The notes: generated by a model from the sequence alone, not told the origin. DNA of 64,000 bases from an uncultured Planctomycetales bacterium (GCA_964592485.1 CAZQEY010000003.1:12218-76217); one strand, 5' to 3'; counted from the first letter of the stretch, positions 1-64,000 are shown. Program-made: numbers and translations.

Positions 1-3000
1 GAGGAATGCGAGCAATTAGAGAAAGAATTTAAGGGATTTGAAGAAAAGTCCGGCGACTCGCGAAAAATTGAGATGGAATTTAGGGATGGCAATATAATTG
101 AGACTTCCAAATCCAGATATCATCTGTTAGAAAAGTTAACCGAAACCGAGAAATCCGTAGTCAATCAGATTTCTATGGAGATTAAAGGAATCAAGACTGA
201 GAGAGAAAAAGGAAAAATCTCCAGATCTTTAGGTGTATTTAGGGCTTCTCCCCCGATTCGTATTGTGCGTATTTTAAAGGCCTTAAGGATTCATCCCGGA
301 CAGAGGTTTCTTGATTTGGGTAGCGGCAATGGCATTGTTGTCTTTTTGGCATCGATATTATGTGGTGTCAGGGGAGTGGGTATTGAGGGGAACCCATATT
401 TATTTAATAAGAGTCGGCTTGCGCAGGAGAGATTTGAAAATGAAGGTACGCTTAGACACGGAGAGACAGAATTTATTTTGGGAGATTTCCTTAAAGAGGA
501 CTGGGACAGTTACGATATTATTTTCTATTATTCCTTTGGCAGCCATCAATCAACTGAGATTGAAGAGAAGGTTTTGAAGGAAGCCAAGATAGGTGCAAGG
601 TTTGTTGTCCTTGGTTCGCGGAGGTTTGCCTGGAAAAACTACAATAGATACGAGGATTTTAGTAGATTGATTAATTCCAAAGAATTTTCTTTCCAAACCG
701 AACCAGACCTTGGTGCCTGGATATTTACACGCCTGAATAAGAACGAAGGTAGCGACTTACAGGAGGTTAAGGAAACACAAAAATTAAAGGAAGCCCTTAG
801 TCGAGATTACAAAGCTATCGCCATTGACTTTGATGGGACAATCTACGATGCAAAAATGTCTAAGGAAGAGTTTGAGGAATTACTCGAAGTATTGGTGGAT
901 ATCTTAAAATCGGGCAAAAATCTTGCAATTGTTACTAGCGGTCGACCGGAATACGTAGAGGAACTTTTGGTTTCTAAGTTAAGGAGTCATCCACGGGTAA
1001 CAAAAGAAAACCTTAATCAAATCGATATTTATCATTCAGGAGGAGCCTCCGGATATAATGCAGCTACGGAGAAAGTGCATTATGAAAAAGAATTTCCTGA
1101 TGCATTGCGGCAAGAAGCTGCTCGCTTGTTTAGCGGTAATCCACATTTAACATGCGATGAGGCAGAGTGGAAATCTTATTTTAAGCAACCGAAATATTCT
1201 GACACCCTCGCTTTAGATGCTGATTCTCACCTCAGTTTCACTCTATATAAGATTACCTTAATTCCTAAAGATAAAGGTTTAATAGCGCAGTACCAAAAGA
1301 TATTAAAAGAGCTCGTTACTAAATACGGTCTTAATTTAAACGTAAAGGCAACAAGTATCGCAGTAGAAATTATTCCTAAAGGAGTGGGCAAGATGCTAGC
1401 CGTTGCTGATCTGATGAGGCGACTGAAGGTTGAGTCTAGCCAGATTGCTAAGATTGGTGACCGGGGTGACCCAGAAGGAAACGACTATGAGTTTCTAAAG
1501 GAAGAAGGTAGTTTCTCGGTGGATCAGTACGATCCAGCCAATCCCAATCAGATTTGTATACCCTTGATAAATGGATTACGGGGTCCTACGGCAACGTTAT
1601 GGCTACTTAGACGATTGGCAATAAATAATACATTAGCATCTAAGCAACCAGGCCTTGGTCCAGGCACTTGGGATAGTATTGTAATGCCCAGCGACCTTAT
1701 TGAAGTTCAAGTTTATGTAGATGATGAAGGCAGGGTTTTTGTTGAATATGATGGCCAGAGGCTTGAAGTGGCAAGAGTAGATAAGCCAAATGAGATATTT
1801 GGAATGAGTATCAGGAATTGGTTGAAGGAGAAAGGACTCCGCGCTGATTACGATGCTTTTACTGATGAAGAAAAAGGCAGAAAATTTAGCATCGGTAATG
1901 CACTACGCAGAAAAGCAAATAGAGGCCTGAGAAATCGAAACGGATTATATGAGGTAAGAGCAGAAATAGTGCGTTATATTAGTTGGGCAAAATCCGGGCC
2001 TCAGCCTACTTGGAGCAAGATGAATTCGGCGATGTATGTCGGTATGCCTTTAAGTAATCTAATCTATTGGTATGCCGAAGAACAAGTAGCTATGTTAAAG
2101 TTATTCGGCAAAAAGGCACTCCCAATAACTGACCACAAGAGAATGGCTTTCATTGATTGGGTTCAAGGATTGAGCTTCTGGGATTTACCCATCTGGCCAG
2201 TAACCGAATCAGGCCAAATTGATACGGGTTTAATAAAATGGTTCAATGTGCCCAAGATGCGTGCCCCGCCTGAATATTTCAAAGCAAAGAAAATCACCTT
2301 ACGAGAGTTCATTGATAAAAAACCGCAAGCGCAAGGGGTCGGCAGGTCAAATGATTCAACCAAAGGTTCTCCCGCCGATTGCCTTAATACTTTGTATAAC
2401 AATAAGAACTTTAAGGAAAATCCTGTCAGTGTAAATGAATTAGTCTCCCAAAGAGCCTATTCCCAAAGAGCCTATTCTGAAACCACCATCCGCGCAGAAT
2501 TAAGCAGTCTTATCGCCATAGGTCTGGTAGAGGTAGACAAAACTCAAAAGCCATACCGTTACTACTTAAGCGATATCTTAAAAAGAGCACCGCCTGAGAT
2601 AATTAAAGAAATCTGTGATTTACCTGAACTAAACCTCTATCAAATCCCCTCCCAAGAAATTCCTCAACTCAAAAATAAATTAACAGAAATATTAGAACCC
2701 AGCGAATTAGTATCGTTGAAGAGAAGAGTATTTAAGGATAAGGCTTTATCAGGTGAAATAGAAAGGATATTCGGTTCATACGATAATTTTGCTTTGGCTT
2801 TATTTAATCCTCAGGAGTTCCTTGAGAAGCACAAATCAGAAAGTGCCTTATTAGCAGAGTTAAGTCAATTCTTAAGCAGGTTATTGGTTAACAACGAGGT
2901 ATTGGGAGAGATTCCTGTATGCGAATTTCCCCTTGCAAGGGCCTATGTTGAGAGATTATTCGCTGCTACGGGATTAGTCCGAGGAAATTTAGATGAGCTT

Positions 3001-6000
3001 CTTTCAAACAGAGCTTTATATAAAGAAAACAGAGAAAATAACCTTGAGGCAATAGCAGATGTTTACGGGATAGATATGTGCCTCGTTACATACTTAGATA
3101 TAAGATATAGCGGCGTAACTATTATTGGAGAAAATGCCGGATTGGAGTTTGTAGTGGATGGGAAATATAGAACAGGCCGTTTTGTTCTAGGCGACAATAT
3201 TTACCTATTCACAAAACAGGTATTTTTAGGAGAATCCCCCTATGCATACAGCAAGGAGACGGGAAAGATATATTATTACGGGCAAGAACTGCCCTATAAA
3301 GTAACCCCCGTAGAGCAAAAAGCAGGCACATGGAGAAGTCCGACAACCGGCGCCAAGCATTGGTATTTTAAAATTAAATACTGGGAGAATGAAGCAGACA
3401 CTATAGATGAGGAGCAGTTAACCGATTATAGCTCGCTGACCTTAAATTTTAGAGACTTCTGTCTTAATATGTGTCCTTTCTGCTGGCGGGCATATAGAGA
3501 AGAACTGCGGGCTTTTGGAAAAGAACTGATGAGGCAAAAAAATATTACAGTTGACCAAGGTATAGATATGCTTAAGAAAGCCCATGGAAAGAATGTGCTT
3601 ACAAAAGTCAAAGAAATATCGGTTGTCCAAGCCGGATTCGTTAAAGAAGAAGAGGAGTTAGACTATTTAGAAGAATTAATTATTAAATTAAGGAAAGAGG
3701 GATTTAAGGGTAGAATAATGGTTTCTACAAGCTTCGTTAGAAATCCCAACGCATATGCCAGACTTAAGGATTTAGGTTACGATATGAGCGAGTATAATTT
3801 TCCCTTAGAAGCATTTACAAATAGAGAAACCGTTCTAAGCAGAAGAAAGGCTGCGCCTTTTAAGAAGGTATTGCGAACTTTAATTATAGCAAAGCAACAT
3901 TATAGAACCGTCAGGGTATGGCTTCTGGCAGGATTAGCGGATAATCTTAGAGATTACGAAAGATTTTTTGCAATCTTATCTAAGAACAAGATAGATGCGC
4001 AAATTGGTATGTATTTTCCAATGCTTCCAAGACAAATCGGACTTCTGTCAAACGATATGGTTCGCGATCAAGAAAATAACGGACATATTCGATTTTTGTT
4101 AGATGTAGTTCGGTTAGCTAATAGATATAGTATCGCAAGGCCGGAGAGCAGCAGAAATAATGCTATCTGGCCGGCGTATATGGACAGATTTATTTATCAG
4201 GATAGCATACTTTTGACTAAAAATGAAGTTTCATTCGGGAGAAAAGGTATTTTAACTCTAAAGAGATTTATTAAAAACGGAGATTTTATTAATAAAGATA
4301 GTTTACTTGCTCCGCTTCGCCGCGAGGTAGAAAAGCAAGGGAGGATACTGTTAGGTTCGATAGAAGGAAGACAGATTTATGCTTATGTGGGCAAAGAGTT
4401 CAAGGGAAGCTTAGTTGATATGATTCAGGACAGATTTGACGAGAAATATGGATGGATATTTGCTGCTTATTTAGTTGAGGCAAAAACAGGCAAAAGAGGA
4501 GAGATTCCTATTCGTATGTTTAGAATAGAACCTGATAAGCCAAATTATTTTGAGATTACAGACCCCACTGAAAAAAGGATGATTACTGAAGAGGGTGAAA
4601 TAGTTATAAGAAAGGACAAACTCGATAATTCCGGCAGCTTGAATAAGGGTAAACTTCCTCATCCTAAATTTTATCAATATCCTAATGCGGAAGTGGAATA
4701 CAAGGCTTTGGTTGTTGATGGAGAAGAAATTATCTTAGAGGTAAGAATATTCTGGAAGGGTGAAATTATCATTAAAAAACTTTCTACAGTAAGAGATAGC
4801 AAGACAAGAAAGTTGCTATTTTCTTTTATTAAGAATTTCCACAAATTCCATATTAAACAGCATAAAGACATAATCATCCGGAGACAACTGGATAAGCGTG
4901 CAAGATTGGATATTTTGGGTCAGATGCCTTGGACAGGTTTACCTAAAGGTCTTAATCTTGATTATGCTTGGGTAGATGTAAAAATTGAAGATGCCGGGAA
5001 GATAGTTGATGTGATGTTTATTGAGGATTCCCAAGGAAGGTCAGTGCTTAATATTAATGGAGAGCCTTTTAAGATAGTTATCGGTGAAAATCTTCAAGAA
5101 CAGTTATCTCGCATAGCGCCGCGTAAAGAAAGAAGAATCGGCGTATTTGATGCTAAAACAGATAAATTGATTGCTTCCTATGAGGAGATGAGTCCGGAGG
5201 AGTTAGCTTTGATTACTGAAGAGCAATACCTAATAATTAGATTAGGCAAGCGGGGAAGGCTGGCTATCGGTGGTAAAGACTGGGGTGATTTTCATCTATT
5301 TCCTGGTGCAAAGGTCAGGCTCATTTGTTCTGAAGGCAAGGTAAAGGTTGTTAAATTTATTGCTGATAGAGAAGGAAAACCGATTCTGGATAAACAAGGT
5401 AAAGCCTTAGAGATTAAGATAGGTGAAGATGTTTTGAAGCAATTGAGAGAGAAGCTACCTTATTTTCAAGTGCGCAGCACAAAAGAGCTTTTAAGCGCGG
5501 ATAGGGTTTATGCGTTGATTGAAATGCTTCTTAATCCAGAGATTGGCACAGAGACGAAAAAACATATCCATTCTCTTCTTAAGAAAGCAGCCGAAGATGA
5601 AAGATATGTTGATGAGTTTCAAAGCCTCCTTGAAGAACCAGAGAAAGTTTCGAAGGAAAAAGTTGCCGATACTGTTATTGTATTTTTGGATACGAAGGTA
5701 GGTAGAGGTTTAATATCTACGATAGAAGCAACCAACCTAAGGAGATTTGCTAAAGATGAGAGCGGGGTTTTAGAGGCGATTAAGATATATCTTAGCAGTG
5801 ACATGAGTGATGAGGCGACAAAGATAAAGATTAGGTTGTTTGGTGCTGCTCGCGAGTTTCCTCAAGAGATAAGTGATACTATAGAAAAGATAAGGTTACA
5901 AAAAGATGGCAAGCAAGTTATTAGAAAATTGGAAAGGAGCGCTGGAGGTGGAGTATTCTTTAATTTAATTAAAAATGGTTTAAGCCTAAAGGGTATCATC

Positions 6001-9000
6001 AATAACAATCGCACAAATTCAATTATGCTTTATTCGGCTATTCTTCCCCCACAATTGGCTTCGTGGATAAATAAGAGACTTCTGCCACTACTTAGAAATG
6101 CTGCCTTAACAGGAATTAAGTTTTTAAACTCCATTTTAGGCGAAAGAGAAAAGATTATAAAAGAGGGATCCGATACTGGCGAGCTTATGAATATTATTTC
6201 TCAAACAAAGGGACAGTTCAAACTTGCCCAGCGAGTATTAAACCTTATGGATATAGGGATTGTTACGGATTCTTCATTATTAGTTACTCAATTAATGGAG
6301 GCATTTTCTAAAGAATATGATTTGCCGGATACTGTAAAGTTATTATTCTCATCCCCATCTTTTATCTATAATTACTTTAGCAGATTATCTGAAGAAGAAT
6401 TTTATCCAAAATCAAAGGAGTTTTCCCCAAAGGACACAGCCTTGATAGTTGTAGATATTCAAAAAGATTTCTGCGAAGACAGGGAAGGCTTCGCTTACGC
6501 TAATCGTCAAAAAGCTAAAGCAAGGGATGATGTTTCCGCAATCCAATATATGATAAATAATAATCTTCTGCCTTTAATTGAAATGGCACGAAAAGTCAAT
6601 ATGCACACTCTCTACATTCAAGCAGATTATCGCCAGAGGCAATTTCCTGATATGCCCAAGCTATGCCTCAAAGGTACTGAAGGTTGGGAATTTTATAAAC
6701 TCTCACCGCAAGGAGAAAAAGAAGCAGTCTTTTCTAAGTCTACATATGACCTCTTCAGCAACCCACAGGTAATGAAATATCTTAAGCGGCATAATATAAG
6801 GAATATTTTAATTTCTGGTTTAACTACCGATACCTGTGTAAGAACATCGGCTATTAGTCCTTTAGCTAAAACCTTTAAGGTATATGTAATAGGTGATTGT
6901 GTTGTTACTGCAGGCTATAAGCTCTTAACTAAGCATCTACCAACTTTAGAATATTTTAAGGAGGCTACCTCTATCCCCAGACTTATTTTCTTGCCGAATA
7001 TTTCATTTTACACCTCATCTCGAAGCGGAAGCTGCGCGTCAGGTAAAATAAAAGGGATAATCGCCGAAGAGGTGAAAAAATTAAATGATGCAGGTCTTAG
7101 ATATGGTAATGAAGTAACCGAAGCGCTTTTAAAATTAGCAGAAGATTGGAATCTGGATAAGTTAAAGGAGGCACTTGAAGAGTCAAGAAGATATTCCGAA
7201 CAGAGAAGTCCGGCTCTTTTGGCAATGGAGTTACAAACGATTTCATCTCTGGCTCAATTAATAGAAAATAAAATTAAGCACTCCGAATCTGCCTCTACCT
7301 TAGATAATATCCTCCAAGATAATGAAGCAGATTGCTTAGGATATACACAACTTTTATGTATATTAGGGAAAGCTGTTGGCTTTAAAGTCAGTCCTGTAGA
7401 GATAAAAAATTTACTCCCATATTTCTCTGACCAAGCTATGTTGCATGTGTGTTGTCTATTTGAATTGTCAAATGGACAGAAAGTGATGGTAGATTTGGGA
7501 GTCGAGCCTACAATAATTAGCAGCGCCTTTGCAATGGATGAAGAATACGAACTCATTGATGGGACTGATTATTATGAGATAAGAAAGGAAAATAATCCTT
7601 TTAGGTTATATAGGAGAATTCGATTTTTGGGTTATAAAGGATTGGTATCAATACTTTACACTAATTTAGGGCTTGGCTTTGTTGATGAAGGAGAACTTTC
7701 TTTGGCGATAGGGTCTTACGATAAGGCAATCGACTTGGACTCCAGGAATGCCAGGGCATATTATAGTAGGGCTGACGCTAATGTTTCCTTGGGGAATGTA
7801 ATACTGGCAGCTTCAGATTTTGAAGAAGCAGTTAGATTGGACCCACGGGACGAGATGACCCATTGTAATTTGGGTAATATTAAACTTGCAGGTGGACAAT
7901 TAGGGGAAGCCAAGGCTAAATTTGACGAAGCCATCAATTTAAAGCCTGATTTTGCCTTGGCTTATTGGCTTCGCGGGAAAGTCCTTGAACAATTAGGAGA
8001 TGTAAGGAGAGCAAAGAAAGATAGGAATAGAGCTTTAAAGTTAGATTCTTCGCTATCTTCAAAAATTCAACCGCCTATTATTTCTAATGAAGTTTATATG
8101 AAAACCATCTATCTTCTCACTCATCCTTTTTATATCCTCCCTTCAGATATGATGGGAAAGTGGAAGAGATTTGTCGATTGGGTAGCCGAAGACCAAAAAG
8201 GTTGCTTAATCTTTGTTGCCCAGAATCAAGCTCCTTTTAAAACCTCCGTTTTAGAAACTGAACTAGCAAATTATGCCTCGGATAAATTAGGAAAAAGATT
8301 CATCTTAGTAAGAGAATTTAGCGAGCAACTAAGCAAGGAGATTAAGGCTATTGGTAACTTCAATCCCAAAGAAGTAAGAATTAAAAGCATTGGTCAATTG
8401 ACCAATATTTGCGTTAGAATTTATACTCGCATTTTACAGGAAAAATTAAGGATTCCTACGGAAAATGTCGAGATATTAAGGGAGATTCCTCAAGAGGTAG
8501 AGACAGCTGAAGGGCAGACGCTATCTTCTGAACAAGAAGCAACGCCAGAGATTATAAAGAAGTCAGCGTTAATGAAAATAAAGAAGTTTATGGTTCTACC
8601 TGGCATTCGCACCTTCATAAAATATCAGTTGTATGTTTTACTGCCTCTTATAGGATTAGACCTGCTGTCTAAATTACTTATTCAGCATTTTGTTCCGGAT
8701 ATCATGACGCTTGCTCCCGGCGCTCAGTTGGACTTAGGTCTGTATAATTACCCCAGTTTAGGACCGTTTTATTTCTTCCCTATTTATCATACACAGCCGG
8801 GTATTCTTGAGAGTATTTTTGGACCTCAAGCCTATTTTAGCTCGCCACTCTTGCTTATCCCTGTATTTGCTCTTTATATCTATGTCCAAGTGCGTTGGTT
8901 ACATATTTGCTTCCAGGATTTCCTGAAGAATCAGAATCACAGATTTAGATTATCATACGCTTTGCCGTCTGTACTTATAGCTGGCGTGTTGGGCAATATG

Positions 9001-12000
9001 GTCAGCCCATTAATTACGCAGGGCAAGAGATTGGACTTTATCGGAATAGGGCCGAGTATTTCTCATTTAGCAGACTTTATGTTGTGGCTTGGCGTGATTA
9101 TAGGCATGGTTACGATTGTGCGTTATTTTATGGCTTCCAGGAGAGAGAAGAAAACACGCCGAGGCTCACTTGCAGAATGTTTGCGGGACCTTTCTCAAGC
9201 TAACAGGCCTTTAACCAGCGCTGAATTACAAGAAAGAAGAGGCGTAAGAAAGGAGACTGGAAAATTCTTTCACAGAAGTGTATTTAACAAGGAATTAGAA
9301 GGTCTTATGAAGCTAGGTTTGGTAGGAATAGGAAAGGACAAGATAACAGGAAAGCCAAATTATTATCTAACCGAAGTTTTAAGAAGGGCTCCGCCAAAAA
9401 CTAGAAAGAAAATCATAGAAAGACTCATCAGAGAAATACCCGCACTTAACCTTTCAGACCTCTCTCGAATCTCTCCAGAAGAAATCGAGCAAATCAAAAA
9501 TAAAGTAGAAAAAATATTAAAACAAGAAACCAGCAGCCCGCGCTTAGAAGAAATAATCGACGCCATACCTGAGGGTAGTCCATTTTCTATTGTCTACGAA
9601 GGGGGTAAATCTGAAATTTCTATGATTGACCTGCCCAGCTGGTCAGGGAACGAAGATTTTCTAAGTCAAGTTGAAAAAGGTTCATCTGCCTTGGGCAGAA
9701 GAGACATTGGTGTTTATGCGAGTTATTTTGTGAAAGTTTTCGAAAGAGTAACAGGCAGGAATTTAAACACAATCATCGGCAAAGAGGATATGCTCATAAT
9801 CGGTCCAGGCAATAGCCTCAAAGAGGCTTTATACTTCATACAAGGATTCCCGTCAGTAAGAAAGGTGGTTATCGTTGACTGGTACAAACAAAACATAAGG
9901 GATATCTTTAAAGAATTATCCCATCAGTCAGAAGAAATTAGAGAAAAAATAGAGTTATATTGCCTCGATATACGAAAAACCCCTTTTAAAAACGGTCACT
10001 TCAGACTTGTCTTTAGCTGCAATGCTCTTATGGATGACCTGCTTTCTCCTGAGGCACTAAAAGAGGCTTGGGGTGAGATTCACCGGGTGTTAAAGCCTCA
10101 GGGCATCTTTCTGGGAATGGCAACGCCAATTGAATTTATAGAGGATAATTTCGAATATATCCCTAAATACTATCGCCCAGGAGTTAATCTGGCTATAAAG
10201 AAGGGTGAGAGGCAAGAACAAGGGCCAAGAGGTTATGTAGTGGTTTTATATCAACAGAGATTTGGAGATAGAATCATAAATGATGTTAAAGCTGAGATTT
10301 CAGCGCTTCGCCCAGACTTCCTCTGCCTGCCCGAGTATTACTTTATTCCCAGATTAGTCCGTTTTGTTAACCCTGCTGAAGTGGAGAGGTATTTAGAGAA
10401 GGCGGCTGACTTTTGCCTGAAGGAATACGAGAGATTGAGGTTGCTTTCTGCGGAGCTTTCCACAGTAATAATCGCAGGCAGTTTAATAGAAAAGGCCGAA
10501 GAGGGATTCTATAATACCTGCTATATTCTTAACAGAGGCGTTGAGGTTGGCAAGCACCGTAAGGTGAATCTTGATGAAACCGAGATAAAGTATGGGTTAC
10601 TTCCTGGACAAGAGTATTCAGTTTTTGAGATAGAAGGACTAAGGATAGCAGTTTTGTTGTGTAAAGATGTATTAGACCCAGAAGCGCTGAAAGAGTTGGA
10701 GAAGAAGAACCCAGATTTGATTTTCTTTCCTTTTGTTTCACCCGATTGTAAGAATAGCTTCGATTATTTATCAACCGGCAGGGCATTTTTAAAGGCAATA
10801 AAGAAAAATGGTTGGTACGTGATAAAGGTCGGTGGAGTAGGAAGTTTGCTAGGGGAAGAGAGGCGAGGCAGAAGTCGGGTATTTTCTCAAAAGGGAATTT
10901 TGCTCAAAGCGGAAGATGAACAAAGAGATGAGATTATATCTTTTGAAATTGATATAGCAAGAAAGCCCCCGCATCAAATGCCAGAAACTTCTGACCAGGA
11001 AAGAAATAAATTGCGCATTGCCATAGAGCACGAGCAAGCAGGTACAGCAGCTTTAGAGAAGGAAGGCTATGTTTATGCCATAGCCGCCTTCAGGCTAGCA
11101 TTAAACCATCTTCCCAAAGGCGAAGAATACGAAGTCCATAGGCGAAGGATTGAAGGACGAATCGAAGATGCTAAGAGATTGGCTAATTTGAAAAATCAAG
11201 AGAGTGTTCGGATGCGTGGTCACGATGGAAGATTACATTCGAGTCTAGGCCAGAACATATTTGGCATAGACAGGGCAAGGGTATCAGGAGTTAGGCAAGA
11301 GTTGAATAGTAGCCTATTGCCTTTTGACGAAAGGAGAGTGTGGCATTATAGCGGTGGTCAAGAGGCGCGCGAAAGATTGGAGTTAAAACAAAATCAAGCA
11401 AGAATAAGAAAGGGCGAGATTTGTAATTTATTAAATGATAAGCAAGCAGAATTCTTCAAGTCATTTAAACAGAAATTCCCTGATTATCGCAAGAGATGTG
11501 TGGCTGCTTCACGCGCTGTGGGGCTAATGCTTTCTAAAGAATTCGCAATTCCTATTGAAGGGAATTCTTCTAATCGAATAGAAATAGAGGTTTGCCCTTA
11601 CCGAGATATAGGTAGTTATGATTTATATCATGAGGTGCTGGTTATATATCGTGATGGTAAGAAATGGCTATTTGTTTATCCGGTATTAGGTCTATTTCAT
11701 CCCGGCTTAGAGGGTCAAATAATCTGTGATGAATATCTACACCTAAGCGAATACGGTTTTTCTCATTATTCTCGCGCAGACTGGAGGCGAGGTTGGGATG
11801 AGAGAATAGAACAGATTGCTGATGAGGTATCAGGTATCAGGCCCCAGTTAGAGGGACTTTTAAACAACCCAGCTTCTAATACCAGAAATGAAGCTATAGA
11901 TGAGTTGTTACGTTCAAGAGAATATAAAGAAAAACAAAAAATATCGCTATTTTTAAACAGGGTTATGCAGGACGATAATGATTCAGTGCGACAAAAGGCA

Positions 12001-15000
12001 AAAACAGCTATTCTTACTCTTTGGCATATCATTGAAGCAAGGCAGGATAGTAACAGAGAGAGTCTCATCGCATTTTTTGAAGATATCAGCCAAGAGCTTA
12101 CGGAATTAGAATTTGAAAGCTTATTAGATATATTGGCAAGCTCCTCATTTACTAATCAAGGACGCTATGCTCTTAATCGCCTTTACCTAGATAGATTAAC
12201 AAGCACAAACCCTAAAGTTAAGATTGAAGTCGATGAGCGCATATTGGAAGCGGATAATATTGTTTTATACCTTGAAATTATCAAAAGGCAGCTTTCTCGG
12301 ATAAGTCAACCGGACAGTCTGAATTTAGAAATTGTATTCCTGAATAGCCAGGGCGCATTTAAAGACAGAGTGTTGGAAAGCGGGGTTGTTCTGCGTAGAT
12401 ATGGCGTTAATGGACCAAGGCAAATTTTGATTAATGTAGCTGCATTTAAACATGATGGTGCTTTTCTAGTTGATATCAAAGAACTTTTCGAGAAAGAGAT
12501 GGTAGGGATAGTTAATCAATGCATTAAAGATGAAGGCTGGGATTTTGAGTTCGCTGATACAGGAAGAACAACTTTAGAAGACTTTGTTCCTTTAAATGAA
12601 AGTCTTATCTGGAATATTAGTAACCTCTATTGGCAGTTGATAGGAAAGGATTCTTTTGCGGATTCATCCGACGAATTTTTCCCTGACTTTTCGATGCATT
12701 TAAAGAAGGTATATAGAGGGTTATATGTTGATAGAGCATTTGCTGATGCATGTGCCCAGAAACTATTTAATTACCTTTGCGAACTGGAGAAGTCAAATAA
12801 TTTACCAGAAGACATTATCATTCAAGAATGGGGAGCAGGGGAAGGGACATTTGCCGGCATGTTCTTAGATGCTATAAAACAGTTGAGTGAGAAAAAAGTA
12901 GAACAAAAAGGTGGAATAAACTTCTACGAAAGATTAACTTACGTGATGGGCGATATATCTACTAAGATGTTAGAAGATATTCGTGATAGAGAGTGGTATC
13001 CAGAACATAAAGACAGGATAGAATTTTCGGTAATGGATGCAGCAAATCCGTCTAGTCGTTATCAGGGCAGGACGTTGTTGCTAATAAATAGCTATCTATA
13101 TTGTGTAATGCCAGCACGGGTAATTGCAAAGAAGGATGGCCGTTTTTATGAGATGTATGCAAGGACATATCTTAATAACGAAATTGTAATTAAAACTCAG
13201 AATGGAGAAAAGGTCTCAGCAGATGAATTTAAAGATATATTAATAAACAGAGATATTCAGAGGCTGTCAAACTTAGACCCTTATTTCTGGGGTGCACTAA
13301 ATTACCAAGAAACGTACAGAGAGATTAATCTTGGAGATTATGCTTGGGGCAATTGTGTGGCAGAAGTGACAAAGGATAGAGAGGATTGCCGTATTCCGGT
13401 TAATGTTCAGGCATTGGAAAGCTTAGAGAAATCTCTGGACTTATTAGATAGAGAAAGAGGCAGGATTTGGATATTCGAGTTGACTCTGTCAGAAAATATG
13501 CTGAAGAGCCCGCTTACCGGGCCGATGAACCTAGGACCTACGCTTGCTATACCTGTAAATACATCCTCGTTGGAGTATGTAGTAAATAAGAAAAATGGGT
13601 GGGAACTTACAATTGCTCCATCAACAGCATTTTTGCAAGAGGAACGAGCCAAATTGTATACCTATATTGAGATAAAGCCGAATAATGGCAGAAGATATTT
13701 AGAGGGCTGGGATGGGAAAATAGAGATAAGTATTCCCCAGGATTGGGATCACATGGTAGCCAGTACTCTCGGTAGATTTAAACCATTATTCATAAAGGAG
13801 GCAATAGAGGATGGTTTAACCAGAGAAAGCGGAAGATTTCTGACAGAGGTCTTTGTTAAGATGGGAATAGAGCCTAAACAGGTTGAGTTTATAAAGCTCT
13901 CATTAGCCCAGGAAGGCCCTTCATATGGAGTATTCCGTGCCGAAGTAAAACTTAATAACGGAGAGGTTAGGTGTTTTGGGCTGAATGTAGTCTTAAATGA
14001 CGGTCTAAATAAAGATTTAGAATTAGATTACCAGAATTTAGCCTTTTTATATGAGTTGCAGAATGGAATCGGATTAAAATTTGTTTCTCAACCTTTCTCT
14101 ATGGGGAGAGGGCGATTCAAGATTAAGTCAGGCGAAACAATAGAGATGGCCTTCTTTGCCATTGAGTGGTTAAGTGATTTTATGGAATTACATAAATATA
14201 GATATATCAATGAAGGAAAATTCTACCTATTATCAAATTATATTCGAGGAAAAACAAATATATATGAGAAGTATCTTAATGAACAGGAATCCGCTTCCAT
14301 AAGAAAGAAAATAATTGCGCTATTTACATTAATCTTTGCCTCGACTTTTGAAGAGGATAAGGGCGGGTTGGTCATTAAAAGGTTTAATATAAACAACGGC
14401 GATATCATGGTTCGTGACCAAGGAGAAGGAAATTCTGATGTTTGCCTGGTTGCCGCACGTGAATTGATTAGATTGAATAACCCTAAGGAATTTATTGATT
14501 ATTTACTGGGATATGAAAATACAGAGTTTGTAGCAATAGACATACTGGAAGGGGGAAATGTAGTAGTAAGTAGGACTGAGAGATTCAAGCTTTATGAGGA
14601 TGTATCAGAGATAAGAGAAGGTATAATTGATGGATTAGTCAGGCTCTATGGAGAAAAGGACGGTCAGGATTTAGCTCAAGCGTGGTTTGATGATTATTCC
14701 GGCGATAAATTTGGTTTAAGTTTAGGCAGAAGCAGAGAACGGGTAGCCCATTACAGTGATGGAGAGAAGGCGCGGCAGAATAATGAATCGAAGCCGATAT
14801 TTATTGGAGAATTTGAAAAATATATTCAGATGGAACCAGATAAATTTAGAAAGGTAATTTCGCAGTTACAGTCAGAGCCATTGAATATTCAACAAGAAGA
14901 AGAGGTTAGTCGATTTTGCAATGCACTTATTGAATTGATGATGTTAAAGACGCAGTATCGGCAAGATTTAAGAGAAAATAAAGAGTCCCGGCTCTGCGAA

Positions 15001-18000
15001 ACCTATAATGAACAAAAGGCAAACGAGGTATTACTTAAATATGGATTTGATGTACGGATTAATACCGAGTCTCACCCACTGCCTAAAGATATTAGTGACA
15101 TTAATCCATTACTTAGGGAACAAATGCCTTCATATCATAAATACCTTGTTGTTAAAATTGCTGGTTATGACTTTGTTATTGATTTAACCGCCGACCAATT
15201 TGAGCCGATTAAAAAAGATGTATACCGCAATTTGGGAGTAGTGGTCATTCCATACAGTATTGTTCTAAATAATTCTGAGAGATTCTGGATGTATCTTGGT
15301 GGGGTGCATAATCATGTAGAATGGAATCAAGGAAAGGATTTCTCACTTCCTGACTCAGCAGAGGCACACTTTAACAAAAATAGTAGAGGAAAGAAGCAAA
15401 ATAAATTTAGTTTGACAAAACCAGTTGGAATAGATTCCTTGAGAGAAAGATTAAGAAAAAGATTGGAGAACGATTCGCTATACTTATTGACCGGCGATAT
15501 GGCAGAATGGGGAAGAGAAGAATTCGAAAAAGTCGAGAAGATGAGCAAAGAAGAAATTCTTAACGAGGCTACCCGGCTAGTAAGAGAGATGGGGTACCTT
15601 GACTTTGATGCTTCTCAGATGCTTAAGCATAAAGCGGGCGTTCAATTACTATGGGATGATATCCTTGCTCAATCTATATTCGCGCTGGATTCCTTGGGTG
15701 AATTATACCAGAGGGAAGAGGCAGGGGTGTCTGATGAAACAAGGGGAAAAATAGAAACAACCACTAAACGGTCAGTATATAGACATGAAATCTTAATCAG
15801 GGCCTGGAATATTGTTATTGAGTCGCAAGATACTAATATATCTAAAGGTGAAGGGGTGCTTAGTTTAGAGCTCCATGATGAGGTTAATGAGGTTGTTAGA
15901 ACAGCTTGGAATGAGAAAGAAGGCAGAATTGCTTGGGGAGAGAGTACTGATTGGCCAAAGGCAGAGGAGGATGGGATTGCTAAGGCAAATGGGGCTGTTG
16001 CAATTTTAAAGGAGAAAGATATAAAAGTAAAACTGCCTAATAAACTGGGTAAGCTAAAATTAGCAGAAGAAATAGAGACAGAAGAGGCAGGGAAGAAAAT
16101 CAATGTTATTTTTATTATAACACCTGACCAATCTGCTGCGCTTATCTTGAAGGGGCCCTATACCTATCAAGTCTCCCACGCAGGAGTGAGGTACAGTTCC
16201 ATCTACATCGCTCAGCCATTTTATAAAGAACTTACTGAGAATGAGCTCGCTGGTCTCATCGGCCGCGAAATAATAGAGCAATCTGCCAAGAGAATTGCCC
16301 GAGAAAAAGGCATTCCTTGGAGTGATTCTCTTGCCAAGGCAGTAGAGAAAGCGGCTCAAAAAGCGGAGATTAAACTTTGTGGCAGGAGTGTCAATAGTAG
16401 AGAAAGAAGTCGAATAGACGATAAGATAGATACAATAGTCCGCTTGCCTTCACTTAGGGTATTGGCTGAGAAGGCCAAGATGCAGGAACCAGAGAAGATT
16501 CAACCTATTCTATTTATGGCTCTAAGGGATAGGTCTCCTCTGTTGCGTGATGAGGCAAGACGGATTTTAACTGAGATATTTGGTATGGAGGAGAAAGACC
16601 TCAGGTTAGTAGAATACAGGAAATTGTTAAGACCTATGGACCTCAATATCTACTTTAATCTTAGATATAGCGATGGTGGCAGCGGTCTTAAGGCAGGAAA
16701 ATATTTTAAAGAACCCAAGTTTAAAGGACTGGCATTAGTTATTCCTATGGGAGGCCGTAAGCCCCTCAGGCCAGATACTGGAGAACGCGCTATTTTAGTA
16801 GCAGAGAAGGAAGTAACGATAGGTGGGCGCAGGCTAAAGGCAAGGGTTTATAATTTTGTTTACCGATATAGTGATTCGGTAATTAATACGCCTTTCATTC
16901 CTCCGCAGGGGTCTCACCTGTGGGACGCCGAGCATGCGACAGTATTCACTGATGAGAACGAACAAATCGTGAAGGTAGAAACTGGTTATCACAACAGTTT
17001 CTACCTCTATTATCCAAAGGCTCTCCAGTTCGATGCTCAGGGCAGACTCTTGGTCTTTAGTGCCGCGGGTTCTCAGGGCTCGGTAGCAAATACGCGGGAT
17101 TTTATTTTTGACCTTGATAGCGCCAGAAGTAACTTCCGGAACCCCCAAGTTTTCTGCAGCGAAGATTATGCAGTGAGTTTAGGAGAAATCGACTTCTCTC
17201 TGGCTTCTGATGATGGGAGGCATTTTACCAATACCGATATTCTCCTGCCGCCATTCAAAGAGTATGTCCTTAATCCGGAATCGATAAAACCCACGGCTGA
17301 ATTTAAGAGACTAAGGAGAGCGACGATAAAAAAATGGATTCTCATTTTGCGTGCTTCTCTGGATTCCCTGCTGCGTCCATTAAGGTCCCTTGCGAAAAAG
17401 TTTTCTGGGCAGGGGGCTGAGGGTGAGAGAAAGCTCCAGGAGCAAGTCCTGAAGGCATTAAGAAAGGAGAGCAAAAAGGCAACAGGAACAGAAATGTTAA
17501 GCCTGTCAGAAATTGCAAGCAGGGCAGGTATCTTGGGTTACAAGCCTGTTGAGCGAGTTAGGGAGGCTGTAAGGGCCCTTATGTCTGAAGGGTTGGTTAT
17601 AGAGGTAAAGGTAGGCGGAAAGAAGGGATATTATCTCAAAGGAGCTAAGAAGCTCATTCCCTTAAAAGGCTCAATAGCAGAGTATATATTGCTTTTGTGG
17701 AAGTTCAGAGACGAGCTGAAAGGTAGGGCAATCTTGCAATCTGAGCGAGAGAATAATATTATTGGCGATAAGGTAATAAGTTATGAGACCGCCAAACAAC
17801 TAAAAAGAGCCTTGCAGTTATTGGATTTGCTTGATGAGAAGAATAAAATCACCGCTAAACTCCTGAGCATTACCGAAGAACAAATAAGACAAATCCCCAG
17901 TATCGATGAATTAAATAGGTCGCCTCTAAGAATAATCAACTTAAAAAAGCATAAAAACTCATTTGATAAACTTACCCAGCGTATTGATGAGCTATTAGGA

Positions 18001-21000
18001 GCGGATAGCAATCTTTCAGAAACAGCAGAATCAGATGCTCAATTAAAGAAGATTGCCGAGGCAAAACCCTTTTATATCTTTTATAAAGATGGCAGGTTCC
18101 ATCTCGAAAAGTTAAATCTGCCAAGCTGGAGGCGCGATAAAGATTATATAGAACAAGGGGAAGACCTTTTAGGTCGCCCTTTTGGCTTAAGAGGCATTGC
18201 CGATTTCACTAACGCATTTTTTAAGGAAAATGTAGAGCCATTTTTAAAAGAACATACTCTTCCTCCCTTGGGGGATTATTTAAAAGGAGAGGATGTGTTA
18301 ATCCTTGGCAGCGGCGCCAATATATACGAAGTCCTTTACTTTGCAGAGAACTTCCCGATGATAAGGAAAATAGTGGTTTGCGACTGGAGTAAAAGAGGTA
18401 TTGCAGGCCTCTATCACCTTTTATCTGGGTATCCGGCGGAATTCAAGGAGAAGGTCGAACTTTATTGCATAGATATTAAGAATACACCCTTTCCTTCGGG
18501 AAGGTTTAATCTAGCCTTCGCCGATAATACCCTTAGTCGTGATTTTCAATCAGCGGAAGCACGCAGCGAGATGATTAGAGAGATCTCTAGGATATTGAAG
18601 CCCGGGGCCATATTCTCCCCATGGGCAGTTTTACCTCCGTATAATATTGAAGCCTTATGTCAGGAAAATGGCATTGACCTTGTTAAGGTAGATGAAAAAA
18701 GCGGAGATTTTGTTGGTATAAAGGCAGATATGAATATGAATAGGGCTGCGAAGAATGTCTCCCGCAAATGGCCGCAGAGGGTTCCGGAGAAAAGGAGAAG
18801 TAAATATGTTAACCAGCCTGCTTATGAATATAGAGTGGTAGATGGCTCTAGATTGCAAAGACCAATACAAGATGAATCAATAAATCTGTCTCAGAAAGGG
18901 CTTAGAATAAGAGAAGACATTTTAAAAAGATTCTTAGAGTTAATAACCAGAATTGCTTATCCTAATGCTCCTCCGTTTACCTTAAGCATTGACCCCTCAA
19001 TTCCTACCTATGCTCAAACAGAAATAGAAAATAGAAAGGTTATTCTACACCCTGCGTGGTTTGAATTACCCACTTTCAAACAATTCATAATTCTCTATCA
19101 TGAAATAATCAGCCATCTTAAAAAACAGATATCTTCAGAATTCCTCGCCCTCATCCATACATTCTTAAGCTTGATTCCTTTTGGGATACTCAGGTTAGCA
19201 ATCCAGATGATGAGCGTGAGGAAAAAGGAAGAAGTTACCGATTATGAATTGACTAAGATTACTGCAAGAGCAGATGAGGCCGCAAAGTTTATTATCGACC
19301 ATAATTTTATGAGTCTTAATAAGGTAAGATATCTTCTGGCAATAGGAGCAATGTTGCCAAAAAATAATCAAAAGAGAAGGTGTCTATATATTGCCTCGGG
19401 AGGAGATTACTCAACAAGTCAAATAGTATCCAAAGCTATAGAAACTATTTGTATAGATAGGCTTCCTTTTGAACCATCAGAAGGGTTATCTGAAAGAAAA
19501 TTAAATTCCTATAGAAAAGCATATCTGAAGAAAAGATATTATGGAAACTTTGCTTCTTCAAAACGAGGCGCCAGAAGTTCATTATTAAGAGAGATAGGAG
19601 CTAAGCAATATTTACTCTGGGAGCTCGAAATGATGGGCGCAAGAGAAATTGTAGTAGTATCTGATACTGATACTAAGATAAATAGAATCAGTTTCCTGCT
19701 TCCCGGAGAATCAATAGAAAAAAGCATTATTTATCTTGAGAAGGACTTCTGCGACATAGAGGCAAATCCGCAGACATTAATTGCCCTTATTCAGAAAGGA
19801 TTGGATTCCTGCATTTTGAAAGCCTCTGACGGATTACGCATATCCGGTCCAATTGCCGATATGATAGTTACTCACATGAATCCAGGAGGAATGTTCTTCT
19901 TGGATAGAGCTACTTTTGACCATCCTAATCTTGAAGAAATAGACGAGAGAAGAATGAAGGAGATTAGGTATTTTGAAGGTATGGGTTATGCCTTTGGGTA
20001 CCATAAAATTTCCTTAAAAGTTGCTAATCGCTCTAAGGATGCGGACAGCAGTCCTTCAGAGGTAGGAGAGTCAGATGCTCAATTAAAGAAGATTCCCGAG
20101 GCAAAATCCTTTGGCGGGATATCACCGCTAAGACAAAGACAGTCAGAAGTTGCGCAGCAGAGCAAGAACGATTCAAAGCGTAACTTCTGGAGAATAGTTA
20201 AGAAATTACTGCCTTTCATTCTGTTGCTCCCGATTATGCCTGGTTTAATGGTAAATACTTCAGGCGCAGAAGAATCTAATTCAGTTCTAAAAGACAGTTC
20301 TGAACTGGCAAGATCAGCAGACAAGCTAGCCAAATTGCTTTATGAGTTAACCGGTATAGAAAAGGCCATCTGGCAAAGGGCATTGAGAAAATTTACCATT
20401 GAAGAGATTACTCTGTTAAGCAGGAGGATTAATTCTCACGGCCTATTTAATTCTTTATTAATCCTTTTCTGTTTGGATAATTATATCAATGAAGAAAAAT
20501 ATGAAACAGAGGAAAATGAATCTGTAGGGGCTTTGGTGCTGGTGTTAAATTATTTCACAGAAAAGGATATTGAAAAATTTATTCTTGAGAAAGAGCATAG
20601 AGAAGATTTTGAACAGGTTAAGCGCTTATATATATGGGATCAATGGGAAAGGATAATAAGCGGAAGATACAGTGAACAATATACCTCTGATGAAATTGCT
20701 AGGGAGAGTGGAGTAAGGCAGGATATTATCAAGCGTTATAGAGATTTAATTCGAAGGCATATTTTGCGGATGCAGAAATTTGATTGGGCTGTTGGCTGCA
20801 GGGAACGCATTCGCGCCGAGGGCAGACTTAGAGGATGGAATGAAGAGCAACTGCGAACAGAATTAGGGATTATCCATAAGGGGGTTACCGGCTGGACAGG
20901 CAGAAGGATTTGGCCTGTTTACGTTAAAAGAGCTGCTGAGATATTTGGGAAAGAAGTCAGCTTCTTAATGTACGGGGAAGCAAAATCAGTTTTATTCAAG

Positions 21001-24000
21001 GGATTACCCTTTAATAAGCGGTTTGAGCTATTAAGATACGAAAAGGGTTTAACCCGCGAGGAGTTAGCAGGACAACTTGAGATTGCTACTGATAAAGTAA
21101 TCTCTTGGGAAAGCGCAAAAAGCAAGCTTAGCCTTGAAAGCATACGCTTATTATCAGAGAAATTCAATTTAGAAGTCAGCGAGCTTATCTATGGTTTAAA
21201 GCGAGCCGAGGCATTAAAGATATTTCCACTTGGCAAGCGCATCCAGCTGTTAAGGCTTGAGAAGGGATGGACCATAGAAGAGCTGGCAGTCAGATGCGGG
21301 GTTAGTCCCTCAACAGTGAATCGCTGGGAACGGGGGCCACGAGAGCCTCTTCCTGAAAATATACAGGCCCTAATAGGAGCTTTAGGGGATGAACTTTTTG
21401 GTAGAGAATTGAATAAATCTAAAAAGAGGAAGGAGGCTACTTTACCGCAAAGAAGAGACGGGTTGAATCGAAAAAATACAAAGAAAAGGATAATCCTTAC
21501 CAACATAAAGATAGGAGTTGTCAAAGAGATTATTGAGGGTGAAAAGAGGGTGGCTCTTACGCCAAGAGAAGTAGAGATTCTGGTAGGAGAGGGTTTTGAT
21601 GTTACTGTTGAGGCTGGAGCAGGTCAGGCTTGCGATTTTTCCGATGAGGACTATTTAAAGGCCGGCGCTAAGATAGGGACAAAAGATGATGTATGGAGCA
21701 AGGATTTAATTGTTAAGGTAAAGGAACCGCAAGAAGAAGAGATGCAGTTTATCAAGAATGGCCAGATTATATTTGCTTTCTTGCATCTGGCAGCGCCGGT
21801 AAACAGAATCTTAACCGAGACTTTCATGAAAAAGGGAGCAACTGCAGTCGCCTTTGAGACTATAGTAAAAGAAGAGAAAGCGCCGATTTTGGCAGAGATG
21901 AGCAAGATTGCTGGGCCCCTGGCAGCAGAGCAAGGGCAGTTTTATTCCAAGAAGGAAAAGAGCAAATTCATAATCTTAGGCGGCGGGGTAGTGGGTCAGA
22001 ATGCAGCTGAACGAGCCAATCAATTAGGTAATGAGGTAATTATCATTGAACTGGATGCGCAAAGAAGAAAGGAACTCAGGAGCTATTTCCGGTCAAAAAG
22101 GCTCAATATTATTGTTAAGGAATCTTGGGCTGATGCGAAGAAAATTGCGCAAGACTTATTCAGGGACTTACAGAATGCAGATGTGATTATCGGAGCGGTT
22201 TATAATAAACAAGGTTCTCAGGCGCCGATTTTAATTGATGAGGAACTTCTTTCAAGGCTAGGTGGAAGTAAGGTAATCGTTGATGTCTCGGTGGACCAGG
22301 GCGGGAATATTTATGGCTCAAGGCCAACCACTCTTGAGGAGCCGACCTTTATCGATAAATATGGAAATATACGCTTCTGTGTCCGTGATATACCATCTTT
22401 GAAGGCAAAAGAGGCTTCGATTGGTTTAGCGGCAGCTGTTCTTCCTTATGTTAAGGCTCTGGCAGCCACAGGATTAGAGGAGGCAGTTAAGGATTATCCT
22501 GAATTAACCGAGGGGATTAACATTCTTCAAGGCAAACTACTTAACAGGGCTGTTGCCAAAGCACATAATTTTAGCGAGCAACTAAATTTGGATCTTGAGG
22601 GGTTTGGGCTTGACTTGCGGATAAAGATTGGCACAAGCCAGGATTTAAGATGGGATGCCAAGTTAGATTTAATCAGAGATTATCAGCACCTGGAAAATCT
22701 TATCCTGGACCCGGCAAAAAGGATTTTCTGGGTAGATGACCATCAGTTTTCAGCCCTTGGTGCCTGGCTGGCGCTGAGATTGGGTTGGATTAAAAAGAAA
22801 AGCAAGGCGATTATTATTGATTCGCATTGGGATGTTAAGAATCCAGACTTTAAACCAAAGAAAGATGCCTCATTAGAATACTTAAGCGATTATGTAAAAC
22901 GGTTAAATATCAATAATTGGCTGATGCCTTTAGTTTATGACGGAGTAATTGATGAGCGAGAGATTTATATAATTGATAACAGGGTTTCGGAAGAGCCACT
23001 AACCCAGACTTTTAAATATTTTGATAAGGATATCAATATTCACATGTTTAATCTCGCTAATTTCCCAATGGAATTATTAAAAGACACACCGCAGGATCAA
23101 TTGATGTTATTGATTGACGCTGATAAAAATACACCTGATTATTACCTGGACCAACTTTCCCCCTTGGTAGATTCACCGGTTGAATTTGCTTCTAAAATGA
23201 GGCCCTTTATGGAAAAGGCTGGTTTTATGAGTCTATCCCTAAGTCCTTATTGGATTAACCCCGTAGATGCCTTGAATTTCGCCTATGCTTTAGATGGAAG
23301 AGAAGACTTATTGCTTGAGGATGAGGCACGCTTGAAAGAATATAAACGCATTGGTTACAGCCCTCATATAAAGATGGATTGGGCTACCCATGGGATGTTG
23401 GAACAACCCGATGCGTTTCGGCTAATTGTTTCCCGGTTCGGTATAGGTTCACTTTCTAGATATGGATTGAGGAGATTGAAAAAGCTTTCCAGGGTCAAAG
23501 GGATAGGGAGGATACCGCGATTCGAACTATGGGCATACTTAGATTGGTATACGCCGGAGGAGATAGGCGTGGTACTTAAGAACTATGGACCCGAAGGGCT
23601 AATTAAATATTTTACTGCCCAGGATAAGAAGTCGTATCAAGTCTGGGAAAACCCATTTTATAACCCGGAAGATTTCACTCTTGTTGCTCAACCAGGTGTG
23701 GCATCGTCATTCCCCGCCCTTGCCAGATTGGTGAGACAATATCGAGCAACCAAGGCACTCCAACCAGAGGAGATTAGCCCGGAGCAGATTATCTCTGGAC
23801 ATAGGGGTAGGCAATATCGGGTATTTTCTAAGCTTAGAGATGAATCAGAGAGGGGGGCTAACAGTGATATTTATTTGGCCGTGGATTTAAAAACCAACAG
23901 AACAGTTATCGTGAAGGAAACAAAACCGAAGTTTAAGGGTAGAGGGATTCGTAGTGAGCGCTGGATAGCGGATGAACGGCGAGCCCTGCATAGGAATAGG

Positions 24001-24552
24001 AATAATCCTTACACTGTCAGATTACTGGATTGGAATCTTGATGAAGAGTTTCTCATCCTGGAGTATATCGACGGGTATTCACTCGAAGAAGTCGGCATGG
24101 CATTGAGAGAGTTTGGGGCGTGGACCAATGAACATATAATTGAGCTTCTACTGGCCGTGCGGGCAGTCGGAACCGCGCTGCTGTATACAGCCCGAACCTA
24201 TGAAACTCAATTGACAGATGCGTCAGGTCCCGGGAATAGTATGTTAACTTGGGAAAGTGGAGCAGTTAAGTTGTGTGATTTTGAATATGCCTTTCCCGGA
24301 CGATACCCACCTAGTCTCGGCTGGCAAATAGGACATATGCTCTATGATATAGTTACGGGACAACTCATTTATGATAAATTTATCCCTGTTCGCTATTTGA
24401 CACCGGGGGTTCCTGAAGAATTGAATAAGTTGATTTCTGACTTAATCGGAGTGAATCCAGAAGGCGTTGTTGATGTGGGTTACACCCCGAGAAACCAAGA
24501 GGCGTTCAAGAAACTCGATGAAGCCATTGCCGCTTTGCACGATAAACGATAA
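1..24552 (+). CDS. Giant multidomain protein (at least 8,159 aa from first in-window ATG at 73; frame is open back to position 1, so the gene may be 5'-truncated by the window edge). Modular enzyme/regulator fusion, see domain entries.
   Basis: Single uninterrupted ORF of 24.5 kb in frame 1; codons 1-72 upstream of first ATG contain no stop and read as charged coding-like sequence ([24 protein letters not shown]); multiple recognisable catalytic motifs along its length; stop TAA at 24550-24552. Confidence 0.85.
   Translation, partial: [8183 protein letters not shown]
220..600 (+). other. Domain of giant ORF: class I SAM-dependent methyltransferase (motif I [9 protein letters not shown])
   Basis: Glycine-rich motif I [11 protein letters not shown] followed by acidic residue and motif II/III spacing typical of Rossmann-fold MTases. 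Confidence 0.6.
815..1500 (+). other. Domain of giant ORF: HAD-superfamily hydrolase/phosphatase
   Basis: HAD motif I [9 protein letters not shown] (DxDGT) and motif IV [12 protein letters not shown] (GDxxxD) about 210 aa apart; [10 protein letters not shown] resembles motif II region. Confidence 0.6.
2443..2472 (+). repeat. Perfect 15-nt tandem duplication CAAAGAGCCTATTCC x2 inside giant ORF (encodes [10 protein letters not shown])
   Basis: Read directly. Confidence 0.8.
3400..4150 (+). other. Domain of giant ORF: radical SAM core (CxxxCxxC)
   Basis: CLNMCPFC at nt ~3460-3483 = canonical CxxxCxxC 4Fe-4S/AdoMet binding motif, followed by ~220 aa with alternating beta/alpha pattern; no other cysteines needed. 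Confidence 0.45.
6425..6960 (+). other. Domain of giant ORF: isochorismatase/cysteine-hydrolase family (nicotinamidase PncA-like)
   Basis: [12 protein letters not shown] (catalytic Asp region) and [14 protein letters not shown] (catalytic Cys in G-x-C motif) separated by ~120 aa, as in isochorismatase family. Confidence 0.6.
7650..8050 (+). other. Domain of giant ORF: TPR repeats (about 4 units)
   Basis: Repeated 34-aa units with W/L-G-Y-A-F-A-P pattern: [16 protein letters not shown]..., [16 protein letters not shown]..., [16 protein letters not shown]..., ALKLD. Confidence 0.55.
8570..9140 (+). other. Internal hydrophobic block of giant ORF: about 5-6 predicted transmembrane helices
   Basis: Long hydrophobic stretches ([61 protein letters not shown]) flanked by positively charged residues; implies giant protein spans the membrane with domains on both sides. 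Confidence 0.5.
9700..10130 (+). other. Domain of giant ORF: SAM-dependent methyltransferase module (copy 1 of an internal paralogous pair)
   Basis: [15 protein letters not shown]...VVIVDW...ELYCLDI...LKPQGIF; recognisably homologous to module at 18285-18640 ([15 protein letters not shown]...IVVCDW...ELYCIDI...LKPGAIF). Confidence 0.55.
10285..10900 (+). other. Domain of giant ORF: carbon-nitrogen hydrolase (nitrilase superfamily)
   Basis: Glu-Lys-Cys triad context: FLCLPEYYF (Glu), GKHRKVNL (Lys), IAVLLCKDV (Cys) with typical spacing (~75 and ~35 aa). Confidence 0.5.
18285..18640 (+). other. Domain of giant ORF: SAM-dependent methyltransferase module (copy 2 of internal paralogous pair)
   Basis: See 9700-10130; both copies are preceded by a conserved LPSW...DFL/DYI segment. 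Confidence 0.55.
20990..21380 (+). other. Domain of giant ORF: two tandem XRE/Cro-C1-type helix-turn-helix domains
   Basis: [34 protein letters not shown] and [33 protein letters not shown] match the HTH_XRE pattern (xLRxxxGLSQxxLAxxxGVSxxxISxxExG). Confidence 0.6.
21505..22530 (+). other. Domain of giant ORF: alanine dehydrogenase / pyridine nucleotide transhydrogenase alpha (AlaDH/PNT) N- and C-terminal domains with Rossmann GxGxxG
   Basis: [38 protein letters not shown] (AlaDH_PNT_N signature) then [13 protein letters not shown] (NAD-binding) and [11 protein letters not shown] (AlaDH C-terminal region). Confidence 0.65.
23800..24420 (+). other. C-terminal domain of giant ORF: protein-kinase-like fold (atypical; DFG replaced by DFE)
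   Basis: VIVK (beta3 Lys), ERRALH (alphaC Glu), [11 protein letters not shown] (hinge), [12 protein letters not shown] (catalytic loop D...N with one extra residue), VKLCDFEYA (DFG-like). Confidence 0.45.
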
Positions 24553-24583
24553 ACAGATGATAGTGATAGACGATAGCCATAGG

Positions 24584-24618
24584 CAGAGACGTTTTCCGGT
24601 TCAAACTGGAAACTGCAC
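24584..24618 (+). promoter_or_regulatory. Hairpin motif X1 of a 6-copy family (CAGAGACG-TTTTCC-loop-GGAAA-CTG)
   Basis: Stem TTTCC/GGAAA closed by CAG...CTG, 32 nt after giant-gene stop; same architecture as leader motifs A, C, D. Confidence 0.4.
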
Positions 24619-24632
24619 CTTCAAGCACAGCG

Positions 24633-24672
24633 CAGAGGCAGTTTCCCGATTGGGGTGGAAAGCGTCTGTAAA
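24633..24672 (+). promoter_or_regulatory. Leader motif A: CAGAGGCAGTTTCCCGATTGGGGTGGAAAGCGTCTGTAAAGAG, 20 nt upstream of membrane-protein gene
   Basis: Near-identical copy at 25334-25375 (motif C) and related copy at 25908-25950 (D); stem changes compensate (TTTCC/GGAAA; TTTCCCG/CGGGAAA; UUUCC/GGGAG with wobble) suggesting RNA hairpin in 5'UTR. Confidence 0.45.
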
Positions 24673-24775
24673 GAGAAAGGAGTGAGGCAAGATGAAAGTA
24701 ATGGATTCTAAAATACAAATTGGACCAATAATCCTTGGTATAAAAGCGTCTGTAAGGAGAAAGAAACGAGGTAAG

Positions 24776-25264
24776 ATGAAAGTAATGGATTCCAAAATAC
24801 CAATTGGATTAATAATCCTTAGTATAGCAGCAATCCTGATGGATTGTTATGTTGGATATGCATTTTTTCTAATGCTGGCAATGTCCCCAGCAGTTTATTT
24901 GTCTCCCATATTATTTTTAGCTATATCACTTTTCTTATTGCTACTTTTTATCAGCTCCATCATCGGTTTATTCCGATTAAAGAGATGGGCATACAATACA
25001 TTCGTTATGCTGACGTTAGTATTTAATTCATTATCACTTTTAATGGATATGGAGTATTTTATTAGAAGCGGGTATATTACTCTACAGACTCCACAGGTTT
25101 TCCTGATAGCTTTCATCGTAATATTTCTCTTTTATTTCCTTAAGCCCTCGACAAGCAGCTTGTTTGGGAAAAAAGAAGAATGTGGAATAAGAAACCCAAT
25201 ATCTCACCTCGCAGGTGCATGCAAAGGCATTAAGCAGGCAAGACAGAGACGCCTTCCGGTTTAA
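24776..25264 (+). CDS. Small integral membrane protein (about 162 aa, 4 predicted TM helices), paralog 1 of tandem pair; ORF can be extended to 24692 by an 84-nt duplicated chimeric 5' segment
   Basis: ORF with strong SD AGGAGTGAGG upstream (copy of leader); hydrophobic segments LIILSIAAILMDCYVGYAFFLML, ILFLAISLFLLLLFISSIIGLF, AYNTFVMLTLVFNSLSLLM, VFLIAFIVIFLFYFL; 78% identical to downstream paralog. Confidence 0.7.
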   Translation: MKVMDSKIPIGLIILSIAAILMDCYVGYAFFLMLAMSPAVYLSPILFLAISLFLLLLFISSIIGLFRLKRWAYNTFVMLTLVFNSLSLLMDMEYFIRSGYITLQTPQVFLIAFIVIFLFYFLKPSTSSLFGKKEECGIRNPISHLAGACKGIKQARQRRLPV

Positions 25265-25291
25265 AGCAAAGCGAAGCGGAAAGCGTCCTTG
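25244..25291 (+). promoter_or_regulatory. Hairpin motif X2 (CAGAGACG-CCTTCC-loop-GGAAAG) overlapping 3' end of membrane-protein gene 1
   Basis: Same CAGAGACG head and YTTCC...GGAAA stem as X1 and leaders A/C/D. Confidence 0.35.
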
Positions 25292-25333
25292 AGTATAGAA
25301 ATTGATAAAAAACACCTTCCAACACAACGTAAA

Positions 25334-25375
25334 AGCAGTTTCCCGATTGGCGGGAAAGCGTCTGTAGGGTGTAAA
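25334..25375 (+). promoter_or_regulatory. Leader motif C (GCAGTTTCCCGATTGGCGGGAAAGCGTCTGTAGGG) upstream of membrane-protein gene 2
   Basis: See motif A; followed by identical SD AGGAGTGAGGCAAGATG. Confidence 0.45.
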
Positions 25376-25394
25376 GAGAAAGGAGTGAGGCAAG

Positions 25395-25832
25395 ATGAAA
25401 CTGATGAACCCTAAAATACCAATTGGATTGATAATACTTAGTATAGTAGCAATCCTGATGGACTGTTATGCCGGATATGCATTTTTTATTATGTTAGCAA
25501 GGCATACAGCAGTTTATGTATCCCCCATATTATTTTTAGCTACATCACTTTTCTTATCGGTAGTTTTTATTATTCCCATCATTGGTTTGTTCCGATTAAA
25601 GAGATGGGCATACAATACATTCGTTATGCTGACATTGATATTTAATTCGTTGTTACTTTTAATGGATATGGAGTATTTTATTAGAAAAGGGTATATTACT
25701 CTACAGGCTCCACAGGTTTTCCTGATAGCTTTCATCGTAATATTTCTCTTTTATTTCCTTAAGCCCTCGACAAGCAGCTTGTTTGAAAAAAAAGAAGAGT
25801 GCAGAGTAAGAGACCAATATTACATCTGGTAG
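25395..25832 (+). CDS. Small integral membrane protein (145 aa, 4 TM), paralog 2 of tandem pair
   Basis: ORF, SD, 4 hydrophobic helices; LFRLKRWAYNTFVMLTL and C-terminal FLKPSTSSLF conserved with paralog 1. Confidence 0.75.
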   Translation: MKLMNPKIPIGLIILSIVAILMDCYAGYAFFIMLARHTAVYVSPILFLATSLFLSVVFIIPIIGLFRLKRWAYNTFVMLTLIFNSLLLLMDMEYFIRKGYITLQAPQVFLIAFIVIFLFYFLKPSTSSLFEKKEECRVRDQYYIW

Positions 25833-25907
25833 GATGACGCAAAGGCATCAAGCATCATTTATTAGATAATGGAAGAATGAAAGAAAAAAGATATCTTCCA
25901 ACGCAAT

Positions 25908-25950
25908 GCAGAGACAGTTTCCTGATTGGCGTGGGAGGCGTCTGTAAGGG
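25908..25950 (+). promoter_or_regulatory. Leader motif D (CAGAGACAGTTTCCTGATTGGCGTGGGAGGCGTCTGTAAGGGG) upstream of PilZ gene
   Basis: Third full copy of leader; not followed by a membrane-protein paralog but by the PilZ gene about 135 nt downstream. Confidence 0.4.
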
Positions 25951-26085
25951 GGGTGAGGCAGGATGGGGGAATAAGTGTTATTGGGTTAGGCAGCAAGGCA
26001 GCGACTATAGATAATTGCGTTGACTTGCTGTGGAATTTATGTTAAATTAACAAAGTTAAAGTCACGGAGAAAAGGCAGGTATTCC

Positions 26086-26415
26086 ATGGAAAATAATAAT
26101 TCAATTGATCGGCGCGCATTTGCCCGAATCCCCGCCGCACTCTCGATAAGATTTTTGCCTTCAGGAAGGAGAAAAAAATGCCGGGGACAGACAATAGATG
26201 TTAGCGCTACGGGCATAGGTTTGCTGAGTAAGAAGAAGCTTACTCCTCGGACATCATTAGAGATGTGGCTGGATTTACCGCATAACCGGGGCCCCTTTTA
26301 TACGCGAGGAGAGGTCGTCTGGTCTGACTCATTGACTGATGCACCCGAATATCGCGTTGGCGTTTGTCTGGAGAGAGCTGAACTTATGGGTTTAGCGCCA
26401 GTATTGTGGAAATAG
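26086..26415 (+). CDS. PilZ-domain protein (c-di-GMP receptor family), about 109 aa
   Basis: RRAFARIP (RxxxR) and TIDVSATGIGL (DxSxxG) motifs with canonical ~25 aa spacing; SD GGAGAAAAGG upstream of ATG at 26086 (track ORF begins 26020 with non-ATG start). Confidence 0.7.
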   Translation: MENNNSIDRRAFARIPAALSIRFLPSGRRKKCRGQTIDVSATGIGLLSKKKLTPRTSLEMWLDLPHNRGPFYTRGEVVWSDSLTDAPEYRVGVCLERAELMGLAPVLWK

Positions 26416-26458
26416 TAAAACAATTTAAAGGAAAAGGCGTCGGAAAAGATTAATAGGC

Positions 26459-28903
26459 ATGTTAGATAAATATGGCCATTTTAGTCAAGATGGCAAGGAG
26501 TTTATCATTACCACACCTTTAACTCCCCGGCCTTGGATTAACTATCTTACTAATAGCCGATACTGCGCGATTATCTCTCAGTGCTCTGGTGGATATAGTT
26601 TTTATCGAGACTGCCGAAGTGATCGTATTTTAAGGTGGTTACCAGAGAGCTGGCATTTTGACCGACCAGGACGATATATCTATATTAAAGAACCACAAAC
26701 TAAAAAAATCTGGAGTTGTACTTATCAGCCTCTTTGCGTTAGGCCCGATTTTTACCAATGTCGGCATGGTCTGGGATATACCGTAGTTGAATCAAGGTAT
26801 TTTGGTATCAGCACAGAGATTACCTATTTTGTTCCTGAACACGATGATTGTGAGGTCTGGATTATCCGGATTAAGAATGAAACTAAGAAGCACCGCACCT
26901 TAGAAATTTATCCCTATGTTGAGTGGCTTCTGGGTGATTATCATCTAGAATTGCGCTATCGCAATATTATGAATCTATATAATCGCATCTGGTTCAACCC
27001 ATCATCTCAGGCGATATTTGCCAAAAAAACTGCCTTTTGGCAGGATATGAATATTTGTCCCTTTAAGGGAAACGCCTTCTTTGCCAGTTCCCTAGCAGTC
27101 AATGATTATTGGCTGCGCAAGGAAGGATTCCTGGGAAGGTATAATACTGAACAAAATCCGGAAGCAATAATCACCAATCAGGCAAGCCGGCACCAGGAAT
27201 GTTCGGGAGAAGACGGTATTGCTGTTTTTAAACACAGGTTGCATTTAGCGGCAAATCAAGCAAAGGAATTTACCATTATCCTGGGGCAATTAAAGTCTAA
27301 AGCCAAAATTAACAGCGTAATTAAAAAATATCGAAATCTTGCGCGCGCAAAAAGCGAATTGGAAGACACCAAGAAAATCTGGAGGAGGCGTATCTGTGAT
27401 AACCTGATTATCAGCACGCCTGATAAGAAATTAGATTTATTGGTAAATTCCTGGCTTAAATACCAGATTTATATTTGCAATTTCTGGAGTCGCTCGCCTT
27501 CTTATTATCATGAGGGCTCAGGCGGAAAGGGGTATCGCGATTCTGCTCAGGACGGCGAGAGCATACTTTCTTTGAACTCAGAAATTAGCCGGCAGAAGAT
27601 ATTAAAACTTGCCTCGCTCATCCGTCGGGATGGAACCTCAGCTCCTGGATGGTCAGATACACAGGGCCCGCATCGATTCAGACCAAATAAGGACCATCAG
27701 ATTTGGCTTACATCATTGGTTTATGCCTATATACAAGAAACCGGGGATAAGGATATTCTTAATGAACGCATTTCTTATTTAAAGGATAAATGGATTGGCG
27801 GCTGGCATATTGACCTAAATTCTTCCAGTGGGACGCCAAATACAGATGGACAGGGGACTCTATTTGAACATTTAGAGGCAAACCTTAATTTTACCTTTAG
27901 TGATGTGGGTGATAAAGGTCTTCCTTTGATTGGCCATGCTGATTGGAATGATGCAATTGATGCAGCAGGGATTAAACTTAAGGGGCAGAGCGTCTGGTTG
28001 GCTCAAGCACTGGTGCGTTCTTTAAAGATGCTGGCTGAATTAGCGGATTTAATTGGTAAAAGAAAGAAGAAAGAGGATTATTTAAATAAAGCCAGAATTA
28101 TGACTGGGCGTATAAACAGGGTTGCCTGGGATGGAAATTGGTATGTGCGCGGTTTTACTGATTCAGGCTCTGTTTATGGAAGCAAGAGTAATCCGGAAGG
28201 CAAGATATTCCTTAATACTCAGGCCTGGGCATTGCTCTCTGGGGTTGCTGACTCAAATAAACAAAAAAGGATCGTAAGGTCAGTAAAACAATATCTTGAT
28301 GGTCTTCATGGTCTGGCTTTATTTTCTCCTGCTTATTCGCGGTTTAATCCTGAACTTGGCAGAATCAGTATGTTCTCGCAGGGCACAAAAGAGAATGCTG
28401 CGGTATTTTGCCATGCAGCAACCTTTATGATAGTGGGATTACTGATGGCAGGCTACGGCGACCTGGCATACTCTTCGCTTTTAAAGATATTGTCTAATCA
28501 GCAGAAGAATTATGATTTATATAGGACCGAGCCGTATGCTATGGCTGAGTATTTAGTGGGACCCCAGCATCCGTATCTTTATGGTGAGGGAGCATTCACC
28601 TGGGTTACTGGTTCAGCTGGTTGGTCTTTTATGGCGATTACTGAATGGCTCTTGGGTGTGCGGCGTGATTTTGCTGGCTTGCGCATTGAGCCTTGTATTC
28701 CCTCTCATTGGAAGAGATTTTCCATCCGTCGGCCTTTCCGGGGCGCAATCTATGAAATAGAGATAAGTAATCCCCAGGGCGTTCAGCAGGGAATAAAGGA
28801 GATTTATGTAGACGGCAGAAGAATTGAAGGAAACTTGATTAAACCTCATAATGATGGTAAAATACACCACATTAAGGTGATAATGGGCAGGGGTAAAGGA
28901 TGA
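26459..28903 (+). CDS. GH94-like glycoside phosphorylase (cellobiose/cellodextrin/chitobiose phosphorylase family), 814 aa
   Basis: N-terminus FSQDGKEFIITTPLTPRPWINYLTN resembles GH94 N-terminal signature; size ~800 aa; YRDSAQD segment; (alpha/alpha)6-barrel-type composition. Confidence 0.6.
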   Translation: MLDKYGHFSQDGKEFIITTPLTPRPWINYLTNSRYCAIISQCSGGYSFYRDCRSDRILRWLPESWHFDRPGRYIYIKEPQTKKIWSCTYQPLCVRPDFYQCRHGLGYTVVESRYFGISTEITYFVPEHDDCEVWIIRIKNETKKHRTLEIYPYVEWLLGDYHLELRYRNIMNLYNRIWFNPSSQAIFAKKTAFWQDMNICPFKGNAFFASSLAVNDYWLRKEGFLGRYNTEQNPEAIITNQASRHQECSGEDGIAVFKHRLHLAANQAKEFTIILGQLKSKAKINSVIKKYRNLARAKSELEDTKKIWRRRICDNLIISTPDKKLDLLVNSWLKYQIYICNFWSRSPSYYHEGSGGKGYRDSAQDGESILSLNSEISRQKILKLASLIRRDGTSAPGWSDTQGPHRFRPNKDHQIWLTSLVYAYIQETGDKDILNERISYLKDKWIGGWHIDLNSSSGTPNTDGQGTLFEHLEANLNFTFSDVGDKGLPLIGHADWNDAIDAAGIKLKGQSVWLAQALVRSLKMLAELADLIGKRKKKEDYLNKARIMTGRINRVAWDGNWYVRGFTDSGSVYGSKSNPEGKIFLNTQAWALLSGVADSNKQKRIVRSVKQYLDGLHGLALFSPAYSRFNPELGRISMFSQGTKENAAVFCHAATFMIVGLLMAGYGDLAYSSLLKILSNQQKNYDLYRTEPYAMAEYLVGPQHPYLYGEGAFTWVTGSAGWSFMAITEWLLGVRRDFAGLRIEPCIPSHWKRFSIRRPFRGAIYEIEISNPQGVQQGIKEIYVDGRRIEGNLIKPHNDGKIHHIKVIMGRGKG

Positions 28904-29508
28904 AGATACTGCCTTTTGGTTGCATTTTAATTTTCTGTTTGACTATACTTTCTTGTACTCAGGAGCAGGATTTATTAATCGATGATTTTGAGAATCCGCT
29001 TTCTGGAGGCACGGACGGCACAGTGGATTTTGGCTCTGGTGGTAGTTCATCAGTAGAAGTAACAGCAGATACTGATATTAAGTATTCGGGTAATCAATCT
29101 ATGAAGATAGACTATAATGCTGCACCAGGCGGGTATATGTGGGTAGCAAGGGGGTTTGATTTAGATGCAAAGAATACACAATGGTTAATTGAACCACAGG
29201 ATATAGACTGGGCTAAATATAGTTCCATATCCTTTTATATGTACGGTAGCGATTCCAAAGCAAAGATTGCATTTGATATCAAAGACAATGGTAATGAGAT
29301 GTGGCGGTTTATGATTGAGGATGATTTTAAGGGTTGGAAGAGGATAGTCTGCCCTTTCAATGAATTCTTCGCTCGGAGTGATTGGCAACCGAATAATGCG
29401 GACAGAAACGCTACCTTAGATTTTCCAGTCAAAAGCTTTCAGTTTGAGCCTCAGTCAGAGGCAAAAGGCACAGTTTACTTGGATAATATGATATTGATGA
29501 AGAGATAA
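28900..29508 (+). CDS. Lipoprotein with CBM-like beta-sandwich domain (CBM4/9-like; ends VYLDNMILM)
   Basis: Signal peptide plus lipobox LTILSC; domain shares W-x-G and terminal YLD(E/N)I motif with the two repeats of the 35400-36554 protein; start overlaps upstream stop (ATGA). Confidence 0.55.
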   Translation: MKILPFGCILIFCLTILSCTQEQDLLIDDFENPLSGGTDGTVDFGSGGSSSVEVTADTDIKYSGNQSMKIDYNAAPGGYMWVARGFDLDAKNTQWLIEPQDIDWAKYSSISFYMYGSDSKAKIAFDIKDNGNEMWRFMIEDDFKGWKRIVCPFNEFFARSDWQPNNADRNATLDFPVKSFQFEPQSEAKGTVYLDNMILMKR

Positions 29509-29556
29509 AAAAGCTTTGTTTAGCTTGAGAAGAATGATTGGTTATTGGAGGAGAAG

Positions 29557-30876
29557 ATGCTTAGTAAAAAGTTAGTTTACAGCATTTTATTACTGTTTGC
29601 TGTTTACTGCTTACTGTTTACTATGGTTGGTTGTACTCCCAAAAAAGAAGCAGAAAAACCAACCATAACCATCTGGCATTGGATGACCGACCGGCAGCCG
29701 ACATTTAAAGAACTAGCTAAAAGGTATGAGCAAAATGCCGGCATTAAGATTAATTTTGAACTCTATGCTCCTTCAGACGCCTACACCCAAAAGGTGCGCG
29801 CGGCAGCTCAAGGTAATACCCTGCCTGATATATTTGGTATTCTCGGAGAAAAAAGGGATTTTGCCTCATTCATCAAGGCTGGACATATCCTGGATCTAGC
29901 CCCTCACATGCAAAAGAACAGCAATCAATGGCGTAATTCCTTCTTTCGCAAGGCCCTGGCAGTAAATGAATTTCCCGAAGGAAATTCCTATGGTGTTGAG
30001 GCTGGAATTTATGGCGTACCCTTGGATATAATGACCATCCAGATGCTGTATAATAAGGATTTATTTAAGCAGTTAGGACTTGACCCTGAACAGCCGCCTC
30101 AGGCTTTCGAAGAATTCCTTTATATAGGTAAGAGAATAAAAGAAACAGGGTTGCAGGGAATGGTATCTGGTTGGGGTGAGATGTGGATGATTGATTGTCT
30201 GGCAAATAATTTCGCTTTTAATCTAATGGGTAAGGATAAAGTTCTTGCTACAATTCAAGGCAAAGTCTCCTATGCTGACCCGGATTGGATTAAGGTTTTA
30301 AGTTTATTTAAACAGATGAGTGAAGTGGGCGTTTTAGCCGATGGTATTGTTACAATGGTAAATAAGACTGCTGAGCAGCTCTTTGCCAATGGAAAAGCAG
30401 TTTTTGCCTTTAATGGCTCTTGGTGCGTTAATGTCTATCGCGGTATGAATCCCAATCTTAATTACGCAGTTCTGCTTCCACCCAAGGTAAGTGATGAATA
30501 TCCCCGCAGCATCTGGGGAGGTGCTGGTTCGTCTTTTATGATAAATGCCCGCTCAGAAAACAAAGAAAAAGCGGTTGAGTTCCTGAAGTGGCTGACCGAT
30601 AAAGAGCAACAGGCCTATTTAGCTGAAAGCACCCAGAATCTTCCCGCAAATAAAAACTGTCTTGGTGAAATTTCTCCAATCTTAGCCCAGTTCGCTGATG
30701 ATATGGATTTAACCACCCATCCGAATACTTGGGGGATTTCTGAATTTCCCGCAGTAATTGAGGCTTGGGATAAAGGAATCCAGTCAATTATTATTAATGA
30801 GAAAACACCAGAGCAAGTCGCTCAGGAAGTACAGAAGATTAAGGAGCGGGAGTTAAAGAAGAAACAGACAAGATGA
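29557..30876 (+). CDS. Sugar ABC transporter substrate-binding lipoprotein (family 1 SBP)
   Basis: Signal peptide plus lipobox MVGCTP; length and W/G-rich pattern of oligosaccharide SBPs; ATG at 29557 with GGAGGAG SD (track ORF starts at TTG 29545). Confidence 0.7.
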   Translation: MLSKKLVYSILLLFAVYCLLFTMVGCTPKKEAEKPTITIWHWMTDRQPTFKELAKRYEQNAGIKINFELYAPSDAYTQKVRAAAQGNTLPDIFGILGEKRDFASFIKAGHILDLAPHMQKNSNQWRNSFFRKALAVNEFPEGNSYGVEAGIYGVPLDIMTIQMLYNKDLFKQLGLDPEQPPQAFEEFLYIGKRIKETGLQGMVSGWGEMWMIDCLANNFAFNLMGKDKVLATIQGKVSYADPDWIKVLSLFKQMSEVGVLADGIVTMVNKTAEQLFANGKAVFAFNGSWCVNVYRGMNPNLNYAVLLPPKVSDEYPRSIWGGAGSSFMINARSENKEKAVEFLKWLTDKEQQAYLAESTQNLPANKNCLGEISPILAQFADDMDLTTHPNTWGISEFPAVIEAWDKGIQSIIINEKTPEQVAQEVQKIKERELKKKQTR

Positions 30877-31751
30877 GAATTAAATCAACTTTAGAAAACT
30901 ATATGTTTGTTCTTCCGGCAGTAATCATCTTTGCGATATTCTATATTATTCCCTTTATCTGGGTCTTCCAATTAGGTTTATACGAGTGGGACGGAATCAT
31001 GCCGACAAAGACCTTTGTAGGTCTTTCTAATTTTAAAGAGATATTTTCCCAAGACAGAATCTGGTGGCAATCAATGTTAAATGCTGGCTACATCACTCTT
31101 ATTGCCCTTACTTTTCAGAATGCCTTAGCTTTTGCTTTGGCTTGGGCTTGTGACCGTGAGATACGCTTGAGGAATCTCTACCGTGTAATCTTTTTTATTC
31201 CTCCGGTTTTATCTGAGGTGGTGGTTGGTTTGGTCTGGCAATGGATTCTTGATGGCAATTACGGCTTATTAAATCATGCACTAATAAGATTGGGTTTTCC
31301 TCAATTGGTTCACCATTGGCTTTCTGACCCTAATACTGCCTTAACTACTGTAGCGATAGTTCATAGCTGGAAGGGATTTGGCTGGGGGTTTCTGATATTC
31401 CTAGCTGGCTTGCAAACCATACCCAGAGAGCTTTATGAAGCTGCCCGAGTAGACGGAGCCAATGCCTGGCAGAGCTTTAAGAATATCACCTTTCCGTTAA
31501 TGATTCCGGTAACAGTTCTAGTGGCGATTTTAACCATTTTGGGCACAATGCAGGCATTTGTTTTGATTATTGCCATGACAGGTGGGGGACCGGCGTATCA
31601 TACCCAGGTCCCGGTACTAAGGATACTGGCTTCCATGCGTGGCTCCTCGCGCTTTGGTTATGCCTGTGCCCAGGGTATTACCTTTGGACTTGTTTTAGTG
31701 ATTATTTCTTTTATCCAATATAGGTTTTCTAAAAGAGCTAGGCAGGTTTAG
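30873..31751 (+). CDS. Sugar ABC transporter permease (MalF/UgpA-like)
   Basis: 6 TM helices; EAA-like loop AARVDGANAWQSFKNITFPL; overlaps upstream stop. Confidence 0.75.
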   Translation: MRIKSTLENYMFVLPAVIIFAIFYIIPFIWVFQLGLYEWDGIMPTKTFVGLSNFKEIFSQDRIWWQSMLNAGYITLIALTFQNALAFALAWACDREIRLRNLYRVIFFIPPVLSEVVVGLVWQWILDGNYGLLNHALIRLGFPQLVHHWLSDPNTALTTVAIVHSWKGFGWGFLIFLAGLQTIPRELYEAARVDGANAWQSFKNITFPLMIPVTVLVAILTILGTMQAFVLIIAMTGGGPAYHTQVPVLRILASMRGSSRFGYACAQGITFGLVLVIISFIQYRFSKRARQV

Positions 31752-31830
31752 ATATTTCGTTTAGTCGGTTTTGTCCGTTTAACAGAAATAACGGAATTAA
31801 CGGACCTACCGGAAATAATGAAATAGACAA

Positions 31831-32679
31831 ATGAAGTCAGGCGTATATTATAAGACAAAGAGGGTAACTTTAAATCTACTTATTCATCTGTTTCTGCTTA
31901 CTGTAGCAATAAGTTGCCTCCTGCCTTTAGTCTGGATGGTTTCCTCAAGTCTTAAAACGCAAGAGATGATATTCTCTGATACATCGCTTATTCCTCACAG
32001 TCCACGCTGGGAGAATTATTATTTGGCTTGGAAAGAGGGCGGATTTGGACGCTATTTTATTAACAGTATCATTTATACAATATCCACAGTGATTGGTATA
32101 GTTATTGTTGCATCGCTGGCAGCCTATGCCTTTTCGCGGTTTAGATTCCCGGGTAAGAATATCCTGTTTTATATGTTCATTATTGCTATGATGATTCCTA
32201 TCCCGGGAAGCTTCGTTCCCCTTTATGTATTATTAAACAGACTACATCTTCGCAATACCCAAATTGGCTATATTCTGTGTATGATTAATGTTGGGCTTTC
32301 CACAAGTATATTTTTGTTAAAGACATTTTTTGATAAGATGCCCAAGGAATTAGAAGAAGCAGCCCGTATCGACGGGTGTTCAAAAATGGGATTGTGGTGG
32401 CATGTGGCTTTACCTTTATCTAAGCCGGTGTTAGCAGTAGTAGTGGTGTTTAATGCGCTGAATGTCTGGAATGAATATATACTGGCTTTGATTATCTTTG
32501 ATTCACGTCACCTTATGCCGCTTCAGGTGGCTTTGACCACTTTTCAGGGCGAATTTATTACACGCTACCCACTTCTAATGGCTGGTTTGACCATTGCAGC
32601 TATTCCGATTATCTTAATTTACTTGCTTATGCAGAAATATATTATTAAAGGGGTTACTGCTGGAGCGATAGTAGGATGA
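31831..32679 (+). CDS. Sugar ABC transporter permease (MalG/UgpE-like)
   Basis: EEAARIDGCSKMGLWWHVALPLSKP EAA motif; 6 TM helices. Confidence 0.75.
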   Translation: MKSGVYYKTKRVTLNLLIHLFLLTVAISCLLPLVWMVSSSLKTQEMIFSDTSLIPHSPRWENYYLAWKEGGFGRYFINSIIYTISTVIGIVIVASLAAYAFSRFRFPGKNILFYMFIIAMMIPIPGSFVPLYVLLNRLHLRNTQIGYILCMINVGLSTSIFLLKTFFDKMPKELEEAARIDGCSKMGLWWHVALPLSKPVLAVVVVFNALNVWNEYILALIIFDSRHLMPLQVALTTFQGEFITRYPLLMAGLTIAAIPIILIYLLMQKYIIKGVTAGAIVG

Positions 32680-35054
32680 TGTTTAAATCCAAAATCCAAA
32701 ATCCAAAATCCAAAATAAATTCAAAATCTAAATGTCAAATTCCAAAACGTGAGTTTTATCATTTGGTGTCTGTGCTTTGTCATTATTTTGTCATTTGTGC
32801 TTTGTTATTTGTCATTTATCTTGGAAATTCTTTCGCTCAGGATAGACCGCCTTCCAAGGAACTAGTCGTCAAGGCATGGGAGGCGCACGGAAGAAATGAT
32901 ATTGAAAGCACCTTTAAAATTACTCAGCAATGTATTGATTTATACCTTGAGGAAGCAAAAAGACAACAAGCGTCTTTAAATGCGCTACCCAAGGGGACGG
33001 ATATTGCTAATTATCAGATTCTTAATGATGTGGCTACTTGCTATTTTATTCAAGGTGAATCTTATATGCGACAAGAGAAATTCCCCGAGGCAGTTGAGGT
33101 TTTTAATACTATTATCCAGCAATATTCCTTTGCCCAGGCCTGGGATCCCCGGGGATGGTACTGGCAAATAGCCAAGGCAGCCAAAGACAGTATTGATAAG
33201 ATTCAGAAACGCCAACTTCCGCCGGCACCGGAAGAAGTCAAACAGCCGCCCACCAAGAAGATAGTTAGTACGGTCGTCTTATCCGATCCGGGCAGTAAAG
33301 ATTTCGTTGATTATACTAAATATGGTGAGTTTAAGAACCGCGGTAGTAAGGATTATGTTTACATTATTAGCGACCAAGTAGGATTAAGCAAGGCCGTCGG
33401 TGAAGGAATTTACCCCAATACTGGTTCGGTAAGGCGCAACCCGAGATTTAAGTTTGTACGGGAAGAGGGAAGACTGGAAGGCTCTGCTTGGGATTTTTTA
33501 CAAAGCTCGGATTTGGAGGCGGCATTTTTTAAATGGGCAACTGCTCCTGAACCAGTGGGTGTGAGGCTTTTTTACACCGGATTGATTCTGGAAAAGGCAG
33601 GATTAATCAAGCATGCGCTAAAATGCTACTATGCTATTGTGGTGCATTTTCCTGGTAGCTATGGCTGGACCTATTGGCATACCCCTTGGTATGTAGGTCA
33701 GGCGGCAATTGCCAAGATAAATTTTCTTTTGCGCCGCAACCCCCAATTAAAGTACAGACTCGTTGATGCCCATATTAAAATCATCAATGGTTATGACAAT
33801 GATGTTTCTAACGATATTGTTATTACTAATCCAGGAAGATGGGTACGTGGGAGGCAAGAAGTAAGAGGTAAAACACAGGAGGCAAGAAATAAGAAGGTTG
33901 AAAAGATAATCGGAGATGGGAGGGTTCGACTGCTTCAATATCAAAATGGAGATTGGCAGCTACAGGTAAAAGGTCAACCCTATATTATCAAAGGCATCAC
34001 TTATGCTCCCACCAAGGTATGTCAATCGCCAGATGAGGGAACCTTGGGAAATTGGATGTTTGAGGATTTTGATAATAACGACAAAATAGATGGCCCTTAC
34101 GATGCCTTTGTGGATAAGAACAGGAATAATCTTCAAGATGAGGATGAGCCCTCTATTGGAGATTTTAAGCTTATGCAGCAGATGGGAGTAAATACCATAC
34201 GTATTTATCATCATCCGCAGGAGGTTAATAAACAATTATTGAGGGATTTGTATATACATTATGGGATTATGGTGATTATGGGAGATTTTTTAGGAAAGTA
34301 TGCTTTAGGCTCGGGGGTGTCCTGGTATGAAGGGACAGATTATCGTAATCCAGAGCACCAGAAGAATATGATTAAGTCAGTAACAGCTATGGTTGAAGAA
34401 TTTAGAGATGAGCCGTATATCTTATTCTGGTTGCTGGGCAATGAGAATGTTTACGGCGTTGCCTGTAATGCTGATAAGGACCCAGAAGGATTTTTTAAAT
34501 TTGTCAATGAGGCAGCTACTACGATTAAATCCCTTGATCCTGAACATCCAGTGGCTCTGGGTAATGGCGACATTCTATTCTTAGATGTATTTGCTAAGCA
34601 TTGCCCAGATATTGACATCTTCGGTACGAATGCCTATCGGGGTGATTATGGCTTTGGATATCTCTGGCAGGCAGTTAAGGAAGAGATAGATAGACCGGTA
34701 TTTATCACTGAATTTGGCTGTCCAGCTTATGCTGAAGGTAAAACAAGAGAAGAATCCGAGCAGTTACAGGCAGAGTATCACCGTGCAGCCTGGGAGGATA
34801 TTGAGTATAATATATCTGGCGGTAAAGGGTTGGGTAATGCTATAGGAGGCATAATTTTTGAATGGTTAGATGAATGGTGGAAGGCCTATGAGCCGTGTTT
34901 GCATGATTATAAGCCCCTATGGGCAGGTCCTTTTCCTGATGGTTATATGCATGAGGAATGGCTGGGTTTAGCCAGCCAGGGTAATAGTTCCCAGAGTCCG
35001 TTCTTGCGTCAGTTGCGCAAGGCTTATTATATGTATAAAAAGATGTGGAGGTAA
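32676..35054 (+). CDS. Membrane-anchored TPR-like + clan GH-A (GH5/GH2-like TIM-barrel) glycoside hydrolase, 792 aa
   Basis: N-terminal TM helix; catalytic-type motifs FWLLGNENVY (acid/base NE) and VFITEFGCPAY (nucleophile E); paralogous to 36750-37988 (IRIYHHP / VRFYKVG, ILGNENNY, VVISEFGADSY, FEWLDEWWK / FEWTDEWWK). Confidence 0.6.
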   Translation: MMFKSKIQNPKSKINSKSKCQIPKREFYHLVSVLCHYFVICALLFVIYLGNSFAQDRPPSKELVVKAWEAHGRNDIESTFKITQQCIDLYLEEAKRQQASLNALPKGTDIANYQILNDVATCYFIQGESYMRQEKFPEAVEVFNTIIQQYSFAQAWDPRGWYWQIAKAAKDSIDKIQKRQLPPAPEEVKQPPTKKIVSTVVLSDPGSKDFVDYTKYGEFKNRGSKDYVYIISDQVGLSKAVGEGIYPNTGSVRRNPRFKFVREEGRLEGSAWDFLQSSDLEAAFFKWATAPEPVGVRLFYTGLILEKAGLIKHALKCYYAIVVHFPGSYGWTYWHTPWYVGQAAIAKINFLLRRNPQLKYRLVDAHIKIINGYDNDVSNDIVITNPGRWVRGRQEVRGKTQEARNKKVEKIIGDGRVRLLQYQNGDWQLQVKGQPYIIKGITYAPTKVCQSPDEGTLGNWMFEDFDNNDKIDGPYDAFVDKNRNNLQDEDEPSIGDFKLMQQMGVNTIRIYHHPQEVNKQLLRDLYIHYGIMVIMGDFLGKYALGSGVSWYEGTDYRNPEHQKNMIKSVTAMVEEFRDEPYILFWLLGNENVYGVACNADKDPEGFFKFVNEAATTIKSLDPEHPVALGNGDILFLDVFAKHCPDIDIFGTNAYRGDYGFGYLWQAVKEEIDRPVFITEFGCPAYAEGKTREESEQLQAEYHRAAWEDIEYNISGGKGLGNAIGGIIFEWLDEWWKAYEPCLHDYKPLWAGPFPDGYMHEEWLGLASQGNSSQSPFLRQLRKAYYMYKKMWR
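32688..32723 (+). repeat. Heptanucleotide microsatellite (AAAATCC)x~4-5 inside the first codons of the 32676 CDS
   Basis: Sequence AAATCCAAAATCCAAAATCCAAAATCCAAAAT read directly; unit length 7 is not a multiple of 3. Confidence 0.8.
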
Positions 35055-35124
35055 ATGACGACATAATTTATGGAGCCTGTCTGTGGGATAGGTAGGCGTA
35101 AGTGAACATAAGTTATATGTTGGA

Positions 35125-35188
35125 ATTTTACCCCACCCTTTCAACAAAGTAGCATAGTGTAGGGTAAGAAGAGGCGGGGTTTAATTCG
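35125..35188 (+). repeat. REP-like palindromic element copy 1 (TTTTACCCCACCCTTTCAACAAAGTAGCATAGTGTAGGGTAAGAAGAGGCGGGGTTTAA)
   Basis: Shares CAAAGTAGC...TAGGGTAAGAAG...GCGGGGTTTAA with copies at 41826, 50995, 53072, 58490; flanked by 15-bp inverted repeat GTGAACATAAGTTAT / ATAACTTATGTTCAC. Confidence 0.6.
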
Positions 35189-35202
35189 CATAATAACTTA
35201 TG

Positions 35203-35240
35203 TTCACTCCGTTTAGAAATCTTTGATTTCTAAACGGAGT
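35203..35240 (+). terminator. Perfect 16-bp stem-loop ACTCCGTTTAGAAATC-TTT-GATTTCTAAACGGAGT (terminator-like, no T-run)
   Basis: Exact inverted repeat read from sequence downstream of GH gene. Confidence 0.35.
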
Positions 35241-35399
35241 TCACTGGCGCACCATAAGTTGTGTGTTCAGAGGGTTGCTCAAAAAAGTCATTTAATTCTC
35301 CGATGGAAAAGTGGAGGCGAGGTTTAAAAAGACCAAAATAATTTCCCGACGAGAAAATAGTTTTGAGCAAGGCTCTGTTTATTGAAGGAGGTGTAAAAG

Positions 35400-36554
35400 A
35401 TGAGTAAAAAAATTTTGATTCTTGTCGCTGTCTGTTTGGCCTTTCTTTCTCTTGGTTTTGCCCGAAGGCCACGTATACCCCCGTTTGTCGTCTATCTCGA
35501 TAAAGACGCAGAGGAAAATAACTATATTCCTTCAGGTTGGATGGGTGATAATGGGGATATAAAGATGAATGATCAATCTCTTAATGAGCCCTATTCAGGT
35601 AAAACCTGTATTCGGTTTGACTATTCTGCCAAGAAATCCCAGGGTCAAGGCTGGGCTGGTGTATATTGGCAGAACCCTCCCAATAACTGGGGAAGCAAAG
35701 AAGGTGGTTTTGATTTAAGTGGAATGACCAAGCTTACCTTCTGGGCAAGAGGTGAAAAGGGTGGCGAGGTTATTCAGAAGTTTGGCGTAGGCGGAATTGG
35801 TATAAACCAAGAGGTTCCCTATCCTGATTCTTGTGTTGTGGAAACCGGGCTGATTGAATTGACTCGTGCCTGGAAGAAGTACACAATTAATCTGGCTGGC
35901 CAGAATGTTTCTTATATTAACGGAGGGTTTTTCTGGGTTATCACCGCTGATTTAAATCCTGAGGGTGCAACCTTTTATTTAGATGAGATTAAGTTTGAGC
36001 CAGATCCCAGGATGAAGCCAGAGGTAAAGAGACCCCCAAGAATGCCTTTTTATGTTTATGCTGACCGTGGTTCAATGGATAACCACTTTGCTCCCTCTGG
36101 CTGGATGCCAGCAACTGCTTCCCAGGATTTAAAGTTTGATCAATCTTGGCAGGATAATCCTTATCTAGGGGATAGTTGCATTAAGATTACCTATAAAGAC
36201 AATTCAGGAATACGTTGGGCAGGGATTTATTGGCAGCATCCGGCAAATAACTGGGGAACCCAACGTGCTGGTTTTGACCTATCAAAAGCTACCAAATTAA
36301 CCTTCTGGGCGCATGGTGAGAAGGGTAAAGAAAGGATTGAGGAGTTCAAGGTCGGTGGGATAACAGGCAAATATCCGGATTCTGACTCTGTCAGCATTGG
36401 TCCAGTTGTCTTGGATAAGGAATGGAAGCAATACAGCATTGATTTAAGCGGCAAGGATATGTCTCATATCATTGGTGGCTTTTGCTGGGCAACTAACATT
36501 GATGTCAATCCCAAGGGTGTCACCTTCTATTTAGATGAGATAAAGTACGAATAA
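35400..36554 (+). CDS. Secreted protein with two tandem CBM-like domains (each ending FYLDEIK[FY]E)
   Basis: Signal peptide MSKKILILVAVCLAFLSLGFA; internal duplication (GWAGVYWQNPPNNWGS... / RWAGIYWQHPANNWGT...); strong SD GAAGGAGGTG. Confidence 0.65.
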   Translation: MSKKILILVAVCLAFLSLGFARRPRIPPFVVYLDKDAEENNYIPSGWMGDNGDIKMNDQSLNEPYSGKTCIRFDYSAKKSQGQGWAGVYWQNPPNNWGSKEGGFDLSGMTKLTFWARGEKGGEVIQKFGVGGIGINQEVPYPDSCVVETGLIELTRAWKKYTINLAGQNVSYINGGFFWVITADLNPEGATFYLDEIKFEPDPRMKPEVKRPPRMPFYVYADRGSMDNHFAPSGWMPATASQDLKFDQSWQDNPYLGDSCIKITYKDNSGIRWAGIYWQHPANNWGTQRAGFDLSKATKLTFWAHGEKGKERIEEFKVGGITGKYPDSDSVSIGPVVLDKEWKQYSIDLSGKDMSHIIGGFCWATNIDVNPKGVTFYLDEIKYE

Positions 36555-36749
36555 GTCACGCCGTAGAAATAAGAGTTTAAAAAGTTGATATCGGTGATGA
36601 GAAAATCAGTAGTCAGTATATCAGAATATTAGGTTATCAGGGAAGCTTTAAGCACCTCAGAAGAGTAACCTGGTATCTTAGTAAGAGGATATCTGCTACA
36701 CGAGAACTTACTGCCTTGATATCCGACTTTATTAGTGAGGGAGTCATAT

Positions 36750-37988
36750 ATGACATTGAAGAGATTTTATTTTATCTTTTTTATCTTTTTTACTTTAATA
36801 GTAACCACAGGTATGGCCAGACGGCCGAAATCTGTGGTCTACATCCGCAAGTATGAACATAGCCGATATCGCCTTTTCGTAGAAAATAAGCCTTACATCA
36901 TAAGAGGAGTTTGCTATAATCCTATTCCCATCGGCAAAAATCATGAATATGATTTATTCTCTGATCCTAATAAGCCCTGGATAGTTGATGGGAAGATGAT
37001 GCGGGCGATGGGGATAAATACAGTTCGCTTTTACAAAGTAGGCGATAATCCTGAAAGGGTGAAGCAGGTTATTCGAGATTTATACCAACTTTATGGCATT
37101 CGCAGTATCTTGGGTCACTGGTTAGGTTTTTGGGAATATCCCTGCCCGCGCTATGGAGATAAGGATTTTCAAGATAAGGTAAAATCAGAGGTTTTGAAAA
37201 TGGTTAATCTATATAAGGATGAGGATGGAGTTCTTTTTTGGATTTTAGGCAATGAAAATAATTATTCCTTTTCTGGTCAGATTAATCCCTGGTCAAGTGA
37301 GGAGATTAAAAATGAGCCGGATCCAGCCAAACAGAGGCTCCTGCGTGCTAGGATTTACTATTCCTTTGTAAATGATTTAGCGCGCGAAATTCATCAGATT
37401 GATCCTAATCATCCGGTTGCTATGGGTAACGGAGAGCTCGTTGGGCTCGAGGTTGCTAATGAGATTTGTTCAGATATTGATATTGTCGCCAGCATTGTTT
37501 ATCGTGGTAAAACCTTTGGCAATCTCTTTCGGAGTGTTAAGACGATTTTCGACCGACCAGTAGTGATTTCTGAATTTGGTGCAGATAGTTACGATGCCTA
37601 TAAAAACGAAGAAAATCAGAATATGCAGGCCTTCTTTTTGGAATCGCAGTGGAGGCAGATTTATAAGAATTTATATGGAAATAAAGATGGAGCAGGGAAT
37701 TGTCTGGGCGGGAGTACATTTGAGTGGACTGATGAATGGTGGAAGCACAATGAATACGAGACAGAGCCTTGGTCAGTTCACGATACCGGCGCAAGCTGGT
37801 CTAACGGCTCTTATTATTTCGATATTAAAGCAGAAGATAACAAAAATATGAATGAGGAATGGTTTGGCATTGTTGCCTTATCGCCAGATTTGGAAAATGG
37901 GATAAATAAACGCCTTCCCCGGAAGAGTTATTATATATTGCGAGAATTCTGGAGAAATCCTAGGAGGAAGTCAAAAATTAGATATTAA
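36750..37988 (+). CDS. Clan GH-A glycoside hydrolase (paralog of catalytic domain of 32676-35054), secreted
   Basis: Signal peptide; NENNY and ISEFG catalytic-type motifs; SD GAGGGAG before ATG 36750 (track ORF begins at GTG 36735). Confidence 0.6.
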   Translation: MTLKRFYFIFFIFFTLIVTTGMARRPKSVVYIRKYEHSRYRLFVENKPYIIRGVCYNPIPIGKNHEYDLFSDPNKPWIVDGKMMRAMGINTVRFYKVGDNPERVKQVIRDLYQLYGIRSILGHWLGFWEYPCPRYGDKDFQDKVKSEVLKMVNLYKDEDGVLFWILGNENNYSFSGQINPWSSEEIKNEPDPAKQRLLRARIYYSFVNDLAREIHQIDPNHPVAMGNGELVGLEVANEICSDIDIVASIVYRGKTFGNLFRSVKTIFDRPVVISEFGADSYDAYKNEENQNMQAFFLESQWRQIYKNLYGNKDGAGNCLGGSTFEWTDEWWKHNEYETEPWSVHDTGASWSNGSYYFDIKAEDNKNMNEEWFGIVALSPDLENGINKRLPRKSYYILREFWRNPRRKSKIRY

Positions 37989-38099
37989 CTTTGCCAGAAA
38001 TATAAATCTCCAATAAAGAAACAAAATTTCTAAGGGAGTCAAAAATCAAAATGATGCCGAATAATGTAGTAACTTCGGCATCCCAAAGATTACTCCAAG

Positions 38100-39572
38100 A
38101 TGAAAACTTCATTTAGGACGAATCAAAAATTAAAATTTTTTGAGATTTGTTTATTTTTGGCGTTCATTACGATTTATGAGTTACGATTTACGAGTTACGA
38201 ATCATTTGCTCAAGAAGACTTAAGTCAACTTAAGGAGTCATACTTTAATCAGCATCAATATTCTGAATTTGTAGACTATTTAAAAAGCTTTAGAAGAAAT
38301 TATCCCCTGTCTGAGGTGAGTTACTATATTGCCCTGTCTCGCTATGAACAACTAAAATATTTAGAGGAGACACAAAATTGGGCAGAGTATTTTAATCGAG
38401 GTGACCAATATCGTCAGGAATTTATCAGGGAAGTATTGAATGCGGCAAAATTGACCTCAAGAAGAAAAGACCCTCTTTTTGTTTACGCTAAGTGCCTTTT
38501 ATGGGAATTCCATAAATATATGCAAGATGATGAAGAGATGACAGCACTTGCGAATTTGCTTAATGCTGTTAAGCAATATTCAGGGTCGGCTGATGCCGAT
38601 CTATCTGCAATTAAATATGTTGCAGATACTCTATCCAGTTATGCTGACCGAGTAAACTCCCAACGGGTCTACAACATTTATCTTGGAAAGCTAATAATCT
38701 CTCTGGAAGAAAATAGAGAATCAGAATTAATTTCCTTAGCAAAACAGTTAGCTTATCAGGATGACGGTGTGGGCAATCCCTTTTTTGCTGAAGAGGTTTT
38801 TAAAAAATTAAGGAAGTTAAATCCTGACTTAATCCTTGATGAACAAACGCAGTATCTACGCGCTTATAATTTAGAAAAGATAAAGCAATACGAAGATGCC
38901 TATCTGCAATATCAGATATTAGTTGAAAATTATCCTCGGAGCTCTCATTATGCGGAAGCAACTTTTAAAATGGGGGTAATTTCTGCTTATATATTGCGAG
39001 ATATCTCTACCGCACAAGATTACTTTACTAAATTGACTAAAAGTCCTTCTCTGAGCCCTCCGGTTTTTGATAGTTTCTATCAGTTAGGTTTAATTGCTCA
39101 ATACCAAGGCGATATTTCCAAGGCAAAAAAGTATTACAATGCTCTGTTAAAGAAGTCAAGAAGAATCACCCGTTGCGATGATTTTATTAGTAAGGCTAAA
39201 GTGAGATTAAAAGAAATAAAAGGGAAACAGCCCTTAGAATTTAATCTTCGGACCTTTATGGATGCCTCATGCGAAGACGATAGAGGTAAAGTTTTGAGTC
39301 ACAATGTTGATATAAGAGCACAGTATTTTAAGTTAATTCCTAATCAGGATGTCCAATTATCCTCCTCTGTCCTACTTGCACAAAGTGGCTGTATGGCAGT
39401 CAATTTAGAGTATCTTTGGTCCGGTGACCTCGGCAGTGCGAAACCACGAAATGACCAGGATAGCTTTACTACTCATTACGCCTGTCCTGGCACAAAACTA
39501 ATTCTGCTTACAGTAGTTACTCCTTCAGGAATTTTAGGCTACAACTTGGTTTTTCTCGATGCAGTAGAATAA
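38100..39572 (+). CDS. Secreted TPR-like repeat protein, 490 aa, function unknown
   Basis: ORF with signal-peptide-like N-terminus; repeated Y-x-x-A/L-x-x-Y patterns (AYNLEKIKQYEDAYLQYQILVENYP..., YQLGLIAQYQGDISKAKKYYNAL). Confidence 0.45.
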   Translation: MKTSFRTNQKLKFFEICLFLAFITIYELRFTSYESFAQEDLSQLKESYFNQHQYSEFVDYLKSFRRNYPLSEVSYYIALSRYEQLKYLEETQNWAEYFNRGDQYRQEFIREVLNAAKLTSRRKDPLFVYAKCLLWEFHKYMQDDEEMTALANLLNAVKQYSGSADADLSAIKYVADTLSSYADRVNSQRVYNIYLGKLIISLEENRESELISLAKQLAYQDDGVGNPFFAEEVFKKLRKLNPDLILDEQTQYLRAYNLEKIKQYEDAYLQYQILVENYPRSSHYAEATFKMGVISAYILRDISTAQDYFTKLTKSPSLSPPVFDSFYQLGLIAQYQGDISKAKKYYNALLKKSRRITRCDDFISKAKVRLKEIKGKQPLEFNLRTFMDASCEDDRGKVLSHNVDIRAQYFKLIPNQDVQLSSSVLLAQSGCMAVNLEYLWSGDLGSAKPRNDQDSFTTHYACPGTKLILLTVVTPSGILGYNLVFLDAVE

Positions 39573-39885
39573 GATTCTTTTGTAAGAGGAATATAATTTT
39601 CTTCTCTCCAGGGGGATGTCTCATCTTCGATAAAGTCCTTGACCCCGCGCCTTTTATCTATTAAAATATTAAAATACAAACTAATAATAGGATTGCAGAT
39701 TATCCTTTGACTTGGACTCGGTCCTTCGATAAACTCAGGACTGAGTCCTGAGCGTAGTCGAATGGACTCAGGATAACCTGTTCTGGGTTTATCGAAGGGC
39801 AGATTAAATAGAGCTATTATCGAGGTTTTGCACTTCTTACAGATAAACGCAGGATAAGGTTAAGCGGGTGCAGGATGGAGAGACT

Positions 39886-40740
39886 ATGGCTATAGTGGAA
39901 GGAAAGCTTAAAATTATTATTTTAGTTCTAGTGGTATTGTTAGCAACAAGTCTTTTTCTTATCTTCAGCATCCAGAGTTCAAAGTCAGCGTTATTGCGAG
40001 AATATAACTATACCAGACAAAAGCTAACTCAGGCAAATAAGGAGCTTACAAACAAACTGAGTAGTATACTGGCAGAGAATAGCAGCCTCCAGGATAGATT
40101 AAGGGTTATTCAAGAGGATTTGGAACGCGCATCTGCCGAGAGAAGCCAGGTCCAGACCAGGTTTGAATTAATAAATAAAGAGAGAGCAGAGTTGCTGGAG
40201 AAATTAAAGTTGTATGCGCAATTGCAAAAAGACTTGGAACTTTTTAAAAATGAGAATAGAGCATTGAAAGAGCAGATTGATGTGCTGGAAAAAAACAAGT
40301 TTAAATTAAAATCCGACCTGAATGGGCTTAGGCGGGATAATGAAATCCTGAAACAAAAGATTGAGGAGGCACAACGTAGTTTAGAGGAAAAAACTCTTAT
40401 GGCCGGATATGGCAAGGAGCAGGAGGTTGATCTAACGCAGGAGTCTGAGTTGTGGTCTGTAGATTTGCCTCCCATAGTAATCTCACCACAACTCTTAGCG
40501 GATATTGATTTACCCTCTTCACTGGAGGGTGGGATTATTAATGTGAATAGGGAATACAATTTTGTAGTAATTGATTTAGGCCAGGGTATGGGTGTCAGAG
40601 AAGGTATGGTTTTTGAGGTTTTCCGGAAAGGTAAGTTCTTAGGTAAAGTTGAGGTTATTCAACTGCGTGAGAAGATTGCTGCTTGCGATATAATCCAGGC
40701 TAATATACCTTTTAGAGTAGGCGATATTGTAAGATATTGA
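39886..40740 (+). CDS. Membrane-anchored coiled-coil protein with C-terminal small beta-barrel-like domain, function unknown
   Basis: N-terminal TM helix (IIILVLVVLLATSLFLIF), ~150 aa heptad-rich Q/E/K/L segment, C-terminal FVVIDLGQGMGVREGMVFEVFRKGKFLGKVEVI. Confidence 0.45.
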   Translation: MAIVEGKLKIIILVLVVLLATSLFLIFSIQSSKSALLREYNYTRQKLTQANKELTNKLSSILAENSSLQDRLRVIQEDLERASAERSQVQTRFELINKERAELLEKLKLYAQLQKDLELFKNENRALKEQIDVLEKNKFKLKSDLNGLRRDNEILKQKIEEAQRSLEEKTLMAGYGKEQEVDLTQESELWSVDLPPIVISPQLLADIDLPSSLEGGIINVNREYNFVVIDLGQGMGVREGMVFEVFRKGKFLGKVEVIQLREKIAACDIIQANIPFRVGDIVRY

Positions 40741-41771
40741 AAGATATTAAGAACCCAAAAAAGCCCAAAGAATCACCGGTTTCCATCGAGGATGTCGCCC
40801 GTGAAAGTGGAGTCTCACCCGCCACAGTATCCCGCGTAATTAATAACATCCCTTCCGTAAAAGAAGAAAATTATCAGAGGGTTCTTGCCGCTATCAAGAA
40901 ACTTAAATTTCAACCGTCGGTGTTTGCCCAACGTTTGGCAAAGGGTAAGTCTAATGTAGTGGGATTGGTTATCCCTCGCTACGAAGGTGTATTTTATTCC
41001 TTTTATCTGTTAGAGTTGATTCGCGGCATTGGGATGATCTGCGAAGAATTAAGGCTGGAATTATTATTGCATTTAACTTCTGCTCAATCATCGCTAAATT
41101 TAAAAGGCCTGGGCGGGGTAATCTTTGCCGATATAATTGGTAATGAGCGCCAGTTAGAATATATCTTAGAACAAAATATTCCCTGTACGGTAATTAATCA
41201 CCATATGGAAGCCCTTTCTGTGTCATGCATCTCTATAGATAATACTAAGGGGGCCAGAGAGGCGGTAGATTATCTGGTTGGGCTTGGTCATAGGCGCATA
41301 GCCCATATAACCGGAGATTTAATTACTCAAGCTGCCCGACAGCGTTTTGAAGGATATAAAAAGAGCCTGGGAATGAATAATATTGTTTTTCGGGATGATT
41401 ATGTAGTCAAGACGGACTACTCGCGTGGTCAGGCACGAAGTGCCACTTATCAGTTATTAAGATTAAATCAACCTCCCACTGCCATATTTGTCGCTTCCGA
41501 TTCAATGGCCTTAGAGGTAATGGCGGTGGCTACAGAATTAGGCAAGAATATCCCCCACGATTTTTCTATCATTGGCTTTGATGATAATCCTTCTGGCCTT
41601 TATGCACCAGTTGCCCTTACTACAATCAGGCAACCCTTAATCAAAATGGCTCAAGAAGGCATTAGGGAATTGAATAGGTTGATGACTACCAGCTCATCTA
41701 AAATTATTAAGCGGGCACTGCCTTGTGAGTTAATAGTGAGGGAGTCTTGTGCTAGTCTAAGCTCAAAATGA
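40737..41771 (+). CDS. LacI-family transcriptional regulator
   Basis: VSIEDVARESGVSPATVSRVINN HTH_LacI signature plus periplasmic-binding-fold body; start codon uncertain (TTG at 40737 overlapping upstream stop). Confidence 0.75.
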   Translation: MKDIKNPKKPKESPVSIEDVARESGVSPATVSRVINNIPSVKEENYQRVLAAIKKLKFQPSVFAQRLAKGKSNVVGLVIPRYEGVFYSFYLLELIRGIGMICEELRLELLLHLTSAQSSLNLKGLGGVIFADIIGNERQLEYILEQNIPCTVINHHMEALSVSCISIDNTKGAREAVDYLVGLGHRRIAHITGDLITQAARQRFEGYKKSLGMNNIVFRDDYVVKTDYSRGQARSATYQLLRLNQPPTAIFVASDSMALEVMAVATELGKNIPHDFSIIGFDDNPSGLYAPVALTTIRQPLIKMAQEGIRELNRLMTTSSSKIIKRALPCELIVRESCASLSSK

Positions 41772-41825
41772 AATCAGCACAGCAGAAGAGAAGCAGCCGC
41801 TCGTAAGTCTCTGCCTGTGCTATGC

Positions 41826-41885
41826 CTGAATTTGACCACCCCCTTCAATAAAGTAACATAAGTGAAAGTAAGAAGATGAGTTTCA
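41826..41885 (+). repeat. REP-like element copy 2 (degenerate; right arm lost)
   Basis: TTTGACCACCCCCTTCAATAAAGTAACATAAGTGAAAGTAAGAAGATGAG aligns with copy 1 over ~50 nt. Confidence 0.45.
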
Positions 41886-42070
41886 GTTCGCTGCGCATCT
41901 TTTTGTTATGAAGTGTCTGTTTGTAGTAGGGGGGGCGGGATTACAATTTTATTATGGATAAGATAGGTTATGCGACAAAAGAGAAGATGCGGGATGAATG
42001 ATGCTGGCAGGGATAAATACAATTTATTGTATAGTATAAATGATAAAGCCCTATATGTAGTATCTTTTTC

Positions 42071-42099
42071 TTGACAAGTTAATTAATCTATGTTATGCT
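42071..42099 (+). promoter_or_regulatory. Sigma70-like promoter TTGACA-17-TATGCT upstream of nrdJ
   Basis: Consensus -35 and near-consensus -10 with 17-nt spacer ~100 nt upstream of ATG 42198. Confidence 0.5.
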
Positions 42100-42132
42100 T
42101 TAGGTGTGGGATAACCTGTAGAAAATAAACTA

Positions 42133-42161
42133 GGGTAAGTGTGTAGGTCCGAACTTACACA
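42133..42161 (+). promoter_or_regulatory. 9-10 bp inverted repeat AAGTGTGTA-N10-TACACACTT in nrdJ 5'UTR (operator or RNA hairpin)
   Basis: Perfect palindrome between promoter and SD of nrdJ. Confidence 0.35.
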
Positions 42162-42197
42162 CTTTACATTCCGAGCGACTGAAAGGAGCGAGGTAAG

Positions 42198-44438
42198 ATG
42201 AAGCTCAATTTATCAGAAAATGCCTTAAGGGTTTTAGAAAGGCGGTATCTTAAAAAAGATAGTCAAGGTCAGGTTATTGAGACGCCTGAGGAGTTATTCA
42301 GGCGTGTCGCCAGGGCAATTGCTGAGGTGGAGAGACTGTATGGCCACTCGGCAGTTGAGATAAAAAAATTAGAGGAAAGTTTTTTTGATATGATGACCTC
42401 ATTAGAGTTTATGCCAAATAGTCCTACCATCATGAACGCAGGTAAAGAATTGGGACAGCTCTCTGCGTGCTTCACCCTTCCTATCGAAGATTCGATGGAA
42501 TCGATATTCGAGACTTTAAAGGCCACCAGTCTTATCCATAAGTCAGGCGGCGGCACCGGCTTTTCCTTTTCACGATTACGACCTAAAAATGCAGTAGTCA
42601 AAACTACAGGTGGAATTGCCTCGGGTCCAGTTTCATTTATGAAAGTCTATGATGCAGCAACTGAAGCAGTAAAGCAGGGAGGCACAAGACGCGGCGCCAA
42701 CATGGGAATCTTAAGGATTGACCATCCGGATATATTGGAGTTTATCGCCTGTAAAGATAAGAGCAACGAAATAACCAACTTTAACATCTCTGTGGCAATA
42801 ACCGAAGATTTTATGGAGAAATTACAAAACAGTGAAGATTATGATTTAATCGATCCCCGCACAAAAAAAATTACCAAGCGCCTCAACGCAAGAGAAACGT
42901 TTGATTTGATTGTCAAGCAGGCGCACAAGAACGGTGAGCCGGGAATCATCTTTATTGATAAAATAGAGAAGGATAATCCTACTCCTAAGTTAGGCAGGAT
43001 TGAAAGCACTAACCCTTGCGGCGAGCAGCCCATTCTGCCCTATGAGAGTTGTGACCTGGGCTCGATAAATTTAGTAAGGATGATAAAGAAGACAGATTCA
43101 GGCGTTGAGATTGACTGGGATAAATTAAAGAGGGCCGTTCATCTATCCGTGCACTTTTTAGATAATGTGATTGATGCAAATAAATTTCCTTTGCCTGAGA
43201 TTGAGAAGGCAACCAAGCTAACCCGCAAGATTGGCTTAGGAATTATGGGTTGGGCAAGTCTTTTGATTAGACTGGGCATACCTTATAATAGTGATGAGGC
43301 AATCCAACTGGCTGACAAATTGATGTCGTTTATCCTTAAGGAGGCAAAGGAAAAATCTTTCCAATTAGCCAAGGAAAAGGGCGTATTCACAGCTTTTAAG
43401 GGTAGCATTTTGGAAAAACAGAATCTCAGGCTTCGAAATGCCACCTTAACCACTATTGCGCCTACCGGAACAATCAGTATCATTGCCGGGCCTACTTCCT
43501 CAGGTATTGAGCCCTTATTCGCTATTTCTTATTATCGCAATGTTATGGATAATGACAAACTCGTTGAGGTTGAGCCGATGTTTGAACAGGTGGCAAGAGA
43601 GCGCGGTTTTTACAGTCGGCAATTAATGGAAAAAATCGCTGAGACTGGCTCAATCCAGAAGATTGAGGAGATTCCGCCGGATGTAAAGTGTATCTTTGTT
43701 ACTGCCCATGATATTCGGCCTGAATGGCATATTCGAATGCAGGCAGTATTTCAGAAGTATACAAATAACGCGGTTTCAAAGACGATCAATTTCCCTCGCG
43801 ATGCCGAAGTTTCTGATGTGCGCAAGGCTTATCTTTTGGCTTATGAGCTGGGTTGTAAGGGAATTACGGTTTATCGTGATAAAAGCCGCCAAGAGCAGGT
43901 TCTTAATATTACTGGCAAGCAGGAGGTATCGGCCGGGGAGGAAGCTAAGGTAGGGCCGGGCAAGATTGTCCCTCGGCCACGCCCTGAGGTTACTACAGGC
44001 ACGACAACCAAGGTTTCTACCGGTTGCGGCAATTTATATATTACGATAAATTCGGACGAGCAAGGTCGGTCATTTGAGGTTTTTACCCAGATGGGGAAAG
44101 CCGGTGGTTGTGCAGCAAGCCAATTAGAGGCAATCGGCCGGCTTGTATCTCTTGCCCTGCGTTCAGAAATCGACGTGAAATCGATAATTGAGCAATTACG
44201 CAATATCCGTTGTCCTTCTCCTTCGTGGCAAAAGGGTGTGCGAATATTCTCGTGCGCAGATGCCCTAGCCCGTGTTATGGAGAAGAGATTAATTAACAAT
44301 CAACCCGCGGTTTCCTCTGTTCAGAAATCACAGCATGGGGTATCCAATATAGTAGGGGTATGCCCGGATTGCGGAGGGGCTTTACGCCACGAAGAGGGAT
44401 GCGTTAAGTGCTATGCTTGCGGATTTACTAAGTGTTAA
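42198..44438 (+). CDS. nrdJ: Class II adenosylcobalamin-dependent ribonucleotide reductase
   Basis: [24 protein letters not shown] (active-site Cys region), size 746 aa, C-terminal Zn-ribbon CPDCGG...CVKCYACG typical of monomeric NrdJ. Confidence 0.85.
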
Positions 44439-44530
44439 AATCGTAATTGCGTTATTCCTGTTGGGTCAGTTAATTCTGTTAACGGACTAAACAGACATAA
44501 CAGACTAAACAAAGAAAATCAACTAAGCGA

Positions 44531-45820
44531 ATGAAAAAGATTTTATATGTAGTTTTAGACGGATTAGGTGATTTGCCAATTCACGAATTGAATAACAAGA
44601 CTCCCCTTGAGGTAGCAGCCACCCCCCATATGGACAGATTGACGAAGCTTGGTTGTACCGGTATTCTCTATCCGGTAGATAAAGGTATCGCCCCCGAGTC
44701 AGATATTGCTGTAATCAGCCTTTTAGGTTATGATGCCAAAAAGTATTATACGGGCAGGGGCCCATTGGAGTCTTTTGCCGAAGGGCTGAAGGTATTGCCT
44801 GGAAATCTGGCTCTGCGGGTCAATTTTGCTACTGTGGATAGCGACGGTAAATCTATATTAGACCGCCGGGTGGGAAGGAACTTGACTACCGATGAGGCAA
44901 CCGCGTTATCCAAAGAGATAAATTCCAAAGTCAAGCTTTCTTCAGCAACATTTGAATTCAAGAATACCATTGGTCACCGCGGCGTATTGGTAATCCGCCA
45001 CAATAATAAAAACCTATCCGGATGGATAACCAATACAGACCCTGCTTATGACCGGGAAGGGATTTTCGGCATAGCCAAGGAGAAGTTTGAAAAGAAGGTA
45101 CTTGATTCCCAGCCTCTGCCTGAATATAAAGATTCACCGGAAGCAAGGGATGCAGCAGTTCTACTTAATGAATTCACCCGGAAGTCTCATCAGGTCTTGT
45201 CCCAGTCAGAAATTAATAAGAAGAGGGTCGCCGAGAATAAGTTGCCGGGTAATATTATTCTTTCTCGCGATGCCGGCGATCACCTGCCTGAGTTTCCATC
45301 GGTAAAATCGCTTTATAATTTAAAATTTGGCTCCTTTGTCCAGATGCCTGTTGAAAAGGGTATTGCTCTTTTGACTGGAATAGAGGTTGTTGAGGTTCCT
45401 CTGCCTTCGACACATTTAGAGGTGGATTATTCTATTTGGGCGAAGATTACCTTGAAGAAAATCATTGAATTTGATGGACTCTATATTCATATTAAGGGTC
45501 CAGACGAACCGGCTCACGATGGAGATTTTAACAAAAAGAAAGAGGTCATTGAGATAATCGATAAATTCTTCTTCAGCCCATTACTTAAAAAATTAAATCT
45601 TAAAGATACGATTATCGCCGTGACTGCTGACCATTCTACTGTTTGTAAGATGCGCGCTCATTCTGCTGACCCTGTTCCCTTGTTAATTGCGGGTGGCGGC
45701 ATTGCTTCTGATGGCAGCCAAAGTTTTTCTGAAAGGGTAGCAAGTAAGGGTTCTTTAGGTCAAATTCGTGGGCTTGAACTTCTATCACTGTTGATAAAAT
45801 TCGCGAGCGGAGAAAAATGA
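44531..45820 (+). CDS. apgM: 2,3-bisphosphoglycerate-independent phosphoglycerate mutase, archaeal type
   Basis: N-terminus MKKILYVVLDGLGD and metal-binding HS/ADH motifs (ADHS) characteristic of ApgM/phosphopentomutase-like family; 429 aa. Confidence 0.7.
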   Translation: MKKILYVVLDGLGDLPIHELNNKTPLEVAATPHMDRLTKLGCTGILYPVDKGIAPESDIAVISLLGYDAKKYYTGRGPLESFAEGLKVLPGNLALRVNFATVDSDGKSILDRRVGRNLTTDEATALSKEINSKVKLSSATFEFKNTIGHRGVLVIRHNNKNLSGWITNTDPAYDREGIFGIAKEKFEKKVLDSQPLPEYKDSPEARDAAVLLNEFTRKSHQVLSQSEINKKRVAENKLPGNIILSRDAGDHLPEFPSVKSLYNLKFGSFVQMPVEKGIALLTGIEVVEVPLPSTHLEVDYSIWAKITLKKIIEFDGLYIHIKGPDEPAHDGDFNKKKEVIEIIDKFFFSPLLKKLNLKDTIIAVTADHSTVCKMRAHSADPVPLLIAGGGIASDGSQSFSERVASKGSLGQIRGLELLSLLIKFASGEK

Positions 45821-46533
45821 AACAGAGGATTATTGCTTGGATTAGGAAGCAAGTAAGGCAGGCAGGGGCAAAGGGTGTGGTTGTGGGTTTAAGCGGAGGA
45901 CTGGATTCATCAGTAACCGCAGTTCTGTGTCTTAAGGCCTTGGGTAAAAGTAGGGTCTTGGGATTGATTATGCCTTGCTTTAGTCAAAAGCAGGATTTAT
46001 TGGATGCGCGCCTGGTAGCCAAAAAGCTGGGGATTAAGGTTAAATCCGTTGATTTAGGCCCACTCTATAAAACCTTCCTGAAAAGCCTGCCCAGGGCAAA
46101 TCAGCTGGCACGCGGTAATCTTAAAGCACGCCTGAGGATGATAGCCCTTTATTATTTCGCCAATAAACTAAATTACCTTGTCTGCGGCACTTCTAATAAA
46201 TCAGAGATATTAATGGGATACTTTACCAAATATGGCGACGGCGCAGAGGATATTGCTCCTCTGGGAGATTTATTAAAATCCCAGATAAAAGAATTGGCCA
46301 GGTCTTTCAATATACTGCAGAGGATTATTGATAAACCCCCTACTGCCGGCCTCTGGCCGGGGCAGACTGATGAGGCTGAATTAGGGATCAGCTATTCTCA
46401 ACTCGATGATATATTATTGCGACTTTCAAAGAGAAGTAGACAGATCCAGCCAAGGGGCGTGGTAAATAAAGTAAAATCCCGCATTCAAGCTACAGAACAT
46501 AAACGCCAGCCTCCCCAAATTTGCAAAATTTAA
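45817..46533 (+). CDS. nadE: NH3-dependent NAD+ synthetase
   Basis: PP-loop VVVGLSGGLDSSV, size 238 aa; overlaps upstream stop. Confidence 0.8.
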   Translation: MKQRIIAWIRKQVRQAGAKGVVVGLSGGLDSSVTAVLCLKALGKSRVLGLIMPCFSQKQDLLDARLVAKKLGIKVKSVDLGPLYKTFLKSLPRANQLARGNLKARLRMIALYYFANKLNYLVCGTSNKSEILMGYFTKYGDGAEDIAPLGDLLKSQIKELARSFNILQRIIDKPPTAGLWPGQTDEAELGISYSQLDDILLRLSKRSRQIQPRGVVNKVKSRIQATEHKRQPPQICKI

Positions 46534-46557
46534 AAAGGTATCTATTCTCGAAACAAC

Positions 46558-46586
46558 TTGTGAATTTTCCCTTTTTTTGTTATAAT
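46558..46586 (+). promoter_or_regulatory. Promoter TTGTGA-17-TATAAT upstream of lrp-aminotransferase-glnA operon
   Basis: Near-consensus -35/-10, would give ~215-nt structured 5'UTR. Confidence 0.5.
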
Positions 46587-46598
46587 CAAATGAAATCC

Positions 46599-46679
46599 AA
46601 ACTTACGCAACGAAGTGAACGTAATCCTTCGATTTTACTCAGGATTATGTCCTGAGCAGAACCGAAGGACGTAAGTTTG
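46599..46679 (+). repeat. Nested palindrome (AAACTTACG...CCTTCG...CTCAGGA-TTATG-TCCTGAG...CGAAGG...CGTAAGTTT); homolog of element at 39722-39799
   Basis: Three concentric inverted repeats read from sequence; related copy 39722-39799 (CCTTCGATAAACTCAGGACTGAGTCCTGAGCG...GTTTATCGAAGG). Confidence 0.55.
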
Positions 46680-46737
46680 TTGATTGAATTTATCTCTCGC
46701 AGCCGAGAGCTGTAATTGCCGCTCGGGAGCAATTCGC

Positions 46738-46795
46738 CCCGCCCTTTTGGGTCGTCTACGTCGAGTTTAACAAACCAAAAGGGCGGGGCTCATTG
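46738..46795 (+). repeat. REP-like variant CCCCGCCCTTTTGG-N28-CCAAAAGGGCGGGG immediately upstream of lrp SD
   Basis: Perfect 14-bp inverted repeat; arms resemble CCCCGCACCTT family. Confidence 0.5.
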
Positions 46796-46807
46796 AAGGA
46801 GGCAGAT

Positions 46808-47293
46808 ATGGATGAGATTCTTGAGATTCTAGAAAAAAACGCACGGATAACTCCCGAAGAGATTGCCGGGATGCTGAAGAGAAGCGTTTCCTCAGTAAAA
46901 AGCGCAATCAAGAAATTCGAAAAACAGGAAGTGATTCTGGGTTACAAGACAATCATTAATAAGGAATTGGTGCGTGAGGATGATTCTGAGGTGCGCGCCA
47001 TTATTGAAGTTAGGATAACACCCCAGAAGGATGTTGGCTTTGATAAGATTGCCCAGAGAATCTATTCCTTCCCGGAGGTAAAGAGTTGTTATCTTCTCTC
47101 GGGAACATACGATTTATTACTTGTCGTTGAAGGCAGAAATATCCATACCGTTTCTAATTTTGTCGCTGAAAAACTCGCTCCGCTTGAGAATGTACGAGGT
47201 ACCACCACCCATTTTCTGTTAAAGAAATATAAAGAGGATGGTATGGTCCTTAAGCATAGGGAAGAGGATAAAAGAATAGCCATATCCTATTAG
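46808..47293 (+). CDS. Lrp/AsnC-family transcriptional regulator
   Basis: N-terminal HTH (DEILEILEKNARITPEEIAGMLKRS) plus C-terminal RAM domain; SD GAAGGAGG; track ORF begins at TTG 46793. Confidence 0.8.
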   Translation: MDEILEILEKNARITPEEIAGMLKRSVSSVKSAIKKFEKQEVILGYKTIINKELVREDDSEVRAIIEVRITPQKDVGFDKIAQRIYSFPEVKSCYLLSGTYDLLLVVEGRNIHTVSNFVAEKLAPLENVRGTTTHFLLKKYKEDGMVLKHREEDKRIAISY

Positions 47294-47323
47294 TAGGTAG
47301 TATGTAGTAGGCAGGAGATAGGG

Positions 47324-48478
47324 ATGAAGATATCTAAAAAGGTTGAAAATATGCGGCCTTCAGGCATCAGGGAGTTTTTTGACCTGGTTCTGGGGATGAA
47401 GGAGGTAATATCTCTGGGGGTAGGCGAGCCAGATTTTGTCACTCCTTGGAATATTCGTGAGGTCGGGATATATTCCTTAGAACAGGGTTTTACTTCCTAT
47501 ACCTCAAATAAAGGACTGTATAAATTAAGATTAAGCATAAGCCGATATTTAAAAAATAGATACAACCTTAATTACTGTCCCGATGAGGAAATTTTAATTA
47601 CTGTCGGTGTAAGTGAAGGGTTAGATTTGGCTTTGCGCGCAATTATAAACCCAGGGGATAGAATTCTGATTCCCGCTCCGAGCTACGTTTCCTACGGCCC
47701 GGTTACAGAATTAGCAGGCGGTATACCTATATATATAAATACAAGAGGGCAAGGGTTTAAACTTACTCCTGATGTGTTAAACAAATATATTGATAAAAAA
47801 ACCAAAGCAATTATTCTGAATTACCCAGCAAATCCAACGGGTATTTCTTACACTAAAAAAGAATTAGATGAGATTAAGAAAGTTATCTTAAAAAATAAAT
47901 TACTCTGTGTATCTGATGAGATTTACGCAGATTTAACCTATGACTTTGAGCATACGCCGTTTGCTTTGCTTTCCGGTGCAAGAAATCATACGGTTTATTT
48001 GAATGGATTCTCCAAGGCTTATGCGATGACTGGTTGGCGTGTGGGGTTTGTTTGTGGTTCGAAAGAGATAATTGCTGCTATGACTAAGATACATCAGTAT
48101 ACAATAATGTGCGTTTCCATAACCAGCCAGATGGCTGCATGTGAGGCAGTGCATACAGGTAAAAAGTCAGTTGAGCAGATGAAGCGCGAATATAAAAGAC
48201 GGCGAGAGTTAATGGTTGACAGATTAAGTAAACTGGGTCTTGAGTGTATTAGGCCTAACGGCGCATTTTATATATTTACTTCGGTTAAAAAGACAGGCTT
48301 AAGCTCTTTAGAATTTGCACAGAGATTACTTAAGAAAGAGAAGGTGGCGGTTGTGCCGGGCACTGCCTTTGGCAGAGACTTTGATGATTATATCAGGATA
48401 TCCTATGCCTCCAGTTATGATAATTTAAAGGAGGCATTGTTAAGGATGGAGAGATTTTTAAAAGAGGTAAGAAAATGA
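47324..48478 (+). CDS. PLP-dependent aminotransferase class I/II (aspartate aminotransferase-like)
   Basis: NGFSKAYAMTGWRVGF (PLP Lys region), PANPTG, size 384 aa. Confidence 0.8.
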   Translation: MKISKKVENMRPSGIREFFDLVLGMKEVISLGVGEPDFVTPWNIREVGIYSLEQGFTSYTSNKGLYKLRLSISRYLKNRYNLNYCPDEEILITVGVSEGLDLALRAIINPGDRILIPAPSYVSYGPVTELAGGIPIYINTRGQGFKLTPDVLNKYIDKKTKAIILNYPANPTGISYTKKELDEIKKVILKNKLLCVSDEIYADLTYDFEHTPFALLSGARNHTVYLNGFSKAYAMTGWRVGFVCGSKEIIAAMTKIHQYTIMCVSITSQMAACEAVHTGKKSVEQMKREYKRRRELMVDRLSKLGLECIRPNGAFYIFTSVKKTGLSSLEFAQRLLKKEKVAVVPGTAFGRDFDDYIRISYASSYDNLKEALLRMERFLKEVRK

Positions 48479-49803
48479 AGCCAAAAACCAAACAGGATGT
48501 AATAAGATTAGTCAAACGGCACAAGATTAAATTTATACGTTTATGGTTTACTGATGTATTAGGGTTCCTCAAAGGTTTTACAATCGCTACGGATGAGTTA
48601 AGGCGCGCCTTAGAGGACGGTATGGGTTTCGATGGTTCGTCTATTGAAGGATTTGCCCGCATTGAAGAATCGGATATGATTGCCCGGCCCGATATAAATA
48701 CGTTTGCTCTTCTTCCCTGGGAATCTAAGGAGCGGCCCGTAGCCAGGATGTTCTGTGATATTTATACACCAGATGGTAAGCCATTTTCCGGTGATCCGCG
48801 CTACATTCTAAAAAGGGATTTAGCCAGAGCCAAAAAGATGGGTTTTACCTATTATGTTGGTCCGGAGTTAGAATATTTTTATTTTAATAATCCCCAGAAC
48901 GCAATTATTCTAGATAGGGGGGGATATTTTGACCTTACGCCTCTGGATATTGCTCAGGATGTGCGTCATCAGACGGTAGAGGTTCTTGAGAACCTGGGGA
49001 TTATTGTTGAATACAGTCACCATGAAGTTTCCTCCAGTCAGCATGAGATTGATTTACGCTATACTGATGCACTTACGATGGCGGACAATGTGATGACGTA
49101 TCGGCTGGTAGTAAAGGAGATTGCTCAATCCAGAGGACTTCATGCTACCTTTATGCCCAAGCCAATCTATGGAATGAATGGTTCGGGAATGCATACTCAT
49201 CAGTCTTTGTTTCGCGGTAAGAGCAATGCCTTTTTTGACAAAAAGGATAAGTTCCATTTATCTAGTACTGGCAAACATTTTATTGCCGGCTTACTTAAGC
49301 ATGCTCCGGAAATCACCTCCATAACTAATCAGTGGGTGAATTCTTATAAGCGCCTGGTTGTCGGCTATGAGGCTCCAGTTTATATATGTTGGGCGAATAT
49401 GAATCGCTCGGCCTTAATTCGCGTTCCGATGTATAAACCGGGAAGAGAAAAATCAATGCGTATTGAATACCGCGTCCCTGACCCGGCCTGCAATCCATAT
49501 TTGGCTTTCTCGGTGATGCTTTCTGCGGGGCTGGAGGGAATAAACAACAAATATCCCCTGCCTGAAGCAGCAAATGATAATATTTATAAGATGACCGAAG
49601 CTGAGAGGAGGCGGGCAGGGATTAAAGCCCTACCCGAAGATTTACTGGAAGCGATTAAACTAACAGAGAAATCAGAATTAGTAAAGAAGGCATTGGGTGA
49701 GGAATTATTCAGTTTCTTTATCCGCAATAAAAAAATGGAATGGAATGAGTATAAGGCTCAGGTAACTCAATACGAAACGAATAAGTATCTGCCGATATTG
49801 TAA
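48475..49803 (+). CDS. glnA: Glutamine synthetase
   Basis: FDGSSIEGF, NGSGMHTHQS, Tyr-adenylation-free short type-I-like length 442 aa; overlaps upstream stop. Confidence 0.85.
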   Translation: MKPKTKQDVIRLVKRHKIKFIRLWFTDVLGFLKGFTIATDELRRALEDGMGFDGSSIEGFARIEESDMIARPDINTFALLPWESKERPVARMFCDIYTPDGKPFSGDPRYILKRDLARAKKMGFTYYVGPELEYFYFNNPQNAIILDRGGYFDLTPLDIAQDVRHQTVEVLENLGIIVEYSHHEVSSSQHEIDLRYTDALTMADNVMTYRLVVKEIAQSRGLHATFMPKPIYGMNGSGMHTHQSLFRGKSNAFFDKKDKFHLSSTGKHFIAGLLKHAPEITSITNQWVNSYKRLVVGYEAPVYICWANMNRSALIRVPMYKPGREKSMRIEYRVPDPACNPYLAFSVMLSAGLEGINNKYPLPEAANDNIYKMTEAERRRAGIKALPEDLLEAIKLTEKSELVKKALGEELFSFFIRNKKMEWNEYKAQVTQYETNKYLPIL

Positions 49804-49856
49804 GGTTTTCCGCAGGGTTCCCCAAAGACATTTTTGCAGAAAGGATAATAATATAC

Positions 49857-49885
49857 TTGACAAGCGCTTTTTTATTTGCTATTCT
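49857..49885 (+). promoter_or_regulatory. Promoter TTGACA-17-TATTCT of rex
   Basis: Read directly; spacer 17. Confidence 0.5.
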
Positions 49886-49903
49886 TTGTGAAAAATAGCA
49901 CAA
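49886..49903 (+). promoter_or_regulatory. Rex operator-like box TTGTGAAAAATAGCACAA overlapping transcription start of rex
   Basis: Matches TTGTGAA-N4-TTCACAA consensus in 12/14 half-site positions; immediately downstream of -10. Confidence 0.5.
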
Positions 49904-49924
49904 AGTCTGTGAATATTGTTACAA

Positions 49925-50572
49925 ATGAATAACAAAAAAGTACCCGAAGGGACAATCTCGCGCCTGTTCATTTATCTGAGAGAACTCTCAAGCTTAACAA
50001 AGGTAAATATCCATACAGTATCATCCGCGGAATTAGGTGAGAGGACTAATCTAAGCGACGCGCAGGTAAGGAAAGACCTGGGTTATTTCGGTCAATTCGG
50101 CACAAGCGGAGCAGGCTACGACACCAGAGAACTTAAGGCTGCGCTAGAGAAGATACTCGGTAAAAACAAAGCATGGAATGTGGCCGTGATTGGAGTAGGG
50201 CATCTGGGTTCTGCGCTGGTTACCTATCCGGGATTTAAGAAGCATGGTTTGGATATAGTCGCGGGATTTGATTCTGATATCAGAAAGATAGGTAAGCAGG
50301 TGGGGGACGTAGTTATTCAATCGATAGATGAACTATCCAAGACGATTAAAGATAAAAAGATAGCCATTGGCGTTATCACTGTTCCTGCCGAATATGCCCA
50401 GGAAGTGGCGGATAAATTAATTAAGGCAGGAGTGGAATGTATCCTGAATTTTGCTCCCACTGCATTGATTGTGCCAGAGAATATTAAGGTAAAGGACGTG
50501 GATCTTTCCCGGGAACTGGAGACGCTTTCTTACTTTTTGGTTAATCCCCTTAGAAAAAAAGCGTTAGCTTAG
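49925..50572 (+). CDS. rex: Redox-sensing transcriptional repressor Rex
   Basis: N-terminal winged helix (ISRLFIYLRELSSL), NADH-binding Rossmann NVAVIGVGHLGSAL, size ~215 aa. Confidence 0.8.
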   Translation: MNNKKVPEGTISRLFIYLRELSSLTKVNIHTVSSAELGERTNLSDAQVRKDLGYFGQFGTSGAGYDTRELKAALEKILGKNKAWNVAVIGVGHLGSALVTYPGFKKHGLDIVAGFDSDIRKIGKQVGDVVIQSIDELSKTIKDKKIAIGVITVPAEYAQEVADKLIKAGVECILNFAPTALIVPENIKVKDVDLSRELETLSYFLVNPLRKKALA

Positions 50573-50655
50573 GACTAAATGCAACTTTCTAAGGGGCTTC
50601 GTTAGATGTTTACTATCTAATGGGGCGGCGTTAACCAGAAGATTACTTAAAGAGG

Positions 50656-51771
50656 ATGTCAGAAATCTACTATTCATCAGCAGCACAATGGGAGGGTTTC
50701 TTAATCGAGTTGAGGCAGTCTTTCCGCGTTTATCTGCCCCGAGCAAAAGACGACGATTATCTCTATGAAGAATACAACCCCCCACACCAAAATTATCGGT
50801 ATGGGGGTAAAGACTCAGGGTTTTTCAGTTTTAATTCCTACCGACCGGTTCAACCAATAAAATCCTTTCTATTCTATTCTAAAGAAAAGGTTGCCCAGGG
50901 TTTTGTCAAATCCTCATTGCCAGAGCCTATCCCCACGGTAGTAGTGGGGTTAAAGAACTGCGATTTGCATTCTTTGAAGGTGCAGGATTATGTGTTTACC
51001 CCGCACCTTCTCCAAAGTAGCGCAGGATTAGGGCAAGAAGGTGCGGGGTTTAAGGAAGGCATCGAGGACGACCCGTTATATAAACAAAAGAGAGAAAACA
51101 CAATTCTTATTTCCGGCGACTGCACTGGTTTTAAAGAGGTCTGCTTCTGTCTTGCCCTTGAGGTCTTACCGCATCCAGTAGAGGGATTTGATTTGAATCT
51201 TTCTCCTTTAACCGATGGATTCTTGGTTGAGGTTGGCTCTAAGCGCGGCAAGGAGTTGATTGAGAAATATCAGAAATATTTTATCAAGGCGAAGGAATCA
51301 CAGATTAGTGCCAGAGATTCCAAACGACAGAATATAATTAATGAATTAACCACCCGCCTTAGTGAAAAAAACTTGCCCAAAAAAGAGATATTACAGAAAA
51401 TTGTCAAACAGGGTTATAATGCCAGTACCTGGCAGGATTTTTGTCTTAACTGTGTAGAGTGCGGCGCCTGTAATTTTGTCTGTTGCACTTGTCATTGTTT
51501 TCTCTTAACTGATACCCAGGATAAAGATAGATATCCACGCTTGCGCATCTGGGATTCTTGCCAATACGCGAATTTTGCCCGGGTTGCCGGAGGGGCGAAT
51601 CCCTTAAAGAGGAGACAGCAACGCCTGAGGAATCGCTTTTTAAAGAAGTTTGATTTCTTTGTTGATAATCTGGGGATGCCAGCTTGTGAGGGATGCGGCA
51701 GGTGCATTGAGGCTTGCCCAGCAAAGATTGATATCAGGGAGGTCCTAAAGGATTTAGCAAAAAATGCTTAA
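50656..51771 (+). CDS. Fe-S subunit of HydB/AsrA type (sulfhydrogenase beta / anaerobic sulfite reductase subunit A-like), 371 aa; carries an apparent in-frame REP-like insertion at 50995-51054
   Basis: C-terminal CxxCxxCxxxC clusters (CLNCVECGACNFVCCTCHC; CEGCGRCIEACP); followed by HydG/AsrB-like partner. Confidence 0.6.
   Translation: MSEIYYSSAAQWEGFLIELRQSFRVYLPRAKDDDYLYEEYNPPHQNYRYGGKDSGFFSFNSYRPVQPIKSFLFYSKEKVAQGFVKSSLPEPIPTVVVGLKNCDLHSLKVQDYVFTPHLLQSSAGLGQEGAGFKEGIEDDPLYKQKRENTILISGDCTGFKEVCFCLALEVLPHPVEGFDLNLSPLTDGFLVEVGSKRGKELIEKYQKYFIKAKESQISARDSKRQNIINELTTRLSEKNLPKKEILQKIVKQGYNASTWQDFCLNCVECGACNFVCCTCHCFLLTDTQDKDRYPRLRIWDSCQYANFARVAGGANPLKRRQQRLRNRFLKKFDFFVDNLGMPACEGCGRCIEACPAKIDIREVLKDLAKNA
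50995..51054 (+). repeat. REP-like element copy 3 (TTTACCCCGCACCTTCTCCAAAGTAGCGCAGGATTAGGGCAAGAAGGTGCGGGGTTTAAGG) located inside CDS 50656-51771
   Basis: Perfect 13-bp arms CCCCGCACCTTCT / AGAAGGTGCGGGG; interior nearly identical to intergenic copy 1. Confidence 0.6.
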
Positions 51772-52573
51772 TATATATCAGCCTTTGCCAATACTAGTTG
51801 AGGAGATAATTGAAGAAACCCCTACGATAAAGACCTTTGTCTTGCGTCCCGAAGAGGATTTTAGTTTCAATACCGGACAGTTCGTAGAATTAGGCTTAGC
51901 CGGCTTAGGTGAGGCTCCGTTTACTCCCTCATCTGACCCAAATATAAAAGAGAGATTAGAGATAACCATTATGAATGTTGGCAGCTTGACCTTGCAGCTG
52001 CATTCTTTGAACAAAAATACTCGCTTAGGTATTCGCGGGCCTTTTGGCAAGGGGTATCCCTTGGAAGAATTTAAGGGCAGGGAGATTGTTATTGTTGGCG
52101 GTGGGGTAGGGTTGGCGCCTTTGCGCTCATTATTGTTGAGTCTGTTTTCAGAACTTGGCCAATACAAAAAGGTATTATTAAGGTATGGCGCGCGCACGCC
52201 CAAGGATATGCTCTACCGCAGCCTTCTGGGTAAATGGGCTAAAAAAATTGATGTGGTAACTACTGTAGATGCAGCTGAAAAGGGATATAAGGGCAACGTC
52301 GGTCTGGTAACCACAATATTAAAGGATTTTCCTGTTGATGTTAAACAAGCGGTTGCGGTTGTCTGCGGGCCACCAATAATGATGAAATTTACCACTTTAA
52401 AACTTCTTGATTTAGGGTTTAGTTCATCAAATATATATCTTTCTATGGAGAAGAATATGTCCTGCGGCTTAGGAAAATGCGGTCATTGCCGGATTGGTAG
52501 ATACTACGTGTGCAAGGATGGTCCGGTATTTACCTATGCTCAATTGCAGGATATACCGGATATTTGGGATTGA
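51764..52573 (+). CDS. FAD/NAD(P)H-binding 2Fe-2S oxidoreductase subunit (HydG / AsrB / PyrK family)
   Basis: Ferredoxin-reductase-type fold (RPEEDFSFNTGQFVEL; GGGVGLAPL) plus C-terminal CGLGKCGHCRIGRYYVCKDGPVF 2Fe-2S motif. Confidence 0.7.
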   Translation: MLNIYQPLPILVEEIIEETPTIKTFVLRPEEDFSFNTGQFVELGLAGLGEAPFTPSSDPNIKERLEITIMNVGSLTLQLHSLNKNTRLGIRGPFGKGYPLEEFKGREIVIVGGGVGLAPLRSLLLSLFSELGQYKKVLLRYGARTPKDMLYRSLLGKWAKKIDVVTTVDAAEKGYKGNVGLVTTILKDFPVDVKQAVAVVCGPPIMMKFTTLKLLDLGFSSSNIYLSMEKNMSCGLGKCGHCRIGRYYVCKDGPVFTYAQLQDIPDIWD

Positions 52574-52578
52574 TTCAT

Positions 52579-53070
52579 ATGAAGAGACTATTTGTTGATT
52601 TAGAAGTCTGTAACAAATGTCCTGAATGCGTGGTAAAGTGTAGTTACTTTTATCATCCCCAGAATAACGGTATCGCCAATTTACGCGAGTATGCTACCTT
52701 TGCCCTTTATTGCCGGCAGTGCGAGGAGGCTCCTTGCGTTAATGCCTGTTATCATGAGGCATTGGAAAAACAAGTAGATGGGACTCTCAAGCGTTATAAG
52801 ATGCGCTGCACCAGTTGTAAATCCTGTAGTATTGCCTGTCCGTTTGGCACAATATTTCCTGATTTTATCCCTTATCTGGACTCAAGATGCGATTATTGTG
52901 TAGGCGTAACAAAAGAGTTACCCGAATGTATTCTCACCTGTCCCTACAAGGCAGTGGAAATAAAGGAGATTAAGGAAAACCCCGAGGCAGACATCTATTT
53001 TGTGGGTAAGAACCTGGCTGTGCATTCGCGTAAGTGGGTCAAGGAAGAGGTTAGTCAAAAGAAAAAATGA
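52579..53070 (+). CDS. 4Fe-4S dicluster electron-transfer protein (HycB/HydN-like)
   Basis: Multiple Cys-rich ferredoxin motifs (CNKCPECVVKC; CRQCEEAPCVNAC; CTSCKSCSIACP; CDYCVG...CILTCP). Confidence 0.6.
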   Translation: MKRLFVDLEVCNKCPECVVKCSYFYHPQNNGIANLREYATFALYCRQCEEAPCVNACYHEALEKQVDGTLKRYKMRCTSCKSCSIACPFGTIFPDFIPYLDSRCDYCVGVTKELPECILTCPYKAVEIKEIKENPEADIYFVGKNLAVHSRKWVKEEVSQKKK

Positions 53071-53071
53071 C

Positions 53072-53172
53072 CCCGCACCTTCTTAATATTTACAATTCAT
53101 TTTTAATAAAGGTGTAGGGTTAAAAGATATATAGATAATAAAATTAAGAATAAAAGAGAAGGTGCGGGGTGA
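53072..53172 (+). repeat. REP-like element copy 4 (arms ACCCCGCACCTTCTT / AAGAAGGTGCGGGGT separated by ~70 nt AT-rich)
   Basis: Read directly; right arm overlaps SD/GTG start of nuoH-like gene. Confidence 0.55.
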
Positions 53173-54077
53173 TATTATTTAACTACTTAATCTTTCCCGG
53201 ATTTTTATTCAGTGCAATCATTGGTTTGATTGCCGGATGGGTTGACCGTAAGGTCACAGCACGGATTCAATGGCGGGTTGGTCCGCCCTGGTATCAGAAC
53301 TTCGTCGATTTCTTAAAACTTCTGGGCAAAGAAACAATCCTGCCGCGAAGTAGTAAATTTACATTCTTACTTGTCCCTCTGCTGGGATTAATCTCAGTTA
53401 CGCTGGTTGCCACTATTGTGGGAAGACTGTTAATGAATCCTGCCGAATCCTTTTTAGGGGATTTGATAGTGGTGTTATATCTGTTGATAATACCGGCGAT
53501 TGCCTTAATCCTGGGGGGCAGCGCTTCCGGTAATCCCCTGGCTTCTACTGGCGTATCCAGGGAGATGAAGTTGGTTCTGGCTTATGAGCTCCCCTTTATT
53601 CTGGCGGTGATTACTGTAATGATAAAAGCAGGAAACACAATCAGATTGGGCGAGATTCTTGCTTATCAGATAGGTAATGGCGCGATGTTGGGGTCGGTCT
53701 CAGGATGGCTGGCCTTTATTGTTGCAATATTATGTATGCAGGCAAAACTGGGATTGGTTCCCTTTGATGTTTCTGAAGCTGAACAGGAGATTATGTCCGG
53801 AGTACTTATTGAGTATTCAGGATTTACTCTGGCAATATTTAAACTGATGAAATCAATACTTCTGTATGTTATGCCTTTATTTTTAATCAGCCTGTTCTGG
53901 GCAGCAAATATAGGAGTCCTTTCCTTGGTTGGTAAATATGTTGCCTTACTGGTCATCATTATCTTGATTAAGAATACCAGTCCCCGCTTAAGGATTGACC
54001 AAGCATTTAAGTTTTTCTGGGGACCGATTACAGTCCTCGCAGTTATAGCAGTAATTTCAGCCCTGCTCGGGCTGTAA
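53169..54077 (+). CDS. Membrane subunit of group 4 [NiFe] hydrogenase / complex I NuoH family (MbhM/HycD/EchB-like)
   Basis: 8 TM helices; GWVDRKVTARIQWRVGPP and GNPLASTGVSREMKLVLAYELPF match NuoH signatures; GTG start. Confidence 0.75.
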   Translation: MILFNYLIFPGFLFSAIIGLIAGWVDRKVTARIQWRVGPPWYQNFVDFLKLLGKETILPRSSKFTFLLVPLLGLISVTLVATIVGRLLMNPAESFLGDLIVVLYLLIIPAIALILGGSASGNPLASTGVSREMKLVLAYELPFILAVITVMIKAGNTIRLGEILAYQIGNGAMLGSVSGWLAFIVAILCMQAKLGLVPFDVSEAEQEIMSGVLIEYSGFTLAIFKLMKSILLYVMPLFLISLFWAANIGVLSLVGKYVALLVIIILIKNTSPRLRIDQAFKFFWGPITVLAVIAVISALLGL

Positions 54078-54100
54078 TAGTTGACAGTTGTCAGAAAAAT

Positions 54101-54529
54101 ATGAACTTAAAACTAAAGGCACTAACTAAGTCTCTGTGGGTATTTCACTTATGCATTGGGGGGTCCTGCAATAATTGCGATATTGAGATTCTGGATTTAT
54201 TAACCCCTCGATATGATGTGGAGAGATTTGGGTTAATGCTTGTAGGTAGTATTCGCCATGCAGATGTGCTCTTAATCACTGGCTCATTGTCCAGAAAGGC
54301 AGCACCAAGGGCAAAGAGGCTTTATGAACAGATGCCCAAGCCAGGGGTAGTAGTTGCGGTTGGCTCCTGCGCTTTGGGTCGGGGGATATTTAAAGATGGC
54401 TATAATACACCTTGTCCCTTAGATGAGTTAATTCCTGTGGACCTATATATACCCGGCTGTCCTCCCAAGCCTGAGGCAATGATTAACGGGATAGTAAAGT
54501 TAATTAAAAAAGTCAAAGGCGAAAAATAA
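54101..54529 (+). CDS. Hydrogenase small subunit, NuoB family (MbhJ/EchC-like)
   Basis: CIGGSCNNCDIE ... GSCA ... PGCPPKPE (4 Cys of proximal 4Fe-4S). Confidence 0.85.
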   Translation: MNLKLKALTKSLWVFHLCIGGSCNNCDIEILDLLTPRYDVERFGLMLVGSIRHADVLLITGSLSRKAAPRAKRLYEQMPKPGVVVAVGSCALGRGIFKDGYNTPCPLDELIPVDLYIPGCPPKPEAMINGIVKLIKKVKGEK

Positions 54530-54963
54530 TGTCTATACTGGATGAGATCAAGCAGAGATTGAAGGATAAAATAAGCGATTGGTATGAGCATAATCAGCGC
54601 AGGATATATTTCAGCGCGGATAAGAAGGATATCAGGCAGGTAGCCAGCGTTCTGTTCAAAGACTTGGGGTTAAGGTATGTCATCGCCAGTGGCATAGATA
54701 CCCCTAAAGGTTTTGAGATATTATATCATTTCAGTTTTGATAAAACCGGTCAAATAATATCTGTGCGCGTGCTTATTGAGGACAAGCAGAATCCAGAGAT
54801 TGATTCCTTAGCAGTTATATCTCCTGCCTTTGAATGGATTGAGCGGGAGATGTGGGAGATGCTGGGGATTAAATTTAGCGGCCATCCCAATCTGAAACGC
54901 TTGTTATTGGCTGAGGACTGGCCGGAGGGAGATTATCCATTGAGGTGTAAGCGTGAGCCATAA
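54529..54963 (+). CDS. NuoC-family subunit (MbhK-like, 30 kDa subunit homolog)
   Basis: Size 144 aa, position between NuoB-like and NuoD-like genes, ERExWEMxGIxF motif. Confidence 0.7.
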   Translation: MSILDEIKQRLKDKISDWYEHNQRRIYFSADKKDIRQVASVLFKDLGLRYVIASGIDTPKGFEILYHFSFDKTGQIISVRVLIEDKQNPEIDSLAVISPAFEWIEREMWEMLGIKFSGHPNLKRLLLAEDWPEGDYPLRCKREP

Positions 54964-56137
54964 GGTTGTAATTCCCATAGGTCCGTATCATCCCCTTCAA
55001 GAAGAGCCGGAGTTCTTCCAGCTGTTTGTAGAAGGGGAAAAGGTGGTTGATATTGATATTACTATTGGTTATAACCACCGGGGAATCGAGAAAATATGCG
55101 AGTCAAAGCATTTTGACCAGGTTCCCTTTGTAGTGGAGCGCATCTGTGGAATCTGCTCAACCTCTCATCCCTTTGCCTGTGTTAATGCTATAGAGGACTT
55201 AGCAAAGATTAAGGTGCCAGAGAGGGCACTTTATATCCGCACGATTATTGCTGAGATGGAAAGGATACACAGTCATCTTTTATGGCTTGGTTTAGCCGGA
55301 CACTTTATTGGTTACAATACTGTGTGGATGTGGGCTTGGAGGTATCGCGAACCATTGCTTGATTGCTTTGAGATGATTTCAGGTAATAGAAATCATTATG
55401 CAATGATGAAGGCAGGAGGGGTGAGGAGGGATATTCAGAATGAACATATACCCAAGCTAAAAAAGATGCTGGATGAGATGAATCGGGCTCTGGATATGTT
55501 CAAGGGAGCGGTAATGGATGACCCGGTGATTCATTCGCGCCTAAAAGGAATTGGTATTTTAACTCACAAACAGGCAATTGACTGGTCGGTAGTCGGACCA
55601 ACTGCGCGAGCCTCAGGAGTGAATATTGATGTGCGTCGTGACGACCCCTATGGTGCATACGATAAAGTTGACTGGAATGTAATTGTCCTGAAAGAAGGAG
55701 ATGTTTTTGCCAAGACAGTGGTGCGCATATTGGAGATGTATGAGTCAATCCGGATTATTCGTCAGTGTCTGGATAGGATGCCCAAAGGCGAGATTGATGC
55801 TAATGTAAAGGACATACCGCCTGGGGAAGGGATTGGTCGTGCTGAGGCACCGCGGGGAGAAGTGTTTCACTATGTCAGAAGCGATGGCACAAACCGTCCG
55901 ATAAGGTACAAGGTACGTGCCCCCAGTTATATGAACGTTGCCTCTAATAAGATTGCTGCTGTAGGGGCAACGATTTCTGATGCCACAATCACCCTTGCGG
56001 CGGTTGATCCCTGTTATTGTTGCACAGAAAGGGTAGCGGTAATACAAAAGCCTTCTAATAAAAAGATATTAAACGGTTGGGATTTGATTAAGCTTTCTCA
56101 GGAGAAGACCAGGAGGTTGCGGGGAGATAATGGATAA
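54953..56137 (+). CDS. Group 4 [NiFe]-hydrogenase large (catalytic) subunit, NuoD family (MbhL/EchE-like)
   Basis: N-terminal L1 motif RICGICSTSH and C-terminal L2 motif DPCYCCTER (Ni-Fe ligand cysteine pairs); GTG start with GAGGTG SD. Confidence 0.85.
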   Translation: MSHKVVIPIGPYHPLQEEPEFFQLFVEGEKVVDIDITIGYNHRGIEKICESKHFDQVPFVVERICGICSTSHPFACVNAIEDLAKIKVPERALYIRTIIAEMERIHSHLLWLGLAGHFIGYNTVWMWAWRYREPLLDCFEMISGNRNHYAMMKAGGVRRDIQNEHIPKLKKMLDEMNRALDMFKGAVMDDPVIHSRLKGIGILTHKQAIDWSVVGPTARASGVNIDVRRDDPYGAYDKVDWNVIVLKEGDVFAKTVVRILEMYESIRIIRQCLDRMPKGEIDANVKDIPPGEGIGRAEAPRGEVFHYVRSDGTNRPIRYKVRAPSYMNVASNKIAAVGATISDATITLAAVDPCYCCTERVAVIQKPSNKKILNGWDLIKLSQEKTRRLRGDNG

Positions 56138-56747
56138 GCTCGTTTCCATAAGAGAGCAGATAAACCAGATGGCAGAGCTTGCCCACTCAATGCTGGTCAA
56201 TACATTTGAGGGTTTTATAAAGCATGATTTGGATATATTGGGCGGAGTAATCCAGCAGGAGCATAAGCTTAATGATATGGAGAGGTCGTTGAGCTTTGCT
56301 TTGGTAGAGGTTTCCAAGGAAAAATCCAAGGCAGCCGACAAAAGATATATTAGCCTTCTGGCAGAGATAGTCGCTGATTTAGAAGAGATCGGCGATTACG
56401 TCAAGGATATGATTGAGAGGATTGAAATAAAGATAAAAGAGAAATTATTGTTCAGCGAAGAGGCGCTTTCGGAATATAGGCACCTGTATGATGTTGTCCA
56501 GACCGCTTTATCCGATGCCCTGAAATCATTAAAAATGAACGATAAGAACTTTTCCAGAAGGCTGCTGGGCGATGAACAGCATATTGAACGCCTGTTGACC
56601 AGATACAGGGACGCACATACAAAAAGACTTATTGCCGGGGTTTGCGACCCGCGCACAGGGAATATGTTCTTGAATATTTTAGATTTTACTACTCAGGTCT
56701 TTCATCACACAAAAAGCATTGCTGATAATATCCTGGATTTACAATGA
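56130..56747 (+). CDS. PhoU-like domain protein embedded in hydrogenase operon
   Basis: Two-repeat helical bundle with EEIGDYVKDMIERIE resembling PhoU LERIGDHAxNIAE motif; 205 aa. Confidence 0.4.
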   Translation: MDKLVSIREQINQMAELAHSMLVNTFEGFIKHDLDILGGVIQQEHKLNDMERSLSFALVEVSKEKSKAADKRYISLLAEIVADLEEIGDYVKDMIERIEIKIKEKLLFSEEALSEYRHLYDVVQTALSDALKSLKMNDKNFSRRLLGDEQHIERLLTRYRDAHTKRLIAGVCDPRTGNMFLNILDFTTQVFHHTKSIADNILDLQ

Positions 56748-58423
56748 GTGCAAATTTATCTTCACTATTTAAGCTTGATTATCTAAACAGCTTCGTTGTT
56801 CTGGCAATATTTGTTTTCTCTGTTTTGGTTATAATTTATTCTCTAAGATTTATGAGGGGGAAGTCTGGTCTGTTTCAATATTATCTTTGGATAATTTTAA
56901 CTGCGCTTGCCTCAATAGGTACGGTATTAGCGAATAATCTAATCCTGCTTTTGGTCTTCTGGGGTTTTCTTGGTCTTAGCTTATACTTACTTATCAATAT
57001 GGGTGATAAAGATAGCAATCAGGTGGCCAAGAAGACCTTTATTATTATCGGCGGCTCAGATTGTTTAATGCTTCTGGGGATTGCAATTATCTATCATTTA
57101 ACCGGTACATTTCAGATGGATAAGGTTCATCTGGCGGTTAGTGGCTCAGGGTTGACAGTATTGGCTTTTTTATGCTTAGCCATAGCCTGCTTTGCCAAGG
57201 CAGGGGCAATGCCGTTTCATTCCTGGGTTCCTGATTGCGCTGAGTCAGCACCCCTTCCAGTAGTAGCATTCCTACCCGCCTCTTTAGATAAACTTTTAGG
57301 AATCTATCTATTGGCGCGCGTCTGTTTAAATCTATTCGTGATGAATCAGGCAATGAATATATTACTGATGTTGATTGGTGCCTTTACTATTGTGGCAGCA
57401 GTAATGATGGCTTTGGTGCAGCATAATCTTAAAAGATTATTGGGGTATCACGCTGTATCTCAGGTGGGCTATATGGTTTTGGGCATTGGTACAGGTATAC
57501 CTATTGGCATTGCCGGCGGGATATTTCATATGCTCAACAACACTATATATAAATCTTGTTTATTTTTAAGCGGCGGTAATGTTGAGAGTAAGACAAATGC
57601 ATCTGAACTTAACCAACTTGGCGGCTTAGCCAAGATAATGCCGGTTACTTATCTATCCTGTTTGATTGCCAGTCTTTCTATATCAGGAGTTCCTCCATTT
57701 AATGGTTTTGTTTCCAAATGGATGGTTTATCAAGGGTTGATTTCTAAACTACAGGTTACAAGTTACGGGTTAAAAATTACAAGTATTTTATGTCTTGTGG
57801 CAGCAATGATTGGTTCAGCCCTGACCTTAGCCAGCTTTATGAAGTTAATTCATGCTACATTCCTTGGTCAGCGCAAAAATACAGTGGTATCAGAACGTCG
57901 CAGCGAAGTTTCTTGGACAATGTGGCTTCCCTGTCTGATATTGGCAGGCATCTGTGTGCTATTCGGCGTCTTTGCTTACCAGATTCCCTTAAGGCATTTC
58001 ATTCTTCCCTCCCTAATCCCTAACTACTATCTACAACCTACTGAATTTTTAGGCTTCTGGTCTCCTGGTTTAGCCACCATGTTGATAATTGTCGGACTAA
58101 TATTGGGTCTAATTATATTTAAATTAAGTAAGTTAAAATTGTCAATTCGTGAGGATGCACCCTTTATTGGCGGCGAGACAGCAGTATTGGAGCAAAGTAG
58201 GGTTTCCGGAACAGAGTTTTACAATACAGTAAAAGAAATAAATATCCTGAGCAAAATCTATAAGCTTGCTGAAGGCAAATTCTTTGATATATATGACCAA
58301 GGCCAAAGAATGGTCTTTGGGCTGACAGGTATTTTACGTAATCTGCATAATGGAGTCCTGCCCACATATATGGTCTGGTGTCTTCTGGGAATGATGGTGA
58401 TGTTTTTTCTAATAAGCAGATAA
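56744..58423 (+). CDS. Proton/sodium-translocating antiporter-like subunit, NuoL/MrpA/MbhH family
   Basis: 559 aa, ~16 TM; FHMLNNTIYKSCLFLSGG, conserved antiporter motifs. Confidence 0.8.
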   Translation: MSANLSSLFKLDYLNSFVVLAIFVFSVLVIIYSLRFMRGKSGLFQYYLWIILTALASIGTVLANNLILLLVFWGFLGLSLYLLINMGDKDSNQVAKKTFIIIGGSDCLMLLGIAIIYHLTGTFQMDKVHLAVSGSGLTVLAFLCLAIACFAKAGAMPFHSWVPDCAESAPLPVVAFLPASLDKLLGIYLLARVCLNLFVMNQAMNILLMLIGAFTIVAAVMMALVQHNLKRLLGYHAVSQVGYMVLGIGTGIPIGIAGGIFHMLNNTIYKSCLFLSGGNVESKTNASELNQLGGLAKIMPVTYLSCLIASLSISGVPPFNGFVSKWMVYQGLISKLQVTSYGLKITSILCLVAAMIGSALTLASFMKLIHATFLGQRKNTVVSERRSEVSWTMWLPCLILAGICVLFGVFAYQIPLRHFILPSLIPNYYLQPTEFLGFWSPGLATMLIIVGLILGLIIFKLSKLKLSIREDAPFIGGETAVLEQSRVSGTEFYNTVKEINILSKIYKLAEGKFFDIYDQGQRMVFGLTGILRNLHNGVLPTYMVWCLLGMMVMFFLISR

Positions 58424-58489
58424 CTTACGGAGCTCTGAAAGAGCGACGTAAGTTATAGCCCCTAGATATACTCAGGGCGTCTGCGAATT

Positions 58490-58555
58490 AGACCCCGCAC
58501 CTTTCTACTGCGTAGAGACACTTCGTAGCAAAAAGGTGCGGGGTAAGTTCGACCG
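58490..58555 (+). repeat. REP-like element copy 5 (ACCCCGCACCTTTCT...AAAAAGGTGCGGGGTAA) plus adjacent AAACTTACG...CGTAAGTTT hairpin
   Basis: Read directly in 177-nt gap inside the mbh/mrp operon. Confidence 0.55.
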
Positions 58556-58600
58556 ACAAACTTACGTTCACTTAGTTCCGTAAGTTTGGGTCTCACTTAG

Positions 58601-59122
58601 ATGATAGAACTGCATTTATTGTTATTATTTATGATTGTTGCTGCGATAATTGCCGTTGAGGTTAAGGATTTGATATCCAGTGTCGTGGCAGTGGGAGCAG
58701 TTGGTCTGGGGCTTTCCTTGGCATTTCTAATCTTGAAGGCACCTGACCTAGCAATCACCCAGTTGGTAGTAGAGATACTCTGCCTGATTATTCTTATCCG
58801 TGCCACCATAAAAAGGGATATACCTTTGATAAGGGATGGGCGCTGGCATTTTAACACAATTTCTACATTAGTGTTTATTGCTGTATTTTTAAGTCTTGCG
58901 TATATTGCCTTGAAGGATTTACCAGTATTTGGTCAGCCTCTGCTTAGGGTGGCAAGAAATTATCTAAAAGACGGCCTAGCTAAAACCGGCGCTACAAATC
59001 TTGTCTCATCAGTAATCTTAGATTTCCGCGCCTATGATACCTTGGGTGAGGCAACGGTATTATTCACTGCGGTAATGGGCGTCTTGGTAGTAATGCGCAA
59101 AATAGGAAGGAAAAAGGAATAG
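58601..59122 (+). CDS. Mrp antiporter subunit B-like, N-terminal part (DUF4040-like)
   Basis: 173 aa, 4-5 TM, typical position and composition. Confidence 0.6.
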   Translation: MIELHLLLLFMIVAAIIAVEVKDLISSVVAVGAVGLGLSLAFLILKAPDLAITQLVVEILCLIILIRATIKRDIPLIRDGRWHFNTISTLVFIAVFLSLAYIALKDLPVFGQPLLRVARNYLKDGLAKTGATNLVSSVILDFRAYDTLGEATVLFTAVMGVLVVMRKIGRKKE

Positions 59123-59566
59123 ATGAAGGGTAAGCAATCCGGGATGACATTAATTGTTAAGACAATCACGCGACTGACTGTAGGATTAATATTACTCTAT
59201 GGAATCTACATTGTCTTACACGGACATCTTTCTCCTGGCGGAGGATTCCCTGGTGGCGTAATTATTGCCTTATCCTTTATCCATCTGATGCTTGCCTTTG
59301 GCAAGGATACTGCTTTGCAGAGATTGAACCAGGTACGCGCCTCATTTTTTGAGAGCCTGGGGGCAATAATGTTTTTATCAATCGCTATTCTCGGTTTCAC
59401 GGGAGGGTATTTTTTCTGGAATTTCTTAATCAAGGGCGAACCCTTTAATCTCTTCAGTGCCGGAACAATACCCTTATATAATATTGCCATATGCTTTAAG
59501 GTAGGAGCAGGGTTATTCCTTATCTTTGTGGCTTTAGTGGTTTTAAATAATCAGGAAGAGAAATGA
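59123..59566 (+). CDS. Mrp antiporter subunit B-like (MnhB domain)
   Basis: HGHLSPGGGFPGGVI signature of MnhB. Confidence 0.7.
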   Translation: MKGKQSGMTLIVKTITRLTVGLILLYGIYIVLHGHLSPGGGFPGGVIIALSFIHLMLAFGKDTALQRLNQVRASFFESLGAIMFLSIAILGFTGGYFFWNFLIKGEPFNLFSAGTIPLYNIAICFKVGAGLFLIFVALVVLNNQEEK

Positions 59567-59616
59567 TGCTTCAACTTTGCTCAGCATCATGGTGAGCGAG
59601 TGAAGCGAGTCGAACT

Positions 59617-59955
59617 ATGAGTATATATTTTCTGTGTTTAGTACTTTTCTGCATCGGCCTTTACTGCATATTAAGAAAGAGAAACCTGATTAAGATTATC
59701 ATTGGTTTAGGTATTATCGAGTATGCGGTAAATCTATTTTTTATCTTACTCGGTTACCAAATGCATGGTCGTGCACCGATATTATCTAAGAGTGAGGAAG
59801 TCCTAAATATGGTTGATCCCTTGGTCCAGGCTCTGGTGCTTACTGCTATTGTCATTGGTCTGGCAACCACAGCTTTAATTGTCTCTATTGCCATAAGAAT
59901 CTATGATAAATACGGGACTTTTGATATTACCAAGATTAGGAAGCTTAAAGGATAA
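59617..59955 (+). CDS. Mrp subunit C / NuoK-like (MbhG-like)
   Basis: 112 aa, 3 TM, NuoK-like pattern. Confidence 0.65.
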   Translation: MSIYFLCLVLFCIGLYCILRKRNLIKIIIGLGIIEYAVNLFFILLGYQMHGRAPILSKSEEVLNMVDPLVQALVLTAIVIGLATTALIVSIAIRIYDKYGTFDITKIRKLKG

Positions 59956-60024
59956 GTGTTAAGGTATTGGGGGTGTTAAGGTGTTGGAGGTGCGCCTCTG
60001 TCCTTAATACCTTAAAACCTAAAA

Positions 60025-61515
60025 ATGTTACCTTTATTTATAATCATTCCCTTAGCAGCGGCATTTATCATTTCGCTGATTGGCAGGCTGTACCGGCGTG
60101 CAGGAGATATCCTTGTTAATTTAGCGAGCCTAGCACTCTTAGTATTATCTTTTCTTGCCCTCCTAACCCTAAACTCCCAACCCTCAGCTGTATTGGTCTA
60201 CAAAGTAGGTAGCTGGATTCCCCCTATCGGAATCTGTATGGTTTTAGATGGCCTTACCGCATTTATGTTAGTGACTCTGAATCTTGTCTCTTTTCTTGTA
60301 ACTATTTATTCCGTAAGTTATATGAATAAATATACCGCCAAATATAGATTCTATACCTTGTTTATGCTGATGCTTGCCGGTATGAACGGCGTAATTATTA
60401 CCGGCGATATGTTTAATCTGTTTGTTTTTCTGGAGATTTCTGCCATTGCCAGTTATGCTCTGGTTGCCTTTGGCACAGAAGCCGAAGAATTAGAAGCCTC
60501 GTTTAAATATGCAATCATGGGTTCAGTTGCCTCCTGCTTTATTCTTTTAGGCATTGCCCTTCTATATAGTTACACCTCATCCTTAAACATGGCAGATATT
60601 GCCTCGGTTTTAGCAACCAAGAGGCCTTCTAATATCATTACCTTTATCAGCGTTTTATTTTTAATGGGCTTTGGCTTAAAGGCAGCGCTGGTGCCTTTTC
60701 ACGCCTGGCTCCCTGATGCGCATCCCTCTGCGCCCGCACCGATTTCAGCAATGCTCTCAGGAGTACTTATAAAGGTATTAGGCATCTATGCGCTGAGCAG
60801 GGTCTTCTTTAATGTATTAGGAGTTTCTTCCACGCTGCTTTTTATTTTGATAATCTTGGGTATTATTTCTATGAGCGTAGGCGCTTTCTTGGCAATTGGG
60901 CAGAGGGACATTAAGAGAATGCTTGCTTATTCAAGCATCAGTCAGATTGGTTATGTCATTTTTGCTGTTGGTATCGGAACACCCTTAGCAATGTTGGGAG
61001 GATTATTCCATTTGTTCAATCACGCTATATTTAAGTCTCTGCTATTCTTGAATTCAGGAGCAGTGGAGTATTCTACCCATACGAGGGATTTACAGCAGAT
61101 GGGTGGATTGAATAGACGCCTGCCAGTTACCGGCAACACCAGCCTCATTGGTTCAATGTCAATATCCGGCATTCCCCCGCTTAGCGGATTCTGGAGTAAA
61201 TTAATAATCATTATTGCTGCAGTTCAGGCAAGATATATCGGCACTGCGGTTATTGCCGTATTAATAAGTGTATTAACCCTGGCTTACTATCTGAAACTGC
61301 AAAGGTATGCCTTCTTTGGTGAATTGAATAACAAGTGGGAGAGGATAAAAGAGGTACCACTTTTCATGAAGCTATCGATGATTATCTTATCAGTCTTGTG
61401 TATAATTGCGGGACTGGTTTTAATTCCTTCTCTGCAGGGATTTATCAATCAGGCAGTAGATGTTTTATTAAGCGGAAGAGATTATGCTGGTATTGTTTTG
61501 GGAGCAGTGCAATGA
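60025..61515 (+). CDS. Mrp subunit D / NuoN-M-like antiporter subunit
   Basis: 496 aa, 14 TM, FHAWLPDAHPSAPAPISA conserved antiporter motif. Confidence 0.8.
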   Translation: MLPLFIIIPLAAAFIISLIGRLYRRAGDILVNLASLALLVLSFLALLTLNSQPSAVLVYKVGSWIPPIGICMVLDGLTAFMLVTLNLVSFLVTIYSVSYMNKYTAKYRFYTLFMLMLAGMNGVIITGDMFNLFVFLEISAIASYALVAFGTEAEELEASFKYAIMGSVASCFILLGIALLYSYTSSLNMADIASVLATKRPSNIITFISVLFLMGFGLKAALVPFHAWLPDAHPSAPAPISAMLSGVLIKVLGIYALSRVFFNVLGVSSTLLFILIILGIISMSVGAFLAIGQRDIKRMLAYSSISQIGYVIFAVGIGTPLAMLGGLFHLFNHAIFKSLLFLNSGAVEYSTHTRDLQQMGGLNRRLPVTGNTSLIGSMSISGIPPLSGFWSKLIIIIAAVQARYIGTAVIAVLISVLTLAYYLKLQRYAFFGELNNKWERIKEVPLFMKLSMIILSVLCIIAGLVLIPSLQGFINQAVDVLLSGRDYAGIVLGAVQ

Positions 61516-62009
61516 ATAAAAGTAGGATAATTTTGTTCTTACTTGGTCTGTTAATCTGGTTAGGTTTATGTTGGCCTGTTGACTGGCAGCATCTGGTGAT
61601 AGGTATTTTTGTAGCTGGATTTGTTTCATTTATGACCGGAGATTTGTTTGTAAAAAGGCCGCATGTATTTAAGCACGCCAGCCGCTATCTCTGGTTTATT
61701 CTGTACCTGCCCTTTTTCATCTGGGAGTGTTTTAAGGCAAACATTGATGTAGCCTATAGAGTCATCCACCCAAATCGGCCTATTAATCCGGGGATTGTTA
61801 AAGTGAAAACTTCTCTTAAGTCTGATGCTGCGCTTACATTTCTGGCTAATTCAATTACTTTAACACCCGGCACATTAAGTGTTGATATAGATGAAGAGGC
61901 AGGATTCTTATATATTCACTGGATTAATGTAGAGGATAAGGATATAGACAAGGCAAGCAAACTTATTGTACAGAGATTTGAGCCAATACTGAGGAGAATC
62001 TTTGAGTGA
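61512..62009 (+). CDS. Mrp subunit E-like
   Basis: ATGA overlap with upstream stop; 165 aa with 2 N-terminal TM helices; typical mrpE position. Confidence 0.6.
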   Translation: MNKSRIILFLLGLLIWLGLCWPVDWQHLVIGIFVAGFVSFMTGDLFVKRPHVFKHASRYLWFILYLPFFIWECFKANIDVAYRVIHPNRPINPGIVKVKTSLKSDAALTFLANSITLTPGTLSVDIDEEAGFLYIHWINVEDKDIDKASKLIVQRFEPILRRIFE

Positions 62010-62016
62010 TTTTGTT

Positions 62017-62376
62017 ATGAGACAGATACGCTGGATACTCGGACTTATAGTTGTTATTGCTATTCTATGGATAGTTATGTTATATCCTCTTACTTCTCTC
62101 TTAGAATGGCAGTCCCCTTTTTTAGGCAGGTGCTTTAATATTCTTATGCTTTGTGGCCTGTTTTGCCTCTGGCGTATTTTAAGGGGGCCTACCGCGGCAG
62201 ACCGGATTGTCGCTATTGATATTTTGGGTATTTTGATTTTAGGCTTTTGTGCAATATTAGGCATCCCTACAGGCAGAGAATGGTATATTGATATTGGTAT
62301 TGCCTGGGCACTGCAGAGTTTCATCTCCACCTTAGCCTTGGCAAAATATCTGGAGGGTAGAAACTTCGATGAATGA
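62017..62376 (+). CDS. Mrp subunit F-like (alternative TTG start at 62002)
   Basis: Small 3-TM protein between mrpE-like and mrpG-like. Confidence 0.55.
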   Translation: MRQIRWILGLIVVIAILWIVMLYPLTSLLEWQSPFLGRCFNILMLCGLFCLWRILRGPTAADRIVAIDILGILILGFCAILGIPTGREWYIDIGIAWALQSFISTLALAKYLEGRNFDE

Positions 62377-62695
62377 GTTATTTGCATATATCTTTATAGC
62401 CATCGGCTTGAGTTTCGATTTCTTTGGCTGTCTGGGCTTAATTAGATTACCCGATGTGTATAATCGACTGCAGGCAGCAACTAAATGCGTTACTCTGGGG
62501 ACCTGTAGTATTCTGTTTGGTTTGCTTCTATTTAAGGGATTTTCTGCTGCAGGTATAAAGGCAATTCTTTGTATAATGTTTATTATCTTAACCTCACCAG
62601 TTGCAGCCCATGCGCTGGCCCGCGGCGCACACAAATCGGGTGTTAAGCTTTGGGAAAACAGTGTGTGCGACAAATATGAGGAAGACAATAAATGA
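62369..62695 (+). CDS. Mrp subunit G-like
   Basis: MNELFAYIFIAIGLSFDFFGCLGLIRLPDVYNRLQAATKCVTLGT strongly resembles MnhG N-terminus; SD GGAGGGTAG. Confidence 0.75.
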   Translation: MNELFAYIFIAIGLSFDFFGCLGLIRLPDVYNRLQAATKCVTLGTCSILFGLLLFKGFSAAGIKAILCIMFIILTSPVAAHALARGAHKSGVKLWENSVCDKYEEDNK

Positions 62696-63327
62696 GGTAT
62701 CCAAAATTAAGAGAACTGAAAGAGGCGATTAGGGCATTCATCAAAGGCCCCTATACTACCAAATTCCCACGTGAGCCCCACGTTCCTTTTGAGGCATTCC
62801 GGGGAAAACCCGAATTTCACAAGGAAGATTGTATTGGTTGTGGAGCATGCGTGCAGGTCTGCCCTAGCGGCGCATTGAGCTTTAAGGATACAGGGGATAA
62901 AAGGATTTTGCAGATACGTTGGGATATTTGCATATTCTGTGGGCAATGTCAGGCAAATTGCCCCACTGAAAAAGGGATAGTCCTTTCTAAAGAATTTGAC
63001 CTTGCCACAACTGAGAAGCGAGAGGAGTTAAGGCAGGAGATTGACAAAGAATTGGTGTTCTGCCAATGCTGTGGTGAGATAATTGCTCCTTATGACCAGA
63101 TACTCTGGGTAGCAAAAAAATTAGGTCCATTGACCTACTCTAATCCCTCCCTGATGCTCTTTTATCTTAAGAGCCAGAAACTTTCTTCTGAGGAATCAGC
63201 CGTCTCGCCTTTGGCGGGGGGTACCGCCGGAGGTGACAGGGCCAAGCCAGAGGAGGAATTTTTACGTGCTGACCGAATAAAGATTCTCTGCCCTCGTTGT
63301 AGACGCGAGGCAGTGATTAAGTCATAA
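62692..63327 (+). CDS. NuoI-family 2x[4Fe-4S] ferredoxin subunit of hydrogenase (MbhN/EchF-like)
   Basis: CIGCGACVQVCP and CIFCGQCQANCP. Confidence 0.8.
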   Translation: MRYPKLRELKEAIRAFIKGPYTTKFPREPHVPFEAFRGKPEFHKEDCIGCGACVQVCPSGALSFKDTGDKRILQIRWDICIFCGQCQANCPTEKGIVLSKEFDLATTEKREELRQEIDKELVFCQCCGEIIAPYDQILWVAKKLGPLTYSNPSLMLFYLKSQKLSSEESAVSPLAGGTAGGDRAKPEEEFLRADRIKILCPRCRREAVIKS

Positions 63328-63359
63328 TCTAAACAACATAATATGGTATAATATATACT

Positions 63360-63707
63360 ATGAGCGGCAGACGAATCATCCTTTGTTTTCTGCTTATTTT
63401 TTCTTTTCTTATTGGTTGTAGTAGAAAACAAGAGAGTCTCGAACAAGATTCAGAATCTTCATCTGTTGAGCTCACTCTACCTCAAATACCAAAGCTCGCC
63501 GGACCATATAAACCAACAAACAAGGATATCCAGATTGCTTTGCAGAATGCTGGATTCTATAAAGGTGATATTGATGGCAATATCGGATTTTTGACCAGAA
63601 AGGCAATTCGAGAATTTCAGGCAGAAAACAATTTAGTTGTTGACGGCAAGGTTGGACCAAAGACTTGGTCAGTATTGAGTAAATACCTGTTGGACTCAAA
63701 GGAGTAG
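63360..63707 (+). CDS. Lipoprotein with peptidoglycan-binding domain (PG_binding_1)
   Basis: Lipobox LIGCS; GDIDGNIGFLTRKAIREFQAENNLVVDGKVGPKTWSVL matches PG-binding repeat; extended -10 TGGTATAAT at ~63344-63352. Confidence 0.7.
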   Translation: MSGRRIILCFLLIFSFLIGCSRKQESLEQDSESSSVELTLPQIPKLAGPYKPTNKDIQIALQNAGFYKGDIDGNIGFLTRKAIREFQAENNLVVDGKVGPKTWSVLSKYLLDSKE

Positions 63708-63772
63708 CCAGGGAAGAGTAGCCAGGGAAGAGTAGCCAGGGATGAGGTAATCCTAATCCCTGGCTACTAATC
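63708..63772 (+). terminator. Three tandem 14-nt repeats (AGTAGCCAGGGAAG) ending in a 12-bp stem-loop AGTAGCCAGGGA-N14-TCCCTGGCTACT
   Basis: Read directly; repeat 1 overlaps the stop codon of the PG-binding gene; terminator-like but lacks T-run. Confidence 0.35.
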
Positions 63773-63789
63773 AGTCAAGGAATTTAATT

Positions 63790-64000
63790 ATGAGACGAAT
63801 ATTAATTATTGCATTCTCCCGAATGAAGTTATTTTTTAAGAGACGCTTCGGGATCCCGCGGAGTATCTTCGTAGCGATACTGCTTGCGGGGTTGGGTTAT
63901 TGGATTTTAGGGTTGGCAGGTTGCGCCTATATCAAAGAGACGGTCAAGCAATTCCTGGCAGTCTCTACTAAAGAGATCGAGGAAGTAAGAGACCAAGCAA
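63790..64000 (+). CDS. Partial CDS (3' end beyond window): small membrane protein N-terminus
   Basis: ATG at 63790, open to window end; hydrophobic helix SIFVAILLAGLGYWILGLAGCAYI. Confidence 0.4.
   Translation, partial: MRRILIIAFSRMKLFFKRRFGIPRSIFVAILLAGLGYWILGLAGCAYIKETVKQFLAVSTKEIEEVRDQA

Follow-up and report, generated by a model that had tools for sequence, protein, structure and literature searches.

The segment from 50656 to 63327 of the window (the whole stretch of DNA analyzed, 64,000 nucleotides) is very probably a 16-gene hun operon (hunA-P) joined by a phoU gene, encoding a [NiFe] hydrogenase of the Hun type. The gene order is rex-hunABCDEFG-phoU-hunHIJKLMNOP, and the host is read as an Omnitrophota bacterium; the nearest homologs, 80-89% identical, come from Omnitrophota without exception. 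All 17 ORFs of the segment are intact, lie on the + strand, and match the predicted Pfam and NCBIfam families, so that the gene content claimed in an earlier note, made from the sequence alone, is present where it had been placed. The features are as follows:

49857-49885, + strand: sigma-70-like promoter before rex (TTGACA, 17-nt spacer, TATTCT, TG extension); 10/12 matches, consensus match only
49886-49924, + strand: two Rex-operator-like sites, after the -10 element and before the start codon of rex (consensus comparison)
49925-50572, + strand: rex, redox-sensing (NADH/NAD+) transcriptional repressor (NCBIfam NF003995 2.7e-79, above cutoff; Pfam CoA_binding and Put_DNA-bind_N)
50656-51771, + strand: hunA, Fe-S protein, homolog of sulfhydrogenase I beta/AsrA/ShyB (Pfam Fer4_22 2.7e-28; NCBIfam ShyB, HydB, and AsrA all below cutoffs)
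50998-51049, no strand: REP-like palindrome copy 1 (ACCCCGCACCTT...AAGGTGCGGGGT), in frame in hunA; predicted hairpin -29 kcal/mol
51764-52573, + strand: hunB, FNR-type FAD/NAD(P)-binding 2Fe-2S protein, homolog of sulfhydrogenase I gamma/AsrB/PyrK (Pfam NAD_binding_1, FAD_binding_6, DHODB_Fe-S_bind)
52579-53070, + strand: hunC, HycB/HydN/CooF-like polyferredoxin (Pfam Fer4_11; four [4Fe-4S] Cys motifs from the translation)
53070-53170, no strand: REP-like palindrome copy 2, filling the entire hunC-hunD gap; predicted hairpin -32 kcal/mol, without a U tract
53169-54077, + strand: hunD, NuoH/MbhM-like membrane anchor (Pfam NADHdh 1e-58)
54101-54529, + strand: hunE, NuoB/MbhJ-like small subunit (Pfam Oxidored_q6 5.5e-30)
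54529-54963, + strand: hunF, NuoC/MbhK-like (Pfam Complex1_30kDa 1.1e-26)
54953-56137, + strand: hunG, NuoD-like [NiFe] large subunit with a 34-aa C-terminal extension (Pfam Complex1_49kDa and NiFeSe_Hases)
56130-56747, + strand: PhoU-domain protein gene, optional accessory of hun operons (Pfam PhoU 6.5e-18)
56744-58423, + strand: hunH, antiporter-like subunit, core of MrpA/NuoL (Pfam Proton_antipo_M 4e-57; NCBIfam, N-terminal two thirds of MrpA models)
58420-58588, no strand: three predicted hairpins in the hunH-hunI gap, including palindrome copy 3 (58492-58544); energies -35.4 and -22.7 kcal/mol
58601-59122, + strand: hunI, MbhD+MbhE-like, the C-terminal DUF4040 part of MrpA (Pfam MbhD, MbhE; NCBIfam MrpA models, ~603-790)
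59123-59566, + strand: hunJ, MrpB/MnhB-like (Pfam MnhB 1.9e-26; NCBIfam)
59617-59955, + strand: hunK, MrpC/NuoK-like (Pfam Oxidored_q2 2.1e-27; NCBIfam)
60025-61515, + strand: hunL, MrpD-like, second antiporter-like subunit (Pfam Proton_antipo_M 2.9e-70; NCBIfam MrpD 1.5e-120)
61512-62009, + strand: hunM, MrpE-like, start corrected to ATG 61512 (Pfam MNHE 7e-45; NCBIfam)
62002-62376, + strand: hunN, MrpF-like, start TTG 62002 or ATG 62017 (Pfam MrpF_PhaF 8.9e-17)
62369-62695, + strand: hunO, MrpG-like (Pfam PhaG_MnhG_YufB 4.3e-25; NCBIfam above cutoff)
62692-63327, + strand: hunP, HycF/NuoI-like, 2x[4Fe-4S], with a Cys-containing C-terminal extension of ~90 aa (Pfam Fer4 families; NCBIfam FHL iron-sulfur subunit)

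The domain content and order at the locus agree with the 16 genes of the operon that Glass et al. (2021; bioRxiv 10.1101/536078) named hun, found in Omnitrophica and characterized by a CGIC/CYCC motif. The same type appears in Méheust et al. (2020) as the "Mbh-Mrp-oxidoreductase type", and Matheus Carnevali et al. (2019; PMC6349859) reported a related Mrp-linked hydrogenase, most similar to the Omnitrophica ones, that comes with asrA/asrB/cooF-like genes. The published operons, including the Saganbacteria RX5A cluster of the latter study, match the locus in all 16 genes and their order, in the CGIC/CYCC large subunit, and in the AsrA/AsrB-like plus CooF/HycB-like input module; the locus differs from them in a PhoU-domain gene added after hunG and before hunH, the leading rex, and a palindromic element inserted three times. 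Some hun operons carry a molybdopterin gene, which is absent from this copy. Relatives are present in at least 564 species-level genomes, among them a MAG from the ODP 1244 site with 74% large-subunit identity. HydDB places the Hun type in group 4g.

The earlier reading of the cluster as a group 4 [NiFe] hydrogenase that carries a complete Mrp-type membrane arm is upheld. HunG carries the Hun signature CGIC...CYCC, and the L1 (RICGICSTSH) and L2 (DPCYCCTER) motifs read earlier are both found in its translation; DPCYCCTER is invariant in 200 of 200 HunG homologs (120 protein matches and 80 loci). Its best solved structure is MbhL (6cfw_L, 2.5e-88). The Mrp-like genes span 56744-62695 and do form a full set, but what had been described as a split MrpB is a split MrpA: hunI corresponds to MrpA ~603-790, and 59123-59566 is a complete MrpB. 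The two antiporter-like subunits (56744-58423 and 60025-61515) equal the number in Mrp and MBS, versus one in MBH.

Upstream, the AsrA/AsrB (HydB/HydG)-type module and the HycB-like polyferredoxin share the operon with the hydrogenase, as had been noted. The best solved structures are the beta subunit of Pyrococcus sulfhydrogenase I for HunA (9nez_B, 5e-32), the gamma subunit of the same NADPH-dependent enzyme for HunB (9nez_C, 1.8e-45), HycB for HunC (7z0s_B, 1.4e-11), and HycF for HunP (7z0s_F, 8.4e-21, versus 3.4e-14 for MbhN). The polyferredoxin gene is present, but most likely starts at ATG 52579 rather than at GTG 52510 as first read. Across 71 HunB sequences, conservation reaches at least 97% for the FNR-type motifs GGGVGxAPLR and CGPPxMM, for those on the flavin side, and for the 2Fe-2S cysteines.

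We surveyed 80 related loci, counting linkage on contigs that reach far enough. hunA is found in 66 loci, hunB in 70, and hunC in 74, and the order hunA-B-C-D-E-F-G ... hunP is colinear wherever the contig suffices; all 66 species-level loci with sufficient reach keep hunA, hunB, and hunC in line with the genes for the hydrogenase and Mrp subunits. Since the three genes occupy the same place in all of these, the input module defines the subgroup. The linkage seen here is therefore conserved in relatives, and the idea of an odd Mbh with an atypical input module, advanced in the earlier note, does not stand: three papers report the type, and the large subunit falls in this already described subgroup, which routinely carries HunABC-type partners.

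The genes are tightly spaced in relatives, with median intergenic distances of -8 to +6 nt and a median of 2 nt between hunC and hunD. At the locus this last gap is instead filled by the second palindrome copy, whose right arm holds an AAGGTG Shine-Dalgarno-like sequence directly before the GTG start of hunD; between 53070 and 53169, terminator prediction gives no intrinsic candidate that would separate 50656-53070 from the hydrogenase genes, a split that the earlier note had considered. Nor is one predicted in the 83-nt gap between rex and hunA. The other two copies lie in frame inside hunA, where the palindrome accounts for ~18 extra residues seen in none of the orthologs, and in the hunH-hunI gap, which measures 177 nt here versus 15 nt in one relative (L081). 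The transcription unit most likely starts upstream of hunA, at the promoter-like sequence at 49857-49885, followed by the Rex-box-like sites and by rex, probably the operon's first gene. Atribacterial homologs have been reported to be cotranscribed with the oxidoreductase (PMC6469976). Together with the colinearity, the short gaps in relatives, and the lack of a predicted terminator, this speaks for a single complex over separate enzymes.

The PhoU-like gene is indeed embedded between the large subunit and the mrpA-like genes, with overlapping start and stop codons (8 nt with hunG, 4 nt with hunH). Its product aligns over the full length with PhoU 4q25 (8e-7), and has 146 homologs; the two genomic places examined are both in hun operons. 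A PhoU-like gene occurs in 34 of the 80 hun loci, at three positions, and is a recurrent optional member of the operon.

The two Rex-operator-like sites of the window lie at 49886-49903 (TTGTGAAAAATAGCACAA, two mismatches) and 49907-49924 (three mismatches). Sites with up to three mismatches are no commoner across the window than by chance, and the weight of the predicted boxes comes from their position and from the boxes of relatives. When 1.17 Mb of related loci was scanned for the consensus TTGTGAAN4TTCACAA, all perfect (8/8) and all one-mismatch boxes (12/12) lay in the 30.7 kb that precede hunA or rex-hunA. Their distance to the hunA start codon is 19-59 nt where no rex lies upstream, and likewise in six of the eight loci that have an upstream rex. 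In the remaining two the boxes precede rex, at 668 nt from hunA in L079 and at ~1.0-1.1 kb in L029, where the only sites have two or three mismatches. The genomes with these boxes are labeled Omnitrophota, Planctomycetota/Planctomycetia, Clostridia, and Auribacterota; the best box of an Elusimicrobiota locus (L053) has two mismatches.

The explanation that we favor overall, with moderate confidence, is an NAD(P)(H)-linked, ion-translocating Hun complex under Rex control. HunB would exchange hydride with NAD(P)(H) and pass electrons through the Fe-S clusters of HunA, the four clusters of HunC, and the two of HunP; from there they would travel via the NuoB-like cluster in HunE, and H+/H2 would be turned over at the [NiFe] site in HunG. 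HunD would couple this reaction to the Mrp-type arm (HunH, HunL, and the MrpB, C, E, F, and G equivalents), which may move H+ and/or Na+. Judged from its sequences, the architecture would be an FHL-type peripheral arm with a sulfhydrogenase beta-gamma diaphorase in the donor slot, set on an Mrp membrane arm.

Each part has a known counterpart. Pyrococcus furiosus MBH (group 4d; PDB 6cfw), the large subunit's nearest solved relative, shares the NuoB, C, D, H, and I-like core, the Mrp-derived membrane subunits, and a presumed ion-translocating H2 metabolism, but its 14 genes are ordered differently, and it has a single antiporter-like subunit, an NuoI-like subunit (MbhN) less close to HunP than HycF is, and no flavoprotein module, accepting ferredoxin directly. 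Escherichia coli FHL-1 (group 4a; PDB 7z0s) similarly connects a detachable donor module through a HycB/HycF-like wire to a NuoB/NuoD-like hydrogenase; its donor is FdhH rather than a sulfhydrogenase beta-gamma-type flavoprotein pair, it has HycC/HycD in place of the full Mrp set, and the Hun large subunit, unlike its own, is unfused to NuoC. HunA and HunB are homologous to beta and gamma, the NADPH/FAD/Fe-S module of the soluble P. furiosus sulfhydrogenase I (group 3b; PDB 9nez), whose catalytic alpha-delta pair is replaced in Hun by a membrane-bound group 4 core, so that Hun is not soluble. Complex I and MBS have homologous Q-module and membrane-arm subunits, at least two antiporter-like subunits and, by analogy, a peripheral arm tipped by a nucleotide-oxidizing module, which is NuoEFG versus the FNR/PyrK-type HunAB of Hun; because the [NiFe] cysteines are retained, the Hun site would turn over H2 and not quinone or polysulfide.

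That NAD(P)H is the physiological partner we consider somewhat probable; the coupling is plausible, and is strengthened by the motif conservation in HunB and by the Rex operators. As evidence for NADH as the substrate the operators are not conclusive, since ferredoxin-dependent hydrogenases are under Rex control in other bacteria too. Glass et al. (2021) give the one explicit model in print, with ferredoxin as the donor: HunABC would hand electrons of reduced ferredoxin on to the [NiFe] site, the NAD fold of HunB being idle for NAD(P)H, and H2 evolution would drive outward H+/Na+ translocation as in archaeal MBH. This is energetically the simplest route to H2 and ion pumping, HunC and HunP could dock ferredoxin directly, and the nearest solved relative of the large subunit, MbhL, is ferredoxin dependent. 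MBH, however, takes ferredoxin without such a module, yet hunAB is lost in none of the 66 loci; all FNR-type NAD(P)H and flavin motifs are strongly conserved in HunB, and its nearest characterized relative is an NADPH-binding subunit. Salmonella Asr, the analogy invoked for the model, is itself NADH-linked. We regard a ferredoxin-only Hun as unlikely.

The Mrp arm is puzzling for a pure NADH to H2 enzyme unless it works in reverse, because NADH-driven H2 evolution cannot pump outward. In a complex with two substrates, with reduced ferredoxin entering at HunC/HunP and NAD(P)(H) at HunB, an outward-pumping arm and the NAD(P)H module would be compatible, either by confurcation (reduced ferredoxin and NAD(P)H to 2 H2) or as an ion-pumping ferredoxin:NAD(P)+ oxidoreductase with H2 overflow. 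Such a complex would in effect merge the separate jobs of Pyrococcus MBH and sulfhydrogenase I, whose core and beta-gamma pair its modules resemble, and it fits the wording "ferredoxin or NADH" of Bird et al.; but HunB is of a simple FNR type, not of the HydB/NuoF or NfnB type, no bifurcating flavin site is apparent in the sequence, and the wholly inferential idea seems to us quite improbable. Even less credible is a separate soluble HunABC oxidoreductase, for instance an NAD(P)H:ferredoxin or NAD(P)H:polysulfide reductase as sulfhydrogenase beta-gamma was formerly viewed, merely cotranscribed with a conventional ferredoxin-dependent Mbh-Mrp hydrogenase. Sulfhydrogenase beta-gamma and AsrAB are tied to sulfur and sulfite reduction in their NCBIfam names, and Bird et al. 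mention the reduction of sulfur compounds. Nevertheless, the gene order is invariant, the hunC stop and hunD start codons overlap or abut across phyla, HunC and HunP are similar to HycB and HycF, the physical bridge from donor module to hydrogenase in FHL, and the operon has neither a catalytic AsrC nor a sulfur-reductase subunit.

Under standard conditions (E0' -320 versus -414 mV), proton reduction by NADH is endergonic. The favored NAD(P)(H)-linked complex would therefore most likely vent excess NAD(P)H as H2 at the expense of an ion gradient, or run in reverse, from H2 to NAD(P)H, with a gradient being built. Rex would repress the operon until NADH/NAD+ rises, which favors the venting role.

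The locus is coherent and real, but not new, the Hun type being already known from Omnitrophota and other uncultured anaerobes. PhoU, Rex, and palindrome insertions find no mention in Glass et al. (2021), Méheust et al. (2020), or Matheus Carnevali et al. (2019). What is added here to the Hun type is the occurrence of near-perfect Rex operators before hunA in several phyla, with rex heading the operon here, a PhoU gene as an optional member of the operon, and a REP-like palindrome in three copies within it.

The hydrogenase locus of the window is an ordinary member of Hun, a family that is already named, genomically well documented and biochemically uncharacterised. The gene content that the earlier note had read at 50656-63327 was confirmed with Pfam and NCBIfam, which give 17 intact ORFs on one strand.

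Genes of the hun operon in the window (assignments from Pfam and NCBIfam)
50656-51771, +, Fer4_22 protein, kin of ShyB, HydB and AsrA (hunA)
51764-52573, +, FAD/NAD-binding protein with PyrK-type 2Fe-2S domain, kin of AsrB, ShyC and HydG (hunB)
52579-53070, +, polyferredoxin with four cluster motifs (hunC)
53169-56137, +, NuoH-, NuoB-, NuoC- and NuoD-like proteins (hunD-G)
56130-56747, +, PhoU-domain protein
56744-58423, +, antiporter core, MrpA/NuoL-like (hunH)
58601-59122, +, MbhD+MbhE-like protein (hunI)
59123-62695, +, equivalents of MrpB, MrpC, MrpD, MrpE, MrpF and MrpG (hunJ-O)
62692-63327, +, NuoI/HycF-like protein with two clusters (hunP)

The probable start codon lies at 52579 for the polyferredoxin and at 61512 for MrpE. 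Both [NiFe] cysteine pairs claimed for the NuoD-like large subunit, RICGICSTSH (L1) and DPCYCCTER (L2), are kept in the translation; DPCYCCTER is invariant (200/200 HunG homologues examined) and is followed in HunG by a 34-residue C-terminal extension. The proposed split of MrpB into two genes has to be moved: it is MrpA that is split, 58601-59122 aligning to residues ~603-790 of MrpA models, and the operon has two antiporter-like subunits. HunP carries a C-terminal extension of ~90 residues (~120-211) beyond its two-cluster NuoI/HycF core, whose CxCC and CPRC cysteines could form an extra metal site or a zinc ribbon. An Rfam scan of the whole window gave zero family matches.

Exactly this 16-gene operon was named hun by Glass et al. 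(2021; bioRxiv 10.1101/536078), who described HunAB as AsrAB-like, HunC as an Fe-S protein, HunEFGP as the hydrogenase and HunH-O as Mrp-like, and found it in Atribacteria, Firmicutes, Omnitrophica, Elusimicrobia, Bacteroidetes and Kosmotoga. They highlighted a CGIC...CYCC signature in HunG, which HydDB classifies as group 4g, yet distant from other 4g sequences. The order in the window (AsrA-like, AsrB-like, Fe-S protein, NuoH, NuoB, NuoC, NuoD and eight genes to a NuoI-like one) is that of their description, with one additional gene, PhoU-like, 3' of hunG. The window HunG has CGIC (L1) and CYCC (L2), and is 74% identical to the large subunit of the related locus L047, whose MAG belongs to the same ODP 1244 data set, an indirect hint that it falls in the HunG clade. 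HunA matches TIGR02910 (AsrA, 4e-31) and HunB matches TIGR02911 (AsrB, 2.5e-67), both under the equivalog cutoffs, and the operon has no siroheme subunit (AsrC), in line with the description of Hun. In related work, asrA-, asrB- and cooF-like genes were considered a putative oxidoreductase module, next to an Mrp-linked hydrogenase nearest to that of Omnitrophica (Matheus Carnevali et al. 2019, PMC6349859); the Atribacteria hydrogenase was found to be co-transcribed with the adjacent oxidoreductase, with ferredoxin or NADH as possible electron source (Bird et al. 2019, PMC6469976); and the Omnitrophota and Auribacterota enzymes were given simply as group 4g, Mrp-linked and ferredoxin-dependent (Williams et al. 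2021, 2022). The name 'Mbh-Mrp-oxidoreductase type' was given to it by Méheust et al. (2020). A paper on Mesotoga/Kosmotoga treats Mbx, not Hun. The literature we searched yielded no assay of H2 production coupled to H+/Na+ translocation for any Hun member, no later characterisation of Hun in Atribacterota isolates and no paper on the sulfhydrogenase I structure.

The earlier note took the locus for an Mbh-type enzyme with an unusual input module. This reading does not hold: the large subunit belongs to a described subgroup that routinely carries these partners, both in the published Hun operons and in our survey of 80 loci, and the module is a hallmark of the family, not peculiar to this genome. 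The same note was right that the gene order differs from archaeal mbhA-N, and the locus falls outside MBH. The group 4d MBH of Pyrococcus has 14 genes with one antiporter-like subunit (MbhH) and lacks any extra oxidoreductase module, whereas the window operon has two antiporter-like genes, another order, and hunABC. Formate hydrogenlyase (group 4a) has a molybdopterin formate dehydrogenase and a large subunit in which NuoC and NuoD are fused; the window operon has neither, the sole common part in gene content being a HycB/HycF-like wire. Homologues of the beta and gamma subunits of group 3b sulfhydrogenase are present in the operon, but the group 3 alpha and delta catalytic subunits are not; the ShyA model matches just the N-terminal ~100 residues of the large subunit (6e-15), which is NuoD/MbhL-like. 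Unlike in respiratory complex I, the NuoD-like protein keeps both CxxC pairs, and the operon contains no NuoE, F or G genes.

The nearest relatives of the large subunit (80-89% identity) are all Candidatus Omnitrophota MAGs. Scanning one genome per species, we found a relative of it in at least 564 species, and surveyed the best 80 of these loci (66-83% identity), mapping the window proteins by tblastn. Most of the 80 are Omnitrophota; the other labels are Clostridia, Elusimicrobiota/Endomicrobia, Nitrospirota, FCPU426, Chitinispirillaceae, Auribacterota (Tritonobacter) and Planctomycetota. The order hunA-hunB-hunC-NuoH-B-C-D-(PhoU)-MrpA-MbhDE-MrpB-C-D-E-F-G-NuoI is seen in every locus whose contig reaches far enough, with hunA found in 66 of the 80, hunB in 70 and hunC in 74; in the remainder, the contig ends too early. 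Neighbouring genes are a median of -8 to +6 nt apart (2 nt from hunC to NuoH). Because the order is invariant and the spacing tight across loci, the input module belongs to this hydrogenase type as a fixed part, probably translationally coupled. The antiporter arm varies. A short variant in five loci (L028, L034, L042, L043, L044) consists of hunABC, NuoH/B/C/D, PhoU, one antiporter-like gene and a NuoI-like gene, without MrpB-G; it represents an Ech-sized form of the family and keeps the PhoU-like gene in 5/5. Other loci (L001, L012, L016, L020, L023, L024, L032, L041, L061, L066, L071) have an additional MrpD-like gene 5' of the MrpA-like one, so that Hun enzymes have one to three antiporter-like subunits across the family. 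A large hunB-hunC gap in one further locus, L054, was considered as an FdhH/molybdopterin protein, reported in some hun operons; Pfam rejects this, finding a pilin-type N-methylation motif and two unassigned ORFs. In the window, a small lipoprotein-like ORF with a PG_binding_1 domain (63360-63707, +) lies 32 nt 3' of hunP; with a homologue at the same position in ~17 related loci, it may be part of the hun transcription unit in Omnitrophota.

No intrinsic terminator is predicted between the input module and the hydrogenase genes. The 98-nt gap between hunC and hunD was examined as a terminator and rejected, as it consists of a REP-like hairpin without a U tract and is missing in relatives. This hairpin is one of three complete copies in the window, all within the hun operon, of a palindrome with 12-nt termini (ACCCCGCACCTT/AAGGTGCGGGGT) and variable loops.

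Palindrome copies in the window
50998-51049, copy 1, in frame within hunA (52 nt, with a possible TT duplication 54 nt)
53070-53170, copy 2, fills the hunC-hunD gap, beginning at the hunC stop codon
58492-58544, copy 3, within the unusually long hunH-hunI gap

Half-site matches number 7 against 0.18 expected, a lone one lying at 39642-39653, and a further copy occurs in a relative (L033, 8083-8183). The predicted hairpins are strong (-29 to -35 kcal/mol, z -4.7 to -7.7) but have no U tracts, and by their structure the palindromes look like REP-type elements, not terminators. Copy 1 adds ~18 residues to HunA, seen in 0/65 orthologues and reminiscent of Rickettsia palindromic elements; the right arm of copy 2 provides AAGGTG right before the hunD GTG start. 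The in-frame palindrome of hunA and the PhoU accessory gene are modest additions to the known Hun family.

The PhoU-like gene shares 8 nt with hunG and 4 nt with hunH, and thus belongs to the operon. Its product has the PhoU fold at the sequence level (Pfam 6.5e-18; full-length alignment to P. aeruginosa PhoU, 4q25, 8e-7), scoring 57 bits against the PhoU equivalog TIGR02135, below the cutoff of 130. In the window and in two related loci (L081, L082) the gene lies inside hun operons, not in a pstSCAB/phoR context. Its placement between the large subunit and the mrpA-like genes was correctly noted before. The gene recurs in 34 of the 80 hun loci: 30 have it between hunG and hunH, three (L057, L069, L077) between hunO and hunP, and one (L054) between hunD and hunE. 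In the closer loci that lack it, most of them labelled Omnitrophota, the hunG-hunH gap is 6-54 nt, and no locus without the gene has a PhoU-sized gap. This clean presence/absence pattern, the Pfam match and 146 homologues, which form a tight family in a database search, reject a mis-called or chance ORF. Some homologues are named 'phosphate:Na+ symporter' by JGI, owing to the common domain. No homologue outside hun operons appeared in the two places examined, both of them contexts of one protein, the word-based search covering close relatives only; one of the two had CbiM/CbiQ/ABC transporter genes upstream and HycI downstream of a PhoU-containing hun operon. In L081, an H+-pyrophosphatase, a Zip transporter and CbiM/CbiQ/ABC genes (1-5000) precede the PhoU-containing operon, and a HycI-type maturation endopeptidase (17147-17626) follows it. 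The CbiM/CbiQ/ABC family includes nickel and cobalt importers, and the endopeptidase fits the C-terminal extension found on all HunG proteins. Conserved in the PhoU-like family are ExxGD (repeat 1) and His, Cys and Asp residues (repeat 2). The protein is a recurrent, optional Hun accessory; a role in metal handling or HunG maturation, or as a regulatory subunit, is speculative.

Comparison with solved structures outlines a possible electron path. HunB is nearest to the gamma subunit of P. furiosus sulfhydrogenase I (9nez_C, 1.8e-45), with PyrK, NfnA and NqrF far behind, and HunA to the beta subunit (9nez_B, 5e-32). HunC is nearest to HycB of E. coli formate hydrogenlyase (7z0s_B, 1.4e-11), HunP matches HycF (8.4e-21) better than MbhN (3.4e-14), and the large subunit ranks MbhL (2.5e-88), HycE, NuoD and MbsL in that order. 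The peripheral arm thus follows the plan of formate hydrogenlyase, in which a donor module is followed by HycB, HycF, the small and the large subunit; the sulfhydrogenase beta-gamma pair takes the place of FdhH, and the membrane arm contains a complete Mrp set. In a set of 71 HunB sequences, conservation is at least 97% for the nucleotide motifs of FNR type (GGGVGxAPLR, CGPPxMM), for those on the flavin side (GEAPFT, RGPxGxGYP) and for the cysteines of the 2Fe-2S cluster (CGxGKCGHC...C.DGPVF), which argues for a functional NAD(P)H-flavin site.

Upstream of the hun cluster lies rex (49925-50572; NCBIfam Rex, 2.7e-79, over the cutoff), preceded by candidate regulatory sites.

Predicted regulatory sites in the window
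49857-49885, promoter-like site 5' of rex
49886-49903 and 49907-49924, Rex-box-like sites, 2 and 3 mismatches respectively, immediately 3' of the -10 element

By themselves these boxes are weak, matches window-wide being no commoner than chance; their weight comes from the matches in relatives. The related loci, 1.17 Mb in total, contain 8 perfect and 12 one-mismatch sites for the Rex operator consensus (TTGTGAAN4TTCACAA), found in 20 loci. Every one of these sites is directly 5' of hunA or rex-hunA, within 30.7 kb of upstream sequence, with zero elsewhere in the 1.17 Mb. Where no rex lies upstream, and in 6 of the 8 loci where one does (L017, L046-L050), the box stands 19-59 nt ahead of the hunA start codon; in L079 it is ahead of rex, 668 nt 5' of hunA, and L029 has just 2-3-mismatch sites, ~1.0-1.1 kb upstream, ahead of rex. 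Perfect or one-mismatch boxes occur in loci labelled Omnitrophota, Planctomycetota/Planctomycetia, Clostridia and Auribacterota, and L053 (Elusimicrobiota) has a two-mismatch box only. The count overstates the number of independent events, the loci being related, but the spread over phyla is still clear. Through these predicted operators, hun expression would follow the NADH/NAD+ ratio. Glass et al. (2021) mention neither Rex nor PhoU, and the Rex link is a modest addition, new here.

Gene identities, motifs, synteny and operators are shown here, and from them we infer the formation of a complex, its substrate, the direction of the reaction and the ion that it moves. In the best-supported reading, Hun would be one membrane complex in which HunB exchanges electrons with NAD(P)(H), an Fe-S chain of HunA, HunC, HunP and HunE joins HunB to the [NiFe] site, and turnover there is coupled via HunD to the Mrp-type arm. 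Among the rivals, the published model has ferredoxin as the only donor; MbhL is the closest solved structure to the large subunit, and the HunB motifs speak for a nucleotide site. The separate possibility that HunABC is a soluble enzyme apart from the hydrogenase is unlikely, being disfavoured by the invariant synteny and the HycB/HycF-type bridge. An enzyme with two substrates, confurcating or of Fd:NAD(P)+ type, is a further rival, in which reduced ferredoxin would be a second donor. As a more novel reading that we regard as possible rather than probable, we suggest that Hun works as an ion-coupled, reversible NAD(P)H:H+ oxidoreductase, in which a second, independent nicotinamide-nucleotide module was added to the Mbh/complex-I scaffold via sulfhydrogenase beta-gamma and not NuoEFG; under Rex, fermenters such as Omnitrophota would vent NADH as H2 with it, using the ion gradient, or run it from H2 to NAD(P)H with pumping, and the PhoU-like protein would serve it as a dedicated subunit for regulation or metal handling. 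With midpoint potentials of -320 mV for NAD+/NADH and -414 mV for H+/H2, H2 formation from NADH costs ~ +18 kJ/mol under standard conditions and is marginally favourable only near ~10 Pa H2, so an NAD(P)H-driven H2 producer could not pump ions outward as well. This leaves three possibilities: the gradient drives the venting of NADH, consistent with Rex derepression at high NADH; the enzyme makes NAD(P)H from H2 and pumps; or reduced ferredoxin serves as a second donor.

Upstream of the operon, the window encodes a saccharolytic set (26459-35054: a GH94 phosphorylase, a CBM11 protein, a sugar ABC transporter and a GH2-like protein) and a LacI regulator (40737-41771), as would suit a fermenter in need of a redox valve. 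Further upstream, a giant ORF (73-24552, +; 8159 residues) is a mosaic in which unrelated domains of enzymes and regulators are joined (methyltransferases, DOT1-like among them, HAD hydrolase, radical SAM, isochorismatase, TPR, CN hydrolase, HTH_3, alanine dehydrogenase/PNT); giant genes are known from Omnitrophota.

At least several hundred species-level genomes, from uncultured anaerobes such as Omnitrophota, Atribacterota and Elusimicrobiota, carry a Hun-type operon, and metabolic reconstructions routinely draw Hun as a ferredoxin-dependent Mbh. What Hun oxidises is a worthwhile question, and the conserved predicted Rex operators provide a concrete regulatory tie to the NADH/NAD+ ratio. If the flavoprotein module does couple NAD(P)H to the hydrogenase, models of H2, redox balance and energy conservation for subsurface and anoxic-water communities would need revision, and Hun would be an informative parallel to the origin of the complex I NADH module.
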